Position numbers and translations under genes: made by a program
Notes under the pieces: model-generated
Databases searched by the model: none
Told to the model about the DNA's origin: nothing
The model's input: only the letters and a program-made list of their open reading frames with translations
Origin: an uncultured Acidimicrobiia bacterium
GTDB taxonomy: Bacteria; Actinomycetota; Acidimicrobiia; Spongiisociales; UBA11373
DNA: 64,000 nt
NCBI GenBank assembly: GCA_964614095.1
Contig: CAZTJO010000002.1
Coordinates: 32,043 to 96,042 of the forward strand
Direction: 5' to 3'
Part shown: piece after piece, positions 1 to 64,000 of the stretch
Numbering within the stretch: position 1 is the first letter of the stretch
How the letters are laid out: each line of letters opens with the position of its first letter

Positions 1-1199
1 TGCCCGCAGACGCCATTCTCGATGCGCTGGCCAATGCGCTTGTGTCGGCATACAAGCGCACCCCCGGAGCCGCCGAAGAGGCGCGTGTCACCATCGATCC
101 CGATACCGGCGAGATCAAGGTCTATGGCCAGGAACTCGACGAGGACGGCAATGTCGTTTCCGAGTGGGAAGACACCCCGGAGGATTTCGGCCGCATCGCC
201 GCACAGACGGCGAAGCAGGTCATCGTGCAGCGTCTGCGCGATGCCAAACGGGCCCAGGTGTTTGATATCTACGACGGACGGGAAGGTGACCTGGTAACCG
301 GCATCGTCCAGCAATCAGACCACCGCTACATCATCCTCGATTTGGGCAATGCCGAGGCAGTGATGCCATCGGGTGAGCGGATTCCCTACGAGCGCCTCGA
401 GCGGGGCGCCCGGGTGAAGGCGCTGATACTCGAGGTGCGCGGTGAGACCAAGGGCCCTCAGATCGTGGTGAGCCGCAGCCACCCCGATTTTATACGCCGG
501 CTCTTCGAGCTGGAGGTTCCGGAGCTGGTAGAGGGGGTCATCGAGATCCGGGCCATCGCTCGTGATGCCGGACATCGCACCAAGATCGCCGTGTCCTCCA
601 CCGATCTGAACGTGGATCCCGTTGGCGCGTGTGTGGGCGCACGAGGATCACGGGTGCGGCAGGTGGTCAATGAGTTGCGCGGTGAGAAAGTCGACATCGT
701 GGAGTGGCGTGACGACGTTAGGCAGTTCATCGCCGAGGCCTTGGGACCGGCGAAGGTGCGTCAGGTCATCCTCAACGATGAGGAGATGGAGGCCGTGGTT
801 GTGGTTCCCGATCACCAGCTCTCGCTGGCCATCGGGAAAGAAGGCCAGAATGCGCGGCTCGCCGCCCGGCTGAGTGGCTACCGCATCGACATACGGTCTG
901 AGACCGAGTATGCCGGAGGCACGTTGGAAGCGGGTGAGGCCGCTGCCGAGGCGGGAGCGACGACCGATTCCAGCGAGGAGCCCGAGGCCGGCCCCGACAC
1001 AAAGCTCGAGGACGAGTCGGCGGGGGAGGCGGAGGCCGAGCCGGAGCCTGCGGACGAGTCGGTGGAGGAGCCGGAGGCGGAGGCCGAGCCGGAGCCTGCA
1101 GACGAGTCGGTGGAGGAGCCGGAGGCAGAGACTGCGAACGAGCCCGAGGACCAGCCCGAAACGGACGAGAAGAAGGCCGATGACTCGCCAGAGGATTAG
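1..1199 (+). CDS. nusA: Transcription termination/antitermination factor NusA (5' end lies outside the window); acidic E/P-rich C-terminal tail with a 16-aa tandem repeat
   Basis: Reading frame is open from window position 1. S1 and KH-like segments (GDLVTGIVQQ..., VDPVGACVGARGSRV..., LAIGKEGQNARLA) are typical of NusA. Position upstream of infB matches the conserved operon. Confidence 0.93.
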   Translation, partial: PADAILDALANALVSAYKRTPGAAEEARVTIDPDTGEIKVYGQELDEDGNVVSEWEDTPEDFGRIAAQTAKQVIVQRLRDAKRAQVFDIYDGREGDLVTGIVQQSDHRYIILDLGNAEAVMPSGERIPYERLERGARVKALILEVRGETKGPQIVVSRSHPDFIRRLFELEVPELVEGVIEIRAIARDAGHRTKIAVSSTDLNVDPVGACVGARGSRVRQVVNELRGEKVDIVEWRDDVRQFIAEALGPAKVRQVILNDEEMEAVVVVPDHQLSLAIGKEGQNARLAARLSGYRIDIRSETEYAGGTLEAGEAAAEAGATTDSSEEPEAGPDTKLEDESAGEAEAEPEPADESVEEPEAEAEPEPADESVEEPEAETANEPEDQPETDEKKADDSPED

Positions 1200-1241
1200 G
1201 CGAGTCGTGGCACAATGAGCTCCCGAGGAGCCTGAGGAACA

Positions 1242-3248
1242 ATGCGCGTATACGAGCTGGCGAAGGATCTGGGTCTGGAGTCGAAAGACGTCCTGGCGCG
1301 GGCCGCCGAGCTCGGCATAGAGATCAAGACGGCCTCTTCAGGGCTCGACGACGACTCTGCGGCCCTGATTCGGTTGTCATACGAGGAAGAGGGCAAGGTT
1401 GCGCCCGCCGAGGCAGAGCCGGAGGAAGCGGTCGAGGAGCCGGAGAAAGCGGCGCCGGAGCCGGTCGAGCCGGTCAAGCGCAAGATCAAACTCACCGAGG
1501 GCATCACCGTGGCCGAATTCGCCGAGGTTGCGCACCGGCCGGTTGGCCTCGTCGTCAAGACGCTCATCGAACGCGGGCAGATGGCAGGAGCGTCCCAGCC
1601 CATACCTGTTGACCATCTGGCGGCGGTCGCCGACGCCTTTGGCTACGAGGCCGTCATCCAGCAGGCACCCGAAATAGTCGTCGTGAAGGAGCCACTGGTA
1701 CGCGCCAAGCAGGTGCACAAGGACGATCCCTCGGATCTCGAGCCGCGTCCACCCGTCGTCACCGTCATGGGACATGTTGATCACGGCAAGACCAAGCTGC
1801 TCGATGCCATCCGCCGCAGCAACGTGATCGCAGGTGAGGCCGGCGGCATCACCCAGCACATCGGCGCCTATCAGGTGCACCGCGGCGGCAGAAAGATCAC
1901 GTTCATCGACACTCCGGGTCACGAAGCTTTCACCGCGCTGCGTATTCGCGGTGCCGAGGTCACCGACATCGTCGTGCTCGTGGTAGCGGCCGATGACGGT
2001 GTCATGCCGCAGACGATCGAAGCCATCAGCCATGCCAAGGCTGCCAATGTGCCCATTGTGGTGGCCATCAACAAGATCGATCTTCCCACTGCCAACGCCG
2101 GTTCGGTGCGCGCTCAACTCACCGAATACGGGTTGGTTGTCGAGCAGCTTGGCGGTGAGGTGGTGAGCGCCGAGATCTCCGCACTCAAGGGCGATGGTGT
2201 CGAGCAGCTCTTGGACTACATAGACCTCGTTGCCGAGCTCGAGGAGTTCTCGGCAAACGCGAAGGCCCCGGCGTCGGGGACGGTCATCGAGGCCCAGCTC
2301 GACAAGGGCCGGGGCCCGGTGGCCACCGTTGTGGTTCAGCGCGGCACCCTGCGCCGTGGTGATGCCCTGGTCGCCGGCGCGGTGGCGGGCCGGGTACGGG
2401 CCATGTTCGATGAGAACGGGAACCAGGTGCAGGAGGCCACCCCCAGCACACCGGCGCTCATCATGGGCTGGGACGACGTTCCCCAGGCCGGTGACTGGTT
2501 CGAGGTTGCAGACGACGATCGCGCCGCCCGGGCCATCGCTCAGGAGCGTGAGGCGGAGATACGCAGCCGCGATCTTGTTGTTCCCACCGCGGTCGAGCGC
2601 CTGCAGTCACTTCTGGACGATCTTCGGACGGCCGACGATGCCGAGCTCCGGCTGATAGTGAAGGCCGATGCCCACGGCTCGCTGGAAGCTATCAAGGACG
2701 CCGTTGGCAAGGTGACCCCTCGGGGGGGTCGTATCACCGTGGTGCATTCGGCGGTCGGCGGTGTGACCGAGAACGACGTTCTGCTCGCCGAGGCGACCAA
2801 TTCCATCATCTTCGGGTTTGGTGTGCGTCCCGACGCCCAGGCGCGACGCGCCGGCGAGGAATCCGGGATCGAGGTGCGCACCTATCGGGTCATCTACGAG
2901 CTGCTCGATGACGTCGAGGCCATGCTCGTCGGCCGCCTCGCTCCGGAGGAGATCGAGCAGGTCCTGGGCGTGGCCGAGGTCCGGGCCACCTTCCGGGCCC
3001 CGCGCTTTGGAATGGTGGCGGGCTGCTACGTCACCGAGGGGGAGATCCCGAGGAGCTCCCGAATCCGCCTCGTTCGCGACGGCATCGTCACCTACGACGG
3101 CTCCGTCGGGTCGCTGCGCCGCTTCAAGGACGACGTGCGTTCCGTTGCGGCCGGTTTCGAGTGCGGTATCGGGCTGGAGAACTTCCGCGACATCAAGGAG
3201 GGCGACGTCTTGGAAGCGTATGAGATCCGCGAGGTCGCCCGCAGCTAA
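1242..3248 (+). CDS. infB: Translation initiation factor IF-2
   Basis: N-terminal IF2_N motif ([28 protein letters not shown]). G-domain motifs [20 protein letters not shown] and NKID. 668 aa. Confidence 0.95.
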
Positions 3249-3251
3249 CCC

Positions 3252-3542
3252 ATGCACGCCGCTGCGCTCAGACTCGAGCTGCGTATCCCAGCGGTCCGCT
3301 CTCTCAAAGAGAAGCGGAGGATTCTCAAGGCCCTGATGGGCCAGCTCAGCTCGACGTTTCCTCTCACCCTGGCCGAGGTGGGATTCCAGGATCAGTGGCG
3401 CCGGGCGACTGTGGGCGCGGCGCTTGTGGGCGCGCAGTCGGGTCACCTGGACCGGATCATTCATGCCGTGCAGCGGGCGGTGATGGAGCACCCCGATGTG
3501 GAGCTGCTCGAGATGGGAGTGTCCTACCTGGAGGAAGAATGA
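3252..3542 (+). CDS. DUF503 (YlxP-like) family protein
   Basis: 96 aa. LELRIPAVRSLKEKRRILKAL...AEVGFQDQWRRATVGAALVG pattern matches the YlxP/DUF503 proteins commonly found between infB and rbfA. Confidence 0.8.
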   Translation: MHAAALRLELRIPAVRSLKEKRRILKALMGQLSSTFPLTLAEVGFQDQWRRATVGAALVGAQSGHLDRIIHAVQRAVMEHPDVELLEMGVSYLEEE

Positions 3543-3925
3543 CCAGGGGATCGCGTATGCCGCGGGTCGACGAGCTGCTTCGTGAGGTCATCGCCGATGA
3601 GGTGGAGCGGCTCAAGGACCCCGGCCTCGGGTTTGTGACCATCACCGGGGTCGACACCTCACCCGATCTGCGCCGGGCCAGGGTCTACTATTCGGTGCTC
3701 GGCGACGACGCCCAGGCCGAAGAAACCAAGGCCGCGTTCCTGAGAGCGGCCTCCCGAATACGGGCCGTCTTGGGCAGCCAGGTTCGGCTCAAGTACCTGC
3801 CTGAGCTGCATTTTGAACCAGACACCGCCATCGAGCAGGGGATGCGGATCGAACGCATCCTGCGTGAGCTAGGAGAAGAGCGCAGTGAAGGAGGCGACGA
3901 AGGGAGCCCTGCAGAGAGCGGCTGA
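3539..3925 (+). CDS. rbfA: Ribosome-binding factor A
   Basis: MPRVDELLREVIADEVERLKDPGLGFVTITGVDTSPDLRRARVYYSV is a classic RbfA KH-fold sequence. ATG overlaps the DUF503 stop (ATGA). Confidence 0.9.
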   Translation: MTRGSRMPRVDELLREVIADEVERLKDPGLGFVTITGVDTSPDLRRARVYYSVLGDDAQAEETKAAFLRAASRIRAVLGSQVRLKYLPELHFEPDTAIEQGMRIERILRELGEERSEGGDEGSPAESG

Positions 3926-4853
3926 GGTGATCGCCGCCGCCGAGGAGCTTGCGATCACCTGCCATGTTTCGCCCGACGGCGACGCCCTGGGTTCGGTGAT
4001 CGGCATGGCACATGCCGCCTCCGCCGCCGGCAAGCAGGTGGTGGCGTCCTTCGGGTCACCGTTTGCGGTGAGTGAGGCCTACGACTTTCTCGATGTGAGC
4101 GCTCTGGTGCCTCCCCGCGAGTTTCCCACGGAGCCGGAGGTTATGGTCGTCTTTGACGTCGCTGCGGTCGATCGGCTCGGCGAGCTGGCCGAGACGGCAG
4201 ATCGGGCCGGCACGCTCGTCGTCATCGACCATCACATCACCAACGAAGGATTCGGCGACGTGGTTGTTGTTGATGCCGAGGCGGCGGCGGCGGCTCAACT
4301 TGCCTTCTACCTGATTGGTGAGCTGGGCTGGCCGCTTGGTGAGAAGGCGGCCACCGCTCTGCTCACCGGCATCGTCACCGATACCGGTCGTTTTCAGTAC
4401 TCCTCCACGGATGCAGAGGTGTTCCGTGTCGCCGCCGCGCTTACCGAAGCCGGCGCCAGGCCTGAGCAGATAGGTCAGCATCTCTACGAATCGGCACCGT
4501 TCGGGTACCTGCAGGTGTCGGCGGCCGTGCTGGGCCGGGCCCGGCTCGAGCAGGATCTCAGTCTGATCTGGTCGGTGCTGTACGAACACGATCTGCGCAG
4601 CGCCCAGGTGGGCTCGGAGGATCTCGACCCCCTGATCGACCACTTGCGCATCGCGCGCGAAGCCAACGTCACCGCCCTCGTCAAACAACTTGACGTGGGG
4701 TGGAAGGTGAGCCTGCGCTCTCGAGGCAGGATCGATGTCGGCAGCATCGCCGCGATCGAGGGCGGCGGCGGCCATCACAACGCCGCCGGATACAGCAGCG
4801 ACCAGGAGCTCGAGGACATCATCGCCGGCATCAGGGCTCATCTTCATGGCTGA
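3885..4853 (+). CDS. nrnA: DHH-DHHA1 phosphoesterase (NrnA/CnpB-like oligoribonuclease/pAp phosphatase)
   Basis: DHH motif (VVIDHHITNEG) and Asp-rich N-terminal motif (HVSPDGDALGS). Conserved position after rbfA, as in other actinobacteria. Confidence 0.85.
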   Translation: MKEATKGALQRAAEVIAAAEELAITCHVSPDGDALGSVIGMAHAASAAGKQVVASFGSPFAVSEAYDFLDVSALVPPREFPTEPEVMVVFDVAAVDRLGELAETADRAGTLVVIDHHITNEGFGDVVVVDAEAAAAAQLAFYLIGELGWPLGEKAATALLTGIVTDTGRFQYSSTDAEVFRVAAALTEAGARPEQIGQHLYESAPFGYLQVSAAVLGRARLEQDLSLIWSVLYEHDLRSAQVGSEDLDPLIDHLRIAREANVTALVKQLDVGWKVSLRSRGRIDVGSIAAIEGGGGHHNAAGYSSDQELEDIIAGIRAHLHG

Positions 4854-5739
4854 GGGGTTCCTCCTCGTCGACAAGGCGGGCGGGTGGACTTCACACGATG
4901 TAGTGGCCCGCGTGCGAGGATTGTTGGGGGAGCAGAAGATCGGTCACGCCGGCACCCTCGACCCGCTGGCGACCGGCTTGCTGGTCCTCGGCATAGGGAG
5001 GGCAACCAGGCTGCTGCGATATGCTCAGCAGCTTCCCAAGACCTACGTGGCCCACATGGTGATGGGTGTCGCCACTGACACCCTGGACGCCGATGGCGCG
5101 GTCCTCATGCGCCAGCCGATGCCGGTCAGCGAGGAGGAGATCCACACGGCCTCGCGTCGCTTCGTCGGGACCATTCAGCAGATACCGCCGATGGTTTCGG
5201 CCGTGCGTCTGGGAGGCCGGCGACTGTACGAGCTGGCCCGGGAGGGCCGGGAGGTCGAGCGGGCGGCTCGAATGGTGCAAGTGTTCGATCTCGATATCAT
5301 CGATTTTTCGCCGTGTGACTACCCCGAGGTCACGCTGCGGGTGCGCTGCAGCTCCGGCACCTACGTGCGGACACTGGCCGACGACATAGCCCGCGCCCTC
5401 GGTGGCAGGGCGCATTTGACCGCCCTGCGACGTCACCGCATCGGTTCACTGGCCGTCGACGAGGCCCACAGCATTCCCGATATCGAAGAGGCCGGCAGCA
5501 GGGGAGTGGCGGAATCAATGGTCATCAGCGCCGCCGACGGCCTGCGCGACCTGCCCGCCGTGCGAGTGAGCGGCGAGACGGCGCGTGCTGTGTGTCATGG
5601 AGCCGTCTTCCCGGCAGCGGCCCTCGGGTTTCACAGCCCGGTCTCGGGCCCACACCGGGTACTCGGCCAATCGGGCGAGTTGATGGCCGTGTACGACCTC
5701 GAGGGTCGGCGGGCCCGTCCCGAAGTGGTCCTTGGATGA
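4846..5739 (+). CDS. truB: tRNA pseudouridine(55) synthase TruB
   Basis: GFLLVDKAGGWTSHDVVARVRGLLGEQKIGHAGTLDPLATGLLVLGIG is the TruB catalytic-Asp region. ATG at 4846 overlaps the nrnA stop (ATGGCTGA). Confidence 0.93.
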   Translation: MAEGFLLVDKAGGWTSHDVVARVRGLLGEQKIGHAGTLDPLATGLLVLGIGRATRLLRYAQQLPKTYVAHMVMGVATDTLDADGAVLMRQPMPVSEEEIHTASRRFVGTIQQIPPMVSAVRLGGRRLYELAREGREVERAARMVQVFDLDIIDFSPCDYPEVTLRVRCSSGTYVRTLADDIARALGGRAHLTALRRHRIGSLAVDEAHSIPDIEEAGSRGVAESMVISAADGLRDLPAVRVSGETARAVCHGAVFPAAALGFHSPVSGPHRVLGQSGELMAVYDLEGRRARPEVVLG

Positions 5740-6662
5740 AGGTCCTGCGCGGCCCCTTCACGTCTTGGGGGAAGGGGACACGCCGTCGGGCACTCAGCGT
5801 GGGTGTGTTCGACGGCGTGCACCTTGGCCATCGGCAGGTGATCGACCTGCTGCGGCGGCAGGCTGGCGAGGACCGGGACGCCGCCATTGTCACGTTCGAC
5901 CCGCACCCTCTGAGCGTTGTGGCGCCCGGGTACGCCCCGGAGCTGCTCACCACGCTCGATCACCGGCTCGAGTTGTTCGCCGAGCTCGGCGTGGACATGG
6001 TCGCCGTTCTTCCTTTTGATGATCAGGTGCGCGCCATGCCGGCGGCGCAGTTCGCTACCGAAGTGATTGTGGGTGCCATGGAGGCGGAAACGGTTGTGGT
6101 GGGTGAGGACTTCCGTTTTGGGTATGGGCGCCTCGGAGACCTCTCCGCGCTCGTCGGGCTTGGAGAGGTCTGCGGTTTCACCGTCGGGGTGGTGCCTCTT
6201 GCAGGTGGGCCGCAGCCACTCTCGTCTACACACATTCGCCGCGCCATCGCCGGCGGAGAGGTCGCGGCGGCGGCTACCGCCCTGGGGCGCCCACACGAGG
6301 TGCGCGGCGCCGTCGTCACCGGCGAAGGTCGCGGGCGAGATGTCGGTTTTCCCACCGTGAACGTGGAGCTTTCCTCAGGCATTGCAGTGCCGGCGCGTGG
6401 GGTGTACGCGGTGCGGGTGGCGCCGCTGGGAGAGACGCTGGGCCCGGGTGTGGCCAACCTCGGGGTCAGGCCCACGTTTGGCGGAGGCGAGCAGGTTCTC
6501 GAGGTGCATTTGCTGGGCGGCGAGACGGATCTCGGCGGGCGGAAGGTGCGAGTGGCGTTCATCGATCGGCTGCGGCCCGAGATCCGCTTCTCCGGGAAGC
6601 AGGAGCTGGCGGCGCAGATTCGCTCGGACATCGCCACGGCGCGGCGCCTACTGGGGGATTAG
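5736..6662 (+). CDS. ribF: Bifunctional riboflavin kinase / FMN adenylyltransferase
   Basis: VGVFDGVHLGHRQVI (FAD synthetase HxGH motif) and GRPHEVRGAVVTGEGRGRDVGFPTVN (riboflavin kinase motif). ATG overlaps the truB stop (ATGA). Confidence 0.93.
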   Translation: MKVLRGPFTSWGKGTRRRALSVGVFDGVHLGHRQVIDLLRRQAGEDRDAAIVTFDPHPLSVVAPGYAPELLTTLDHRLELFAELGVDMVAVLPFDDQVRAMPAAQFATEVIVGAMEAETVVVGEDFRFGYGRLGDLSALVGLGEVCGFTVGVVPLAGGPQPLSSTHIRRAIAGGEVAAAATALGRPHEVRGAVVTGEGRGRDVGFPTVNVELSSGIAVPARGVYAVRVAPLGETLGPGVANLGVRPTFGGGEQVLEVHLLGGETDLGGRKVRVAFIDRLRPEIRFSGKQELAAQIRSDIATARRLLGD

Positions 6663-6734
6663 GCCGGCAGAGAGGGCGTTCTGGGAGAGCGACCTGCTAC
6701 ACTCTGCGCCCGCCGGGCCATCCCCGGTTTCCGT

Positions 6735-6989
6735 ATGGATACCCAGACGATCATCAGCGAATTCGGCACGCATGGTACTGACACCGGTTCTCCGGAGGTC
6801 CAGATAGCTTTGTTCACCGAACGCATAAACCACCTCACCGAGCACCTGAAGATCCACAAGAAGGATCATCACAGCCGGCGTGGGCTGCTAATGATGGTCG
6901 GCAAGCGGCGCCGCCTGCTCGACTACCTGAAAGCTCAGGATGTCGAGCGGTACCGAAACGTCATTGCACGTCTCGGCTTGCGACGCTGA
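6735..6989 (+). CDS. rpsO: 30S ribosomal protein S15
   Basis: 84 aa with [48 protein letters not shown], an unmistakable S15 sequence. Confidence 0.96.
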
Positions 6990-7020
6990 GGGGCGAATAG
7001 CCGCCTCTTGGTTGTTGCGG

Positions 7021-7053
7021 GAGCCTGTTGCGCCCGGGATAGAACACAGGCTC
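7021..7053 (+). terminator. Hairpin after rpsO (GAGCCTGT...ACAGGCTC), a candidate rpsO terminator/attenuator or RNase processing stem
   Basis: 8-bp inverted repeat GAGCCTGT/ACAGGCTC with a ~17-nt loop, 30 nt downstream of the rpsO stop. No U-tract, as is common in high-GC genomes. Confidence 0.4.
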
Positions 7054-7124
7054 GGGGGAGAGTCCGAACCAGTTGCTAGTTGCCACTTCTTGAGAAATCG
7101 AGGTGTGACCACTGGTAATTGGCT

Positions 7125-7157
7125 CGTTCTCTTCCTCCGAAGAAGGAGCTGAGAACG
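7125..7157 (+). promoter_or_regulatory. pnp leader hairpin that occludes the Shine-Dalgarno and GTG start
   Basis: Inverted repeat CGTTCTC (7125-7131) / GAGAACG (7151-7157). The loop holds a TTCCTCC...GGAG sub-palindrome and the AAGGAG RBS. The 3' arm ends in the GTG start codon of pnp. This is consistent with the known autoregulated/RNase III-processed pnp leader. Confidence 0.5.
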
Positions 7158-9511
7158 TGTCGGAACACACTGTTCGAGCCACCGTGGGCGACGTTGAGAT
7201 CGTCTTCCAGGCCGGCAAACTTGCCCCCCAGGCCGACGGCGCCGTTGTTGTTGCCATGGGTGGAACGGAAGTCCTCGTTACGGCGACTGCCGCCAGGCAG
7301 CCGCGAGAAGGCGTCGACTTCTTCCCATTGACGGTCGACCTCGAGGAGCGGATGTATGCCGCCGGGAAGATCCCGGGATCATTCTTCCGACGTGAGGGCC
7401 GGCCCACTGAGAAGGCGATCCTGACGGCGCGCCTCATAGACCGGCCGCTGCGGCCGCTTTTCCGTGATGACTATCGATGCGAAACGCACATCGTCGCCAC
7501 CGTGCTGTCTGTGGACGACGTGCACCCCTACGACGTGGTTGCGCTCAACGGTGCCTCGGCTGCGCTGAGCATCAGCCCGATCCCCTTTGAAGGGCCCGTT
7601 GGGGCCGTGAGCATGGCGTATGCCGACGGCAAATGGATCCCCTTGCCGACATTTCCCCAACTCGAGGAGGCCGTCTTCCTCATGGTTGTTGCCGGGAAGC
7701 GCAACGAGCAGGGCAACGTGGACATAGCCATGGTCGAAGGGGGCGCCACTCCCGAAGCGCTGCGCCTCATTGCGGGCGGCCAGGCTCCCATCGACGAAGC
7801 TGCCGTGGCCCGGGGCCTCGAAGATGCCAAAGGCTACATCACCAATCTCATTGATCTGCAGCTCGGCCTGCACGACGAAATGGGGGAGATCCCGAAGGTG
7901 GAATGGCCCGCGGTGATCGACTACAGCGAGGAGTTGCTGGCCAAGGTCGACGAGGCGGCAAGGCCGCGTCTCGCCGAGGTCATCATCATCGTCGGCAAGC
8001 GGGAGCGCCAGGATGCCGAGGCGGCGGCTCGCGAGGCAACTCTTGCCGAGCTGGGCATCGACGAGGACCACGAAGACTTCGCCGCCGCCGGCCGCTGTTT
8101 CCGGGCGGTGTCCAAGAAGATGATGCGGGAGCGCATCATCGCCGAAGGGACGCGTCTCGATGGCCGCGCCGTGAACGAGGTCAGGCCCATAAGCATCGAG
8201 GTCGGTACGGTGGCCCGGGCCCACGGCTCAGGGCTCTTCCAGCGCGGTGAGACCCAGGTGCTCAACGTGGCCACTCTGGGCATGCTGCGTATGGAGCAGA
8301 TGTTGGACACGATCTCCGCCGAGGAGACCAAGCGCTACATGCACCACTACAACTTCCCGCCGTTCTCGACGGGTGAGACCGGTTTCATGCGCGGGCCGCG
8401 CCGACGCGAGATCGGGCATGGCGCACTTGCCGAGAAGGCGCTGCTTCCCGTTGTGCCCACGGCCGAGGTGTTCCCCTACGCATTTCGCCTGGTCTCCGAG
8501 GTGCTGTCGTCCAATGGCTCGTCGTCGATGGCTTCGGTGTGCGGATCGAGCCTTTCGCTCATGGACGCCGGGGTGCCGGTGGCGGCGCCGGTTGCCGGCG
8601 TGGCCATGGGTCTCATCGCCCACGATGAGGGTTTTGTGACGCTCACCGACATCCTCGGTGCCGAGGACGCTCTGGGCGACATGGACTTCAAGGTGGCCGG
8701 CACCGAAAACGTCGTCACCGCGTTGCAGCTCGACACCAAGATCGAAGGCCTTCCCGCCGACGTGCTCGTTGGTGCTCTCGAGGAGGCTCGGGTGGCGCGG
8801 CTGCACATCCTCGGCAAGATGAACGAGGTGATCGGCGAGCCCAGGGCGGAGCTCAACCCGTACGCTCCCCGCATCGAAGCCGTGCAGATTCCTCGGGACA
8901 AGATCGGTGAGGTCATCGGCCCCAAGGGCAAGATCATCCGCGAGATCGAAGAGGAGACCGGGGCCACATTGGAGATCGAGGACGACGGAACGGTTCGTAT
9001 CGGCGCTACCGACGGTCCGAGCCTCGCCGCGGCAAAGGAGCGGGTGATGAGCATCGCTTTCCCGCCCGAGGCCGAGATCGGCGCGACCTACGAGGGCGAG
9101 GTGGTGAACATCACCGCCTTTGGTGCCTTCGTAAACATCCTTCCAGGGCGCGACGGGCTACTGCACATATCGAAGATGGGCGGCGGCAAGCGGGTTGACC
9201 GGGTCGAAGACATCTACAGCCTTGGTGACAAGGTCGAGGTTGTGGTGCGGGAGATCGACCGCAACGGGAAGGTGAGCCTCGAGCTTCCGGGTGCTGCCGA
9301 CTCCGGCGACGGAGGCGGCGGTGAGCGCCGTTCCTCCGATGGTGGCGGCGGGCGCGGTGGTCGTGGCCGTGGAGGCCGCAGCGGTGGCGACCGTGGTGGT
9401 CGTGACCGTGGAAGCCGCGAAGGCGGCCGCGAGCGCAAGCCGCGTCCTCAGAGTGACAAGCCGGGCCGCAAGGTGGTGTCCTTCGAGGACGACTACGAGA
9501 AGGGCCTCTAG
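7157..9511 (+). CDS. pnp: Polynucleotide phosphorylase (PNPase) with a C-terminal Gly/Arg-rich (RGG-like) extension
   Basis: Two RNase PH-like domains, a KH domain (IPRDKIGEVIGPKGKIIREIEEETG) and an S1 domain (GEVVNITAFGAFVNILPGRDGLLHISK). The final ~70 aa are GGGGRGGRGRGGRSGGDRGGRDRG... GTG start. Confidence 0.96.
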   Translation: MSEHTVRATVGDVEIVFQAGKLAPQADGAVVVAMGGTEVLVTATAARQPREGVDFFPLTVDLEERMYAAGKIPGSFFRREGRPTEKAILTARLIDRPLRPLFRDDYRCETHIVATVLSVDDVHPYDVVALNGASAALSISPIPFEGPVGAVSMAYADGKWIPLPTFPQLEEAVFLMVVAGKRNEQGNVDIAMVEGGATPEALRLIAGGQAPIDEAAVARGLEDAKGYITNLIDLQLGLHDEMGEIPKVEWPAVIDYSEELLAKVDEAARPRLAEVIIIVGKRERQDAEAAAREATLAELGIDEDHEDFAAAGRCFRAVSKKMMRERIIAEGTRLDGRAVNEVRPISIEVGTVARAHGSGLFQRGETQVLNVATLGMLRMEQMLDTISAEETKRYMHHYNFPPFSTGETGFMRGPRRREIGHGALAEKALLPVVPTAEVFPYAFRLVSEVLSSNGSSSMASVCGSSLSLMDAGVPVAAPVAGVAMGLIAHDEGFVTLTDILGAEDALGDMDFKVAGTENVVTALQLDTKIEGLPADVLVGALEEARVARLHILGKMNEVIGEPRAELNPYAPRIEAVQIPRDKIGEVIGPKGKIIREIEEETGATLEIEDDGTVRIGATDGPSLAAAKERVMSIAFPPEAEIGATYEGEVVNITAFGAFVNILPGRDGLLHISKMGGGKRVDRVEDIYSLGDKVEVVVREIDRNGKVSLELPGAADSGDGGGGERRSSDGGGGRGGRGRGGRSGGDRGGRDRGSREGGRERKPRPQSDKPGRKVVSFEDDYEKGL

Positions 9512-9565
9512 CCGTTCAAGCCGGTAGGCGGCATTTTCGACTCCGGGTGGGCTACGCTTGTGTTA

Positions 9566-9581
9566 TCGAACATACGTTCGA
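9566..9581 (+). promoter_or_regulatory. LexA (SOS) box TCGAACATACGTTCGA upstream of imuA'
   Basis: Perfect 16-bp palindrome matching the actinobacterial LexA operator TCGAAC-N4-GTTCGA. It lies 34 bp upstream of the ATG at 9615. Confidence 0.8.
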
Positions 9582-9614
9582 TACAATGCGAGGCCCATTA
9601 TTGGAGCGTTGGGC

Positions 9615-10238
9615 ATGCTGGAGCGGGTGCGGGCGGTGGGTCGTGTAACTGCGCCGTTTGTGGCTCCGGGCCGGGTGCTCGGACTGGTCGGTTCTCCGGG
9701 ACTCGGGCTCACCCGCCTCGGGCTGGCGCTGCTGGCCGATCCCGCCCATGGCGCCACGGTGGCGTTTGTCGACGTGCGGGGCTGGCTGTCACCCCTTTCC
9801 GCTTGGGAGGCGGGTATACCCCCGAAGCACCTCATTGTGGTGCGTTGTCCCGGACGGGATATTTGGGGGCAGGTGACCGCCGCTCTCCTCGAAGGGCTCT
9901 CCGCGGTGTATGCAGAGGTACCGGCCGGCGTCGACGGCAGTGTGCTGCGGCGCCTGGGCGCTCTGGCGCGGGCCCGTCGCGCCGTACTCATCCTGCGCCC
10001 GTTAAACGGCCGCCTCCCTTCCGGCTTGGCTCATCTCAAGCTTGTTGCCGAAAGGGTGCACTGGGAAGGTGCCGACTCCGGCCACGGCCGCATCGTGCGG
10101 CGCCTGCTGACTCTGCGCGCCGCCGGCAAGGGGGTAGGAGGTATCGAGTGGCTCTACGAGGTGGAGGATGAGGGCACGGACGTTGTGCGTGTGGTTTCCG
10201 AACTGGCCGCTGCGGAGGCCGGACGCGCCGCCGGATAA
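9615..10238 (+). CDS. imuA: ImuA'-like RecA-fold SOS mutagenesis protein (mutasome accessory)
   Basis: ~207-aa protein with a degenerate P-loop-like GLVGSPGLGLTRLGLALLA, directly downstream of a LexA box and upstream of imuB. Start chosen at ATG 9615 so the operator is not inside the CDS; the track ORF from 9558 would contain the box. Confidence 0.6.
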   Translation: MLERVRAVGRVTAPFVAPGRVLGLVGSPGLGLTRLGLALLADPAHGATVAFVDVRGWLSPLSAWEAGIPPKHLIVVRCPGRDIWGQVTAALLEGLSAVYAEVPAGVDGSVLRRLGALARARRAVLILRPLNGRLPSGLAHLKLVAERVHWEGADSGHGRIVRRLLTLRAAGKGVGGIEWLYEVEDEGTDVVRVVSELAAAEAGRAAG

Positions 10239-11613
10239 CCCCTGCCAGGTGGTCGGCGCCGACGGGGTGGTGACTGCGGCCAACGATCTCGCCTTTGCCG
10301 GCGGTGTTCGAGTTGGCATGCCGCGCCGCCGCGCCGAGACCCTGTGTCCGTCGGTCGTTACCCTGCCCGCCGATCCCGGTGCAGAGGCGGCCGCTTTCGA
10401 GATGGTGGCGCGAGCTGTGGAAACGGTGGCCCCCGGTGTCGAGATTGCCGAACCGGGGCTGCTGTTCCTCAACGTCTCTGGAGCTGTGCGCTATTACGGG
10501 GGCGAGGAGCCTCTTGTCGTCCGCGTCGGTCAGGCGGTTGGGGAGGTGGCTTCCGGGGCCCGGCTCGGCCTTGCCGATGGTCCTTTTGCCGCCCGCATGG
10601 CCGCGGCCGAAGGCGCGGCCATAGTCACCGACACCGATGGTTTTGTCGCCGGTCTCGACATCAGCACACTCGGAGTGCCCGAGATCGTCGGCACCTTCCG
10701 CTGGCTGGGGGTTACCACGCTTGGAGACCTGGCGGCGCTGCCGCGTGAAGCCGTGGCGTCGCGTTTTGGCCAGCCCGGTTTGGAGGTATACCGGCTGGCC
10801 CGTGGCGAGGACCGGGAGGTGTCCCCCCAACCGGTGCCACAGGATATGGAGGCCGAGGAGCGTTTTGATCCGCCGCTGCAAAACTTGGAGCAGGCGGCGT
10901 TTGCCGCCAGGTCGCTGGCGCACCGGCTCCTTGAAGTCGCCGCTCCGGGAATTCCGCACCTGGTAGTGGTGGAGGCCACGTCGGCGGCAGGCGAGGTTCG
11001 ATCCCGCACCTGGCGCAGCGCCGATCCTTTCACCGAGGGCGAGATGGCGGAGCGGATTCGCTGGCAGCTGCGGGCCTGGGTGGAGGGGGGCGGCATTCCC
11101 GGGGGCATGGCACGGCTGCGCCTCGTTCCCGGCGATCGCTCCGATTCAGGGCGCCAGATGTGTTTTGGTGAGGATGTCGCCGCGGCGGCGGAGTCTCGGC
11201 GCGCCCTGGCTCGCGCCCAGGCGCTCGTTGGTCCCGATGCCGTGCTGCAAGCAGTGCCGCAGGGAGGCAGGGAGCCGGGTGAGCGGGTCCGCTGGTATCG
11301 GTGGGGCGAGCCGGCGCCGCTGCCGATACACGACCCGAAGGCGCTGTGGCCCGGCCGCCTGCCCGATCCGGCGCCGGCGCTCTTGCCTCCGCCGCGCCGG
11401 GTGGAGGTGGAGTGGGATGGAGAATGCCCCGTTCGCATGCGGCTGGGGAGCCGCTGGGAGAAGGTGCACAATTGGGCCGGGCCGTGGCGGCGCACCGGTC
11501 GCTGGTGGGATGGGGAGCAGCACGCCGACCGCTATCAGATCGTCACCGGGGCCGGCGCATTCCTCTGCGAGCTGCACGATGGGGACTGTTACCTGGTCGG
11601 CATCTACGACTGA
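10168..11613 (+). CDS. imuB: ImuB (Y-family polymerase-like, catalytically inactive mutasome scaffold)
   Basis: N-terminus RTLCVWFPNWPL resembles the ImuB W-CPDWP start. UmuC/DinB-like fold segments (VGMPRRRAETLCP...). 481 aa. Overlaps the imuA' end by 70 nt in a different frame. Confidence 0.75.
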   Translation: MRARTLCVWFPNWPLRRPDAPPDNPCQVVGADGVVTAANDLAFAGGVRVGMPRRRAETLCPSVVTLPADPGAEAAAFEMVARAVETVAPGVEIAEPGLLFLNVSGAVRYYGGEEPLVVRVGQAVGEVASGARLGLADGPFAARMAAAEGAAIVTDTDGFVAGLDISTLGVPEIVGTFRWLGVTTLGDLAALPREAVASRFGQPGLEVYRLARGEDREVSPQPVPQDMEAEERFDPPLQNLEQAAFAARSLAHRLLEVAAPGIPHLVVVEATSAAGEVRSRTWRSADPFTEGEMAERIRWQLRAWVEGGGIPGGMARLRLVPGDRSDSGRQMCFGEDVAAAAESRRALARAQALVGPDAVLQAVPQGGREPGERVRWYRWGEPAPLPIHDPKALWPGRLPDPAPALLPPPRRVEVEWDGECPVRMRLGSRWEKVHNWAGPWRRTGRWWDGEQHADRYQIVTGAGAFLCELHDGDCYLVGIYD

Positions 11614-11644
11614 CCGGCGATTCTGCCCGCTACTCTCCGCCCTT

Positions 11645-12241
11645 GTGGATCGGAAGAGATGGGATCAGCGCCATTGCCAGAGCGATTATGTGACCGCGGC
11701 CGAGCCGAATAGGTTCCTGGCCGAGACGGTGGCCGCATTCGAGCCCGGTCGGGCCCTCGACCTGGCCGCAGGCCAGGGCCGCAACGCCGTTTGGCTGGCG
11801 GAGCAGGGGTGGGCGGTGACGGCGGTCGAGTGGTCGGGCGTGGCCGTCGAGCGCGGGCGCGAGCTGGCGGAGCGTCGGGGAGTATCCGTCGATTGGATCC
11901 TCGCCGATCTGCGGGAGTGGAAGCCGCCCCTGCAGGCTTTTGAGCTTGTGGTGATCTCCTATCTGCATCCACCCAGGGCGGAGCAGCGAGTCCTCTGGCT
12001 GATGGCGGCGGGAGCGGTGACGGCCGGGGGGCACTTCGTTGTGATTGGGCACGACCTGCGCAATCTCAGCGACGGTGCCGGCGGGCCCGGTGATCCTGAG
12101 CATCTCTATACGGCGGGGGACGTCGTCGAGGCTCTCGGCGGGGAGTTCGAGATCATCCGTGCCGAGGAGGTCCTGCGTGCCGTCGAAGGCGCGCCGTCTG
12201 CCATCGACAACATTGTGGTGGCGAGGCGGTCTTCGGCCTAG
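11645..12241 (+). CDS. Class I SAM-dependent methyltransferase (TehB-like small MTase); start uncertain (GTG 11645 or GTG 11690)
   Basis: LDLAAGQGRNAVWLAEQGWAVTAVEWS is a Rossmann SAM motif; ELVVISYLHPP is motif-II-like. It lies 30-75 bp after the imuB stop on the same strand. Confidence 0.6.
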   Translation: MDRKRWDQRHCQSDYVTAAEPNRFLAETVAAFEPGRALDLAAGQGRNAVWLAEQGWAVTAVEWSGVAVERGRELAERRGVSVDWILADLREWKPPLQAFELVVISYLHPPRAEQRVLWLMAAGAVTAGGHFVVIGHDLRNLSDGAGGPGDPEHLYTAGDVVEALGGEFEIIRAEEVLRAVEGAPSAIDNIVVARRSSA

Positions 12242-13002
12242 CGGCGCCGAGCCGAATCCTGGTGGCGAATACGTTCGTGGGTGGCGCCGACTATCTCATG
12301 AACCCGGGAGCGCAGGGCGTCGATGTCGTCGGAGCCGAGGCCGGCGGTGGGAATGGGCTCGTGGAACACCATCTTGGCCCGGCCTCTCCGGATGATCTTC
12401 GATTCAGGCGGCCAGATCTCGTAGAGGCCGGCGATGGCGACGGGAAGCACCGGCATGCCGTTGTCGATGGCGATGCGGAAGGCTCCTTTCTTGAATTCGT
12501 GCAGCTCGCCATCGCGAGAGCGGGTGCCCTCCGGGTAGACGATGAGCGACCGCCCCATCTCCACTACCCGGGCCACCTGTTCGTTGATCTTGCGGTGGGC
12601 GGCGGCACGGGCTTGGCGATCCGTCTCCACCATGCCGATGGAGCGCATGGCGCGGCCGAATATGGGGATCTTGTACAGCTCCTTCTTGGCAAGGAAGCGG
12701 ATCCCGACGGGCACAAAGGCGAGGTGGAACGGGGCATCCAGGTTCGAGATATGGTTCGAGACGAAAACGTAGGATTGGGCGGCGTCCACGTGCTCGATGC
12801 CTTCAAAGGTGGCCCGGACCCCGCAGGCGGCGCAGAAGACTCTTCCCCAGCTGCGCGCCACGGTATCTACATGTGGTGAGGTGGGCCGGAACCTGGTGAA
12901 CACGATGAGATAGCTGGAGACGGCAATGGTGTACAGCACCGCGATGGTGAGTCCCACTGCGGTGCGGATGGCCGAGCCGACGGTGCCCAGGGTCTTGAGC
13001 AT
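12238..13002 (-). CDS. plsC: 1-acyl-sn-glycerol-3-phosphate acyltransferase (lysophospholipid acyltransferase)
   Basis: HX4D motif (SNHISNLD), FLAKKELYKIPIFG and PEGTRS motifs. N-terminal TM segment. Confidence 0.85.
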   Translation of the reverse strand: MLKTLGTVGSAIRTAVGLTIAVLYTIAVSSYLIVFTRFRPTSPHVDTVARSWGRVFCAACGVRATFEGIEHVDAAQSYVFVSNHISNLDAPFHLAFVPVGIRFLAKKELYKIPIFGRAMRSIGMVETDRQARAAAHRKINEQVARVVEMGRSLIVYPEGTRSRDGELHEFKKGAFRIAIDNGMPVLPVAIAGLYEIWPPESKIIRRGRAKMVFHEPIPTAGLGSDDIDALRSRVHEIVGATHERIRHQDSARRR

Positions 13003-13117
13003 GCAGTTAGGCTACCCCGGCCGTACGAGGGAAGGCCGCACCGGGCATGGGCTGCGAATGGAGTAGGACGAGGGCGGTGCTCGTTGTTCGCGCCGAGCCG
13101 TCGGCGCCCTCCGGATC

Positions 13118-14323
13118 ATGAGGCGAATCGATCTGCAGCGTGCCCGGCGGCTGGCACTCGGCGCACAGGGGCTTGCCGAGCCCCGCCCCTCGGGCCGGGT
13201 CGATGTACGCCATCTGCGCCGGCTGATGCGCCGCATCGGGGCGCTCCAGATTGATTCGGTGAATGCCATCGAGCGGGCGCACCACCTCACCTTGTTCTCC
13301 CGGCTGGGAAGCCACGACCGCAGCCTGCTGTGGCGCGCGTTTGAGAACCACCGGCTTCTGTTCGAGTACTGGGGTCACGAGGCGTCGTTTCTTCCCATCG
13401 AGGACTACCCGCTGTTCCGGCACCGCATGGACGAGATGCACCCGTGGGTCAGGGTGGATCGGCTGAACCGGGAGCACCCGGGCTATGTGGAGCGGGTTCT
13501 CGATGAGGTGCACGAGGTGGGTCCGGTGGGCGCCGCCGACCTCTCCGACCCCGGCGAGTGCAAAGGCCCGTGGTGGGGCTGGAACCGCGGCAAGGTGGCC
13601 CTGGAGTGGCTGTTCGCCACCGGCAGGCTCGCCATCGCCGGGCGGCACAATTTCGCCCGTCGCTACGACGTGCCGGAACGGGTGATCCCGCCTGAGTATC
13701 TCCAGGCACCGCCGGTGCCACGCCCCGAGGCACATCGGCGCCTGCTGTTGATGGCGGCGCGCGCCTGTGGGGTGGCTACGGCCAAGGACCTGGCCGACTA
13801 CTACCGGATTCCCCTAGTGGCGGCGCGCCTCGCTCTCGCCGCCCTGGCCGAGGAGGGGACGCTGGAGCTTGTGGAAGTCGAGGGCTGGCGGCAGCCCGCC
13901 TACGTGCATCCGGAGGTGCCGGTGCCGCGCCGGCCGAGTCGGGCTGCCCTGCTGTGCCCCTTCGACCCGGTCGTGTGGAACCGGGAGCGGGTGGAGCGGG
14001 TCTTCGGCTTCAGCTACCGGATCGAGATCTACGTGCCTCGGCCCCAGCGCCGCTGGGGCTACTACGTCCTCCCGTTTCTGCTTGGGGATCGGCTGGTGGC
14101 CCGGGTTGATGTCAAGGCCGATCGCAGCCGCGGCTTGCTGCTGGTGCCCGGGGCCTTCATCGAGTCGGGGGAAGAGCCGGGCCGAGTGGTGCCGCCCCTG
14201 GTCGCAGAGCTGGAGCACCTGGCGTCCTGGCTCGGCCTCGAGGCGGTGACGGTTGGCGAATTCGGAGATCTGGCCCCGCCGCTGCACCGGGCATTCCCAG
14301 ATCGGCATGTATCACAGGACTAG
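13118..14323 (+). CDS. YcaQ/AlkZ-family winged-helix DNA glycosylase (DUF1006; interstrand-crosslink unhooking)
   Basis: ~400 aa with the N-terminal wHTH architecture of DUF1006. Contains RIGALQIDSVN, i.e. a Q-Phi-D catalytic motif of YcaQ type. Confidence 0.65.
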   Translation: MRRIDLQRARRLALGAQGLAEPRPSGRVDVRHLRRLMRRIGALQIDSVNAIERAHHLTLFSRLGSHDRSLLWRAFENHRLLFEYWGHEASFLPIEDYPLFRHRMDEMHPWVRVDRLNREHPGYVERVLDEVHEVGPVGAADLSDPGECKGPWWGWNRGKVALEWLFATGRLAIAGRHNFARRYDVPERVIPPEYLQAPPVPRPEAHRRLLLMAARACGVATAKDLADYYRIPLVAARLALAALAEEGTLELVEVEGWRQPAYVHPEVPVPRRPSRAALLCPFDPVVWNRERVERVFGFSYRIEIYVPRPQRRWGYYVLPFLLGDRLVARVDVKADRSRGLLLVPGAFIESGEEPGRVVPPLVAELEHLASWLGLEAVTVGEFGDLAPPLHRAFPDRHVSQD

Positions 14324-14363
14324 CCTCGGCCGAGGAGAGCGCGGCGAGTCAAGGAGGTCGGGG

Positions 14364-15266
14364 ATGATCGAGTTCCAGGACCGTGTCGCCATCGTCACCG
14401 GTGCCGGGCGGGGGCTCGGTGCCAGCCATGCCAGATTGCTGGCTTCCAGAGGAGCCGCCGTCGTCGTCAACGACTCCGGGGTCGCCGCCGATGGGAGTGG
14501 CGCCGAGACCCGACCCGCCGACGAAGTGGTTGCCGAGATAACCGAGGCGGGCGGCACCGCCGTTGCCGACTACTCCTCGGTAGCCGAGCCGGCCGGCGGC
14601 GAGGCCGTCGTGGCCACGGCCGTCGACGAATACGGGCGGATGGACATCCTCGTGAACAACGCCGGCATACTGCGCGACAAGGCCTTTCACAACCTGGAGT
14701 GGCCCGATGTCGATGCGGTGCTTGATGTACACCTGAGGGGCTCCTTTTTTGTCACCCGGCCTGCTCTCAGGGTCATGCGTGAGCAGTCGTACGGACGTAT
14801 CGTCATGACTGCGTCTAATGCGGGCATCCTGGGCAATTTCGGTCAGTCGAACTACGGCGCGGCCAAGATGGGCGTCGTCGGCCTCGCCAACGTTCTCAAG
14901 CTCGAGGGGGCCAAGTACAACATCAGGGTCAACGTGCTGGCTCCTGTGGCCCGCACCCGGATGACCGAGCAGCTTCTGGGACCGGTGGCGGAGAAGCTTG
15001 ATCCCGAGATGGTCTCGCCCGTGGTGGCGTTCTTCTGCTCCGAGGAGTGCGCGTTCACCGGAGAGATCTGGTCGGTGGCCGGCGGCAATGTGAGCCGCTT
15101 CTTCATCGCCCGCACCACCGGCTACTTCAAACCTCCAGCGGAGGGGCCTCTCAGCGTTGAAGACGTCGCCGCCAACGTGGACCGAATTCGTGACGAGGCC
15201 GACTATTCGGTGCTCGGGTCTGCCACCGAGGAGCTGCAGGCTCTGGCGCCCCGGCTCTTCTCGTAG
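14364..15266 (+). CDS. SDR-family oxidoreductase (MFE-2/FabG-like short-chain dehydrogenase)
   Basis: TGAGRGLG cofactor motif, NNAG, and the catalytic S...YxxxK (SNYGAAK). AAGGAGG RBS 7 nt upstream of ATG 14364. Confidence 0.85.
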   Translation: MIEFQDRVAIVTGAGRGLGASHARLLASRGAAVVVNDSGVAADGSGAETRPADEVVAEITEAGGTAVADYSSVAEPAGGEAVVATAVDEYGRMDILVNNAGILRDKAFHNLEWPDVDAVLDVHLRGSFFVTRPALRVMREQSYGRIVMTASNAGILGNFGQSNYGAAKMGVVGLANVLKLEGAKYNIRVNVLAPVARTRMTEQLLGPVAEKLDPEMVSPVVAFFCSEECAFTGEIWSVAGGNVSRFFIARTTGYFKPPAEGPLSVEDVAANVDRIRDEADYSVLGSATEELQALAPRLFS

Positions 15267-15269
15267 CCG

Positions 15270-17552
15270 GTGTTGCGGCCAGCATCCACAGCAGGCAAGG
15301 CCGAGTGGCGAGAGTGGGGGCGCGCCATACGATCCGGGCTCGACCTGCACGCCATCTCGATGCATATCGTCGGTGGACTGCGCCGCTGGGGAGGCCTGCC
15401 CGGTGCCCGAGTGCTGCTCTATCAGCCTCTCCCCGATGAGCCGGATATCACCGCACTCCGCTTCGAAGCGGCGTCGTTCCTGACCCGTACCCCCGAGCGT
15501 GGTGAGCTCACCGTGCATCCCTTCGCGGGCCCGATGGAGCGGCACCGCTTCGGTTTCTTGCAGCCGAGGGATTCGGCGCCCGTGGTGGACCCGGCGCAGA
15601 TCGATGTAGCCCTGGTGCCCGGCGTCGTATTTGATGCTCAGGGGGTGCGCCTGGGGCGGGGGTCGGGATACCTCGATCGGTTCCTGGCCCGTCTCCGCCC
15701 CGACGCGCTCCGCATCGGAGTGGCCCCCTCGGAACTCGTTGTTGATCGGTTGCCCGTCGCCGAGCACGACGTCCCGATGACCCACCTCGCCACCGAGGCG
15801 GGTGTGGCGGCCGTAGGTGATGCGCTCGGGGCGGCGCTTCCGGAGGAGCTGCTGGTGAAGACGCGGGCCTGGATTGCCGGTGATCCCGACCCGGAGACCC
15901 GGGCGCAGCTGGAGCGCCTCATTGCGCTCGGCGCGGTCGACGAGCTGTCGGAACGTATGGCGGGCAGCCTCGAGTTCGGTACCGCAGGGATTCGTGGGGC
16001 GGTGGAGGCCGGCTCGAATCGAATGAATCGGGCCACGGTGATCCGAACCACAAAGGGATTGGCCGACTACCTCATCGAATTTCGGCCCGAGGGCGGGCCG
16101 GTGGTAGTGGGCTACGACGCCCGGCTCAGCAGCCCGACTTTTGCCGCCGACGCCGTTGCCGTGCTTGTTGCCGCCGGCATTCCCGTGCGGTATTTCGAGG
16201 AGCCGGTTCCCACCCCGCTTGTGGCCTACGCCGCACGTGTCTTCGGAGCCCGGGCTGCGGTGGTGGTGACGGCCAGCCACAATCCGCCGCGGGACAACGG
16301 CTACAAGGTGTACGACGCCAACGCCGCTCAGATCATCCCGCCGGTGGATACCGAGATTGCCGATTCCATCGAACGGGTGGGGGCCGCCGCCGATGTCCCC
16401 CGCTGTGAAGGAGCGCTTGAGGGGGAAAACGAACAGGCCGTGCCGATCGAGCCGGCGTGGCAAGAGAGATACGTCGACGATCTCCTCGGGATCCGGCCAC
16501 AAGGTGAGGCCGACCGCGATCTGTGCATCGTCTACTCGCCGCTGCACGGCGTGGCCGGACACCTGGCCGAGCGGTCGCTCGCCGCCGCCGGCTACCACGA
16601 GGTGCACACGGTCCCGGAACAGGCCGAGCCCAACGGCCGTTTCCCCACGGTCCCTTTCCCCAATCCCGAAGAGCCCGGCGCTCTAGACCTCGCCCTCGGC
16701 CTCGCCGGCGACGTCGGCGCCGATTTGGTGCTCGCCAACGATCCCGACGGTGACCGGCTCGCCGTCTGCCTCCCCGGCCCGGAAGGGTGGGTGCATCTCA
16801 CCGGCAACCAGACCGGCATCGTGCTCGGGGACTTCCTCCTCGAGAAGTATGCGGGCGAGGCTCCTCCACTGGTGATCAGCAGCATCGTCTCCTCGCCGAT
16901 GCTGGCGGCCGTCGCTGCTGCTCACGGGGCTCGCTACGAGTCCACCCTCACCGGGTTCAAGTGGATCGCCAATGCCGCTCTTGATCTCGAGGAGGCCGAG
17001 GGGCTGGAGTTCGTCTTCGGGTACGAAGAGGCCATCGGGTACACGGTGGGCCGGCTGGTTCGGGACAAGGACGGTGTCTCCGCCGCCGTGGTCTTTGCCG
17101 ATCTGGTGGCACAGGATCGGGCACGGGGAAAAACGGTCTTTGATCGCCTGGAGCGCCTGTACCGGCAGCATGGGCTCTGGGTCGGCACCCAGCTCAGTGT
17201 GATGCGGCCTGGTGAGCAGGGGGCGGCCGAGATCAATGCCGCCATGGACGGGTTGGCGGAGCACACCCCGGCGGTGCTCGGCGGATTTGAGGTCGATGCG
17301 GTTCTCGATTTTCGCGCCGGCGCCGAGAAACGTCCCCGGTGGCTGCCGGCGGCGGCGCTCGTCGTTTTTGATCTCGGGGCGGCGGGCCGGGCCCTGGTCC
17401 GGCCCAGCGGCACCGAACCCAAACTGAAGATCTACGTCGACCTACGCCGTGAGCTCGGGGCCGGCGACGAGCCGAGCGGCGCCGAGGCGGCGGCCCGGGA
17501 CCAGGCGGGACGGATTGCCTCGGATCTCGCCAAGTTCCTCGGATTCAGCTAG
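15270..17552 (+). CDS. In-frame fusion: N-terminal 5-formyltetrahydrofolate cyclo-ligase domain (~aa 1-180) + C-terminal phosphomannomutase/phosphoglucomutase
   Basis: The 5-FCL signature FDAQGVRLGRGSGYLDRF (GxGxGYYDR) and HDVPMTHLATE lie at the domain end. They are followed, without a stop, by the alpha-D-phosphohexomutase active site TASHNPPRDNGYKV and Mg loop. Confidence 0.8.
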   Translation: MLRPASTAGKAEWREWGRAIRSGLDLHAISMHIVGGLRRWGGLPGARVLLYQPLPDEPDITALRFEAASFLTRTPERGELTVHPFAGPMERHRFGFLQPRDSAPVVDPAQIDVALVPGVVFDAQGVRLGRGSGYLDRFLARLRPDALRIGVAPSELVVDRLPVAEHDVPMTHLATEAGVAAVGDALGAALPEELLVKTRAWIAGDPDPETRAQLERLIALGAVDELSERMAGSLEFGTAGIRGAVEAGSNRMNRATVIRTTKGLADYLIEFRPEGGPVVVGYDARLSSPTFAADAVAVLVAAGIPVRYFEEPVPTPLVAYAARVFGARAAVVVTASHNPPRDNGYKVYDANAAQIIPPVDTEIADSIERVGAAADVPRCEGALEGENEQAVPIEPAWQERYVDDLLGIRPQGEADRDLCIVYSPLHGVAGHLAERSLAAAGYHEVHTVPEQAEPNGRFPTVPFPNPEEPGALDLALGLAGDVGADLVLANDPDGDRLAVCLPGPEGWVHLTGNQTGIVLGDFLLEKYAGEAPPLVISSIVSSPMLAAVAAAHGARYESTLTGFKWIANAALDLEEAEGLEFVFGYEEAIGYTVGRLVRDKDGVSAAVVFADLVAQDRARGKTVFDRLERLYRQHGLWVGTQLSVMRPGEQGAAEINAAMDGLAEHTPAVLGGFEVDAVLDFRAGAEKRPRWLPAAALVVFDLGAAGRALVRPSGTEPKLKIYVDLRRELGAGDEPSGAEAAARDQAGRIASDLAKFLGFS

Positions 17553-17665
17553 CGAACGGCGACTGGTTCCCCTCATCGGACAACAACCGACCTAGCCGCG
17601 GTGTTGTCGGGCGGTGGCGGGGGCGATCGGGGCTAGCCTGGTTCCCTCCCCACGAGAAGGTCGAG

Positions 17666-18466
17666 GTGACGCAGAAGCGTCCTGCCCAGAAGCGGCCGGG
17701 GCCGGCAACTGCAGTGCCGCAGTCGGGTTCTGCCGCCGGTTCGGTATGGGTGATCCTGCCCACGTACAACGAGGCGGAGAACCTCGCCGAAGTCGTGGCG
17801 CGCGTGCTGGAGCACCCCTATTCCGTTCTTGTCGTCGATGACAACTCAGCGGATGGCACCGGTCGGCTCGCCGACGAGCTCGCCGCCGCGGAGCCGCGCC
17901 TCTCCGTGCTCCATCGCCCCGCCAAGCAGGGTCTCGGCCCGGCCTATGCCGAGGGTTTTGCTGTGGCCCTGGCCGCGGGCGCCGAGACACTCTGCGGAAT
18001 GGATGCCGATCTCTCTCACGATCCGGCCCAGCTCCCCACGCTTGTTGCCGCCATCGACAACGGGGCCGATCTCGCCATCGGGAGCCGGTTTGTGCCCGGC
18101 GGAGCCATCGAAGGATGGCCGCGCCGCCGGCGTTTCCTGTCCCGCGGGGGCAACCGCTACGCCCGTTTTATGCTTGGTACTCCGATGCGAGACCTCACCA
18201 GCGGCTTCCGCGCCTTCCGGGCGGACGCGCTGCGGCGACTCCGGGCCGATACCTGCCGTTCGGCGGGTTATGTCTTCCTGGTGGAGATGGCGTGGCGGGC
18301 GCATCTGCTCGGCTGCAAGGTTGTCGAGGTTCCGATCACGTTCCGGGAACGATGCCGAGGGGAATCCAAGCTCGACGGGCGCATCATTCGGGAGGCCATG
18401 TGGCTGGTGACCCGCTGGGGAATGGGAAGGCTGCTGCGGCGGCGGCCTGAGGGTTTTGCGACGTGA
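17666..18466 (+). CDS. ppm1: Polyprenol-phosphate mannose synthase (GT2; Ppm1/DPM1-like)
   Basis: VILPTYNEAENL, VVDDNSADGT and DADLSHDP motifs of GT2 dolichyl/polyprenyl-phosphate mannosyltransferases. Confidence 0.85.
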   Translation: MTQKRPAQKRPGPATAVPQSGSAAGSVWVILPTYNEAENLAEVVARVLEHPYSVLVVDDNSADGTGRLADELAAAEPRLSVLHRPAKQGLGPAYAEGFAVALAAGAETLCGMDADLSHDPAQLPTLVAAIDNGADLAIGSRFVPGGAIEGWPRRRRFLSRGGNRYARFMLGTPMRDLTSGFRAFRADALRRLRADTCRSAGYVFLVEMAWRAHLLGCKVVEVPITFRERCRGESKLDGRIIREAMWLVTRWGMGRLLRRRPEGFAT

Positions 18467-20074
18467 GTGCGGTCCCGGCGCCTTGGGGCGGGGCGGCTTG
18501 CCGGGCCGGTTTCGGGTAGAGGCACGGCGGTGAGTTCCGCGTCAACAGCGTCCGGGCCGGGTGCAAGTGGCGGCCGTTCGCTGTGGGGGCGGCTCGGCGA
18601 CGTTCGGCAGGACGGATGGGGCGGCGCCGGGCCGGGGGCAGCGGTGCTGCGGCTGGCCAAACGTATTGGGGCCCCGCGGCTCATCCTCGCCGGAGTGATG
18701 ATCACGTGGTTCATCGTTTTCGCCGTGCTCGTCTTCATGCGGCATGACCGTTTCGGCAGCTTCGGATTTGACCTTGGCATCTTCGACCAGTCGATCTGGC
18801 TGCACAGCCGCGGCGCCGGTTTCAACACGGTGCGCGGGATGCAGACGCTCGGCCACCACGGCTCGTTCGGGTTCTTCCTGCTGGTTCCGTTCTATTGGCT
18901 TGGCGCCGGTCCCCACTTCCTCAACCTGTTCCAGGTAGCTGTTGTTGTGCTCGGAGGAGTGCCTGTGTTCATGGCGGCAAAGCGTGTGCTCGGCAACGAG
19001 TGGCACGCGCTGATCCCGGCCATCGCCTTTGTCGTTAACGGGGTTCTGCAGTGGCATTTCCAGGAGATGTTCCATCCCGAGGTCATTGCCATCACGCCGT
19101 TCCTCTGTGCCTATGTGGCGGCTCAGCGCCGGCGCTGGCTCCCGTACGCCCTGTTCCTCGCCCTCGCTGTCTGCTGGAAGGAAGACGTTGCCTTGGCTGC
19201 GCTCATGCTGGGCGTCCTGCTCCTGTGGCGGGGGCAACGCAAGGTGGGCCTGCTGACGATGCTCGGTGCCGCCGCCTGGTTCGCCTTCGTCAACCAAGCG
19301 CTCATCCCTCTCTTCAACAGCGAGGGGGCGTTCTACGGGCAGTTTTTTGGTGATCTGGGCAGCTCGCCGATTGAGGTGATCGGTTCGGTGATCACCAACC
19401 CGGGCCTGATCCTGGAGCGGTTGTGGGAGGCCGATATCCTGTGGTACCTGTGGTATCTGGCCGTGCCCTTCGGCCTGCTGTCGTTCCTCTCTCCCGGGGT
19501 GCTGCTCATCGGGCTGCCGCAAATCCTCATCAACCTGCTGTCCGTCAATTCGTTCACCTGGGAATATAGGTTCCACTACGCCGCCCTTCCGGTGCTCGCC
19601 TTCACCATCGCCATGATCGAGGGCCTGGGGAAGTTCAGGCGCCTGCCGACGCGCCGTTTCGCTTTAGGCCTCATTGCCGTTCTGGGCCTGTGTTCCGTTG
19701 TTGTGATCGGCATCTCCCCGGTCAGTACCCACTTCCGAGACGGCCATTGGCCACTCGCCGGGAACCAGAGGCAGCAGGTTATGGAGCGTGCCCTGACGCT
19801 GCCGGGACCGGACGACACCGTCTCGGCCACCTACGGGTTTGTGCCCCACCTCACCCATCGGCACGAGATCTATGAGTTCCCCAACCCGTGGATCCCGTAC
19901 AACTGGGGGGTCAGGAATGAGAACCAGCGTTCTGCCGAATCGGTGGAGTGGCTTGTCGTCAACGAGTGGTCGATAGGGGAAGAGGATCGTGCCCTGGTCG
20001 ACACCATCGTGGCCGGGGAAGGGTGGGAAGTGGTGTTCTATGAGGAGGGCGTGCTTGTGGCGCAGCACAGATGA
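18467..20074 (+). CDS. Polytopic membrane protein, DUF2079-like (candidate GT-C-type glycosyltransferase using polyprenyl-P-mannose); N-terminal ~70 aa low-complexity, so the true start may be downstream
   Basis: Ten or more predicted TM helices with the FDLGIFDQSIW motif. Starts immediately after the ppm1 stop. Family call is from memory of DUF2079 and not verified. Confidence 0.5.
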   Translation: MRSRRLGAGRLAGPVSGRGTAVSSASTASGPGASGGRSLWGRLGDVRQDGWGGAGPGAAVLRLAKRIGAPRLILAGVMITWFIVFAVLVFMRHDRFGSFGFDLGIFDQSIWLHSRGAGFNTVRGMQTLGHHGSFGFFLLVPFYWLGAGPHFLNLFQVAVVVLGGVPVFMAAKRVLGNEWHALIPAIAFVVNGVLQWHFQEMFHPEVIAITPFLCAYVAAQRRRWLPYALFLALAVCWKEDVALAALMLGVLLLWRGQRKVGLLTMLGAAAWFAFVNQALIPLFNSEGAFYGQFFGDLGSSPIEVIGSVITNPGLILERLWEADILWYLWYLAVPFGLLSFLSPGVLLIGLPQILINLLSVNSFTWEYRFHYAALPVLAFTIAMIEGLGKFRRLPTRRFALGLIAVLGLCSVVVIGISPVSTHFRDGHWPLAGNQRQQVMERALTLPGPDDTVSATYGFVPHLTHRHEIYEFPNPWIPYNWGVRNENQRSAESVEWLVVNEWSIGEEDRALVDTIVAGEGWEVVFYEEGVLVAQHR

Positions 20075-21640
20075 GTGGGGCCGGAGCACCGGGCCGGCGG
20101 CAGGGCTTCGATGACTGAGCCTGCCAACGGCACCCGGAGCCGGGCGGACTCTCGGATCGACCCTCGCCTCCTGGCGAAGAGAGATCCTTTCATCGACGTC
20201 GTGCGGGTGGCATGCATCTGCATCGTTGTGTTCGGCCATTGGCTGACCACGACTGTGGTATGGGCCGACGGCGGCGTCGACGCGGTCAACGCGCTCGAAG
20301 TGATCCGGGCCGGCCGGCTGACCACTTGGCTGGTTCAGGTGATGCCGCTGGTGTTTTTTGTCGGCGGGTTTGCCAACGCGGTGAGCCTGTCTCGTCACCG
20401 CGGGTACCTGCCCTACCTGGAAGCGCGTTTGGGGCGGCTGCTGCGCCCCGCCTACGTGTTTCTTGCGGTGTGGCTCGCCGTTGCCGCCATCATCGAGATT
20501 GTGGACCCCGGCGCTCCGGGTAAGGCCGAGGCGGCGGAGGTGGCGGCGCTGCCGCTGTGGTTCCTCGGCATCTACGTCGTGGTGGTGGCGCTGGCGCCGG
20601 CGGCGTGGAGGCTGCACCAGCGGGCCCGCTTCACCACCATCATCGCCCTCGGTCTGGGCGTGGCCGTGGTGGACATCGTCTCCCTTGGAGGCGGGATGAC
20701 CGACCTGGGCGGTCTCAACTACGCCCTCATGTGGATCCTGGCGCATCAGATCGGCTTTCTCTACGCCGATGGGACGCTGGGGCGTCTGGGTTGGCGCGGG
20801 GCCGCCCTGCTTGCCGGTGCCGGCCTGGCCGGGCTTGTCCTTCTTACCACCGTCGGCAATTACCCGGTGAGCCTGGTCGGGGTGCCCGGGCAGGCTCGGT
20901 CGAACGCGCAGCCTCCCAGCGTTGCCATGGTCGCCCTCACTGTGTGGCTCCTGGGCCTGGCTCTCCTGCTTCGCCACCCCGTCCGGCGGCTGTTGTCCCA
21001 CCGCTGGTTCTCTAGTGCGGTGACTCGAATCCACGCCGTGGTGCTGACGATGTTCCTTTGGCATGTGACCGCCATCTCGGTGGCCGGAGGGGTTTGGCAC
21101 TCCGTGGGCCTGCCTGAGCCGGAGATCGGCTCCCTGCAGTGGTGGGCGCTGCGTCCGCTGTGGCTGCTGATGGCGGTGATTCCTTTGGCGGCGCTGCTTC
21201 TTGTGTTCGGCCGCATCGAGAGGCACCCGGAGGGCAAGCCGGGAGGGCTCTCGGCCGGGCGGGCGGCCGCGGCCGGCTTCGGCGTGTTTGCCGTCGCCAT
21301 CGGCGTGCTCGGCTTCGGCGAAACGGGTTTTTTGCCGCTGGCGCCTGCCCAGGGTGAGGCTCTGCTCATGTTCGACCTGAATCCGCTGCAGAACGTCTTT
21401 CACCTTCTTGTAGGGACCGCCGTGGTACTAACGCTGCGGCGCGGGAGGGCGCCATCCGCCGCGGTGGCGCTGGTCGGAGCCCTACTTTTTGTGGGTTTTG
21501 GGCTGCTGGCGATCTTGGGCTGGGGAATCGTCGACCCGCTCGGTATGGACGGATTCACCGGCGACGCCCACATCGTCGCCGGGGGCGCCGCTGTGCTCTT
21601 GCTGCTCGTGGTGCTGGCGCTGGAACGAGTCAGGAGCTGA
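20075..21640 (+). CDS. Acyltransferase family 3 (integral membrane O-acyltransferase)
   Basis: RDPFIDVVRVACICIVVFGHW N-terminal signature of acyltransferase_3, with many TM helices. Start may be ATG 20111. Confidence 0.7.
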   Translation: MGPEHRAGGRASMTEPANGTRSRADSRIDPRLLAKRDPFIDVVRVACICIVVFGHWLTTTVVWADGGVDAVNALEVIRAGRLTTWLVQVMPLVFFVGGFANAVSLSRHRGYLPYLEARLGRLLRPAYVFLAVWLAVAAIIEIVDPGAPGKAEAAEVAALPLWFLGIYVVVVALAPAAWRLHQRARFTTIIALGLGVAVVDIVSLGGGMTDLGGLNYALMWILAHQIGFLYADGTLGRLGWRGAALLAGAGLAGLVLLTTVGNYPVSLVGVPGQARSNAQPPSVAMVALTVWLLGLALLLRHPVRRLLSHRWFSSAVTRIHAVVLTMFLWHVTAISVAGGVWHSVGLPEPEIGSLQWWALRPLWLLMAVIPLAALLLVFGRIERHPEGKPGGLSAGRAAAAGFGVFAVAIGVLGFGETGFLPLAPAQGEALLMFDLNPLQNVFHLLVGTAVVLTLRRGRAPSAAVALVGALLFVGFGLLAILGWGIVDPLGMDGFTGDAHIVAGGAAVLLLLVVLALERVRS

Positions 21641-21726
21641 GCCCGGCCCCGCCGGCGGAAGTGGCGGCGACGGCGCTCGTCAAGGTCGGTGAGCGGCCAC
21701 AATGGGGTGGGCGAGCCGGGAGCGGG

Positions 21727-22284
21727 ATGCACGACGGGTTCGATCCATGGGCCGATGACGAGCGGGCCGAGGCTTCCGCGCCGGAAGCGGCCGATATCGA
21801 GCTGCTCGCCATCGAATTCGAGGACGGCCTGCGCGCCCAGGAGGCCCTGATCGCCTCGCTGCGGCTGCACCGGCGCGGGGCTATTCGCCTCGACGACGCT
21901 GCCATTGTGGTAAAGGACCCCCGAGGCAAGATCCGTATCCACCAGACCAAGGATGTGACCCCGGGCCAGGGGGCGATGGCCGGAACCTGGCTGGGCATGC
22001 TGGCCGGCCTGTTCTTTCTGGTGCCGTTTGTGGGTGCAGCACTCGGGGCGGCCATCGGGGGGATCTGGGCCAAGCTGCGGGACATCGGCATCTCCGACCG
22101 GCAGATGAAAGAAATGGGCGAAGAGCTGGCGCCCAAATCGGCGGCACTCTTCCTTCTCCTCGATCCGGCGGCGCCGACAACCCTGGTACGCGAGATGCGG
22201 CGTTTTGACGGCAGGGTGCTGCACTCCACGCTCGACGAGGGCCTCACCTCCGAGATCAGGGCTGCTCTTGATGAGGTGGTGTAG
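21727..22284 (+). CDS. DUF1269-family membrane protein (general stress-type)
   Basis: AIVVKDPRGKIRIHQTKD...GAAIGGIWAKLRDIGISDRQMKEMGEELAPKSAALFLLLD resembles DUF1269. Start chosen at ATG 21727. Confidence 0.6.
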   Translation: MHDGFDPWADDERAEASAPEAADIELLAIEFEDGLRAQEALIASLRLHRRGAIRLDDAAIVVKDPRGKIRIHQTKDVTPGQGAMAGTWLGMLAGLFFLVPFVGAALGAAIGGIWAKLRDIGISDRQMKEMGEELAPKSAALFLLLDPAAPTTLVREMRRFDGRVLHSTLDEGLTSEIRAALDEVV

Positions 22285-23293
22285 TCGATTCTCGGAGAAC
22301 AGTGACGCCGCCGGGCTCGACGGCTAGGCGTATCGTGGTACCCGGCTTGGGGGCGCCCCGCAGCAGGGCTTCGATGACAATGTCACCGGTTTCGATCTCG
22401 ACGAGATAGTCGGTGCCTCTGAAGAGCCGGGAGCGCAACACTCCTTCGATGGGGCCTCTGGGATCGACGGACAAGGCCTCTGGGCGAATGACCAGGCGGG
22501 CTGGCCCCTCGGCGGCATCACGGGGGGCCGGGATGACGCCGAGCGGTGTGGTGGCCCAGCCGCCCTCGATGGTGCCCGGCACCAGGTTTTGCTGGCCGAG
22601 GAATCTGGCCACGGTTTCGTTGGCCGGGCGGGTCCAGACACCTTCCGCGGTCCCTATCTGAAGTATGGAGCCTTTATCGAGCACGGCGACACGGTCGGCG
22701 AGGGTGAATGCCTCGGTCTGATCGTGGGTCACGTAGAGGGCGGTGATGCCGAGACGGGTCAGCAGAGATCTCAACTCGATGCTGAGACGCTCTCGCAGTG
22801 CCCGGTCCAGTGAGCCGAGGGGCTCGTCGAGGAGGAGCATGCGCGGTCCCGGGGCCAGGGCGCGGGCCAGGGCAACTCGCTGCGCCTCGCCACCGGACAG
22901 TGTGCCCATGCGGCGCTTCTCAAAGCCGCGCAGCTCAACCCGTTCCAGGGCTTCGGCGGTGCGCCGCCGGCGCTGCTCGGCGGGAACACCCTGCATGCGC
23001 AGTCCGAAGGCCACATTGCCGGCCACGTCGAGGTGGGGGAACAGGGCGAAATCCTGGAACATGAGCCCGAAGTTGCGCTGATGGGTGGGCACGGTGGTGA
23101 GATCCTCGCCGTTCCAGGTGACACTGCCCGTGTGCAGCGGTTGCAGGCCGGCGACGGCGCGCAACAGGGTGGTTTTGCCCGAACCGCTGGGCCCGAGCAC
23201 GGCCACCACCTCGCCGTCGGCCACCGATATGGAAACGTCGTCGAGGGCCACGGTCTCCGAGAACCGGACGTTGGCGGTGAGCACGGCGAGCAT
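22256..23293 (-). CDS. thiQ: ABC transporter ATP-binding protein (ThiQ/FbpC-type, with C-terminal TOBE-like domain) of the thiamine uptake system
   Basis: Walker [12 protein letters not shown], signature LSGGEAQRVALARAL, Walker B LLLDEPL. ATG overlaps the permease stop (TGATG). The 735-aa track ORF carries a spurious N-terminal extension. Confidence 0.85.
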   Translation of the reverse strand: MLAVLTANVRFSETVALDDVSISVADGEVVAVLGPSGSGKTTLLRAVAGLQPLHTGSVTWNGEDLTTVPTHQRNFGLMFQDFALFPHLDVAGNVAFGLRMQGVPAEQRRRRTAEALERVELRGFEKRRMGTLSGGEAQRVALARALAPGPRMLLLDEPLGSLDRALRERLSIELRSLLTRLGITALYVTHDQTEAFTLADRVAVLDKGSILQIGTAEGVWTRPANETVARFLGQQNLVPGTIEGGWATTPLGVIPAPRDAAEGPARLVIRPEALSVDPRGPIEGVLRSRLFRGTDYLVEIETGDIVIEALLRGAPKPGTTIRLAVEPGGVTVLRESTTPPHQEQP

Positions 23294-24957
23294 CAGAACG
23301 TCCCCAGTCCCGGGGTGCGAAAACGTTCGATCAGGAAGATCGAGATGGCGGTGACGATCATCAGGATGACACTCATCGCCATTGCCCGGCCGAAGTTGAA
23401 CGCTCCCGGCTGGCCCAGGAAGCGGTAGATGGCCAGCGGAAGCGTCTGAGATGTCTGGGGCCGGGCTACGAGTGAGGTAGCGCCAAATTCGCCGAGTGAG
23501 ACGGCAAAGGCGAAGCCGGCTCCGACGGCGGTGGCGCGCGCCACGATGGGCAGATCTATCTCGCGCCACACGCGGTGGGGCGGGGCGCCGAGCACGGCGG
23601 CCGCCTCGCGCAGGCGCTGGCGCACCGAACGCATCACCGGCACCACGGAACGCACCACAAAGGGCACGGCCACCAGGGCATGGGCGAGCGGGATCAGGAT
23701 CCAGGAGGCGCGCAGGTCGATGGGGGCATCGAGGGCGACCAGGAAGCCGAAGCCGATGGTGACCGCGGAGGTCCCGAGGGGCAGCATTAACAGGGCGTCG
23801 AACCAGCGTGAAAGGCGGCCCCGCCTGCGGGCGATGACGGCGGCGGCACAGAGGCCGACGAGCAGCGCGATACCAGTGGCGACCACGGCGAATGAGGCCG
23901 AGTTGCTGATGGCCTTGATGGGATCGGCGATTTGGGCTCCGGTGCGGGTGCCCTCGCCGAGATCCCGGTAGAAGCCGAAACCGTAGCCGGCCTCGCCGTG
24001 CAGCGATCGTTCCACCAGCACGGCGATGGGCCCGCCGAGCAGGAGAGCCATCGAGGCGAGCACACCGGCGACCAGGGCGCGCTGGCCGCGGGTGCGCGGC
24101 CGGGTCGCTACCTCGGCGGCGGGTCGCAGGCCCTGCTCTACCGCGCTGCGCTCCTGATACCGGGAATAGGCGGTGAGGATGGCGGTGACCCCGATCATCT
24201 GGATGATCGCCAACACGGCGGCCGTGGGGAGATCCAGAAGCTGTTTGGCCTGGCGGTAGATCTCCACCTCCAGCGTGGCCAGCCCGGGCCCGCCGAGGAT
24301 CAGGACCACGCCGAACGAGGTGAAGGTGAAGAGGAAGACGATCGAGGCGGCGGCGGCAATGGCGGGACGCAGCAGGGGCAGGGTGACGCCGGTGAAGGCC
24401 CGCCACCGGCTGGCTCCCAGTGAGCGGGCCGCCTCCTCGAGGGCGGGATCCAGATGGGACCACAGGCCGCCGACGGTGCGCAGGACGACGGCGTAGTTGA
24501 AGAACACATGGGCGGCGAGGATGGCCCAGATGGTCCCGTCGAGATCTACGCCCAGCAGTCCGTTGCTCCCCACGAGTGCCAGGAACGCGGTGCCGACGAC
24601 AACCGTGGGGAGCACAAAGGGCACGGTGGCCGCGGCCCGCAGGAAACGTTTGCCGGGAAAGTCATAGCGGGCGAAGACGTAGGCGCCGGGAAGGGCGACG
24701 ATGAGGGTGAGCACGGTCGAGGCGGCGGCCTGCCACAAGGTGAACCAGGCTACGCCGAGCAGGTCGGCGTTGGTGAGCACCTCACGCAGCGATGTGAAAT
24801 CGAATCGGCCGCCGGGGGAGAGGCTGGTGAAGATGATCGAGGCCACCGGCCATATGAAGAACATGGCCAGGAAGGCCAACGGAATCGCGGCCAGCGCCGC
24901 AATGGCCCAGGAGAATCGCCTCACCGCACCACTATTGTCGTCCACTCGTCGAGCCAA
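23293..24957 (-). CDS. thiP: Thiamine/iron-type ABC transporter permease with two fused transmembrane domains (ThiP-like)
   Basis: Two repeats of the binding-protein-dependent transport EAA-loop pattern (EEAARSLGASRWRAF... and REAAAVLGAPPHRVWREI...). 554 aa with about 12 TM helices. Confidence 0.85.
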   Translation of the reverse strand: MARRVDDNSGAVRRFSWAIAALAAIPLAFLAMFFIWPVASIIFTSLSPGGRFDFTSLREVLTNADLLGVAWFTLWQAAASTVLTLIVALPGAYVFARYDFPGKRFLRAAATVPFVLPTVVVGTAFLALVGSNGLLGVDLDGTIWAILAAHVFFNYAVVLRTVGGLWSHLDPALEEAARSLGASRWRAFTGVTLPLLRPAIAAAASIVFLFTFTSFGVVLILGGPGLATLEVEIYRQAKQLLDLPTAAVLAIIQMIGVTAILTAYSRYQERSAVEQGLRPAAEVATRPRTRGQRALVAGVLASMALLLGGPIAVLVERSLHGEAGYGFGFYRDLGEGTRTGAQIADPIKAISNSASFAVVATGIALLVGLCAAAVIARRRGRLSRWFDALLMLPLGTSAVTIGFGFLVALDAPIDLRASWILIPLAHALVAVPFVVRSVVPVMRSVRQRLREAAAVLGAPPHRVWREIDLPIVARATAVGAGFAFAVSLGEFGATSLVARPQTSQTLPLAIYRFLGQPGAFNFGRAMAMSVILMIVTAISIFLIERFRTPGLGTF

Positions 24958-26021
24958 GCCTCACGGTTGGCGTCGATTGTGGCCGGGTCGATGGTCAGGG
25001 GGCTCCGGGGCACCGAGGTGTTCTCCAGAAACTCGGCGGGGAGATCGGCTTTGGCGTTGGCCGGGTACATGTACATGTTGAGCGGGATGTCTTCCTGGAA
25101 CCGCTCCGAGAGCATGAAGTCGATGAGCAGCGCTGCGCCTTCGGGATTGGCGGCGCCGCGCAGGATGCCGGCAAACTCGATCTGACGAAAGCAGCCTTCG
25201 CTGACAACAGCGGTGGGCGCCTCCTCGAGGGGTTCCTCGGCGTTGATGATCTCGGCCGGAGGCGACGAGGCATAGGAGACCACGATAGGGCGGTCACCGG
25301 TGCCCGAGCCTCCGGAGAATGCTCCGTAGTAGGCGGTCTCCCACCCATCGGTGACGAGCACGTCGTTGTTTCTCAGATCGGCCCAGTAGTCGCGCCAGGT
25401 GTAGTCGGCGTCCTCGGGGAAAGTGGCGATGGTGGCGAGCAGGAAGGCGAGGCCGGGAGAGGACGTTGCCGGATTCTCGACGACGAGTTTGCCCGCGTAG
25501 GCCGGGGCGACCAGATCCAGGAGAGTTCCGGGCGGGGCCAGAGCGTCGAAAGCCTCCTTGTCGTAGTTGAGGCAGACGTCGCCGTAGTCAATCGGGGTGG
25601 CCCGGAACTCCGGGTCAAGCTGCAGCTCTGCAGGCACATCGGCCAGGCCGGGACTCTCATAGGGGACCAGGACGTCGTTGTCGAGGGCGCGCGAGAGAAA
25701 GGTGTTGTCCACTCCAAAGATCACATCGGCAAAGGGATTCCCTGCGGTGAGTATCGCCTGGTTGAGCACCAGGCCGGCGTCACCGGCGGCGAGGATCTCG
25801 ACCTCGAAGCCGGTGGCGGCGGTGAATTCGTCGAGCACTGCCTCGGAAACGAGGAACGAATCGTGGGTGAGGAGGCGCACGACGCCGGCCGGCGTCGAAG
25901 AAGAGGTGGCTTCTTCAACGCCGGCGGACGTCGTTGGTGCCCCACCCGTTGCCGTGGCGTCGTCACCGCAGGCGGTGGCGGCAAAGACGAGAACCGAAAG
26001 CGCGGCAATCCGTGCCCTCAC
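24921..26021 (-). CDS. tbpA: Thiamine ABC transporter substrate-binding lipoprotein (TbpA/ThiB-like)
   Basis: Signal peptide with lipobox (VLVFAATAC|GDD) and periplasmic-binding-protein fold segments. GTG start at 26021 overlaps the TPK stop (GTGA). Confidence 0.75.
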   Translation of the reverse strand: MRARIAALSVLVFAATACGDDATATGGAPTTSAGVEEATSSSTPAGVVRLLTHDSFLVSEAVLDEFTAATGFEVEILAAGDAGLVLNQAILTAGNPFADVIFGVDNTFLSRALDNDVLVPYESPGLADVPAELQLDPEFRATPIDYGDVCLNYDKEAFDALAPPGTLLDLVAPAYAGKLVVENPATSSPGLAFLLATIATFPEDADYTWRDYWADLRNNDVLVTDGWETAYYGAFSGGSGTGDRPIVVSYASSPPAEIINAEEPLEEAPTAVVSEGCFRQIEFAGILRGAANPEGAALLIDFMLSERFQEDIPLNMYMYPANAKADLPAEFLENTSVPRSPLTIDPATIDANREAWLDEWTTIVVR

Positions 26022-26665
26022 ATCTGCCGCCCCACTCGGATGACGATGAGCACTCCCTCGTCCACGATGATCGTGGCCGAGTGACCGGTCAATTCGTTGC
26101 TTACCCCCCGAGTGGAACCTGGTGAGAGAGTCTCGCTGGCCAGGGGCCAACGGAGATTGTTTGAAGAGACGCCCTGGGCGGGCCCACCGGCGGCAAGGAG
26201 GGTCACTTTGTCGCCGGGCTCTCCCCGGAGTACGACCCGGTCGTGCACGATGGCCACGTGCGCTCCCTTGACCCACCAGCGCGGACGAAGGCCGGCAAAT
26301 CGAGGGGAGGCAAGCAGGAGGGCGTTGGCCAGCAAATGGTCGATGCGGTCCCATCCCGCGCCCCCCACCACGATTGCAGGAGAGAGACCGCGGGCAGCTG
26401 CGGCCTCCAGTGCCAGTTCGAGATCGGAGACGTCCTTGTCCTCCGGATGGCGCTCGATTTTGGCGCCCGCTTCGGTTGCTGCGGCGAGCTCGGCCGGATC
26501 GGCCGAATCCAGGTCACCGACGACCAGATCCACGTTGACCTTGAGGCCGATTGCGGTGTGGAGGCCCGAGTTGGCGGCGATCACGAACGCATCGCTCGGA
26601 AGCATGGGGGACACGTCGCGCGTCACCGGATCGCCCCCGGCGAAGATGATGACTGGCGTCTCCAT
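26018..26665 (-). CDS. thiN: Thiamine pyrophosphokinase (TPK)
   Basis: 215 aa with VIIFAGGDP N-terminus and VVGDLDSADP (GDxDS Mg site). First gene of the operon downstream of the TPP riboswitch. Confidence 0.75.
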   Translation of the reverse strand: METPVIIFAGGDPVTRDVSPMLPSDAFVIAANSGLHTAIGLKVNVDLVVGDLDSADPAELAAATEAGAKIERHPEDKDVSDLELALEAAAARGLSPAIVVGGAGWDRIDHLLANALLLASPRFAGLRPRWWVKGAHVAIVHDRVVLRGEPGDKVTLLAAGGPAQGVSSNNLRWPLASETLSPGSTRGVSNELTGHSATIIVDEGVLIVIRVGRQM

Positions 26666-26770
26666 GGCTCCCTCCGCTGGAATTACCCAGATCAGGTTCC
26701 GCGGGTCGGTGACGTTGCCTTGCGGCCGGCCACCCTCTCAGCTCGGCTAGCCCGAGCTCCCCGGAGCCCT
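26666..26770 (-). ncRNA. TPP (thiamine pyrophosphate) riboswitch controlling TPK-tbpA-thiPQ
   Basis: Minus strand reads ...GGGGAGCUCGGGCUAGCCGAGCUGAGAGGGUGGCCGG...GCGGAACCUGAUCUGGGUAAUUCCAGCGGAGGGAGCC-AUG. It has the conserved CUGAGA and ACCUGAUCUGGGUAAUnCCAGCGnAGGGA cores. The SD (GGAGGGAG) is embedded in the 3' end, immediately 5' of the TPK ATG. Confidence 0.85.
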
Positions 26771-26822
26771 TCAATCGTACCACTGGGGCTGTGGACAAGT
26801 TCGTGGTAGGGGGGGCCGTGCC

Positions 26823-27596
26823 TCAGAAGGCGGTGCGGCTTCGTCGAATAGCGATGCTGAGCGCGGCCCGGAGAGCGGGCAGCGTCTCCTCGGCGAGGAC
26901 GCGGTGCCCCTCGTCGGAGGCGTGGAACAGATCTGCGGCAAAGAGTGAGGGGTCTTCCCAGAAGGCCGTGGAGATGGGTCCACGGGTGTATACCTTCACC
27001 GTTGTGGGTCGGGAAACGGCGATGGATGCGCAGATGTCGTCGAAGACGCGTGCTCTCCACGACAGAAAGGGGCGAAGGGCGTGAGGGAGTCGGGGGATGG
27101 AGCCCAGGTCGCCGATGCCCGTGAGCACGGTGGCGCCGGCGCCGTGCTCAAGCCGGGAGATTATGTGAGCCATCGACGTTCGATAGGCCCGTGTGGGCGT
27201 GGCGCGGATCGCGTCGTTGGCTCCGACGGCGACGAGGGCGATGTCGGGGCGTAGCGCTACCGCCTCTTCCAGCTGGCCGTCGACGACATCCTGGACTCTC
27301 GATCCGCCCACGCCGAGCGAAATCAGCTCGACGCGATAGTCGGTGGCCAGGCGGGAGGCAAGCCGTCGTACCCAGATGTTGTCCAGGTGGGCCAGTCCGG
27401 GTCCGGTTAGGGAGCTGTCTCCGAGGGCAACAAACCGCAGCGGCGGCGATTCGGGATCCCCAAACAGCCCGGAGGCATCGGCGTTGGAGAAAGAGGGCAG
27501 GTCCTTGCGATTGGCGGCGCGAAGTACTTGCGAGGCGAGATACCCGGCAGCCGTCAGTGGCAGCGCTGGGACGGTGGCGAGGAGGCGTCTGGCCAT
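26823..27596 (-). CDS. SGNH/GDSL-family hydrolase; start uncertain (track ORF extends to 27782)
   Basis: FVALGDSSLTG (GDS block I), GANDA block III, and DEGH (DxxH) catalytic block. ATG at 27596 gives MARRLLATVPALPL... Confidence 0.7.
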   Translation of the reverse strand: MARRLLATVPALPLTAAGYLASQVLRAANRKDLPSFSNADASGLFGDPESPPLRFVALGDSSLTGPGLAHLDNIWVRRLASRLATDYRVELISLGVGGSRVQDVVDGQLEEAVALRPDIALVAVGANDAIRATPTRAYRTSMAHIISRLEHGAGATVLTGIGDLGSIPRLPHALRPFLSWRARVFDDICASIAVSRPTTVKVYTRGPISTAFWEDPSLFAADLFHASDEGHRVLAEETLPALRAALSIAIRRSRTAF

Positions 27597-27633
27597 GGGG
27601 GGCGAGCCTATCAGGGCGGAGCTATGCCCGATC

Positions 27634-27837
27634 TCAGCGGAGCCGACGGTCGGTGGCAGCCATGTCGGCGGCGTACCAACACAGGCCGGCGATGAGAAAG
27701 GCAACGCCGCCGAGAATGACGGCGAGAAACGAGGCGAATACCGTCGCCCAAAAAACGAGGCCCGACCCGGCGAGGGCGGCAATTATGCCGAGTGCGCCGG
27801 CAGGTCGGGCCAGCCAGTCGGGGAGGTCGGCGAGCAT
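27634..27837 (-). CDS. Possible small two-TM membrane protein (67 aa)
   Basis: Hydrophobic 67-aa ORF (GIIAALAGSGLVFWATVFASFLAVILGGVAFLIAGLCWY) upstream of the SGNH gene on the same strand. No homolog recognised. Confidence 0.25.
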   Translation of the reverse strand: MLADLPDWLARPAGALGIIAALAGSGLVFWATVFASFLAVILGGVAFLIAGLCWYAADMAATDRRLR

Positions 27838-28073
27838 CTTTGGACTCTACCGTGCCGGATCAAACGTATTCACCCGGCCAGGTTCTTGTCGGCTCTCGAC
27901 GATCGTGGTGTCGGGTGGATTGCGGTAGCGTGCGGTTTGATGTGCAGTTGCCTTCTGGCCGGGGCCGGTGCCCGATCGGCGTCAGCGCTCGGTCGGACCG
28001 GAGGAGAGAAACCGGATGGGCATGGCACGGCGCGGCCCGGAGCCTGCGGCGGCGAGATTCCGGGCAGGACCGC

Positions 28074-29087
28074 ATGACTCGCCGCATTGCCGAAGCCGTG
28101 GAGCGTGGCGACCTCGACGAACTGGTCGGGCTGGTCCATTTGTTTTGTGGTGAGGGCGATTGGGGAGGGATCGTGGAGCTGCGGGGCCGTTGCCGACACG
28201 CCCTGGAGCGAGGCCTGCAGCTGTGGCCCGCCGCCGAGTACGCCGAGTACCGCCTTGCTCTCGAAGCCCCCGCCGATCTTGCCGGCTCCGTTGTCGTCGA
28301 AGGCGCCGGCCGGTTTGCCCTAGGGCCCCTCTGGGAGGTGGCGGCCAGCACACATTCATGGGCAGAGTTGGCGCCACACCTGGCCACCGGCCCGGCCCGA
28401 TCGATGGCGGCTCACGAGCGGGTGGTGAGAGGCGAGGATCTGGAGGACGATACGAGCATCGATCGCAACGTGCTCGAGGTTCCGCTGAGACTGCAGCCGT
28501 GGGAGCCCCGCTACGTGGTCGCCGGCTACCACTCCGACAAAGCCGATTTCCCGGCGCCCGCTCGGCCGCGTCTGCGGCATCTTCGGCTTTCGGCACCAGG
28601 CCGGCCGCTGGACGACGAGGAATCGGTAGCGGCTCTTTTCGATCTGGGCCGGGTGTGGGCCGAGCAGTCGAACGGAGCCATCGACGTCGCCGTCGTCGCG
28701 GGCGACGCCTCGGCGGCGATTGCCGCCCTCGGCCATCGAGAGGTTCTCGCCGCCGATCTCGATGTCGCCGGCGCTCTTGCCTGGATGGGTTGGGCCGGAG
28801 CCAGTGGGGGCGCATACGGGCGGCGCCGGGGCACTCCGGCGGGCCGTTTTGCCGCTTGGTGGGCGGTGGCGTCACTGGCCGATCTCGGGTGGCCGGCGGC
28901 GCCGGAGGTGCTCGGAGAGTCGGCCGGCCGCATGCGCTGGATGCTGTGGGAACCTCACGATCTGGCCGCGGGCTGGGGCCTGCACCTGGCCGCCGAGTGT
29001 GAGGGGACGGCCTTTGCTGTAGCGGCCGTGGATTCACACCGTGAGGAGGATGAGGAGGAGGACGAGGGAGAGGACGAGGGCGGCTAG
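28074..29087 (+). CDS. Hypothetical protein (337 aa) with an acidic C-terminal tail (EEDEEEDEGEDEGG)
   Basis: Long ORF with balanced composition. The ATG at 28074 is the first ATG in this frame; upstream in-frame GTG starts were not examined. No recognisable motif. Confidence 0.45.
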   Translation: MTRRIAEAVERGDLDELVGLVHLFCGEGDWGGIVELRGRCRHALERGLQLWPAAEYAEYRLALEAPADLAGSVVVEGAGRFALGPLWEVAASTHSWAELAPHLATGPARSMAAHERVVRGEDLEDDTSIDRNVLEVPLRLQPWEPRYVVAGYHSDKADFPAPARPRLRHLRLSAPGRPLDDEESVAALFDLGRVWAEQSNGAIDVAVVAGDASAAIAALGHREVLAADLDVAGALAWMGWAGASGGAYGRRRGTPAGRFAAWWAVASLADLGWPAAPEVLGESAGRMRWMLWEPHDLAAGWGLHLAAECEGTAFAVAAVDSHREEDEEEDEGEDEGG

Positions 29088-29962
29088 GCCGTCGGTTCGT
29101 ATCCGAATCGTCTCATGGGCCGGCTGCAGATTTGCTCCACTGCGGCGACGTGCTCGGCGGCGAGTTCCTCCTGCCAACGGCCTATTGATTGGCTGGACAG
29201 CTCCGTGCCGACGAGGCGGGCGTTGTTATGGCGAGTGTGCAGGATGCTCGCCTTGGAGTCCCAGTACCGGCGCACCTCGTCGCCGTAGTCGAGGTCGAGC
29301 ATTCCGAAGATGCGCTCGTACTGCGGCTCGGGATCGTTGACCAGATCCTCATAACGCACCGCAGCCGTGCGCCTGGGGTGCAGCAGGCTGAATCGCCAGA
29401 ACCGATTCACGTAGTCCCTCCAGTGTTCCGCAATCTGCGGAACCGAGCGCTCGAAGCCTCGAGCGAGCTGCGAGGTGACGATATCGCGCGGGTCACGGGC
29501 GATGAGGACAAAGGCGCTGCCGGGGAAGTTGCGACGGAACACGCCAAAACGTGAGGTCAGCACCTTGCATCCGCTGAGGGCGGCACTCTCCTTTTCCCGC
29601 TTGCACTCGACCACGGCCATGGCGAGCCGGGCCTGGTCGCGCATGGTGCGAACCTCGGTGGTGCCCTCGGCGATGAAGCGGCGGAGGATGCGCAGGAGAT
29701 CATGTCCATTGAGCCGAGCCCAGCGTGAGTGAATCAGGTACGTTCCCACGTCGTAGGTGGCCTTGTGGCGGCGGAGGGCCCGCTCGGGACGCTCTTTTTC
29801 CCGCTGCTGCACCGCCTTCTGCAGCGCTTCGAGAGCGCCGGGCAGATCGGAGAGGGGCTGCATCAGCTCGTAGCCCATCGAGATCTGCGGGTGCGCGTCG
29901 AGGATGGTGGTGAGCAGAGTCGTCCCCGAGCGCGAATACCCGCAGACAAAGACGTGTTTCAT
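29084..29962 (-). CDS. Sulfotransferase-family protein (PAPS-dependent)
   Basis: 5'-PSB motif KHVFVCGYSRSGTTLL and 3'-PB-like FVLIARDPRDIVTS. Start at ATG 29962. Confidence 0.75.
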   Translation of the reverse strand: MKHVFVCGYSRSGTTLLTTILDAHPQISMGYELMQPLSDLPGALEALQKAVQQREKERPERALRRHKATYDVGTYLIHSRWARLNGHDLLRILRRFIAEGTTEVRTMRDQARLAMAVVECKREKESAALSGCKVLTSRFGVFRRNFPGSAFVLIARDPRDIVTSQLARGFERSVPQIAEHWRDYVNRFWRFSLLHPRRTAAVRYEDLVNDPEPQYERIFGMLDLDYGDEVRRYWDSKASILHTRHNNARLVGTELSSQSIGRWQEELAAEHVAAVEQICSRPMRRFGYEPTA

Positions 29963-30010
29963 ACCACTAATGATGGCAGGCGCGCCGGCGAAGCCGCGCG
30001 GTAGGGTGGC

Positions 30011-30970
30011 ATGGTGGCCGTTCCCGTCACCCTGGCTGATGTTGAGGAGGCCCTCGATCTGATATCGGGCCGCCTGCACCGCACACCGCTCGTCTCCAGT
30101 CGGACTCTGAGCGAGTTTCTGGGGACCCGGGTGTCACTGAAGCTGGAGCTTTTTCAGAAGACCGGATCGTTCAAGCCGCGGGGGGCCTTCAATGAGCTGA
30201 TCCATCTGTCCAAGCAGCAGCGGAAACGGGGTGTGGTCGGTGTCAGCGGCGGCAACTTTGCCCGGGGTCTGGCATTCGCCGGCGGGGAGCTTGGTGTGCC
30301 CACGAAGATACTCATGCCCAAAGGCACACCGGACCACTCCATTGAGGCCACCCGGGCCTACGGTGCCGAGGTCGAGATAGTGCCCACCATCGCCGAGGCC
30401 TTCAGGCGTGCCGAGACCGGCGCCGAGTCGGGCCTCTCCCTTATGCACCCCTTCGACGACCCGCACATGATGGCGGGCAACGGCACTCTCGGCCTTGAGG
30501 TAGCTGCAGACGCCCCCGATGCCACCGATGTGTTTGTGAGCATCGGCGGAGGCGGGCTCATGGCCGGCGTGGGCGTTGCCCTGAAGGGACGCTCCCCGGA
30601 CGTCCGCATCTGGGGCGTGGAGACCGAGGGTGCCGACGCCATGCGGCGTGCTCTGGATGCCGGCAAGATCGTGGAGATGCAGCCCACCTCGATTGCCAAG
30701 ACCTTGGCCGCACCCTGGGTGTGTGAAGGGACTCTGAGCGCGGCGCAGGAGCTGCTCGAGGACGTTGTTGTTGTGCCCGACTCCGCCGCCTTCGCCGCGC
30801 TGGTGTTCCTCCTCGAGCGGGCCAAGGTGCTCACGGAGCCCGCAGCGTCCTGCACGCTGGCGGCGGCGGAGGCGCTGCGGGGGCGTCTCGGCGAGCACGT
30901 TGTTCTCATCCTCTGCGGGGGAAACGTGTCGGTCGGCGAGATAGAGGCCTGGAAGAAGAGTTTTGGGTAG
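30011..30970 (+). CDS. PLP-dependent serine/threonine dehydratase-family enzyme (threonine ammonia-lyase-like, fold type II)
   Basis: Lys motif SFKPRGAF and glycine-rich PLP-phosphate loop GVSGGNFARGLAFAG. ~319 aa, catabolic type without an ACT domain. Confidence 0.8.
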   Translation: MVAVPVTLADVEEALDLISGRLHRTPLVSSRTLSEFLGTRVSLKLELFQKTGSFKPRGAFNELIHLSKQQRKRGVVGVSGGNFARGLAFAGGELGVPTKILMPKGTPDHSIEATRAYGAEVEIVPTIAEAFRRAETGAESGLSLMHPFDDPHMMAGNGTLGLEVAADAPDATDVFVSIGGGGLMAGVGVALKGRSPDVRIWGVETEGADAMRRALDAGKIVEMQPTSIAKTLAAPWVCEGTLSAAQELLEDVVVVPDSAAFAALVFLLERAKVLTEPAASCTLAAAEALRGRLGEHVVLILCGGNVSVGEIEAWKKSFG

Positions 30971-31000
30971 GGCGTTCCTCAGTCGGAACCGGCTGGACTG

Positions 31001-31195
31001 CTAGTCCAGCACGGCCACTATGGCTGGGATCGTGGTTGTCGGAGGTGCCGGTGTTTGCCTGCGGGAGGTGCAGGTCGACATCAGCATGAGCAGAAGCAGG
31101 GACCCGGCGGCCAAGACGGCAATGGTCCCGAGCACTCCGCGCCGGCGCAGCAGGGGGGTGGGGTAGTACTCCTTTTCATCGGGATCGGGCCCCAT
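31001..31195 (-). CDS. Possible small single-TM membrane protein (64 aa), divergent from tetR
   Basis: ORF MGPDPDEKEYYPTPLLRRRGVLGTIAVLAAGSLLLLMLM... with one hydrophobic helix. No homolog recognised. Confidence 0.2.
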   Translation of the reverse strand: MGPDPDEKEYYPTPLLRRRGVLGTIAVLAAGSLLLLMLMSTCTSRRQTPAPPTTTIPAIVAVLD

Positions 31196-31309
31196 AGCGG
31201 CGAGGTTAGGGGTCCCAAGATTCCATAGTCGGGTTTGAGTGTGGAGGTTGTGCCGTTCGGCTCCTCGCGGCACGATTTCCTGCAGGATGCTGAACAGCCG
31301 TATAGACTA

Positions 31310-31325
31310 TTGAACATGAGTTCAA
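31310..31325 (+). promoter_or_regulatory. 16-bp perfect palindrome TTGAACATGAGTTCAA overlapping the tetR start codon (operator; core GAAC-N4-GTTC)
   Basis: Perfect inverted repeat centred on the ATG at 31316. A second TGAACA half-site lies 20 bp upstream (31291-31296). Confidence 0.55.
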
Positions 31326-32023
31326 CTCCTTCCGGTTCCGGTCGTGGTGTGTCGGTGGACGACCGGACGGCCAGAGCCCGCATTCGGGATGCCGCAGTCG
31401 GTTGTTTTGCCGAGCACGGCATCGCCGGGACGACGGCCCGTAAGGTTGCCGCTGCTGCCGGTGTCTCACCGGGCCTGGTGATGCATCACTTTGGCTCGAT
31501 GGAGGGCCTGCGCCGGGCCTGTGACGAGTACGTGACCGACACCATCCGCCGGGAGAAGCAGAGAGCGCTGGCGACCGGCCCCGGGCTTGATGTGCTGGCG
31601 GCGCTACGCGACAGCGACGCGGTCTCGCTGATGGGCTACCTGGCCCGGGTGCTGGCCGATGACTCGCCGGCGGTGGCCCAGTTGGTCGACGACCTGGTGG
31701 CCGACGCGGTCGACTACCTGCGGCAAGGCGAGGAGACGGGAATGCTGCGTCCGGCCCCCGACCGGCGGGGACGTGCGGCCGTGCTCACGCTCTGGTCGCT
31801 GGGGGCGTTGGTGCTGCACCGCCACCTGAAGCGCATCCTGGGGGTCGACCTCGTCAACCCAGAGGCCGCTACGGGTCCCGCCATCGCCTCTTACCTCGGG
31901 CCGAGCTACGAGATCCTTGGCGAGGGTATCTTCACCGAGGCGGTGGCGGCACAATTGAGCGCCGCCGTTGCGGAGATTGAGGGTGACGATCTGAGGGTTG
32001 GGCCCGCAACTCCGAGAACATGA
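31316..32023 (+). CDS. TetR/AcrR-family transcriptional regulator
   Basis: N-terminal HTH (RIRDAAVGCFAEHGIAGTTARKVAAAAGVSPGLVMHHFGSMEGL). Upstream of an ABC-2 exporter. Confidence 0.85.
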   Translation: MSSTPSGSGRGVSVDDRTARARIRDAAVGCFAEHGIAGTTARKVAAAAGVSPGLVMHHFGSMEGLRRACDEYVTDTIRREKQRALATGPGLDVLAALRDSDAVSLMGYLARVLADDSPAVAQLVDDLVADAVDYLRQGEETGMLRPAPDRRGRAAVLTLWSLGALVLHRHLKRILGVDLVNPEAATGPAIASYLGPSYEILGEGIFTEAVAAQLSAAVAEIEGDDLRVGPATPRT

Positions 32024-32946
32024 AGCAAAGGAAACCGATGACAGATCAGATCTCCATCCACACTGAGGGCTTGACTAAACACTACGGAGACGTCCGGGCC
32101 CTGGTGGACCTGGATCTCGATGTCCGCGCCGGTGAGGTGTTCGGATTCCTCGGGCCGAACGGTGCCGGCAAGACGACCACGATCAGGACCATCCTCGATG
32201 AGATCAGGCCCACCTCAGGACGGGCCTCGATCCTGGGGATGGACACCCACCAGGACTCCGTGGAGATCCGCCGGCACATCGGATATGTGCCCGGCGATCT
32301 GGCCATGTACCCCAATCTCACCGGCCGGGACACCCTGACCTACTTCGCCAACCTTCGAGGTGGTGTCGACTGGTTGTACGTCGACGAACTCGTTGATCGT
32401 CTCGATGCCGACTTGACCAAGAAGATTGGTGACCTGTCGTCGGGGAACCGCCAGAAGGTGGGGCTGATCCAGGCCTTCATGAACAAGCCCGAGGTGCTGA
32501 TCATGGATGAGCCCAGTTCCGGGCTGGATCCGCTCATGCAGCGTCAGTTCCAAGCGATGATGCGTGAGGTGGCCTCCGCGGGTCGCACGGTGTTCCTCTC
32601 CAGCCACACCCTGTCCGAGGTGCAGCGGATCGCCGACCGGGTCGGGATCATCCGCCACGGCCTCCTCGTGGCCGTGGAATCTGTCGCCGATCTCCGGTCG
32701 AAGGCGATGCGGCGTGTCGAGTTTGAGTTCGCCTCGCCGGTGGACGCCGCGGTGTTCGAGGCGGTCCCCGGGGTGCGGGATGTCACCGTGCAAGATCACC
32801 GGGCCGTCCTGTCCTACGACGGCAAGATGGATGTTCTCCTGAAGACCGTCGCCAGTCGCTACGACGTGGTGGACATCACGACGCAGGAAGCCGATCTCGA
32901 GGAGATCTTCCTCACCTACTACCGGGATGAGGAGGAGTCGGTCTGA
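32020..32946 (+). CDS. ABC transporter ATP-binding protein (ABC-2/DrrA-type exporter)
   Basis: Walker A GPNGAGKTT, signature LSSGNRQKVGL, Walker B LIMDEPSSGLD. Confidence 0.9.
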   Translation: MKQRKPMTDQISIHTEGLTKHYGDVRALVDLDLDVRAGEVFGFLGPNGAGKTTTIRTILDEIRPTSGRASILGMDTHQDSVEIRRHIGYVPGDLAMYPNLTGRDTLTYFANLRGGVDWLYVDELVDRLDADLTKKIGDLSSGNRQKVGLIQAFMNKPEVLIMDEPSSGLDPLMQRQFQAMMREVASAGRTVFLSSHTLSEVQRIADRVGIIRHGLLVAVESVADLRSKAMRRVEFEFASPVDAAVFEAVPGVRDVTVQDHRAVLSYDGKMDVLLKTVASRYDVVDITTQEADLEEIFLTYYRDEEESV

Positions 32947-34601
32947 TGCTCGCCAACGTCTACACCAAGACGATCCGGGACCGCTGGAAGGGCATGACCA
33001 TTGGTGCCGTCAGCCTGGCGACCATGCTGTTGGTCGGGATGGCCGTCTACCGCGACATCGACATGTCCATTTACACCAGCATGCCCGAGGCATTCCGGGC
33101 GCTGATGAACATCACCGCAGACACCGATGCGAGTGGCCTTGCCTACGGCGCCATCTACAGCTCCTATGGAGCGTTGACGCTGGCCGCGTTGGCCCTCTCT
33201 ATAGGCGCAGTCTCCATTGCCGGAGAGGAGCGGAACGGCACCATCGGTCTGCTGTTGGGCAATCCGCGCAGCCGTACCCATGTGCTTCTCTCGAAAGGGG
33301 CGTCCATGGTGACGCTCACGGGGTTTGGGGCCCTGGTCCTGTGGGGCGCCGGGCGCGCCGTCCCGGCGGTGTTCGACGTCGACGTAAGCGGGATGCACGT
33401 TGGTGCACTGGTCCTGCACATGTTTGTCATCTCGATCTTCTTTGGCTTTCTGGCGATGGCGATCGGCGGCTGGACCGGCAATCGAGGCTTGGCGTCGGGG
33501 TCGACCGCGGGGATACTGGTCTTCTCCTTTTTTGCAGTCGGTCTTCTGCCCTTCATCGAGGGATTGGCAGGCGCCGCCAAGGCGTTTCCCTGGTACTACT
33601 ACGACTCGAGCAAGCCCATCTCGAACGGAGTCCATTGGGGCCACCTTGGGTTGCTCCTAGGTGCCTCGGCGATCCTCGGCGCGGCGGCGGTGTATGGGAT
33701 CAATCGGCGTGATCTGAAAGAGCAGGGGGTTGCCGTCACCCTGCTCGACCGCCTGCGCAAAAACCCACGGACTCAGAAGCTGATGGAGCGGCTTGCCGGC
33801 TCGGCCCGGGTGTCACGGGTCTCGGTCAAGACCACCTCAGACCACCAGCGGCTCGTGATCATCGTCGGGTACATCGTGCTGCTGGTGGGCGTCATGATGG
33901 GGCCCTTCTATCTGCTCATCGACGACGCTCTCAAGAAATTCGCCGACCAGTTCCCTGAAGCTCTTCTCGCCATGATCGGGTACGCCGACATGGGAACCCC
34001 GGAGGGCTGGTACCAGACCGAGAACTTCAGCCTCACGCTCCCGATCGCACTCATCGTCGTCACCACGGTGATGGGGGCGCGGGCCTTGGCCGGCGAGGAA
34101 GCCGGTCGCACGATGGGGCTCCTTCTGGCCAACCCGATCAGCCGCACCTCGGTGGTTGTCGAGAAGGCGCTGGCGATGCTCACAGCCGCGGGAGCGCTTG
34201 GGGTGCTGACCTTCGCCGGCACGGCGCTGGGATCGCTGCTCGGCGGTCTCGACATGAGCATGGTCAACATCACGGCCGCGTCGCTGCTGGTCACACTGCT
34301 GGCTCTGTTGTTTGGGGCGCTCGCTCTGGCTTTCAGCGCGGCCACGGGCCGGGTGAACGTTGCCGCCTCCGCCACGGCCGGGCTGGCCCTGGCGTTTTAT
34401 GTCCTCAACTCGTTCCTGCCCCTGAACGACGGCCTGGCCGGGTATGCCAAGTGGTCACCGTTCTACTACTACCTGACCAGCGACCCGCTCAACAACGGGA
34501 TGCCCTGGGGTCACGCCGGGGTCCTCACCGCTCTTGCGGTGGGGCTGGTTGCTCTGGCGATCCTCCTCTTTCAGCGTCGTGACCTGCGGCAGGTGGGGTG
34601 A
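32946..34601 (+). CDS. ABC-2 family permease, internally duplicated (two 6-TM halves)
   Basis: 551 aa with two homologous hydrophobic halves. Overlaps the ATPase stop (start at 32946). Confidence 0.8.
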   Translation: MLANVYTKTIRDRWKGMTIGAVSLATMLLVGMAVYRDIDMSIYTSMPEAFRALMNITADTDASGLAYGAIYSSYGALTLAALALSIGAVSIAGEERNGTIGLLLGNPRSRTHVLLSKGASMVTLTGFGALVLWGAGRAVPAVFDVDVSGMHVGALVLHMFVISIFFGFLAMAIGGWTGNRGLASGSTAGILVFSFFAVGLLPFIEGLAGAAKAFPWYYYDSSKPISNGVHWGHLGLLLGASAILGAAAVYGINRRDLKEQGVAVTLLDRLRKNPRTQKLMERLAGSARVSRVSVKTTSDHQRLVIIVGYIVLLVGVMMGPFYLLIDDALKKFADQFPEALLAMIGYADMGTPEGWYQTENFSLTLPIALIVVTTVMGARALAGEEAGRTMGLLLANPISRTSVVVEKALAMLTAAGALGVLTFAGTALGSLLGGLDMSMVNITAASLLVTLLALLFGALALAFSAATGRVNVAASATAGLALAFYVLNSFLPLNDGLAGYAKWSPFYYYLTSDPLNNGMPWGHAGVLTALAVGLVALAILLFQRRDLRQVG

Positions 34602-34643
34602 CCGTCGGCAACCTCGAGCGAGGGTGGCGGAGTGGTCTGCGGG

Positions 34644-35456
34644 CTACTGCCCAATCTTGTAGGAGAGGCCTTTGCCTCCAGAGGCGGTGATCGTGAGCCG
34701 GTCTCCGTCGATCTCGGCGGTGAACCCGCCTTCGAGCACGGTGATGACCTGACCGTCCTGCCATTCGATCTCGCCGGGGCACTCGCCTTGGGCGCGGAAC
34801 GAGGTGAACTGCACCGTGTCGCCCGACACGATGTACTCGCCGGAGAGGTCGCGGCAGCCGGTGCCGCCGGTGAAGGTCCCGTCGGCGTTGAGGAGCAGCA
34901 TGGCGGGGTCGGCGCCGGCAGTCGTCGAGGTGGCGGCTTCGCCCTGGATGATGGTGTCGAGCACCCACGTGGGTCCGATCAGCTCGGCGGTGGGCACGGG
35001 CGGGAGCAACTCGAACGTGTACTCGACACCGTCGCCGCTGAGCAAGGCGGTGTCACCGGACCGAATCGCGGTGGAGACCCCGAGCAGGCCCTGTAGGAAA
35101 GCCGACTCGATCTCCATGACGGCCGGCTCACAGGCCATCTCGGTGTGGGAGATCTCTCCGACGGAAAAGGAGTCGTTGGTGATCGAGACGGAACCGCCGT
35201 AGCCGTTGCACGCGGCCCGTCCACCGATCTCGGAGCCGTCGATCGTCATCGTGACCCGATACTCGTCGTTCAGCGACAGAGACACCCCGTCGACGATGGC
35301 GGCAACCAGCACCCAGGTACCGTCGAGGGGCGGGCCGCCGGTGGGTTGCTCGCCGGCAGAAGTTCCAGACGGATACAGCTCATCGTCTCCACAGGCGGTG
35401 AGTGCCAGCACGACGACCACGAGGAGCAGCACGAAGTGACGCCTTGCAGGTCTCAC
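34644..35456 (-). CDS. Lipoprotein with two META (HslJ-like/DUF306) domains
   Basis: Signal and lipobox (LLLVVVVLALTAC|GDD). Two repeats carry the CNGYGG / GGTGCRDLSGEY META-domain pattern. GTG start at 35456. Confidence 0.65.
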   Translation of the reverse strand: MRPARRHFVLLLVVVVLALTACGDDELYPSGTSAGEQPTGGPPLDGTWVLVAAIVDGVSLSLNDEYRVTMTIDGSEIGGRAACNGYGGSVSITNDSFSVGEISHTEMACEPAVMEIESAFLQGLLGVSTAIRSGDTALLSGDGVEYTFELLPPVPTAELIGPTWVLDTIIQGEAATSTTAGADPAMLLLNADGTFTGGTGCRDLSGEYIVSGDTVQFTSFRAQGECPGEIEWQDGQVITVLEGGFTAEIDGDRLTITASGGKGLSYKIGQ

Positions 35457-35556
35457 GCCGATCAGACGTCCGATTCCACTCACACGGTTCCCGGGGCTGC
35501 GGTTCTTGTCCTCGTTCGGGAGTCTCAGATACTGCGGGATTTTCGGGTCGTCGGCA

Positions 35557-36054
35557 TCAAGCACGGTGGCGCACCAAGCGCCACAATCCGGCGACGAAGT
35601 TCCAGCCCGGCACACGCTCCATGTACTCGAGGTATTCGTCGCCGAATTTGACGATGGCGAGAGCGTCCACACTACGGAAGTCCACACACGCCAGCACGAA
35701 CGCCACCGCGCCCATGATGATGACCACCGGGTGCTGTGACACGAGCGCGACTGCGACGGCCATCAGCGGCCAGGCCACATACTGCGGATGGCGCACGATC
35801 GCATAGAGTCCGGTATCGACGAGCCGGGTCGTTTTGACGTAGCTGTCACCCTTGGCGACGCCGCCGCCTCTTCTGAACTGGTAGATGGGCACCCATCCGA
35901 AGACGGCCGCAAGCGCCCATAGAGCGAAGCCGATGTAGCGGAGCCAGGCGATGTCACCTCCGCCGAACACGATCAGCAGGACGATCTGGCCCATCACGAG
36001 TCCGGTAGCGATCCACGACGCGATCCACTTGGGCCGTTTGGCCACAACGATCAC
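35557..36054 (-). CDS. ICMT/PEMT-family membrane methyltransferase
   Basis: RLVDTGLYAIVRHPQYVAW...FGDEYLEYMERVPGWNF is the isoprenylcysteine carboxyl methyltransferase-family C-terminal signature. 4-5 TM helices. The N-terminal part of the 456-aa track ORF is antisense to dnaE2 and was rejected. Confidence 0.65.
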   Translation of the reverse strand: MIVVAKRPKWIASWIATGLVMGQIVLLIVFGGGDIAWLRYIGFALWALAAVFGWVPIYQFRRGGGVAKGDSYVKTTRLVDTGLYAIVRHPQYVAWPLMAVAVALVSQHPVVIIMGAVAFVLACVDFRSVDALAIVKFGDEYLEYMERVPGWNFVAGLWRLVRHRA

Positions 36055-36213
36055 CCCCGTTGCCAACCTACCAGTTGGCGGGCGCTCTCTCCGGTCTCGG
36101 CGTGCCGTACCAGTCGGCGCCCGATCCGGCACGCTCGCCGGGGACTTCGAATCACGGCTGAGGCCCGGCTCGGTGACACTTACTTCGGCTCGAGACGGCT
36201 GACCCCAGTGTGA

Positions 36214-36229
36214 TCGAACATATGTTCGA
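36214..36229 (+). promoter_or_regulatory. LexA (SOS) box TCGAACATATGTTCGA upstream of dnaE2
   Basis: Perfect 16-bp palindrome of the actinobacterial LexA operator, 18 bp upstream of the dnaE2 ATG. It differs from the imuA' box by 2 nt in the spacer. Confidence 0.8.
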
Positions 36230-36246
36230 CTACACTGGAGGGTTCC

Positions 36247-39200
36247 ATGACTCGTTATGCCGAGCTGCATTGCCACACCAACTTCTCGTTTCGCGACGGG
36301 GCCTCGCACCCGCACGACCTGGTGCGGCGGGCTGCCGATCTCGGCTACGAGGCGCTGGCCGTCACCGACCACAACGGCTTCTACGGCGCCCCCAAATTCC
36401 GCACTGCGGCGCAAGAGGTGGGGCTGCCCACCGTGTATGGGGTCGAGGTGGCGCTGGACGCCCCCGAGGGCGAATCCCTCGAGCACCTCGTGCTGCTGGC
36501 ACCCGACCCGGCGGGCTACGCCGCCCTCTGCCGGCTGGTCACCCGGGCCCAATTCCGCGGCGGGAAGGAGCATCCCGTCTACGACGAGGGCGAGCTGGCC
36601 GAGGCCTCGTCCACCGGTCGCCTCGTCGCCCTCACCGGGTGCCGGCGGGGAGCGGTGCCGCAGGCCGCGCAGGACGGCGACCTCGATGCGGCGATGCGGG
36701 CCGCAGTCCGGCTGCGCGAGATTTTCCCCGGCCGTCTCTACGTGGAGCTGTGGCACCATGCCATGCCCGAGGACGATGCCCGCAACGACGTGCTCGCCGA
36801 GGTGGCCGCCCGGCTGGGCCTTCCCTTGGTGGCCACCAACAACGTGCACTATCACGACCGCTCCGAGGCCGATCTCGCCGAGGTGCTCGCCGCCATAGGG
36901 GGCCGGCGTTCCCTCGACGGCGGGCACGGGTTCTGGTCGGCGACGGACGAGCGCTACCTGAAGCCGCCCGGCCAGATGGCGCGCCGCTTTCTCCGCTATC
37001 CGGGTGCGGTGGAACGTGCCGCTGATCTGGGGGCCGCCCTCGCCTTCGACCTTTCCCTAGTGGCGCCGCGCCTCCCCGACTTCCCCATGCCCGGGGCCTT
37101 CCTCAATGAGATGGAGTACCTGCGCCACCTGACCTTTCAGGGTGCCGTCGAGGTGTACCCGGGCGACGGGCCCGGCGGCATCGATCCGCGGGCGATCACC
37201 CGCCTCGATCACGAGCTGGGGGTCATCGGAGAACTCGGCTTCCCCGGCTACTTCCTCGTGGTGTGGGACATCGTGCAGTTCGCCCGCCGCCGGGACATCT
37301 ACTGTCAGATCAGGGGCTCGGGCGGCGATTCTGTGGTGTGTCGCTGCCTCGGGCTCACCCGGGTCGATCCTCTGCGCCTTGCTCTGCCCTTCGAGCGTTT
37401 TCTCTCCGCCGAGCGAGGCCGCCCTCCCGACATCGACGTCGACTTCGAGGCAGAGCGGCGTGAGGAGGTCATCCAGTACTGCTACGAGCGCTACGGGCGG
37501 GAGCGGGCGGCGATGGTGGCCAACGTGATCACGTACCGGGCCCGCTCCGTTTTGCAGGACGTGGGCAAGGCCTTTGGGCTCACCCAGGCCCAGGTGAACG
37601 GCCTCACCAAGTACCTCGACAGCCGCAGGACAGAGGCGATTCCCGAGTTTGTCGACCTGCCGGAAGGGCTCAGCGGCGAGCTCATCCTCGACGCCTGCCG
37701 CCGCCTCGACGGTTTTCCCCGCCACCTCGGCATCCACTCGGGAGGCATGGTCATCGCCGACCGGCCCCTCTGGGAGGTGGTACCTCTGGAGTGGGGGCGC
37801 ATGGAGGACCGTTCGGTGTTGCAGTGGGACAAGGACGACTGCGCCTCCATGGGCATCGTCAAGTTCGATCTCCTGGGTCTGGGCATGCTCAACGCTCTCC
37901 ACCTCACCGTCGACCTCATCGCCGACGTGCACGGCGTCGACGTCGATCTGGCTTCGCTGCCACAGGAGCCGGTGGTCTACGAGATGCTGACCAAGGCCGA
38001 CACGGTCGGTGTTTTCCAGGTGGAGTCGCGGGCCCAGATGGCAACGCTGCCGCGTGTGAAGCCGAAGACTTTCTACGACCTCGCCATCGAGGTAGCCCTC
38101 ATCCGTCCCGGCCCCATCCAGGGGCACTCGGTGCATCCGTTCTTGCGCCGGCGCAACGGCGAGGAGCCGGTGAGTTACCCCCATCCCACTGCCGAGCCCA
38201 TCCTGTACAAGACGCTGGGCATTCCCGTTTTCCAGGAGCAGCTGATGGAGCTGGCCCGGGTGTGCGCCGGCTACAGCGCCGGGCAGTCCGATCGTCTGCG
38301 CCAGGCGATGACCCACAAACGCTCCGAGGAGGAGATGGCCAAGCTCCGGGCAGAGACTTACGTCGGCATGGCCGGCAACGGGATCACCGGCTCCGCCGCC
38401 GACGAGATCTGGGAGAAGCTCCAAGGGTTCGCCTCGTTTGGCTTTCCCGAGAGCCATTCGGTGTCGTTCGCTTACATCGTGTACATGTCGGCGTGGCTCA
38501 AGTATCACTGGCCCGCTGAACTGCTCGCCGGCCTCCTCAACGCCCAGCCCATGGGTTTTTACAGCCCGAATTCACTCGTTCAGGACGCCCGCCGGCACGG
38601 GGTTATCGTGCTGCCTCCCGACGTGAACGAGTCTTCGTGCGACTGCACGGTGGTGCCGCATCCCGCCGATCCCGAGGACACGGCCACTTACTACGGGATG
38701 ACGTGGCGGCGGGGCAGAGGGGCGCACGACGACCCCATTCGACTGGCGACGGCGGTGCGTATGGGGCTGCGCTACGTGCGCAACTTGGGCGAGGCCGAGA
38801 TTGCCCGCATCGAGGCCGCCCGGTTCCTCGGGGGGCCCTTCGCCGACATGGTCGATCTGGCGCAACGCACCGGGCTGGCGGTGAAGGGGCTTGAGGGCCT
38901 GGCCGCCTCCGGTGCCCTTTCCTCGCTGGGTGTGGAACGCCGCCGGGGCCTGTGGGCGGCCGGGGCACTGGCCGGTATGGGTCCGGGGCGGCTTGCCCTG
39001 GCCGAGGGGGTCGATGCTCCGGCGCTGGAACCGATGACCGAGGTCGAGTCGACCCAGGCCGACCTGTGGTCGACGGGGGTCTCGGTTTTTCATCCCGTCG
39101 AGTTCCTTCGCGAGTGGCTTGAGGGTCGGGGGTGTTTGTCCATCGCTTCCGCCCTCGCCGGCGGCAACGGAAAGCGGGCGGCGGTTGGAGGTGTCATCAC

Positions 39201-39465
39201 CCACCGTCAGCGCCCGATGACGGCCAAGGGGGTGATCTTCCTCAATCTCGAGGACGAGACCGGCATCCTCAATGTGATCGTGCTCCCTGAGGTGTGGCAG
39301 GCATATCGCGAGATCGCCCGGCGCGCCGTCGGGATTGTGATCGAAGGGGTGCTCGAATACCGGGACGGGGTCACCAACCTCGTTGCCTTCCGTTTCCATC
39401 CCTGGCCGCATGAGGTGAAGGGCATCCACTGCCGCAACTGGGCGTACTGGGGGCGCAGGAGCTGA
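36247..39465 (+). CDS. dnaE2: Error-prone DNA polymerase DnaE2 (ImuC)
   Basis: PHP domain start (YAELHCHTNFSFRDGASHPHDL), the polymerase III alpha core, and ~1072-aa length typical of DnaE2. A LexA box lies immediately upstream. Confidence 0.9.
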   Translation: MTRYAELHCHTNFSFRDGASHPHDLVRRAADLGYEALAVTDHNGFYGAPKFRTAAQEVGLPTVYGVEVALDAPEGESLEHLVLLAPDPAGYAALCRLVTRAQFRGGKEHPVYDEGELAEASSTGRLVALTGCRRGAVPQAAQDGDLDAAMRAAVRLREIFPGRLYVELWHHAMPEDDARNDVLAEVAARLGLPLVATNNVHYHDRSEADLAEVLAAIGGRRSLDGGHGFWSATDERYLKPPGQMARRFLRYPGAVERAADLGAALAFDLSLVAPRLPDFPMPGAFLNEMEYLRHLTFQGAVEVYPGDGPGGIDPRAITRLDHELGVIGELGFPGYFLVVWDIVQFARRRDIYCQIRGSGGDSVVCRCLGLTRVDPLRLALPFERFLSAERGRPPDIDVDFEAERREEVIQYCYERYGRERAAMVANVITYRARSVLQDVGKAFGLTQAQVNGLTKYLDSRRTEAIPEFVDLPEGLSGELILDACRRLDGFPRHLGIHSGGMVIADRPLWEVVPLEWGRMEDRSVLQWDKDDCASMGIVKFDLLGLGMLNALHLTVDLIADVHGVDVDLASLPQEPVVYEMLTKADTVGVFQVESRAQMATLPRVKPKTFYDLAIEVALIRPGPIQGHSVHPFLRRRNGEEPVSYPHPTAEPILYKTLGIPVFQEQLMELARVCAGYSAGQSDRLRQAMTHKRSEEEMAKLRAETYVGMAGNGITGSAADEIWEKLQGFASFGFPESHSVSFAYIVYMSAWLKYHWPAELLAGLLNAQPMGFYSPNSLVQDARRHGVIVLPPDVNESSCDCTVVPHPADPEDTATYYGMTWRRGRGAHDDPIRLATAVRMGLRYVRNLGEAEIARIEAARFLGGPFADMVDLAQRTGLAVKGLEGLAASGALSSLGVERRRGLWAAGALAGMGPGRLALAEGVDAPALEPMTEVESTQADLWSTGVSVFHPVEFLREWLEGRGCLSIASALAGGNGKRAAVGGVITHRQRPMTAKGVIFLNLEDETGILNVIVLPEVWQAYREIARRAVGIVIEGVLEYRDGVTNLVAFRFHPWPHEVKGIHCRNWAYWGRRS

Positions 39466-39471
39466 GGGGCC

Positions 39472-41022
39472 TCAATCGTCGAAACGAATGTCGCCCGAAG
39501 AGATGCTGATCAGGGTGTCGTTGCCGTCGTGTCCCCAGAGGACGTTGTTGCCGCTGCCGCCTTCGAGAGTGTCGTCGCCACCTCCGCCGTAGAGGAGATC
39601 GTTGCCGGCGTCGCCGTAGAGCAGATCGCCGTCGGTGCCGCCCTCGAGGATGTCGGCGCCGTCCCCGCCCCATACCGTGTCGAAGCCGGTGTCACCGTGG
39701 AGAACGTCGTCGCCCCTGCCGCCTTCGAGGGTGTCGCCTCCCGTGCCCCCGGCAATGTGGTCGTTGCCGTCACCCCCACAGACGACGTCGTCACCGCCGT
39801 GGCCCCAGATGGTGTCGCCCCCGGCGCGCCCGACGATCACGTCGTTGCCCGCTGTGCCGACGAGGAGGTCGGAACTGTAGGTGCCGGCGATGGTGGCGAT
39901 GCGGCCTCGGCACAGCAGTGCGGGCCAATCCGCTGGTGTAGTGACGGCGTTCTCGAACTGGGTCAAGTGGCCCAGACTACGTTCTCGCGAGGCCTGCAGC
40001 TCTGCCTGCCAGGCGCCGGCGCCGTGGGCGAGTGTGTAGTCGATGGGCAGCACAGTCTTGTTCACCGGTTCCACCCAGATGGGGGTGAACTGCACCTCGC
40101 TGACCGCGAACGTGCCATCGGGCTGCTCGGTGACGGTGAGGTGCACAATAACCCCGTCACCTCCGCCGGTGGGTTTGCGGATGTCGGTGAGGAAGTCGCC
40201 CATGCCGTAGACGACCAGCTTGCCGTTGATCCAGTCGATGGGTTGCACAGCGTGGGTGTGGTGGCCGACCAGCACGTCGATGTTGGGGGAGGCGAGAAGC
40301 GTTTCGGCCAGGCGATATTGGTCGTCGGTCGGTTCCACCTGATAACCCTCGCCCCAGTGCAGGCTGACGATGACAAAGGCGGCGCCCTGGTCCCGGGCCC
40401 AGGCGGCATCGGCGAGGATCGCCTCGGCATCGATCACGTTCACCGTCCACTCCGGCTCCTGCATCAGCGGAGGATTTACCTGGATCGAGTAGGCGATGTG
40501 GGCCACGGCGACGCCGTTGAGCACGTGCAGGTTGGGTAAACGCTCTTCCGGTGTGCGGGCGGTACCGGCGTGGTCGACCCCTACACGGTCCAGGACCTCG
40601 ATGGTCTCTTGGAGACCTTCCCAGTCCTCGTCCCAGGAGTGGTTGTTGGCGGTCGAGCAGGTGTCGAAGCCGGCGGCGGCGACGGCATCCGTTATGTCTC
40701 CCGGGCCGTTGAACAGGGGGAAGATCACGCCGGGGGCCTCGTAGACCAGACCGGTGTTGTCCGCCGACAGTGGGCCCTCGATGTGGCAGATGGCGAGGTC
40801 GGCCTCGCTTATCCACGGCTCGATGGCCTCGATCATCGGGGTGAAGTCGTAGCCCGCGCCGCCTGCGTTGCGGGCGGCGATATCGGCCATGCTCCGCATG
40901 ACAAGAATGTCGCCGGCGGCGGCGATGGTGAAAGAACGCGGCTCCGTTTCTGCCGCGGCTCTCGGCGCCACGCCGGCGGCCAGAGTCAACGCGGCGACGG
41001 CAACAAGCGGGCCTCTTCTCAT
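39472..41022 (-). CDS. Secreted CapA-family (PGA_cap metallophosphatase-like) protein fused to C-terminal RTX/hemolysin-type Ca-binding repeats (paralog 1)
   Basis: Sec signal (MRRGPLVAVAALTLAAGVAPRAAA). CapA/metallophosphatase motifs (GDIL..., ADLAICHIEG, NNHSWD, GHHTHAVQPIDW, VVYGMGDF). The C-terminal LLCRG...ATIAGT...DLLVGT...DVIVG block is followed by GGxGxDxhxG nonapeptide repeats. Confidence 0.75.
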   Translation of the reverse strand: MRRGPLVAVAALTLAAGVAPRAAAETEPRSFTIAAAGDILVMRSMADIAARNAGGAGYDFTPMIEAIEPWISEADLAICHIEGPLSADNTGLVYEAPGVIFPLFNGPGDITDAVAAAGFDTCSTANNHSWDEDWEGLQETIEVLDRVGVDHAGTARTPEERLPNLHVLNGVAVAHIAYSIQVNPPLMQEPEWTVNVIDAEAILADAAWARDQGAAFVIVSLHWGEGYQVEPTDDQYRLAETLLASPNIDVLVGHHTHAVQPIDWINGKLVVYGMGDFLTDIRKPTGGGDGVIVHLTVTEQPDGTFAVSEVQFTPIWVEPVNKTVLPIDYTLAHGAGAWQAELQASRERSLGHLTQFENAVTTPADWPALLCRGRIATIAGTYSSDLLVGTAGNDVIVGRAGGDTIWGHGGDDVVCGGDGNDHIAGGTGGDTLEGGRGDDVLHGDTGFDTVWGGDGADILEGGTDGDLLYGDAGNDLLYGGGGDDTLEGGSGNNVLWGHDGNDTLISISSGDIRFDD

Positions 41023-41034
41023 GACGGGTTCACG

Positions 41035-42552
41035 CTAGGGACGGTGGCCGAGCCGTGGCAACAGCGGGGTGCAGGAGACGGGGTCGGCGCCGTCGTGACA
41101 GGAGTCGTCGCCGCCGCCCGGGCGCAGGATGTCATCGGGCAGGACAGCCCACAGCGTGTCGTCACCGGCCCCTCCTTCGAGGGTGTCGTCACCGGCATCA
41201 CCCCACAGGGTGTCGTCGCCGGTGTCGCCAAGCAGGGAATCATCTCCCCGGTCTCCGTAGATGTTGTCGTTGCCGGTCCCGCCGGCGACATGATCGTTAC
41301 CGTCACCGCCGCAGATGAGGTCGATTCCGCTGTGCCCCCAGATGGTGTCGCCCCCGCCGAGCCCGACGATCACATCGTCGTAGGGAGTGCCCACGAGTAG
41401 ATCCGCGCTGTGGGTGCCGATGATGGTGGCCATCTGACCGCGGCACAGCAGCGGGGGCCAATCGGCCGGGGTGGGCTCGGCGTCGGTGAGCAGGGTGAGG
41501 CCGCTCATGGTTCGTTCCCAGGCCGTCTCGAGATCCGAATGCAGCCACTCGGAGCCGTAGGCGAGTGTGTAGGAGATCGGCAGCACCGTCTTCTGCCAGG
41601 TCTCTACCCAGGTGGGGGTGAACTGGACTTCGCTGGTGGCAAAACTTCCGTCGGGCTGCTCGGTGACGGTGAGGTGCACGATGACGCCGAACCCTCCGCC
41701 CGAGGGCCCGCGGATGTTGGAGATGAAGTCACCCATGCCGTAGACGACGAGCTTGCCGTGGATCCAGTCGATGGGCTGCACCAAATGAGTGTGATGGCCC
41801 AGCAGCACGTCAATATCGGGAGAGGCCAGCAGCGTTTCGGCCAGCGACTGCTGAGCGGGGCTTGGCTCCACCTGGTACTGGTCACCCCAATGCAGGCTGA
41901 CCACAACAAACTCGGCGCCCTGGTCTCGGGCCCAGGCGGCGTCGGCGAGGATGGCGTCGGGATCGATGACGTTGACCGACCACGACGGCCGCTGCTGGAG
42001 CCCGGCGTTCATGGAGATGGAATAGGCGATGTGGGCCACGGTGACACCGTTGAGCTCGTGGAGATTGGGGCGCGTCTCCTCCAGGTTGCGGGCGGTGCCG
42101 GCATGGGCCACCCCGGCACGATCCAGCATCACCAGCGTGTCCTCCAGGCCGCGCCAACCGTTGTCCCAGGAGTGGTTGCTGGCGGTGGAACAGGTGTCGA
42201 AGCCGGCGACGGCGATGGCTTCGGCCATCTCGCCGGGGCCGTAGAAGAATGCCGGGTGGTCGTAGCCGATCTGGTAGGAGAGGCCGACGTTGTCCACCGA
42301 CAGCGTGCCCTCGACGTGGCAGATGGCGAGGTCGGCGTCGCCGATCCACGGCTCTATCTGCTCGAACATGGGAGTGAAGTCATATCCGCTGCCGCCGGCG
42401 TTATAGCGGGCCGCGACGGCGACGGCCTCGTGGATGAGGATGTCGCCGGCGGCAGCGATGGTGAACGACCGTGGCTCCGTTCGCGCCGAGGCGCCGGGCG
42501 CAGCAGCGGTGGCGAGGACGAGGGCGGCCAGAGTGGCCTGAGTCCTTCTCAT
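41035..42552 (-). CDS. Secreted CapA-family protein with C-terminal RTX repeats (paralog 2)
   Basis: Same architecture and about 70% aa identity by eye to paralog 1. Start at ATG 42552 (MRRTQATLAALVLATAAAPGASA), analogous to paralog 1. Confidence 0.75.
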   Translation of the reverse strand: MRRTQATLAALVLATAAAPGASARTEPRSFTIAAAGDILIHEAVAVAARYNAGGSGYDFTPMFEQIEPWIGDADLAICHVEGTLSVDNVGLSYQIGYDHPAFFYGPGEMAEAIAVAGFDTCSTASNHSWDNGWRGLEDTLVMLDRAGVAHAGTARNLEETRPNLHELNGVTVAHIAYSISMNAGLQQRPSWSVNVIDPDAILADAAWARDQGAEFVVVSLHWGDQYQVEPSPAQQSLAETLLASPDIDVLLGHHTHLVQPIDWIHGKLVVYGMGDFISNIRGPSGGGFGVIVHLTVTEQPDGSFATSEVQFTPTWVETWQKTVLPISYTLAYGSEWLHSDLETAWERTMSGLTLLTDAEPTPADWPPLLCRGQMATIIGTHSADLLVGTPYDDVIVGLGGGDTIWGHSGIDLICGGDGNDHVAGGTGNDNIYGDRGDDSLLGDTGDDTLWGDAGDDTLEGGAGDDTLWAVLPDDILRPGGGDDSCHDGADPVSCTPLLPRLGHRP

Positions 42553-42594
42553 GACCGGCTCACGGTGGGGGGGCTCGCCGGGTCTGGGCAAGGC

Positions 42595-44082
42595 TCAATG
42601 GACGCAGGGCACGTCTTCGTGGTCGTCAAAGCAAGTGTTGTTGCCACCGCCGCCGACCAGTAGGTCGCTGCCGCCGCCGTGCAGGAGATCATCGTCGGAG
42701 CCGCCCTCCAAGCTGTCGGCGCCATCGTCTCCCCATAGGACATCGGCACCGGTGTCGCCGTGGAGGAAGTCGTCGCCGTCGCCTCCACTGAGGGTATCGC
42801 TGCCGGTGCCCCCGGCAACGTAGTCGTTGCCGCCGCCGCCGCAGATGAGATCATCGCCGCTATGGCCCCAGATGGTGTCGCCTCCGCCGCGCCCGACGAT
42901 CACGTCGTCACCGCTGGTGCCTATCAGCAGGTCGGGCCTTTCAGTGCCGACTATGGTGGCGGCCCGGCCCTGGCACATCACGGGGGGCCATTCCGCCGGG
43001 GTGGGCTCGGCGTCGGTGAGCATGGTGAAGCGGCTCACCGTGTGCTGCCAGGATGCCTCTAGATACGAGTGCAGCTCCTCGGGCCCGTAGGCGAGGCTGA
43101 AGGCCACAGGCAGTATGTCGTAGCCGTGCCAATTGACCCAGGTGGGGGTGAACTGGACATCGCTGGTGGCGAAGCTCCCGTCGGGCTGCTCGGTGACGGT
43201 GAGGTGCACCACCACCCCATCCTCTGTGGCGTAATAGTCGGGGCCGTACACCGGGTTCTGGTTCGAGAGATGATTGCCCATGCCGTAGACGACCAGCTTG
43301 TTGCCTATCCAGTCGATGGGCTGTATCACGTGGGCGTGATGCCCGAGAATGAGGTCGACGTCGGTCGAGGTGAGCAGGATCTCGGCGAGTGCCTGCTGCT
43401 GGGGGGTCGGGGGCGGGTTCCTCTCGGCCCCCCAGTGCAGGCTGACGATGACGAACTCAGCGCCCTGGGCTCGGGCCCAGGCGGCATCGGCGAGGATGGC
43501 GTCGGCGTCGATCACGTTGACCACACACTCGCCGAGTCGTGAGGAGCCGTTGACCCCATATGTGTAGGAGATGTGCCCCACGATGACTCCGTTGACCTCG
43601 TATTTGTTGGGCAGCCGCTCGTCTTCGCTGCAGCCGGTTCCGGTGTGAGGCATGCCCCGGGAGTCGAATACCTCGATGGCCTCCCGGATTCCACGTTCGC
43701 CGCCGTCGGTGGCGTGGTTGCTGGCGAGCGAGCAGTCGTCGTAGCCGGCGGCAGCGATGGCGTCGACTATCTCATAGGGGGCGACGTAGACATAGGGCTC
43801 GAAAGAGAGGTGGGTGTCGTCGACTGAGAGAGCGCTTTCCAGATGACAAATAGCCAGATCAGCCTCACTGATCCACGGCTCTATCGGGGTCAGCATCGGG
43901 GTGAAGTCGTAGCCGTCGCCGCCGGCGTATTGGTGGGCAAAATCGGCTACCCGGCCGTGGATGAGGATGTCCCCGGCGGCGGCGACGGTGAAGGAACGCG
44001 GGGGCTCGGCGGCGCCGGCTGCAGGGGCCGATAGCACGGCACAGACTGCGATCAGGGCCAGCGAGCTAGGCAATCGGGACAT
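42595..44082 (-). CDS. Secreted CapA-family protein with C-terminal RTX repeats (paralog 3)
   Basis: Signal peptide MSRLPSSLALIAVCAVLSAPAAGAA. CapA motifs conserved (GHHAHVIQPIDW). C-terminal Cys-containing junction plus GGxGxD repeats. Confidence 0.75.
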   Translation of the reverse strand: MSRLPSSLALIAVCAVLSAPAAGAAEPPRSFTVAAAGDILIHGRVADFAHQYAGGDGYDFTPMLTPIEPWISEADLAICHLESALSVDDTHLSFEPYVYVAPYEIVDAIAAAGYDDCSLASNHATDGGERGIREAIEVFDSRGMPHTGTGCSEDERLPNKYEVNGVIVGHISYTYGVNGSSRLGECVVNVIDADAILADAAWARAQGAEFVIVSLHWGAERNPPPTPQQQALAEILLTSTDVDLILGHHAHVIQPIDWIGNKLVVYGMGNHLSNQNPVYGPDYYATEDGVVVHLTVTEQPDGSFATSDVQFTPTWVNWHGYDILPVAFSLAYGPEELHSYLEASWQHTVSRFTMLTDAEPTPAEWPPVMCQGRAATIVGTERPDLLIGTSGDDVIVGRGGGDTIWGHSGDDLICGGGGNDYVAGGTGSDTLSGGDGDDFLHGDTGADVLWGDDGADSLEGGSDDDLLHGGGSDLLVGGGGNNTCFDDHEDVPCVH

Positions 44083-44192
44083 ATGCTGTGGCCAACGCTA
44101 CCCGCTGGCAATTCGGCCGCAAGTGGTGTTGACTTGCCCACGTAGGGTGGTTGTGCTCTATTCTTGGTCCTTCGCGACCCGATAGAGGAGAG

Positions 44193-46409
44193 ATGAGGCA
44201 CTTCCCCGCCCTCCGCAAGATTGTTGTGCTCTCGACCGCCATCGCCCTGTTCGGCGTGCTCCCGGCAACGGGCTCCGCCGCCGACGGCGCCTCTGCCGAC
44301 GGCAAGCCGCCGGGGCTGGAATCCCGGCTCTACCGTGCCCAGCTGGCCGTGACCGAGCAGGGTGCGGCGGCCGGCCATGCCCAGGCCGAGGATATGGGCC
44401 TGGAAGTGCAGGCGGGCAAGGTGGTGGTGGAGGTGTATCCCGCCGGCGATCTGGCCGCGGCCATCGACGCGGTAGAGGCCGCGGGCGGAACAGTCGCGTA
44501 TCCCGGTGACGGGCTGGGGTTTGTTGGGGCGCTGGTGCCGATGGGGACACTGATGGCGCTCTCAGAGGATGCCGCAGTGCGCTGGGTGCAGTCCCCGCCA
44601 CAACCGTTTGCCGAGGCAGTGACCGGACAGGGTGTCGCCTTCACCGATGCCGACGACTGGCATGCCGTCGGCATCACCGGCGCCGGGGTCAAGGTTGCCG
44701 TGGTCGATCTGGGCTTCACCGGATACGCCTCGGCGCAGGCGAGCGGAGATCTGCCGGCAACGCTGACCACACAGAGCTACTGCGGCGGCGGCATCGGCGG
44801 GACCACCGCGCACGGAACCGCAGTGGCCGAGATCGTGCATGAGATGGCCCCCGACGCCGAGATCTACCTCATCTGCGTAAGCAACACCGGTCATATCGAT
44901 TCCGCCCTCGACTACATGAACGCCCAGGGCGTCGACATCATCAGCCACTCGGTGGGCTGGTTCAACACCGAGCGAGGCGACGGCACCGGGCCCTTCCTCA
45001 CCCTGTCGAACAAGGCGGAGGGCTACGGCATCGCCTGGTTCAATTCGGCAGGCAACTACGCCGAGCGCCACTGGTCGGGCAACTTCAACGACAGCAACGA
45101 CGGCGACGGCACCCATGAATTCTCCGGTGCCGACGAGCGCAACACCTTCACCCTCGACAGCGGTGATCAGGTCTACGTCTCCCTCAAGTGGGACGAATGG
45201 CCCACATCGAGCAACGATTTCGATCTGTACCTGCTCGACATCACCGGCGGAGGTGGCGTGGTCGACTCGTCTACCGATCCCCAGACCGGCACCCAGCCGC
45301 CGACGGAGTTGATTACCTACACCAATCCGACCGGTGGCACCCGTACCTACGCCGTCGAGATCCGCGAGTTCTCTGCCATGACGACGCCGGACATGGACCT
45401 GTTTGTGCTCAGTCCGGACGATCTGGAGTACCCCGTCACCGCCCGCAGCCTCAACGAGAACTCGACCGTGCCCAACATCTACTCTGCCGGGGCGGTGTGG
45501 TACTTCGATGGCCTGATCGAGGATTTCTCCTCGGAGGGGCCCACCATCGACGGCCGCACCAAACCCGATATCTCGGGGCCCGACGGGGTGGCCAGTTTCA
45601 CCTACGGGTCGTTTGGCGGCACCTCGGCGTCGGCCCCGCACGTCAGCGGCGCCGCGGCCCTGCTGCTGTCGGTGTACCCGTGGATGTCGCCGGCCGAGCT
45701 GCGCGCCGCAGTTTCGAGCCGCACTCACGACGCCGGCCCGGCGGGACCGGATAACGAGTACGGCGTCGGCGTCCTCGATCTGGGCGCTCCACCCGCGGTG
45801 AGCTGCGCCGGGCAGCCGGTCACCATCGTCGGTACGGAGAACGATGACGTCCTCGTCGGCACCGACGGCAGGGATGTGATCGCAGGTCTGGGCGGCAACG
45901 ACCACATCAGTGGTTTTGATGGTGGCGATTTGATCTGCGGCGGTGCCGGCAACGACAGGATCTACGGCGGCAAGGGCAACGACACGATCTTCGGCGACAC
46001 CGGGGTCGACTTGATCTGGGGCAACCAGGGCAAAGACGTGCTCGACGGGGGCAAGGGCAACGACAAACTCATCGGAAGCATGGGACTGGACCGGATCATG
46101 GGCCGCGGTGGAAACGATGTCATCACCGGGAATGCCGGTGACGACGGCCTCCGTGGTGGTGTGGGCGACGATTACATCACCGGCGACGAGGACGACGATC
46201 ACATCTACGGCAACGGCGACGATGACACGCTCAGCGGTGGCGCGGGCAGTGACATTGTCTACGGTGGTCCGGGCAACGATCTGCTGCGCGGCAACAGCGG
46301 CAGTGACGAGCTGTACGGCGGATCCGGGACCGACGTCGACAAGGGCGGAACCGCCTACGACTACTGCACCGAGGCCGTTTCCTACAGGAGCTGCGAGGTC
46401 ATCGGGTAG
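44193..46409 (+). CDS. Secreted S8-family (subtilisin-like) serine peptidase with C-terminal RTX repeats
   Basis: Signal peptide. Catalytic triad motifs D (VAVVDLG), H (HGTAVAEIVHEMAP) and S (GTSASAPHVSGAAALLLS). The C-terminal 190 aa repeat the same junction (VSCAGQPVTIVGTENDDVLVGTDGRDVIAG) and GGxGxD nonapeptides as the CapA paralogs. Good RBS GAGGAG. Confidence 0.85.
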   Translation: MRHFPALRKIVVLSTAIALFGVLPATGSAADGASADGKPPGLESRLYRAQLAVTEQGAAAGHAQAEDMGLEVQAGKVVVEVYPAGDLAAAIDAVEAAGGTVAYPGDGLGFVGALVPMGTLMALSEDAAVRWVQSPPQPFAEAVTGQGVAFTDADDWHAVGITGAGVKVAVVDLGFTGYASAQASGDLPATLTTQSYCGGGIGGTTAHGTAVAEIVHEMAPDAEIYLICVSNTGHIDSALDYMNAQGVDIISHSVGWFNTERGDGTGPFLTLSNKAEGYGIAWFNSAGNYAERHWSGNFNDSNDGDGTHEFSGADERNTFTLDSGDQVYVSLKWDEWPTSSNDFDLYLLDITGGGGVVDSSTDPQTGTQPPTELITYTNPTGGTRTYAVEIREFSAMTTPDMDLFVLSPDDLEYPVTARSLNENSTVPNIYSAGAVWYFDGLIEDFSSEGPTIDGRTKPDISGPDGVASFTYGSFGGTSASAPHVSGAAALLLSVYPWMSPAELRAAVSSRTHDAGPAGPDNEYGVGVLDLGAPPAVSCAGQPVTIVGTENDDVLVGTDGRDVIAGLGGNDHISGFDGGDLICGGAGNDRIYGGKGNDTIFGDTGVDLIWGNQGKDVLDGGKGNDKLIGSMGLDRIMGRGGNDVITGNAGDDGLRGGVGDDYITGDEDDDHIYGNGDDDTLSGGAGSDIVYGGPGNDLLRGNSGSDELYGGSGTDVDKGGTAYDYCTEAVSYRSCEVIG

Positions 46410-46710
46410 CCGGGCGCGGGGCGGCGCCGGGATCGTTGAGGCTAGGCGTTGCCTCAATCGGACGATCGCCGTCCGGTTCGCTGGAGCCCGCCGGCATCTG
46501 CAGCTGCTCGCCGCAGTCCGCCGCCGGTGGCATGTCCTCCTCGCCCCGCAGGAGCCGCGCCAGTCGATTGAGCACGCGCTCCAGTTCGCTCATGGCTTGA
46601 TGATGCTTGCCGGTGCGGTGCGGTTCCAGGGGCCTTCGGCCCCCACCGGCCCAGCATCAGGACCTGTCACCCGGCGCAGGTGAGGGGTGGCGGCACGGTG
46701 ACGGCGGTGC

Positions 46711-47952
46711 TCAGCCGGACTGTTCTGCGGCCAGGTCGGCGATACGGTCGCCGATGGCGAGCGCAGCCGTGGCCGCAGGGGACGGCGCGTTGAGCACGTT
46801 GACCAGGCCGGGTTTGGCGACGAGCACAAAGTCATCGACCAGGCGTCCCCTGCCATCGACGGCCTGGGCCCGGATCCCCGACCCGGCCGCCTCGAGATCG
46901 GCGGTGCGGAGTCCGGCAATGAGGCGTCGGGCGGCCCGGGCATAGAGCGCCTTGCTGCGTGACCGGGACAGCTCGGTGAACCCAAGGCGCCAGTAGCGCA
47001 GAGCGAGGTTCCAGAAGCCGCCGAAGCGGAGCATCTCGCCGACGTCGCGCCAGCCGACACCCTCTCCCCGATAGTGATGGCGTCCCAAGGCCAGGAGAGC
47101 GCTGGGCCCGACGTCGACGTCGCCGTCGAGACGCCGGGTGAAGTGCACCCCGAGGAAGGGCAGGCCGGGCCTGGGCACCGGGTAGATGAGGTGTCTCACC
47201 TGGTGCTCCGCTTCCGGGGTGAGCCGGTAGTACTCGCCGCGGAAGGGCACGATCCGCACCGGGGGGGTTTCACCGGCGAGGAGTGCCACGCGGTCCGACT
47301 GCAGGCCGGCGCAATTGATCACCGTCTTGGCTTGGAGCCGGAGTCCGGAGGCACAGACGACCTCCCAACCCTCCGGAAGACGAGGCAGGCCGGTGACGCG
47401 CTGCCCCAGCAAAACGCGGTGGCCTGCAGCCTCCAGGTTGCGCGCCAGCCGCCGGGCTACCGCCACAAAATCGACGACTCCGGTCTCGGGGACGATGAGC
47501 CCTTCGACCCCGGAGACGTACGGCTCCCTTTCCCTCAGCTCATCGATGCCGGCCCTATGCAGGCCGCGGAGACCGTTGGCTCGGCCCCGGCGCTCCATTT
47601 CGTTGAGGAGTGTCACCTCTTCCGGGTGGGCGGCGACGACGATCTTGCCGCAGCGGCGCAGCGGAAGGCCTTCCTCCTCGCAGAAGCGAGCCATGCGGCG
47701 GGCTCCGTCCACACAGAGGAGTGCCTTCTCCGAACCGGGCCGGTAGGGGAGGCCGGAATGCAGCACACCGCTGTTGCGCCCCGTTTGGTGGGCGCCGAGG
47801 CGGTCTTCGGCCTCGAGAACCACGATCGACGCATCAGGACGGCGCCCATGCAGCGCCCGGGCAGCAGCGAGGCCGACGATTCCGGCACCGACGATTGCGA
47901 TGTCGCAGCGGTCTTCCACAGGCTGCACGATAGGCCCGATGTGAGGGGGCAT
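46711..47952 (-). CDS. lhgO: FAD-dependent L-2-hydroxyglutarate oxidase/dehydrogenase (LhgO-like)
   Basis: N-terminal dinucleotide-binding fold CDIAIVGAGIVGLAAA. ~413-aa DAO-family protein with LhgO-like organisation. Confidence 0.75.
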   Translation of the reverse strand: MPPHIGPIVQPVEDRCDIAIVGAGIVGLAAARALHGRRPDASIVVLEAEDRLGAHQTGRNSGVLHSGLPYRPGSEKALLCVDGARRMARFCEEEGLPLRRCGKIVVAAHPEEVTLLNEMERRGRANGLRGLHRAGIDELREREPYVSGVEGLIVPETGVVDFVAVARRLARNLEAAGHRVLLGQRVTGLPRLPEGWEVVCASGLRLQAKTVINCAGLQSDRVALLAGETPPVRIVPFRGEYYRLTPEAEHQVRHLIYPVPRPGLPFLGVHFTRRLDGDVDVGPSALLALGRHHYRGEGVGWRDVGEMLRFGGFWNLALRYWRLGFTELSRSRSKALYARAARRLIAGLRTADLEAAGSGIRAQAVDGRGRLVDDFVLVAKPGLVNVLNAPSPAATAALAIGDRIADLAAEQSG

Positions 47953-48014
47953 AGGATGTCGCTATGTCGCAGACGCTTGCCTAAATCGCGGTCGGGCTCG
48001 TCTTCCTGCGGGGC

Positions 48015-48338
48015 ATGGCATACGTGATCCCCACCAGACAAGTTGTGGCCGGCTTCGGCGAGATGCCAGAGGACGATCGCTGGGTTCTCATCATGGAGTG
48101 GGTGGCCGAGGAGCGCGCTATGTGGTTTGTTGCCGCGCTAGTGGCGGCCGTGGCCGCCTTCGGGAGCGATGGAGAAGCCGCCGTCGCTTTCGTGTACCGG
48201 CTCTCGGCAGGCTTCCTGGTCGTGGTGGGCGCCTGGACGGCCCTCACCGGGGCGCGCGGCCCGGTGATCTGGTTCAAGCTCTGCCCGGTGGCGCGCGGCA
48301 CCACCGCCGGTCTGCTCGTCGCCGCCAGCCTTCTATAG
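48015..48338 (+). CDS. Possible small membrane protein (107 aa)
   Basis: ORF with two hydrophobic segments, in the gap between lhgO and the lipoprotein gene. No homolog recognised and the SD is weak. Confidence 0.3.
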   Translation: MAYVIPTRQVVAGFGEMPEDDRWVLIMEWVAEERAMWFVAALVAAVAAFGSDGEAAVAFVYRLSAGFLVVVGAWTALTGARGPVIWFKLCPVARGTTAGLLVAASLL

Positions 48339-48358
48339 ACGCTGCGCCCCAGCCGGAG

Positions 48359-49883
48359 TCATGAGATATCCCGGATCATGTGGGCGTCGATCACGCCGGG
48401 GATGCCGGCAGGCGGCACAATCAGATCGGCGACGGTGCTGCCGTTGGTAGCCATGAGGTGCAGGCTTCCTTCCTCTTGACCACAGCCCATCCAGCGCCAC
48501 ACCACGAGGTTGCCGCCAAGAACACCGATCATCTGCTCGCCGTCGACGGCGCCGGTGATGGTGACGACGTTGCCTGAGTCGACCCGGCCGACCGTTGAAG
48601 CTCCGCAGTCACCCCACCACTGCACGTACGTCGAGCCACCGATCCGGAAGGCATCCGAGTATCCGAAGTCGACGATGTTCGGTGTCAATGTGGGGGCGGG
48701 GGTGACGGCGGTGGCCGCGGAGCCATCAGTGGGCACCCGCCACAGCTGGTGGTAGTACGACATCGGCTCTGCGGCGAGCACGTCCGACGGCACGCAGGCG
48801 GCGACCACCGTGGATGTGTCCCACCATCGCACCGGAATGCAGTAGTCGCCGGTGTCGGCCAGGTCCCTGATGAGATTGCCGTGATTGTCGAGGAAGTGGA
48901 GCCCGTCGCCGTCGCCGGTGACGACGGTGAGGCCGTCGAGCCCATAGAGCCAATGGGTCCACTCGCGGTAATCGGCCGCTCGGGGCCGGTCGACAAACAC
49001 CGAGAACAGCGATCCGTCGGTATGGCGGCACTCGACCCGTTCGGTGGCGGCATCGGCAACGCTGACGACGATGTCGCGCCCGGTGGGCCGGGTGAAGCTG
49101 GCGGCCCCGGTCGGCGACACTGACGGGATGGCCTCGACCAGCGCCGAGGTGCGCGCCGGCAGATCGAGGAGTCGCGTCTCCCGGTCCCAGGTGGCGGCAT
49201 CGGTCAAGGTGACCAGCACCGATTGGCCACCCGGCTTCCAGTCGTTGATGGTGAAGGGCCACTCGTCCGTCGGCCACGAGAAGACTTCGTAGGTGTCGCC
49301 GTAGGGGCTGAGCATGTACAGCACGGTCTGACCCGAGATGTCGCCACCGTACAGGGCGAGGATCCATTGCTCGTTGACGTACTCCCAGGGCAGCAGGCTC
49401 CCGCTGAGGGCATAGGGGTAGTTGGCTCCGCTGATGGGGGCCGGCGAGGCCACTGCGGCGTTGCAGGGTGCGGGGATCAGGTACCAGGAGGCCGACCATC
49501 CGGTTCCGTCTCCGAATTCGATCTCGAACCAGATGTTGCCGTTGCTGTCGGGAGCGGCAATGCCGGTCGCCGGCACGCCGGTGGCGTTGTAGGCGAGGTC
49601 TCCGATGTCGTCGTGCTCGCCGCCGGGCCCGGTGCGTACGTTGAGGACGTCGGTGGGCGCGGTGCCGCGCACGCAGTAGGACTCATTGGCCACGGCAAAG
49701 GAGCCCGGAAGGGTGGTGCTGGTGGCCGAGGGTTCGGTCGGCGTCACCTCGGCAGTGGTAGTCGTCGCTTCGGTAGGTGATGTGGTCGTCGTAGTGCTCT
49801 CGGGGGTGGTGGTGGCGGCGTTGCCGCCGCAGGCGACCACCAACAGGCACAGGACGACGAGCAGAAGGCTGGCTCGGCGCATG
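48359..49883 (-). CDS. Lipoprotein of unknown function with a Thr-rich linker
   Basis: Signal and lipobox MRRASLLLVVLCLLVVAC|GG, then a T/S/E-rich low-complexity linker and a ~450-aa globular region. Start at ATG 49883. Confidence 0.55.
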
Positions 49884-49974
49884 TTGATGTTCCTCTCTGT
49901 CGCCAGAAGCCTACCGAGCACTTCAGCGGAGGACGGTTGCCGGCAGGCAGGCGGCGAGGCATTACCGTCAAAGC

Positions 49975-50901
49975 GTGCACAGGCCCGTGAAACCACCGCG
50001 TCTGCGCCCCGGTGATCGTGTCGCCGTGGTGGCGCCGGCGGGGCCCGTCGAGGCGAGGCCGGTGGCCGCCGGCCTCGATCTGGTCCGCTCTTGGGGCCTG
50101 GAGCCGGTGGAGATGCCCCACCTCTACGACCGATCCGGTTACCTGGCCGGGAACGACGACGCTCGCCTAGCCGATCTCCAAGCCGCTCTCGACGATCCGT
50201 CTGTGGGCGGAGTGTTTGCCGCTCGAGGCGGCTACGGCGTCCAGCGGATAATCGACGATCTCGACCTGGCTTCCGCCGTTCCCAAGGTGGTCGTCGGATT
50301 CAGCGATATCACTGCTCTGCATCTCACCCTGTGGCGGCAGATGGGTCTGGTCACCTTTCACGCTCCCGGGCTCTCGTGGCACCAGGAGCGCACGGGAGAG
50401 GCTTCGGCCGAGTCGCTGCGCCGAGCCGTTATGGAAGAGGGGCCCATCGGCGATGTGCTGATGCCCGCAGGCTCAGCAGAGCCGGTGACCCTGGTCGGAG
50501 GTACTGCCGAAGGGCCGCTGCTCGGTGGGAATCTGGCGCTGGTGGCGGCGTCGGTGGGGACTCAAGACGAGCCGGATCTGGCCGGGGCAGTCGTCCTGCT
50601 GGAGGACGTGGGCGAGCCGGTGTACCGGATCGACCGGATGCTCACCCAGGTGCTTCGGGCCGGGCTGTTGGAGCAAGCCGGCGGGGTGGCCTTCGGCGAT
50701 ACCCCCCTGCCGGAGGACGGCTCCACACACGACCTCTTGGCGGTGTTGGAGGATCGTCTCGGAGGATTGCGCATCCCGGTGCTGTACGGGCTGCCCTTGG
50801 GGCACCGGCGACAGCAGCAGACCGTCCCCTTGGGGGTGCGGGCGTGCCTCGACGCAGGAGCAGGAGTCCTCTCCATCGTTGAGGCGGCGACGAGCGGCTA
50901 A
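49975..50901 (+). CDS. LD-carboxypeptidase (peptidase S66, muramoyltetrapeptide carboxypeptidase LdcA-like)
   Basis: Ser nucleophile context VVGFSDITALH; ~308 aa with two-domain S66 architecture. GTG start. Confidence 0.8.
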   Translation: MHRPVKPPRLRPGDRVAVVAPAGPVEARPVAAGLDLVRSWGLEPVEMPHLYDRSGYLAGNDDARLADLQAALDDPSVGGVFAARGGYGVQRIIDDLDLASAVPKVVVGFSDITALHLTLWRQMGLVTFHAPGLSWHQERTGEASAESLRRAVMEEGPIGDVLMPAGSAEPVTLVGGTAEGPLLGGNLALVAASVGTQDEPDLAGAVVLLEDVGEPVYRIDRMLTQVLRAGLLEQAGGVAFGDTPLPEDGSTHDLLAVLEDRLGGLRIPVLYGLPLGHRRQQQTVPLGVRACLDAGAGVLSIVEAATSG

Positions 50902-51367
50902 GTGGCGCCGACCACAAAAGAGGGACCGGAGCCCTTGCGGGCTCCGGTCCCAGCTGACGAGGGGAGGGGGTCAGCTCGAGAGCGAATGGCGACGACGCAT
51001 GAGGTCCGTTCTCGCCTGCTGCAGCGCCCCAAACGCCTCGGCGACTTCGTGCACGGGAGCACCGAGCCCCTTAAGCACCTCGTAGTGATGCCACGTACGT
51101 AGCAGGGTCCATACCGCGTCGATGAGATCGTCCTGCGGTGTGGACTCCAAAGACGCCAGGTCGGGGGCGAACACAGTCACGCTCTCAGCACTCAATTCAA
51201 GTGCGCTTCGCGTTGTATGTATGCCGTCTGGCGGACTATTCCGGTGCTAATATCTTTTTTTTGCAGCTATTACGTAAAGTGAATAGCTCATAATGCCTGG
51301 CAAATGGGCCTTGTGGCGGTGTGCACAAGCCTGAGGGCCTTGACTTACGCGCGTTCGAAGGAGGGAC

Positions 51368-51823
51368 ATGCGGCTCGACGATATCGACTGGCGAATCCTG
51401 GGTGAGCTACAGCGAGATGGGAGAGTTGGCTTCCGTGAGCTGGGCCGGCGGGTCGGGCTCAGCGCGCCTGCAGTGACCGCTCGGGTGCGCCGGCTCGAAG
51501 AGTCGGGGGTCATCGCCGGCTACCGGGCCGATGTTGACCCGGTACGTCTCGGCCACACGGTGCAGGCGTTTGTTCGTATGAGCGCAGGCGGCCCTCCCGA
51601 CATCGACGAGGAGTTTGTTGCTTATGCCCGGACCATTCCCGAGATCCTCGACGTCTACCGAGTCACCGGCGCGGAAACCTACCTGCTGCGAGTGGTGGTG
51701 GCGACGATGACCGATCTGGAGCGGGTGCTTCGTCCGCTCTGGCGATACGGCGATACCGTCACCGGTGTAGTGATGTCGGTGCCGGTTGCCGACCGGCCCA
51801 TAACCAGGGCCACCGGTGACTAG
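51368..51823 (+). CDS. Lrp/AsnC-family transcriptional regulator
   Basis: HTH LDDIDWRILGELQRDGRVGFRELGRRVGLSAPAVTARVRRLEESGVI plus the C-terminal RAM domain. GAAGGAGGG RBS. Preceded by an AT-rich promoter region. Confidence 0.9.
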   Translation: MRLDDIDWRILGELQRDGRVGFRELGRRVGLSAPAVTARVRRLEESGVIAGYRADVDPVRLGHTVQAFVRMSAGGPPDIDEEFVAYARTIPEILDVYRVTGAETYLLRVVVATMTDLERVLRPLWRYGDTVTGVVMSVPVADRPITRATGD

Positions 51824-51904
51824 TCACTTTTGCATGGCCTTTTGATACGCCGGCAAGGCGACTCGTGGTTAAGGATCGGGGCCTGATCCGCCGAAATCTG
51901 CGGC

Positions 51905-52387
51905 ATGCGCAGGCTAAGGAAGGCGGAGGATGCCTTCACACTCGTCGAGTTGATGGTGGTAATACTCATCATCGGAGTCTTGGTGGCCGTGGCGACGCCG
52001 GCGTATGTAGGCATTCTCAATCGGGCGCGCCATAGGGAGATGCAGGCCGACCTGCGCTCGGGCCTGATGGCGGTCGAGCTGTACTTCATGGAGAACGGCG
52101 AGTACACCGACGATCCCGTCCAGCTGCAGGCTATGGAACCCGTCGTCGCCTACTACTCGCCCGAACAGCCGGTGGGCACCGTTGCCCTGCGTCTCGGAGC
52201 GAGTCCGGAACACGACGAGATCTGCCTGTTCGGGCAGACGGTCGACGGCGAGTGGTACGCCGCATACCGGTCCGTCGACTCCGCGCCCCTTTTCGGGCAA
52301 GCGGAGCTGCAGGACTGCAGCGCCGACCTTGCCGCCGGCTGGAGCCATCAGGCCTGGGAGGCGGCTCCGAGCGTTTCGCTCATCTGA
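51905..52387 (+). CDS. Prepilin-type N-terminal cleavage/methylation domain protein (type IV pilin/pseudopilin-like)
   Basis: N-terminus MRRLRKAEDA|FTLVELMVVILIIGVLVAVATPAY is a class III signal peptide with Glu+5, although Ala rather than Gly sits at -1. 160 aa. Confidence 0.65.
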   Translation: MRRLRKAEDAFTLVELMVVILIIGVLVAVATPAYVGILNRARHREMQADLRSGLMAVELYFMENGEYTDDPVQLQAMEPVVAYYSPEQPVGTVALRLGASPEHDEICLFGQTVDGEWYAAYRSVDSAPLFGQAELQDCSADLAAGWSHQAWEAAPSVSLI

Positions 52388-52464
52388 AAGAGTCTCACCC
52401 AGTGAGGAATGGCCGTGCCTCGGGGCCCGCCGGGTGGTGGTTGAATGCGGCCGTGCTCGATTCG

Positions 52465-53106
52465 ATGATTGCCCGCATCTACGAACCCGTGCTGGGTCGT
52501 TTGGTCGGCGGGCTGCGCCGGGCCGGGCTCGCCCTCCATCCGCCCAGGCCCGGCCTCAAGGTGCTGGACGTCGGCTGCGGAACCGGTGCCCACCTGTCGC
52601 TCTATGCCGATGCGGGGTGCCGGGTCTGTGGCATTGATGTCTCGGCGGCCATGCTCGATGAGGCGCGGCGGCGCCTCGGCGAGGGTGGCCTGCTCGTGGG
52701 CGCCGATGCCCGTGAGCTGCCTTTTGCCGACGCGGCCTTCGATCTCGTCGTGGCGGTGACTCTGCTGCACGGCCTCCCGGCGGGGGCACGTGTCGGCGCA
52801 CTGGAGGAGATGGCCCGCGTCGCCGGGCGCCGGGGCCGGGTATTGGTCATCGATCATGCTCCTGAGCCGGCACGAGGCTTTGTGACCCGAACGGCGCGGG
52901 CGCTGGGCGTATCGATAGAGGCACTGAGTGGGCACCTTGCCGGCTGCCGATCGTTTTGGGCCGCCGGCGGGGCGCCCGGTCTCGCTCGGGAAGCGGGACT
53001 GGTCGTCGAGCGCCACGAGCCGGCCGCCTACTCGACCTTCGGTGTGTATCTGCTGCGGGCCGCCGGTCCCGTGCCGGCATCCGGCGGCGGCAGGCTGGGC
53101 CCGTAG
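52465..53106 (+). CDS. Class I SAM-dependent methyltransferase (Methyltransf_11/25-like); start uncertain (TTG 52441, GTG 52453 or ATG 52465)
   Basis: VLDVGCGTGAHL motif I, and FDLVVAV motif II-like. Confidence 0.75.
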   Translation: MIARIYEPVLGRLVGGLRRAGLALHPPRPGLKVLDVGCGTGAHLSLYADAGCRVCGIDVSAAMLDEARRRLGEGGLLVGADARELPFADAAFDLVVAVTLLHGLPAGARVGALEEMARVAGRRGRVLVIDHAPEPARGFVTRTARALGVSIEALSGHLAGCRSFWAAGGAPGLAREAGLVVERHEPAAYSTFGVYLLRAAGPVPASGGGRLGP

Positions 53107-53139
53107 ACTTGATTCAGGCGTCGGATCGGACATCGGACC

Positions 53140-53991
53140 ATGCCCCAGGTGGCCACCATCGACTTCCACGTCACCTCGGAGTGCAACGAAGAGTGCGTCT
53201 ATTGCTGGGGCCCGCAGGGAATCGAGGAGGTCGATACCGCGACGGCCGAGGCCATCGTGACCCGCATTGCCGCCAATGGAGCGCGGCGCATCGTGTTCAC
53301 CGGCGGCGATCCGCTCAAGCGGAATGACATCGGATCGCTTATCAAGCTGGCCGGCCGCGTCGGACTTGAGGTGGCCGTCTCCACCACCGGCGACGAGTTG
53401 ACCGCCGAGTTCCTGAAAGAGCACGCCGGGCATATCGACCTGGTCTCGCTGCCGCTCGACGGGCCCAACGAGGAGGTGTCGTCGCGCACCAAAAAGGCCG
53501 GGCATTTCGCTGCGGTGATGCGAGCACTGGAAATGCTGGCTCTCCATCGGGCCATCGACGTCAAGGTGGCGACTCCGGTGACCCGACACAACCTCGACCA
53601 CGTGCCCGACATCGCGACCCTGCTCGACACGCGGGCTGCCGGCATGCCCAACCGTCTCTTCTACAACGTGTTCCAGGCGTTTCCCCGCTCGATGGACGCA
53701 GATGTCCCCTGGGAGGACTTGGTGGTGACCTCCGCCGAGTTCGCCGCCCTTCGGGAGCAGGTGGAGCTGGCACCTCACCGTTTCCGCATCAATTGGCTGA
53801 GCCACGAGACGCTCGACCGGCTGTACGTCATGGTGTTTCCTGATGGCACCCTCACCATTCCGGTCGGCGGCCGGTACGTCGGCTATGGGCCGTTTCTCGA
53901 GGTCGAGGATCTCGATACCGTGCTCGAGCAGGCCTCCTTCGACATCGCCAAACACCTGCTGCACGCTGAGGGCTGGCAACGGTCGGGGTGA
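53140..53991 (+). CDS. Radical SAM enzyme with a single [4Fe-4S] cluster (CX3CX2C; only three Cys in the protein); specific family undetermined
   Basis: TIDFHVTSECNEECVYC (CX3CX2C), IVFTGGDPL (GGE-like motif), VSLPLDG. 283 aa with no SPASM or auxiliary Cys cluster. Confidence 0.8.
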   Translation: MPQVATIDFHVTSECNEECVYCWGPQGIEEVDTATAEAIVTRIAANGARRIVFTGGDPLKRNDIGSLIKLAGRVGLEVAVSTTGDELTAEFLKEHAGHIDLVSLPLDGPNEEVSSRTKKAGHFAAVMRALEMLALHRAIDVKVATPVTRHNLDHVPDIATLLDTRAAGMPNRLFYNVFQAFPRSMDADVPWEDLVVTSAEFAALREQVELAPHRFRINWLSHETLDRLYVMVFPDGTLTIPVGGRYVGYGPFLEVEDLDTVLEQASFDIAKHLLHAEGWQRSG

Positions 53992-54036
53992 TGTATCCAC
54001 GAGTCGCGAACGCAGGAAGGCTGTGGAGTAGATCGG

Positions 54037-55128
54037 CTACTCGCCGGCGGGGGCCTCGGGGCGGGACATCCACTGCCGGCCCTGCAGCATCATCTCGGTG
54101 AAGCTCTCGCGGTCGTCGCCGAGGACCCAGCCGGACAACTCGTCGAATTCGCGGCGGAGAGCCTGGTAGAGGTCGGGGGTGAATGGATTGAGCCGCTGGA
54201 TCATGTAGTAGAGCCCGGGGTCCTCTCCGATGACGGTACTGGCCGTCTCCACCTGGGCGTGGAACGTTGTGCTGCCCACCCGATCGAGGCTGGCGAAATC
54301 GGCGTTCCCGCCCATCAGCACCTTGGCAAAAAGCAGGTTGACCAGGTGGGAGAGCCCAAGAACGTAGAGGACCACCCGATCGTGCTCCTCGAGTGACAGC
54401 TCCACGATGGTGGCCGCGGTGTCGGAGAAGAGGTCTCTGACCCGGTGGGCGGCGGCGGTGTCGCCGCAATCGCAGACGCAAATAACCTGGTCCGCCAGTG
54501 TCCGGGTCTCCGGGCCGAACATGGGATGGATGCTCGTCACCGAGAGGCCGGCTTCTCCGGCGTCGGTTATGGCCGGGCGGAGGTGGTCCTTGAGGCTGGC
54601 GATGTCGAAGGCGGTGCCCTGGTAGCCGCAAGAAGCAAGAGAGCCGAGCACCAGGGGCACAGTGTCCGGAGGGGTGGCGATGAGGGCCAGCGATGTTCCG
54701 GCCGTGGCATCTTCGAGGGAGGGGCCGGCGGGATCGGCAGGATCGCTGATCGAGACGTGGTGTCCCTGGTTGCGGAAGAAGTCGACGAACCAGCGCCCCA
54801 TGCGGCCCGCCCCTCCGATGACGGCGATGCTCTCAGCCGAGCCCTGGTAAGTGGAGAAGGAGATGCGCTCCTGCTCGGCCCGGGCCGCAGAGATGAGCAC
54901 CTGCATGAGCGACCGGACGGTGGTCGGGGAGAGGCCGAGCTCGACGGCGCTTTCGGCGGCCCGGTCGAGCACTGCTCGTTCCACCCCCCAGTCGCGCAGA
55001 GGCACGCCGGCCTCTCGCTTCTGGCGGCCGGCGGCGCGCGCCGCCTCGAGTCGCTCGGCGACCAATTGGAGTATCTGCTCGTCGATGCGTCGGATATGCT
55101 CGCGCAGCTCATCAAGCTCGTGTGCCAC
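54037..55128 (-). CDS. tyrA: Bifunctional chorismate mutase / prephenate dehydrogenase (TyrA, T-protein type)
   Basis: N-terminal AroQ chorismate-mutase helix (LDELREHIRRIDEQILQLVAERLEAA). It is followed by the prephenate dehydrogenase Rossmann fold (IAVIGGAGRMGRWF) and the PDH catalytic region (HPMFGPE). GTG start. Confidence 0.85.
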   Translation of the reverse strand: MAHELDELREHIRRIDEQILQLVAERLEAARAAGRQKREAGVPLRDWGVERAVLDRAAESAVELGLSPTTVRSLMQVLISAARAEQERISFSTYQGSAESIAVIGGAGRMGRWFVDFFRNQGHHVSISDPADPAGPSLEDATAGTSLALIATPPDTVPLVLGSLASCGYQGTAFDIASLKDHLRPAITDAGEAGLSVTSIHPMFGPETRTLADQVICVCDCGDTAAAHRVRDLFSDTAATIVELSLEEHDRVVLYVLGLSHLVNLLFAKVLMGGNADFASLDRVGSTTFHAQVETASTVIGEDPGLYYMIQRLNPFTPDLYQALRREFDELSGWVLGDDRESFTEMMLQGRQWMSRPEAPAGE

Positions 55129-55261
55129 GGCCCCATGATGGCGTACTTCGCCATCGGTAGGATCGATCCGGGTCCGGATCCGGCTTGCTCGAGGTGTCGT
55201 CTCAGGGTGCTGCCGTCGTTTCGACTACACCCGTGTGCCGTTATTCGCGTACTCTGTGGCC

Positions 55262-56497
55262 ATGGGAAGGATGCTGAGAAGGATCTTCCCCGCTGTCGGG
55301 GCGGCCCTGGCGCTGGTTGCTGCCGCCTGCTCGGGCGAGGCTGCACCCACCACCGTGCCCACCACTACGACATCCACGACGACAACCACACTGGGTGACG
55401 TCATCACGCTGGAACAGAACGGGCCAGCCTTTGTCATCCAGGGGCAGCGAGGCGCCTACGTCGAAGCGCTTCAGCACTACCTCGTCTGCGACGGATACGG
55501 CGAACCGGTGCCCGGAGAGGGAACCGTGAGCGTCGACGGCGTCTACGGCCCCATCACCGGCCGGGCCGTTGCCTACGTCCAGGCCTCGTTGCGCCGGGTG
55601 CCGTCGGGCAATCCCGACGAGGGCACCTTTGCCATGCTCGCCCGGGAGTGCAGCGAGGACCGTGGGTTGGTGTTCACCGACAGGGACACGATGCAGCAGA
55701 TCGCGGGCAATGTGGCCGATGAGGACGACGAGGTCTTTGCTCTCAGCGGCGTTGAGGGCCGGGTGTTTTCCATTGTGGTGTCCGAAGGCGAGGTCGAGGT
55801 CACGATCGAGAGGGAAGACGGCAACCAGGTGCGATATCTGGGCCCGGGTGGCAGCTGGGCAGGCCAGCTGCCCTCAGAGAGCAACTACAGCATCCGGGTA
55901 TCGGCCACGGCGCCCACTTCATATCTCGTCGATGTCGAGGCGGCCCGTCCCCACGTCGTCAACGTCGATTTTGGTGACATGTACCTGGGCCCGGGCTCGG
56001 GTGGTATTGGGATCGCCGCTTTCGGCGATGACGCCGATGATGTCATCGCCCTGCTGACCCAGCTGCTCGGCGAGCCCTCGGCCGACACCGACTGGCAGAC
56101 CGGTGATGCCGGCGGTCTCACCTGCAGGGGCACAAACCGGCACCTCACCTGGCTGATCCAGGCCGCAGAATCGGGCTCGGAGAATCCTGCTCTCCTGACC
56201 ATCGACTTCAGCGATGTGGCCGATGGAACACGGGTTTTGGCCCAATACACCTACGAGTCAGATGATCCCCGGGCGGTCGACATTGGGGCCATGGCACTTG
56301 CCACCGCCGAGGGGGTGACCATCGGCCGCAGCCGTGACGAGTTTGTGGCCATCTACGGGCAGCCCAGCTTTTTTGATGCCAACAGGGGTCTGACCTGGGG
56401 CGGCGGCATCGTGTTTGGCATCACCGCCATCGAAGAGGGCGAGAACCTCATCTACTACGTGAGCGCCGGCTCGGACGGCTGTGACGATTTCTCCTGA
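55262..56497 (+). CDS. Lipoprotein with a peptidoglycan-binding (PG_binding_1-like) domain
   Basis: Lipobox ALALVAAAC|SG and Thr-rich linker. GQRGAYVEALQHYLVCDGY...VDGVYGPITGRAVAYVQ resembles PG-binding domain 1. Confidence 0.55.
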   Translation: MGRMLRRIFPAVGAALALVAAACSGEAAPTTVPTTTTSTTTTTLGDVITLEQNGPAFVIQGQRGAYVEALQHYLVCDGYGEPVPGEGTVSVDGVYGPITGRAVAYVQASLRRVPSGNPDEGTFAMLARECSEDRGLVFTDRDTMQQIAGNVADEDDEVFALSGVEGRVFSIVVSEGEVEVTIEREDGNQVRYLGPGGSWAGQLPSESNYSIRVSATAPTSYLVDVEAARPHVVNVDFGDMYLGPGSGGIGIAAFGDDADDVIALLTQLLGEPSADTDWQTGDAGGLTCRGTNRHLTWLIQAAESGSENPALLTIDFSDVADGTRVLAQYTYESDDPRAVDIGAMALATAEGVTIGRSRDEFVAIYGQPSFFDANRGLTWGGGIVFGITAIEEGENLIYYVSAGSDGCDDFS

Positions 56498-56579
56498 GCC
56501 GGCCCAGTGATCGATCGACCGCGAGATTCTTAGCTCGGCCCTCGCCGGTGCAGCCACCCGCCGGCGAATATCCTCAACG

Positions 56580-58220
56580 ATGCTTCACCAACTCTGGTTG
56601 AATTGGGGTGACGACGTGTGGGGGACTATGCGTTGGCAGGAAGCTGGTTTCTGGCATCGCCGCTCTCTCGTGGCGCTCACGACGGGCGTTCCGGTGGCCG
56701 AGGGGATCATTCTCCTGCTCCTCGGCATCCCATCGGGGCTCAGCCTGGCGCCTCAGGTGACCGCGCTCGGCCCCTTCGGCACTTTTCACGATCTCCGCTG
56801 GCTATTTGTTTTTCACGACTCAATCGTCGGCTTTGTCGGGGGCTTGGCCTTGCTGGTGGCGTTGCGCTCTGCGCTGATCGCGCTGCTGGTGCGAGCGGCG
56901 TGGCCCTCCGGGCAGGAGCGGCCCAGCTTCATCATCACCCTGAGGCACTCGGCGGTGGTGACGGTTTTTGCCGTCGTTCTGTTGTCACCGTGGGTCACCC
57001 TTCTTTTTGGCGCTGCGGTGGTGCCGCTGTCGTGGGTGTTCTTTGCCGCGTTGCCTCCCGCCATCGCCACCATCCTGTTCATTCACCACGGTGGCATCGA
57101 TGGCCAATGGTGGCGACGCCTGCCTCCGGCCCGGTCCGCCGCTTGGGCGGCACTCTCCTTTGTTGTCCTGAGCCTGGCCGCACTGGCGGTGGCGGGCCAC
57201 AGTGACGGCTGGGAGCTGGTGGTGATCGCCGCCGTCGGCCTCTTCAACGCTTGGGTTTGGCATCACAGCGTGAAGACCATCGTGCTCGGCCTCCCGGCTC
57301 GGCGCCGGCGGGTGGTGCCGGTGACGGTGGTGGCCATCGTGACCCTGTTTGTGGTGGTCGTCGGGGGCACACGCCTCGGCTTTGCCGCTTTTGCCAGTGA
57401 GGATCCGGGCGGAGACGGCCGGCGGGTGTCACTCGAAGGCGATCATGCGGTGCTGCTGGTTGCCGGGTTTGCCAGCGGCTGTTGCGAGGAGGCGGCCGAT
57501 CTGGAGGAGATGGCACCGGAATTGACCGTGGAGCAGTTCTCCTATGCCGGTCTCGATTATGAAGGACGTCCCCGGCCTCACGCCGGGGTGTCGACCGATG
57601 CCGACATCGCCGATGTCGCAGTTCTCATGAACGCACAGGTGACGGTGCTGGCACACCGGCACGGAGGGCCGGTGGCGATCGTGGCCGAGAGCGAGGGGAC
57701 TCTGGTGGCGATCGCCTTCCTCAATCGGTATCCCGACGCCGATGTGGATCGGCTCATGCTGCTGAGCCCGATAGTCGAGCCGGGCCGGGTCACCTACCCC
57801 GATGCGGGCGAGGAGGGCAGGGGCATGGTTACGGGCTATCAGCTGCGGGCCTTGGCCGCGCTCATCGATTCTCTGGCACCGATCGCACTGTCCGCCGACG
57901 GCCCCTTTGCCGATTCGCTGCGCCGCGACGCTGAGGAGCTGGCGCGCGCCCTCTATGACTGGCCCGGTCTCGAGGAGGTGGTGATCCTGCCTCTCGCCGA
58001 CGCGGTCACCAATCCCAGCGATCTCGAATACGGGAGCGTCGAGGTGATCGTGGTCCCCGGTTTCCACGGAGGCCTGCGCGGCAGAGAGGATGTGCAGGAG
58101 ATGATCGGGACCTGGGTGCAAGGGGGAGACATCTCCAGCTCGGAGGTGTGGATGACGCTGGAGCGGATCATCACGGGGACGGCGTCGGCCTGGCAGGTCC
58201 CCGAGCTCGAGAGTTTCTAG
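56580..58220 (+). CDS. Membrane protein with N-terminal multi-TM region and C-terminal alpha/beta-hydrolase-like domain (AxSxG nucleophile motif); start uncertain
   Basis: Five or more hydrophobic helices in the first 250 aa. HRHGGPVAIVAESEGTLVA is a lipase-like nucleophile elbow. Confidence 0.45.
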   Translation: MLHQLWLNWGDDVWGTMRWQEAGFWHRRSLVALTTGVPVAEGIILLLLGIPSGLSLAPQVTALGPFGTFHDLRWLFVFHDSIVGFVGGLALLVALRSALIALLVRAAWPSGQERPSFIITLRHSAVVTVFAVVLLSPWVTLLFGAAVVPLSWVFFAALPPAIATILFIHHGGIDGQWWRRLPPARSAAWAALSFVVLSLAALAVAGHSDGWELVVIAAVGLFNAWVWHHSVKTIVLGLPARRRRVVPVTVVAIVTLFVVVVGGTRLGFAAFASEDPGGDGRRVSLEGDHAVLLVAGFASGCCEEAADLEEMAPELTVEQFSYAGLDYEGRPRPHAGVSTDADIADVAVLMNAQVTVLAHRHGGPVAIVAESEGTLVAIAFLNRYPDADVDRLMLLSPIVEPGRVTYPDAGEEGRGMVTGYQLRALAALIDSLAPIALSADGPFADSLRRDAEELARALYDWPGLEEVVILPLADAVTNPSDLEYGSVEVIVVPGFHGGLRGREDVQEMIGTWVQGGDISSSEVWMTLERIITGTASAWQVPELESF

Positions 58221-58309
58221 TTCGACGCTGCGGCGGCATGCCGGGTTAGGCTGCGCGTGCACAAGAGGGAGGGAGCGCTAAGCGCAGGCTTCTGGTTCTG
58301 CTCCTTGCT

Positions 58310-58879
58310 GTGGTTCTGCTGGGCGTCGCCTGCGGCGACGACGATGCGGCAACCACTGAGGCACCGACCACAACGGTCCAGGCCACGACGATTGTTTCCA
58401 CCACAGTGGTTGAGGAGACGACCACCACCATTTCGCCGGCACAGGTTGCCGTCATGATGGCGCAGGCCCTCGTCGGCGACTACACGGGGGAGTGGTCCAA
58501 CACCATGTACGGTTCCAGCGGATCGATTGAGGCCGAGGTCTTTGTCGATGCCGCAACTGCAACGGCGACGGTGAACGTCGATCTCGGCGGCTTCGTGCTC
58601 GGGATCGGCGATCCGCCGGCCGAGACGTTCACGTTTGAAATCGGGGGTGAGCCGCCGCTCACCGGCACGAGTGAGGTCGTAGGCGATTTCACGCTCGATG
58701 TGGCCATGGACGGCACGTTCGGGTTGACCGCCGATGCGATTCCTGACCCGTCGGGCCGTGTCACCGCTCTCACGATGACCGGGTCGATCGGCATGGACGG
58801 CAGCATCGAAGGCGACTACATGGTGAACTTCAGTGACGGCACCACAGCCGAGGGGACGGTTTCCGTAGCCAAAAGTTAG
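58310..58879 (+). CDS. Small Thr-rich lipoprotein-like protein (189 aa); start codon uncertain
   Basis: VLLGVAC|GDDD lipobox directly after the GTG at 58310. In-frame upstream sequence encodes KRRLLVLLLAVVLLGVAC but has no canonical start codon. Confidence 0.4.
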   Translation: MVLLGVACGDDDAATTEAPTTTVQATTIVSTTVVEETTTTISPAQVAVMMAQALVGDYTGEWSNTMYGSSGSIEAEVFVDAATATATVNVDLGGFVLGIGDPPAETFTFEIGGEPPLTGTSEVVGDFTLDVAMDGTFGLTADAIPDPSGRVTALTMTGSIGMDGSIEGDYMVNFSDGTTAEGTVSVAKS

Positions 58880-59026
58880 GCGGCGCGTACATCCGCAACG
58901 GCATCCGCCACCTAGGACGCCGATTTGTGCACTTGAATCTCGTCGCCGGCTCCTCCGGCCTCCGACCGGGTGTTACGGCCGTTTGGCCCTCGCCGCCCGG
59001 CGCCGTTTCCGCTTGTATAGGTCCCT

Positions 59027-59917
59027 GTGCTGATACTCGACGGACTGCAGAAACGTTATGGCGACGTTGTTGCTCTCGACGCCTGCTCGTTTGATGTTCG
59101 CCCGGGACAGATGGTGGGGTTTCTGGGCCCCAACGGTGCCGGCAAGACCACCGCCATGCGTTCGGTGTTTGGGCTTGTCGACCTCGACACCGGTGTCATC
59201 ACTTGGAATGGAAAGCCGGTGGACAGAAGCACCTGGCTCGGCTTTGGGTACATGCCCGAGGAACGGGGCCTCTACCCCCGGATGAGGGTGCTGGACCAGG
59301 TGTGCTACTTCGGGCGGCTCCACGGCATGAATCGCTCGGATGCAACTGCTGCCGCCGGGAGGCTTCTTGCGGAATTCGGCCTCGAGGATCGTGCCCACGT
59401 CCGCCTGCAGGACCTCTCTCACGGCAATCAGCAGCGGGTGCAGCTGACCGTCGCTCTCGTGCACGGGCCTAGGGTGCTCGTGCTCGATGAGCCGTTCTCC
59501 GGGCTGGACCCGGTGGCCGCCGAGATGATGGCGGCGGTTCTCCGTGATCAAGCCGACAACGGGGCGGCGGTGCTCTTCTCCAGCCACCAGCTCGACGTGG
59601 TGGAGCATCTCTGTGAGGACGTGGTCATCATCAACGAAGGCCGTGTCGTCCTGTCGGGCCGGGTCGACGCGCTACGAGCCGCGTCGCCGCACCGATACGT
59701 CGATGTGCTGCTCGACGGAGCAGGGACGGATTGGGCCGAAGGCGTGCGGGGAGCCGAGATCGTGATGCGCAACGCCGACCGGGTGCGTCTGATGGTCGAT
59801 CGGGACAGCGACCCGGCGGAGCTGGTGGCGCTGGCTCGGAAGGCCGGTGAGATCGTCGAGTTCGCCTTCCTCCCGCCGCGACTATCCGAGGTCTTCCGTG
59901 AGGCGGTGACACGATGA
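59027..59917 (+). CDS. ABC transporter ATP-binding protein (ABC-2 exporter type)
   Basis: Walker A GPNGAGKTT, signature LSHGNQQRVQL, Walker B LVLDEPFSGLD. Confidence 0.9.
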   Translation: MLILDGLQKRYGDVVALDACSFDVRPGQMVGFLGPNGAGKTTAMRSVFGLVDLDTGVITWNGKPVDRSTWLGFGYMPEERGLYPRMRVLDQVCYFGRLHGMNRSDATAAAGRLLAEFGLEDRAHVRLQDLSHGNQQRVQLTVALVHGPRVLVLDEPFSGLDPVAAEMMAAVLRDQADNGAAVLFSSHQLDVVEHLCEDVVIINEGRVVLSGRVDALRAASPHRYVDVLLDGAGTDWAEGVRGAEIVMRNADRVRLMVDRDSDPAELVALARKAGEIVEFAFLPPRLSEVFREAVTR

Positions 59918-60762
59918 AGCCGTGGCGCAGCGTGCTGCTGGTGATGGGCCGGGAGTTCCGGGCCCGAAAGAAGGGGTTCCTCATCGTGTCGCTCGTGCTC
60001 ATGTTGCTTGCGGCGGGCGGCATGGTGATCGCGGATGCTGCAGCCGCAACGCAGGGCAGGGCGCGGATGTCAAGCTCCGAGGCCGACCAGCTGCTGGGGG
60101 CGCTGAGCGTCATCCTGCTCTTCCTGGCCATCGTCGTCACTGGGCAGGTGATCATGGAGGGCGTCGCCGAGGAGAAGCGCAGCCGTGTCGTCGAAGTTGT
60201 TCTCGGCACCATGCATCCCCGCCACCTTCTCACCGGGAAGGTGACGGCCATCGGTCTGCTGGGGTTCGCCGAGATCGTGCTCGCAGTGGGTTCGCTGCTC
60301 GTGACCGCCGAGATATTCGATGTCTTCGAGGTTCCGAAGGGGACCGCTCTGGGATTAGTCACCGTCGCAGTCTGGTTCCTGCTCGGTTTTTCGCTGTACT
60401 CGATGGTCTACGGAGCCGCCGGGTCGCTGGTGGCACCGCACGAGAACGTGGCCAATGCGGCATTCCCCATCAATATCGTCTTGCTGATCCCGTACTTCGT
60501 GACGCTCGCCTCGGCCGGGACGGGAGACACGGTGGCTTTGCGGGTCCTTTCACTGGTGCCTTTGACCGCACCCCTGAGTATGCCCACGCGTATGGTCCGC
60601 GGTTTTGCGGCTCCCTGGGAGGTGGCGGTCTCCATGGCGCTTGTGGTCGTCACCACCTATGGTTTCATCCGGCTTGCCGGGCGGCTCTACGCCGGAGCCG
60701 TGATGCAGGGCGGCAAGGTGCGCTGGCGTCAGGCCTGGCGCAGCGCCGGCGACATGCGCTGA
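59914..60762 (+). CDS. ABC-2 family transporter permease
   Basis: 282 aa with 6 TM helices. Overlaps the ATPase stop by 4 nt. Confidence 0.8.
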   Translation: MKPWRSVLLVMGREFRARKKGFLIVSLVLMLLAAGGMVIADAAAATQGRARMSSSEADQLLGALSVILLFLAIVVTGQVIMEGVAEEKRSRVVEVVLGTMHPRHLLTGKVTAIGLLGFAEIVLAVGSLLVTAEIFDVFEVPKGTALGLVTVAVWFLLGFSLYSMVYGAAGSLVAPHENVANAAFPINIVLLIPYFVTLASAGTGDTVALRVLSLVPLTAPLSMPTRMVRGFAAPWEVAVSMALVVVTTYGFIRLAGRLYAGAVMQGGKVRWRQAWRSAGDMR

Positions 60763-60804
60763 GCTTGCCGCGTGGCCTGAACGCCGGCCGGCGCCGGTTT
60801 GAGC

Positions 60805-60987
60805 CTATGAGGTCTGCCCTTTCTGACGAACGGGAAACAGGAACCCGTGGCTGAGAGAGCTGACGTGACCATCATCCCACGCCACCTCGACGGTTTGGCC
60901 GTGCACGCTGAGCACCTTGCCCTGACGCGGCACCTGGCCGACCTTTTTGGTCAGTTCCCGGACCCGCATTCCCTTCTGCAGCTTCAT
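60805..60987 (-). CDS. Small DUF1918-like beta-barrel protein (60 aa)
   Basis: MKLQKGMRVRELTKKVGQVPRQGKVLSVHGQTVEVAWDDGHVSSLSHGFLFPV fits the short actinobacterial DUF1918 pattern. Strong SD GGAGGGAG 4 nt upstream of the ATG. Confidence 0.5.
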   Translation of the reverse strand: MKLQKGMRVRELTKKVGQVPRQGKVLSVHGQTVEVAWDDGHVSSLSHGFLFPVRQKGQTS

Positions 60988-61167
60988 GTCTCCCTCCGTC
61001 CAACGCTAGAGGATGGCCTTCTGGCGTGCGGCCGGTACGCCGTGGGGGTGTCTGCCGTGGTTCGTTGATTGGCGGAAACTGGGACTTCTCGCGCGCATCG
61101 CGCGGGAAATCCCACCCAGGGCGCGCAAGGCGTGGTTTGCTAGGGGTGCGCACACAGGGAGCGCAGG

Positions 61168-61416
61168 ATGACGGATCGAGCCATCGATTGGGGATCTCCC
61201 CGCCCGGCCGCCGAATGGATGGAGGCTCGGGAGAGGATCGTGGCGCGTGTGCCGGTGGAGGTGGTGCGAGCCCTTCGGGAACGGGCTCGTGTCGAAGGTG
61301 TCTCGCTGTCGGTGCTGGTGGGGCGGCTTCTCGCCGCGTCGGTCGATATGGCTTACGAAGATCGTATAGGCTCTCGAGAGCCCTGGCCGGCCGCAGCCGA
61401 CGCTCTTTTCGACTGA
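61168..61416 (+). CDS. Ribbon-helix-helix (CopG/antitoxin-like) domain protein (82 aa)
   Basis: VPVEVVRALRERARVEGVSLSVLVGRLL is an RHH beta-strand plus helix motif. AGGGAG RBS. Confidence 0.45.
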   Translation: MTDRAIDWGSPRPAAEWMEARERIVARVPVEVVRALRERARVEGVSLSVLVGRLLAASVDMAYEDRIGSREPWPAAADALFD

Positions 61417-61580
61417 CTGCGAGCCGGCATCGGCCGACAGAGAAGCGGTCTTGGCGCCGTTTGTTCTTCCGCAAACGATCCCTGAGCGCACGGTGGGCGG
61501 GCAGATTCGACGCGATGGGACAACGGGTAGACAGCCTCCCGCCACTCTGCCGCCGGAATTGCCTCGGCGGGGGGAGACAA

Positions 61581-61787
61581 ATGACGGGAATAGGGGAGCT
61601 GCGCGATCTGATCTGTGCCGCCACCGAAGGAGCGGCAGGGGGCCTGGAGGCGCTGCGCGCCGTCGGATTGGCGATAGACCTCGACGACTTTGCCGTCGAA
61701 GTCAACTACGCCGACGGCGACCCCGGACAACCTGGAGAGGTGGGCGCCACCATCAGGCTCAGCTTCGGCGCCGCCGCCGGTTCCTGA
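61581..61787 (+). CDS. Possible small protein (68 aa) with strong SD
   Basis: GGGGAGACAA-ATG context. MTGIGELRDLICAATEGAAGGLEALRAVGLAIDLDDFAVEVNYADGD... No homolog recognised. Confidence 0.25.
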   Translation: MTGIGELRDLICAATEGAAGGLEALRAVGLAIDLDDFAVEVNYADGDPGQPGEVGATIRLSFGAAAGS

Positions 61788-62000
61788 AGACCGGGCGGGC
61801 CGGTCCAGCTCGGCTGCCGCAGGAGTCGGCGGCCTCCCGGAGCACGATTCCGCCCCAACCGCCGCCTTCACCGTTCGCCGCGACGTCGCCTAGATCCGGC
61901 CGGGTGGGGAGAGCGACGGAGCCGTGCCCAAGGAGAGGATGTGCTCTCCCGGTACTCCGGCGAAACATCCTTCTCACCGCTTGAGATGGGCATGAACAAG

Positions 62001-62014
62001 CTATAAACTTATAG
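62001..62014 (+). promoter_or_regulatory. Palindrome CTATAAACTTATAG in an AT-rich promoter, 12 bp upstream of tetR (candidate TetR operator/-10 region)
   Basis: Perfect 6-2-6 inverted repeat in the only AT-rich stretch of the 600-bp intergenic region. Confidence 0.5.
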
Positions 62015-62025
62015 CGATTATAAAT

Positions 62026-62649
62026 ATGGAGAACCTGCAGACAGAGGGCCTGCGCCATCGCAAGAAGCAACGCACCAGAGAACTGATCCTGGCGGAGGCC
62101 AGGAGGCTTTTTGAGGCTCGAGGGCTCGACGGGACCACGATGGAGGACATAGCCGGGGCGGCCGAGGTCTCGGTGGGGACGCTGTACAACTACTTCGGAT
62201 CGAAGAGCACCCTCCTGCTGGCTCTCTTCAACGAGTGGATGGCGTCGATGACGGCGAGCAGCGCCGGCGTCCTCGCCGATCCGGGTGATGACCCGGTGCA
62301 GGCGGTGAAGGCGCTGTTCGACGTCTACCTCGACTTCCTGCTCGACCTCGACCGCCGCTTGCTGCAGGACGTGTTCGTTGCCGGGATGTCCGGGCACAGC
62401 ATCTCGGGCGAGCTGATGGCGATGGATGTCCGACTCATGGTAGAGCTTGGCGGCCTGCTGGCCGGGTTCCGCAAACGTGGCCTGGCCGGTTCCTCGGTGC
62501 CGCTGGAGGAGGCGACGATGCTTCTCTATTCAGTGCTCATCATGCAGCTATTCATGTTTGTGATGGTTGGGGCGATTCAGTCGGAGGACGTCCGGGCGGC
62601 AACGGCCCGGCAGGTCGAGGCCGCCTTCCACGGCATGGCAGAAAGATAG
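62026..62649 (+). CDS. TetR/AcrR-family transcriptional regulator
   Basis: HTH ILAEARRLFEARGLDGTTMEDIAGAAEVSVGTLYNYFGSKSTLL. Confidence 0.85.
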   Translation: MENLQTEGLRHRKKQRTRELILAEARRLFEARGLDGTTMEDIAGAAEVSVGTLYNYFGSKSTLLLALFNEWMASMTASSAGVLADPGDDPVQAVKALFDVYLDFLLDLDRRLLQDVFVAGMSGHSISGELMAMDVRLMVELGGLLAGFRKRGLAGSSVPLEEATMLLYSVLIMQLFMFVMVGAIQSEDVRAATARQVEAAFHGMAER

Positions 62650-62662
62650 AAGTGAGGAGAAG

Positions 62663-63364
62663 ATGATTTCGCTGAACGGAGTGGGGAAGACCTACGGCGA
62701 AGGTGTGGCCGCAGTCCATGCTTTGCGCGACGTGGACCTCGAGATACCGGACGGGGAGCTGACCGTCATCCTCGGGCCCAGCGGCTCGGGGAAGACGACC
62801 CTGCTGAACCTGGTGGGAGCTATCGACGACCTCAGCTCGGGTTCGTTGCGGGTCGGCGATGTCGACCTCGCGGCACTGAGCGCCGATGCGCGTGTCGACT
62901 ACCGCCGCACCCAGGTGGGTTTTGTGTTCCAGTTCTTCAATCTCATTCCCACTCTGACTGCTGCCGAGAACGTTGAGCTCGTCGCCGAGCTGACCCGCGG
63001 CAATGGGGCCCAGCGGGCGCGAACGGCTCTGGAGCAGGTGGGCTTGGCCGAGCGGCTCGACCATTTCCCGTCGCAGCTGTCGGGAGGGGAGCAGCAGCGG
63101 GTGGCCATTGCCCGGGCTCTGGCCAAAGAGCCGCCGATCCTGCTGTGTGATGAGCCTACCGGCGAGCTCGATTTCGAGACCGGGAGGCTCATACTCGGCC
63201 TGCTGCGCCGGCTGGGCCGGGAGAACGGCCAGACCGTGCTGCTGGTGACTCACAATGCCGCCATAGGGGAGATGGCGGACCGTGTGGTACGGCTGCGGTC
63301 CGGGGAGATCGTCGAGGATCGCCACATCGAGTCCCCGGTGGATGCAGAGACGCTGACATGGTGA
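62663..63364 (+). CDS. ABC transporter ATP-binding protein (MacB/LolD/FtsE-type)
   Basis: Walker [12 protein letters not shown], signature [15 protein letters not shown], Walker [21 protein letters not shown]. Start at ATG 62663. Confidence 0.9.
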
Positions 63365-64000
63365 AGCCGCTCACCCGAAAGCTCTTCCGTGACATCGGCC
63401 GCCATCGGGCCCAGTTCATCGCGGTCATGGTGACGGTGTTTCTCGGGGTGACAATCTTCGCCGCCACCTACGACTCATACCAGAACCTGGTGGCGTCCTA
63501 CGAGACGACGTTCTCGGAGTACCACTTTGCCAATCTCACTGTGGCCGGCGGCGACATCGAGGCCATCGCCGCCGCTGCCGCCGAGACACCGGGTGTGGAG
63601 GCGGCACATTCCCGGACGATTGCCGATGTCCCGCTGCGTGCCGATGAGACGAAGCTCCTGGGCCGGGCCGTGGGCTTGCCCGTCACCGGGCAGCCGGCGG
63701 TGAACCAGTTGAAGGTGCTCGACGGCACCTACCTCGATGCGGCTCGGCCCGGCGGCGTGCTTGTCGAGGAGCACATGGCCGACCACTTCGGCCTGGTCCC
63801 TGGGAGTACCGTCGAAGTGCTGTGCGGCACCGACTGGCGAGTGCTGGAGATCGTCGGTGTGGTGTCGTCGCCCGAGTACATCTGGCCGGCACGAAGCCGC
63901 CAGGAGATCCTCACGACGCCGGACAACTTTGGGGTGGTTTTCACCGGCGAGTCGCTGGCCCGCGAGTTGGCCGGAGTTGAATCGCCCAATGAGGTCGTTC
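63358..64000 (+). CDS. FtsX/MacB-like ABC transporter permease (3' end outside the window)
   Basis: Own translation: [44 protein letters not shown]... It has the N-terminal TM helix plus the start of an extracytoplasmic MacB_PCD-like domain. ATG overlaps the ATPase stop (ATGGTGA). Confidence 0.75.
   Translation, partial: MVKPLTRKLFRDIGRHRAQFIAVMVTVFLGVTIFAATYDSYQNLVASYETTFSEYHFANLTVAGGDIEAIAAAAAETPGVEAAHSRTIADVPLRADETKLLGRAVGLPVTGQPAVNQLKVLDGTYLDAARPGGVLVEEHMADHFGLVPGSTVEVLCGTDWRVLEIVGVVSSPEYIWPARSRQEILTTPDNFGVVFTGESLARELAGVESPNEVV

What the first reader, a model, noticed from the sequence alone, without database searches (positions are those of the whole stretch)
51905..53991. Pilin-like protein, SAM methyltransferase and single-cluster radical SAM enzyme as a co-directional trio
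A class III signal peptide protein (atypical Ala at -1) is followed by a class I MTase and a 283-aa radical SAM enzyme. The radical SAM protein has only the CX3CX2C cluster (three Cys in total), a viperin/PflA-sized protein without SPASM. No prepilin peptidase or pilus ATPase is nearby. The grouping could be a modification system acting on the pilin-like protein or an unrelated small-molecule pathway; the function of the radical SAM enzyme is open.
Basis: partly seen in the sequence, partly recalled or inferred. Interest (0 to 1): 0.5.

Follow-up and report, generated by a model that had tools for sequence, protein, structure and literature searches.

The report
Orphan pilin, methyltransferase, viperin-like enzyme
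The three genes are real, but they sit together only in one genus and do not look like a working unit; the one point of interest is that the radical SAM gene belongs to an uncharacterised, highly conserved sister group of the antiviral enzyme viperin.

Summary
All three genes are present as described. They are a type IV prepilin (51905-52387, Ala at -1), a class I SAM methyltransferase (52465/52402-53106) and a 283-aa radical SAM protein with three Cys in total (53140-53991). No pilus machinery was found in the window.

The trio is not a conserved unit. It recurs only in near relatives where the whole neighbourhood is syntenic. In 82 loci from four or more phyla the radical SAM gene stands alone among unrelated housekeeping genes. 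The pilin is genus-restricted. The methyltransferase ortholog is nearby in only 5 loci.

The radical SAM protein has the full viperin fold (pLDDT 93; TM 0.85-0.87 to viperin structures, at most 0.67 to anything else). It fails the curated viperin model (77.6 bits against a cutoff of 180). It also replaces residues that are invariant in the ten viperins compared (three from solved structures, seven annotated prokaryotic): N77D, GGE to GGD, S180P, N222A, K247N, R347H. It keeps H79, K120(R), K220 and the catalytic Tyr302. It falls in a sister clade to canonical viperins.

Most likely it is a stand-alone enzyme acting on a phosphorylated, nucleotide-like small molecule, with substrate unknown. A pilin-modification system is unlikely. 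Interest is moderate to low.

The parts
51905..52387 (+). Type IV prepilin-like protein (160 aa). Class III signal peptide, predicted cleavage after Ala10 (EDA|FTLVE). Cys107/Cys138 pair in the C-terminal part. An orphan with no pilus machinery in the window.
   Evidence: PF07963 at 29.9 bits, TIGR02532 at 25.2 bits, and partial GspG/PilA matches. The orthologs P0122-P0125 have Gly at -1 and the same two Cys. Full-length homologs exist only in 4 close clusters.
52465..53106 (+). Class I SAM-dependent methyltransferase, UbiE/Methyltransf_11 type, 213 aa from ATG 52465 (234 aa if GTG 52402 is used). Substrate unknown.
   Evidence: Methyltransf_11 at 74.7 bits and Methyltransf_25 at 74.2 bits. 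All NCBIfam hits are far below their cutoffs; the best is CpaM at 76.6 against 180. Orthologs were found in only 5 of 82 loci. They are adjacent to the radical SAM gene only in the window and L015. In L017, L022 and L040 they lie 1-2 kb away, separated by an acyl-CoA dehydrogenase gene.
53140..53991 (+). Stand-alone radical SAM enzyme with the viperin fold, from a non-canonical clade (283 aa). [4Fe-4S]/SAM site C15-x3-C19-x2-C22 (nt 53182-53205). GGD57 replaces the GGE motif. The motif SLPLDG replaces viperin's SCDS. Conserved C-terminal extension ending in KHxxHAxGW.
   Evidence: PF04055. AF2 pLDDT 93.2. Foldseek TM 0.85-0.87 to viperins 6q2p, 9dfw and 7n7h, and at most 0.67 to other families. 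hhalign against viperins gives probability 99% over the full length. NF038283 scores 77.6 bits against a cutoff of 180. The PADLOC pVip models score 96.5 and 88.5 bits.
51368..51823 (+). Lrp/AsnC-family regulator immediately upstream, co-directional. Context only; it is syntenic with the trio only in close relatives.
   Evidence: HTH_AsnC-type at 66.5 bits and AsnC_trans_reg at 43.7 bits. Same position in L010-L013 and L015.
54037..55128 (-). Bifunctional chorismate mutase / prephenate dehydrogenase, convergent with the radical SAM gene. It marks the end of the co-directional run. Context only.
   Evidence: CM_2, PDH_N and PDH_C; NF008400 at 147.9 bits.

Best explanation
The three genes are neighbours by lineage-specific gene order, not a functional system.

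**Pilin.** It is an ordinary, fast-evolving orphan type IV pilin. It would need a prepilin peptidase encoded elsewhere. In this strain the -1 Gly has mutated to Ala.

**Methyltransferase.** It is a generic class I small-molecule-type enzyme of unknown substrate.

**Radical SAM protein.** It is a single-gene enzyme of an uncharacterised, very strongly conserved clade that shares the whole viperin architecture: a partial (beta-alpha)6 barrel plus a C-terminal extension.

*Shown:*
- the fold;
- the CX3CX2C site;
- retention of the viperin positions H79 (H10), K120 (R50), K220 (K142), F249/Q250 (F178/Q179) and the catalytic Tyr302 (Y229);
- replacement of N77 (D8), E127 (D57), S180 (P105), N222 (A144), K247 (N176) and R347, the arginine that hydrogen-bonds the terminal phosphate (H275);
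- placement outside the canonical viperin clade in a quick neighbour-joining tree.

*Inferred:*
- It binds one [4Fe-4S] cluster and cleaves SAM to a 5'-deoxyadenosyl radical.
- It abstracts a hydrogen from a phosphorylated, ribose- or nucleotide-like small molecule held by the many invariant basic residues (R50, R116, K118, K142, R172, R183, K271, H272, H275).
- It completes a viperin-type transformation, of the dehydration/reduction kind, with help from Tyr229.
- Because the residues equivalent to K247 and R347 are changed, the substrate is probably not bound as viperin binds an NTP.
- A PNPOx-type flavoprotein, fused to the enzyme in one Anaerolineales lineage and adjacent in an Ignavibacteria genome, may be its electron donor or a partner reductase.
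- It does not act on the pilin.
For: **The trio is not conserved.**
- It recurs with the whole neighbourhood only at 78-81% identity (L010-L013, L015).
- The contexts at L001, L002, L003, L105 and L106 are unrelated.
- All-against-all clustering of ORFs from 82 loci found no neighbour in more than 16 loci. All recurrent neighbours are lineage-specific synteny: ferritin, C39-TPR and HHH-radical SAM in Chloroflexota.
- Pilin homologs over the full length occur in only 4 close clusters.
- The radical SAM family occurs in 194 species representatives, and the 80 loci returned span at least 4 phyla at 51-80% identity.

**Viperin fold.** Viperins are also the best sequence matches in the PDB: 52 bits, against 31-34 bits for MoaA, PqqE and SkfB.

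**Non-canonical status.**
- NF038283 scores 77.6 bits against a cutoff of 180.
- The residue table compares the family with 3 viperins from solved structures and 7 PGAP-annotated pVips.
- The NJ tree separates it from canonical viperins.
- Arg346/Tyr350 of human viperin hydrogen-bond the terminal phosphate, and mutating both to Ala abolishes activity (bioRxiv 10.64898/2026.09.10.750538).
- A PCET role has been proposed for the active-site Tyr (PMC8124187).

**PNPOx link.**

**No defence or kinase context.**
Against: - The genes are co-directional with short gaps and no detectable terminator, so co-transcription in this organism cannot be excluded.
- A class I methyltransferase of some kind lies within about 5 kb of the radical SAM gene in about 20 of 82 loci. 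These are three different families sharing only the SAM-binding core. This could reflect a loose functional link rather than chance.
- The two PADLOC pVip models match over the full length (96.5 and 88.5 bits), so an antiviral ddhNTP synthase with a variant phosphate pocket remains possible.
- The substrate inference rests on alignment and a predicted structure only. Two positions (R194, R245) align ambiguously between MAFFT and hhalign, and invariant Arg/Lys residues sit 1-3 residues away.
- The NJ tree is midpoint-rooted, has no MoaA outgroup and has no support values.
Confidence: 0.6

Rival explanations
1. The radical SAM protein is a true, divergent prokaryotic viperin. It would be a single-gene anti-phage enzyme that makes a 3'-deoxy-3',4'-didehydro nucleotide chain terminator, and the neighbours are irrelevant.
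For: - The PADLOC pVip models match end to end (96.5 and 88.5 bits), and NF038283 is the top NCBIfam hit over positions 3-276 of 281.
- The protein has the viperin fold including the C-terminal extension.
- The catalytic Tyr and H79 are retained.
- Viperins are themselves highly conserved single-gene enzymes; fungal and mouse sequences score about 345 bits against each other.
- Distribution is patchy across phyla: 194 of about 185,000 species representatives.
Against: - It scores well below the curated cutoff (77.6 against 180).
- It lacks N77, S180, N222, K247 and R347, which are invariant in all 10 viperins compared, and has GGD in place of GGE. The Arg346Ala/Tyr350Ala double mutant of human viperin is inactive.
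- It falls in the sister clade in the NJ tree.
- None of the 82 loci has a nucleotide kinase, and the sampled neighbours are housekeeping genes, not defence genes.
- Its position is stable within lineages: ferritin/TPR in Chloroflexota, 2-oxoglutarate dehydrogenase in Gemmatimonadota. That points to vertical inheritance in core chromosome, not defence islands.
Confidence: 0.17
2. The methyltransferase and the radical SAM enzyme form a two-step small-molecule pathway, for example radical modification followed by methylation. The pilin would be an unrelated insertion upstream.
For: - The two genes are adjacent and co-directional, 33 nt apart, with no terminator-like site between them.
- Orthologs of the same methyltransferase lie within 1-2 kb in three more distant Acidimicrobiia (L017, L022, L040; 68-72% identity).
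- Other class I methyltransferases occur near the gene in L002, L029, L045 and others, and in 9 Chloroflexota loci.
Against: - The window-type methyltransferase is present in only 5 of 82 loci. In 3 of them an acyl-CoA dehydrogenase and other genes intervene.
- The three methyltransferase groups are different families, sharing only 88-98 aligned residues of the SAM-binding core.
- Some are on the opposite strand or 4-5 kb away.
- Class I methyltransferases are common enough for this frequency to arise by chance.
- The Gemmatimonadota, Ignavibacteria and BMS3Abin02 loci examined (L001, L059, L090, L091, L105) show none nearby.
Confidence: 0.13
3. The trio is a pilin maturation or modification cassette. 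The radical SAM enzyme and/or the methyltransferase would modify the pilin post-translationally, perhaps compensating for the atypical Ala at -1.
For: The three genes are co-directional with short gaps. The arrangement is conserved in the nearest relatives.
Against: - The close relatives conserve the entire 15-kb neighbourhood, so this is synteny and not selection for linkage.
- The orthologous pilins have the normal Gly at -1, yet the same neighbours.
- The radical SAM family is overwhelmingly found without any pilin.
- It has no SPASM, RRE or peptide-binding domain, and has the fold of a nucleotide-modifying enzyme.
- N-methylation of pilins is done by the prepilin peptidase, not by class I methyltransferases (established knowledge of PilD).
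Confidence: 0.04

Closest known systems
Viperin / RSAD2 and prokaryotic viperins (pVips; NCBIfam NF038283, TIGR04278; PDB 6Q2P, 7N7H, 9DFW)
   Same: - Single-domain radical SAM enzyme of about 280 aa with one CX3CX2C cluster.
- Partial (beta-alpha)6 barrel plus a C-terminal extension that closes the barrel (TM 0.85-0.87).
- Alignable end to end (hhalign probability 99%).
- Shares H79, a basic residue at K120, K220, the xVFQ strand (F249/Q250), the catalytic Tyr302 and a conserved C-terminal Trp.
- Usually encoded as a stand-alone gene.
   Different: - Only 17-26% identity.
- Fails the curated cutoff (77.6 against 180 bits).
- Replaces N77 (D), GGE (GGD), S180 (P, giving the motif LPLDG), N222 (A/C), K247 (N) and R347 (H).
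- Branches in a sister clade.
- No kinase partner and no defence-island context; it sits in stable housekeeping neighbourhoods.
- Product and biological role are unknown.
Non-canonical 'LPLDG' viperin-like proteins (e.g. E. coli plasmid WP_064562334.1 with deoxynucleoside kinase + NudI; P0170, P0183, P0192)
   Same: They fall on the same side of the NJ tree. They share the S180-to-P substitution (LPLDG motif), a length of about 280 aa and the viperin-like C-terminal half. None of the seven tested against NCBIfam reaches the viperin cutoff, and the E. coli protein is annotated only as 'radical SAM protein'.
   Different: - Only 24-31% identity to the window protein.
- Most keep the KWK(L/V)FQ motif (K247 equivalent), which the window family has lost. 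Most lack H79, which the window family keeps.
- Several are fused or linked to nucleotide or sugar-nucleotide enzymes: cytidylyltransferase, cupin, kinase + Nudix. The window family's only recurrent partner is a PNPOx-like flavoprotein domain.
MoaA / PqqE / SkfB-type radical SAM enzymes (the label given by IMG and Prokka to family members)
   Same: They share the N-terminal radical SAM core (Pfam PF04055, residues about 5-165), giving partial hits of 31-50 bits.
   Different: There is no second or auxiliary cluster, no SPASM domain and no MoaA C-terminal GTP-binding Cys motif. The protein has only three Cys. TM-scores are at most 0.67, against 0.85 or more for viperins. The source labels 'cyclic pyranopterin monophosphate synthase' and 'MoaA/NifB/PqqE/SkfB family' are generic over-annotations.
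Type IV pilins / pseudopilins (PilA, GspG, ComGC; TIGR02532 domain)
   Same: The pilin-like protein has the short basic leader, the FTLVE motif with Glu at +5, a hydrophobic N-terminal helix and a C-terminal Cys pair.
   Different: It has Ala instead of Gly at -1, in this strain only. No equivalog model reaches its cutoff. No assembly genes were found in the 64-kb window.

Membership tests
Viperin family (eukaryotic viperin + pVip ddhNTP synthases) | Score at or above the curated family cutoff (NCBIfam NF038283 viperin_w_prok, 180 bits; TIGR04278, 450 bits) | tested here: not met
   NF038283 scores 77.6 bits, although the match covers the full length (positions 3-276 of 281). TIGR04278 does not appear among the 25 best of 57 matches shown. 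The family's nearest relatives also fail, at 50-125 bits.
Viperin family (eukaryotic viperin + pVip ddhNTP synthases) | Partial (beta-alpha)6 barrel with a C-terminal extension closing the active site (architecture as described in bioRxiv 10.1101/2023.09.13.557418) | tested here: met
   The AF2 model has pLDDT 93.2. Foldseek gives TM 0.85-0.87 and rmsd 2.5-2.9 A over about 290 columns to 6q2p, 9dfw and 7n7h. The next family scores at most 0.67.
Viperin family (eukaryotic viperin + pVip ddhNTP synthases) | CX3CX2C cluster motif and GGE SAM-binding motif | tested here: inconclusive
   CX3CX2C is present (C15/C19/C22). The GGE motif is GGD: D57 is invariant in the 56-sequence family alignment, while Glu is invariant in the 10 viperins compared. 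The substitution is conservative.
Viperin family (eukaryotic viperin + pVip ddhNTP synthases) | Conserved Arg (mouse R347 / human R346) that hydrogen-bonds the terminal phosphate. In the cited preprint, mutating it together with Tyr350 to Ala abolishes activity. | tested here: not met
   Both hhalign and MAFFT align this position to H275, which is invariant in the family. Arg is invariant in the 3 viperins from solved structures and the 7 PGAP-annotated pVips.
Viperin family (eukaryotic viperin + pVip ddhNTP synthases) | Other active-site residues invariant in validated viperins: N77, S180, N222, K247. Their roles in ribose and phosphate binding are recalled from the 6Q2P literature and were not re-read here. 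| tested here: not met
   The family has D8, P105, A144 (Cys in some members) and N176 at these positions. All four are invariant in the 10 viperins compared.
Viperin family (eukaryotic viperin + pVip ddhNTP synthases) | Catalytic Tyr (mouse Y302), H79, and basic residues at K120 and K220 | tested here: met
   Y229, H10, R50 and K142 are invariant in the family alignment and aligned identically by both methods.
Viperin family (eukaryotic viperin + pVip ddhNTP synthases) | Phylogenetic placement within the viperin clade | tested here: not met
   The NJ tree (BLOSUM62 distances, 277 columns, midpoint root) puts the 10 viperins in one clade and the window family with the other 'LPLDG' proteins in the other. 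This is a quick tree without an outgroup or support values.
Viperin family (eukaryotic viperin + pVip ddhNTP synthases) | Produces ddhNTP and confers antiviral protection | not testable with these tools
   This needs anaerobic enzymology with LC-MS and phage challenge. Context gives no support: no kinase and no defence neighbours were found.
Type IV pilin / prepilin (TIGR02532, PF07963) | Class III signal peptide: short basic leader, G/A at -1, F at +1, E at +5, and a hydrophobic helix of about 20 residues | tested here: met
   The N-terminus reads MRRLRKAEDA|FTLVELMVVILIIGVLVAVATPAY. PF07963 scores 29.9 bits (cutoff 21.2) and TIGR02532 scores 25.2 bits (cutoff 16.3). The -1 residue is Ala here and Gly in the orthologs.
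Type IV pilin / prepilin (TIGR02532, PF07963) | Cognate prepilin peptidase and assembly ATPase/platform in the genome | tested here: inconclusive
   None was found among about 45 ORFs scanned in the 64-kb window. The rest of the genome is not available.
Radical SAM peptide (RiPP/protein) maturases | SPASM/twitch auxiliary cluster domain or RRE peptide-recognition domain, with a conserved adjacent substrate gene | tested here: not met
   The protein has only three Cys and no SPASM or RRE hit. Matches to SPASM maturases cover only the radical SAM core, residues about 2-165. The pilin is adjacent only in one genus-level clade.
MoaA (GTP 3',8-cyclase) | Second C-terminal [4Fe-4S] cluster (three further Cys) and a score above the TIGR02666 cutoff | tested here: not met
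   There are no further Cys. TIGR02666 scores 48.6 bits against a cutoff of 284. TM to 2fb2 is 0.63.

The most novel reading that the evidence does not exclude
The radical SAM gene would represent a vertically inherited, chromosomally fixed sister family of viperin with a remodelled phosphate pocket (K247N, R347H, N222A, N77D). It would make a so-far-unknown modified nucleotide or phosphorylated metabolite for a cellular rather than an antiviral purpose, with a PNPOx-type flavoprotein as its dedicated redox partner. If so, it could illuminate what the viperin scaffold did before, or besides, immunity.
Probability: 0.3. Interest if true: 0.6.

Novelty: new variant of a known kind. Interest (0 to 1): 0.3.

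Why it matters
The trio as a 'system' does not matter: it is a local accident of gene order. The useful result concerns the radical SAM gene.

- **The clade is uncharacterised.** It is a compact, extremely conserved clade (51-80% identity across at least four phyla). It has the complete viperin fold but a different substrate pocket. No curated model captures it, and source pipelines label it MoaA-like.
- **Risk of mis-annotation.** The PADLOC pVip models match it over the full length (96.5 and 88.5 bits). Defence-annotation pipelines may therefore over-call it as an antiviral viperin, which would inflate counts of defence systems in environmental MAGs.
- **Evolutionary angle.** Published viperin phylogenies (read here: bioRxiv 10.1101/2023.09.13.557418 and PMC10732462) root on MoaA. 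Closer non-viperin relatives such as this clade would be better outgroups. They may also reveal a non-immune chemistry of the scaffold.

Tried and rejected
1. **A conserved partner for the radical SAM gene.** ORFs from 82 loci were clustered all-against-all. Only lineage-specific synteny came out.
2. **A pVip-like kinase or Nudix partner.** A phmmer search with the E. coli plasmid deoxynucleoside kinase and NudI against all flanking ORFs gave no kinase and one weak Nudix hit.
3. **A PNPOx-like gene in the window.** tblastn found none.
4. **Viral structural relatives (BFVD).** Only generic radical SAM hits appeared, with TM at most 0.66.
5. **The afdb50 fold library.** It was unavailable.
6. 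**Primary viperin structure papers and Bernheim 2021.** They are not held in the library. The roles of N77, N222 and K247 therefore rest on invariance in my alignment plus memory. Only R346/Y350 and the catalytic Tyr are cited from papers I read.
7. **'Class-wide housekeeping gene of Acidimicrobiia'.** I considered this after seeing more than 1000 close homologs. I rejected it because only 194 of about 185,000 species representatives carry the gene, and they span several phyla.
8. **P0160/P0162 as an informative sister family.** They turned out to be divergent orthologs in the same Chloroflexota synteny.
9. **Source names and accessions.** The cluster look-up gave none.
Full report
**Observation**

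The window is a 66% G+C core-chromosome segment. It carries NusA, IF-2, TruB and PNPase at 1-9.5 kb and a Pol III alpha-family (DnaE-type) polymerase at 36-39 kb. Its closest relatives are Acidimicrobiia MAGs.

- **51905-52387** encodes a 160-aa prepilin, MRRLRKAEDA|FTLVELMVVILIIGVLVAVATPAY. It matches PF07963 at 29.9 bits and TIGR02532 at 25.2 bits, both above their cutoffs. It also gives N-terminal matches to GspG, PilA and ComGC.
- **The next ORF** is a class I SAM methyltransferase (Methyltransf_11 at 74.7 bits). Alignment with orthologs puts its start at ATG 52465 rather than the upstream GTG 52402.
- **53140-53991** encodes a 283-aa radical SAM protein (PF04055 at 70.9 bits). Its only three cysteines form CNEECVYC.

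Gaps between the genes are 14-81 nt. No terminator-like site lies between them. Pfam scans of about 45 ORFs across the window, plus the annotated syntenic locus L010, show no prepilin peptidase, pilus ATPase or platform protein.

**Is the trio a unit?**

The radical SAM protein has over a thousand close homologs. I looked at gene neighbourhoods at increasing distance.

- **At 78-81% identity** (L010-L013, L015) the trio is present. So is everything else, from the S8/RTX peptidase and L-2-hydroxyglutarate-oxidase-like gene upstream to TyrA, the PG-binding protein and the ABC transporter downstream. That is plain synteny.
- **At 65-72% identity** the gene sits between unrelated genes: MscS/SLH in BMS3Abin02, M28 peptidase and a hypothetical in L002, YbaK and an SDR in L003.
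- **Across GTDB species representatives**, a scan found the family in 194 species. Of the 80 loci returned, Acidimicrobiia members are 63-80% identical to the window protein, Anaerolineales 56-65%, Gemmatimonadota 57-67% and Ignavibacteria 51-52%. One MAG is labelled Deltaproteobacteria.

I called ORFs in 82 loci and clustered them all-against-all.

- No neighbour occurs in more than 16 loci.
- Every recurrent neighbour is confined to one lineage. In Chloroflexota these are ferritin, a C39-TPR protein and an HHH-radical SAM protein. In Gemmatimonadota it is 2-oxoglutarate dehydrogenase E1.
- The window-type methyltransferase is found in 5 loci only. It is adjacent in the window and L015. In L017, L022 and L040 it lies 1-2 kb away, behind an acyl-CoA dehydrogenase gene, and no pilin precedes it there.
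- Two other methyltransferase groups seen near the gene in other lineages share only the SAM-binding core with it.
- The pilin has full-length homologs in just four clusters at 70-73% identity. Beyond those, only the generic N-terminal helix matches.

**The pilin**

The four orthologs read EQG|F, EEG|F, EDG|F and EEG|F. The Ala at -1 is thus a derived single-base change in this lineage. It is present on several independent contigs, so it is not a sequencing error. From memory of the Pseudomonas PilA mutagenesis literature, Ala is the one substitution at -1 that still allows some cleavage. I did not verify this here. Nothing suggests the pilin needs its neighbours.

**What the radical SAM protein is**

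*Sequence matches.*
- The best NCBIfam hit is the viperin model NF038283. The match runs end to end (3-276 of 281) but scores only 77.6 bits against a cutoff of 180.
- The PADLOC pVip models give 96.5 and 88.5 bits over the full length.
- In the PDB, viperins are the top sequence hits: 42 bits with the single sequence and 52 bits with a family profile, against 31-34 bits for MoaA, PqqE and SkfB.

*Structure.* An AlphaFold2 model built from a 56-sequence family alignment is confident (pLDDT 93.2, pTM 0.92). Foldseek places it on mouse viperin with CTP (6q2p, TM 0.85), Trichoderma virens viperin-like enzyme (9dfw, 0.87) and Nematostella viperin-like enzyme (7n7h, 0.86), over about 290 columns. 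There is a clear gap to DesII, SkfB, SuiB and MoaA, at 0.67 or below. The protein therefore has the whole viperin architecture, including the C-terminal extension, as described in bioRxiv 10.1101/2023.09.13.557418.

**Membership test**

*Reference sequences.* I recovered verified sequences of mouse, Nematostella and T. virens viperins from the PDB search output. I also took seven PGAP-annotated 'viperin family antiviral radical SAM proteins' from plasmids of Nostoc, Thiodictyon, Methanomethylovorans, Sulfitobacter, Pseudoalteromonas, Acinetobacter and Treponema.

*Alignment.* A profile-profile alignment gave probability 99% over the full length. A 29-sequence MAFFT alignment agrees with it on the positions below.

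| Mouse viperin position | Window family | In the 10 viperins |
|---|---|---|
| H79 | H10 (retained, invariant) | invariant |
| K120 | R50 (retained as basic) | K or R |
| K220 | K142 (retained) | K, once R |
| F249 / Q250 | F178 / Q179 (retained) | variable |
| Y302 | Y229 (retained) | invariant |
| N77 | D8 (replaced) | invariant |
| E127 of GGE | D57 (replaced) | invariant |
| S180 | P105 (replaced; motif SLPLDG) | invariant |
| N222 | A144 or C (replaced) | invariant |
| K247 | N176 (replaced) | invariant |
| R347 | H275 (replaced) | invariant |

*Why these positions matter.* A 2026 preprint reports that human Arg346 and Tyr350 hydrogen-bond the terminal phosphate of the NTP. It also reports that the Ala double mutant is inactive (10.64898/2026.09.10.750538). 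The active-site Tyr is proposed to act in proton-coupled electron transfer (PMC8124187, PMC9642334).

*Ambiguous positions.* R194 and R245 align differently in the two methods. The family has invariant R116/K118 and R172 within 1-3 residues of them.

*Tree.* A quick NJ tree puts all ten viperins in one clade. The window family falls in the other, together with other 'LPLDG' proteins.

*Family boundaries.* An exhaustive HMMER search of 1.84 billion cluster representatives shows the family is compact. Only 20 representatives score at E of 1e-30 or better, and most of those are fragments. Identity then drops to about 30%. None of the relatives tested, including the next ones at about 30% identity, reaches the viperin cutoff either.

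I therefore do not file it as a viperin. It works on the same scaffold but has a different pocket.

**Clues to function**

*Context.* Sampled neighbours are housekeeping genes: PHP, an alpha/beta hydrolase, TctC, acyl-CoA dehydrogenase, ferritin and 2-oxoglutarate dehydrogenase. No nucleotide kinase occurs in any of the 82 loci. By contrast, the Nostoc pVip sits next to a deoxynucleoside kinase. A non-canonical E. coli plasmid relative sits in an operon with a deoxynucleoside kinase and NudI.

*The PNPOx link.* This is the only recurrent functional hint.
- A PNPOx_N domain is fused to the N-terminus of the family in one Anaerolineales lineage (P0158; L062 in UBA4826).
- A homologous stand-alone PNPOx gene lies divergently adjacent in an Ignavibacteria genome (L090; 60 bits).
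- A different PNPOx-family gene lies one gene away in three Acidimicrobiia loci.
- The window has none.

A flavin- or deazaflavin-binding partner could supply electrons to the cluster or reduce an intermediate. This is inference.

*Inheritance.* The stable, lineage-specific positions argue for vertical inheritance in core chromosome rather than defence-island mobility. The patchy distribution (194 species representatives) and the very high cross-phylum identity remain unexplained. Viperins themselves are similarly slow-evolving.

**Verdict**

The finding is a correct description of three real genes, but they are not a system.

- The pilin is an ordinary orphan pilin with a derived Ala at -1.
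- The methyltransferase is generic.
- The radical SAM protein is the only item of interest. It belongs to an uncharacterised, strongly conserved sister clade of viperin with a remodelled phosphate-binding pocket.
- Most likely it is a stand-alone enzyme acting on a phosphorylated small molecule. A variant antiviral viperin is the main rival (about 0.17).
- Novelty is 'new variant of a known kind'. Interest is about 0.3. It is worth a biochemical test, and it is a caution for pipelines that would label it either MoaA or pVip.

Noticed in passing
L095 5980-7977 (E. coli plasmid NZ_CP045714.1, record 20793-22790): A non-canonical viperin-like radical SAM protein is annotated only as 'radical SAM protein'. 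It is 28% identical to the window protein and carries the same 'LPLDG' motif. It forms an apparent operon with a deoxynucleoside kinase and NudI, flanked by toxin-antitoxin modules on an IncF plasmid. It looks like an unrecognised pVip-like nucleotide-modifying defence cassette.
   Followed up: partly
L062 5931-7262 (Anaerolineales UBA4826) and P0158; L090 6373-6771; L002 9437-9988: A PNPOx_N (split-barrel flavoprotein) domain is fused to the N-terminus of this radical SAM family in one Chloroflexota lineage. A homologous stand-alone PNPOx gene is divergently adjacent in an Ignavibacteria genome. A different PNPOx gene lies one gene away in three Acidimicrobiia loci.
   Followed up: partly
P0192, P0183, P0234, P0198, P0226 (distant relatives): The wider non-canonical viperin-like group shows varied domain fusions: a cytidylyltransferase-like domain, a cupin, and a response-regulator receiver plus PRTase-CE. 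Two proteins of about 6000 aa match the viperin-like domain (their domain content was not scanned). The scaffold appears to be used in many nucleotide or conflict-type contexts.
   Followed up: no
window 51932-51934 (codon for residue 10 of the pilin): The -1 residue of the class III signal peptide is Ala (GCC) here. It is Gly in all four orthologous pilins (70-73% identity). This is a lineage-specific substitution at the peptidase cleavage site, seen on several independent contigs.
   Followed up: yes
window 39472-46409: Three tandem paralogs of about 500 aa each combine a PGA_cap (CapA-like) domain with C-terminal RTX calcium-binding repeats (39472-41034, 41035-42594 and 42595-44097, all on the - strand). 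They are followed by an S8 subtilase with RTX repeats (44151-46409, +). This is a cluster of probably secreted RTX-tailed enzymes.
   Followed up: no
L103 and L104 7001-7894 (P0311, P0318; the P0160/P0162 group): A Chloroflexota subgroup of the family is 45-47% identical to the window protein. It occupies the same syntenic slot (ferritin, C39-TPR, HHH-radical SAM, NurA/DUF87). It has lost otherwise invariant residues: His10 to Gln in P0160, Trp23 to Thr or Ala, and the YNVFQ strand motif to VDIYQ/LDIYQ. This suggests relaxed or changed function.
   Followed up: partly
window 15267-17552: A single stop-to-stop frame carries a 5-formyltetrahydrofolate cyclo-ligase domain followed by all four phosphoglucomutase/phosphomannomutase domains. 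This may be two adjacent genes in the same frame rather than a fusion.
   Followed up: no
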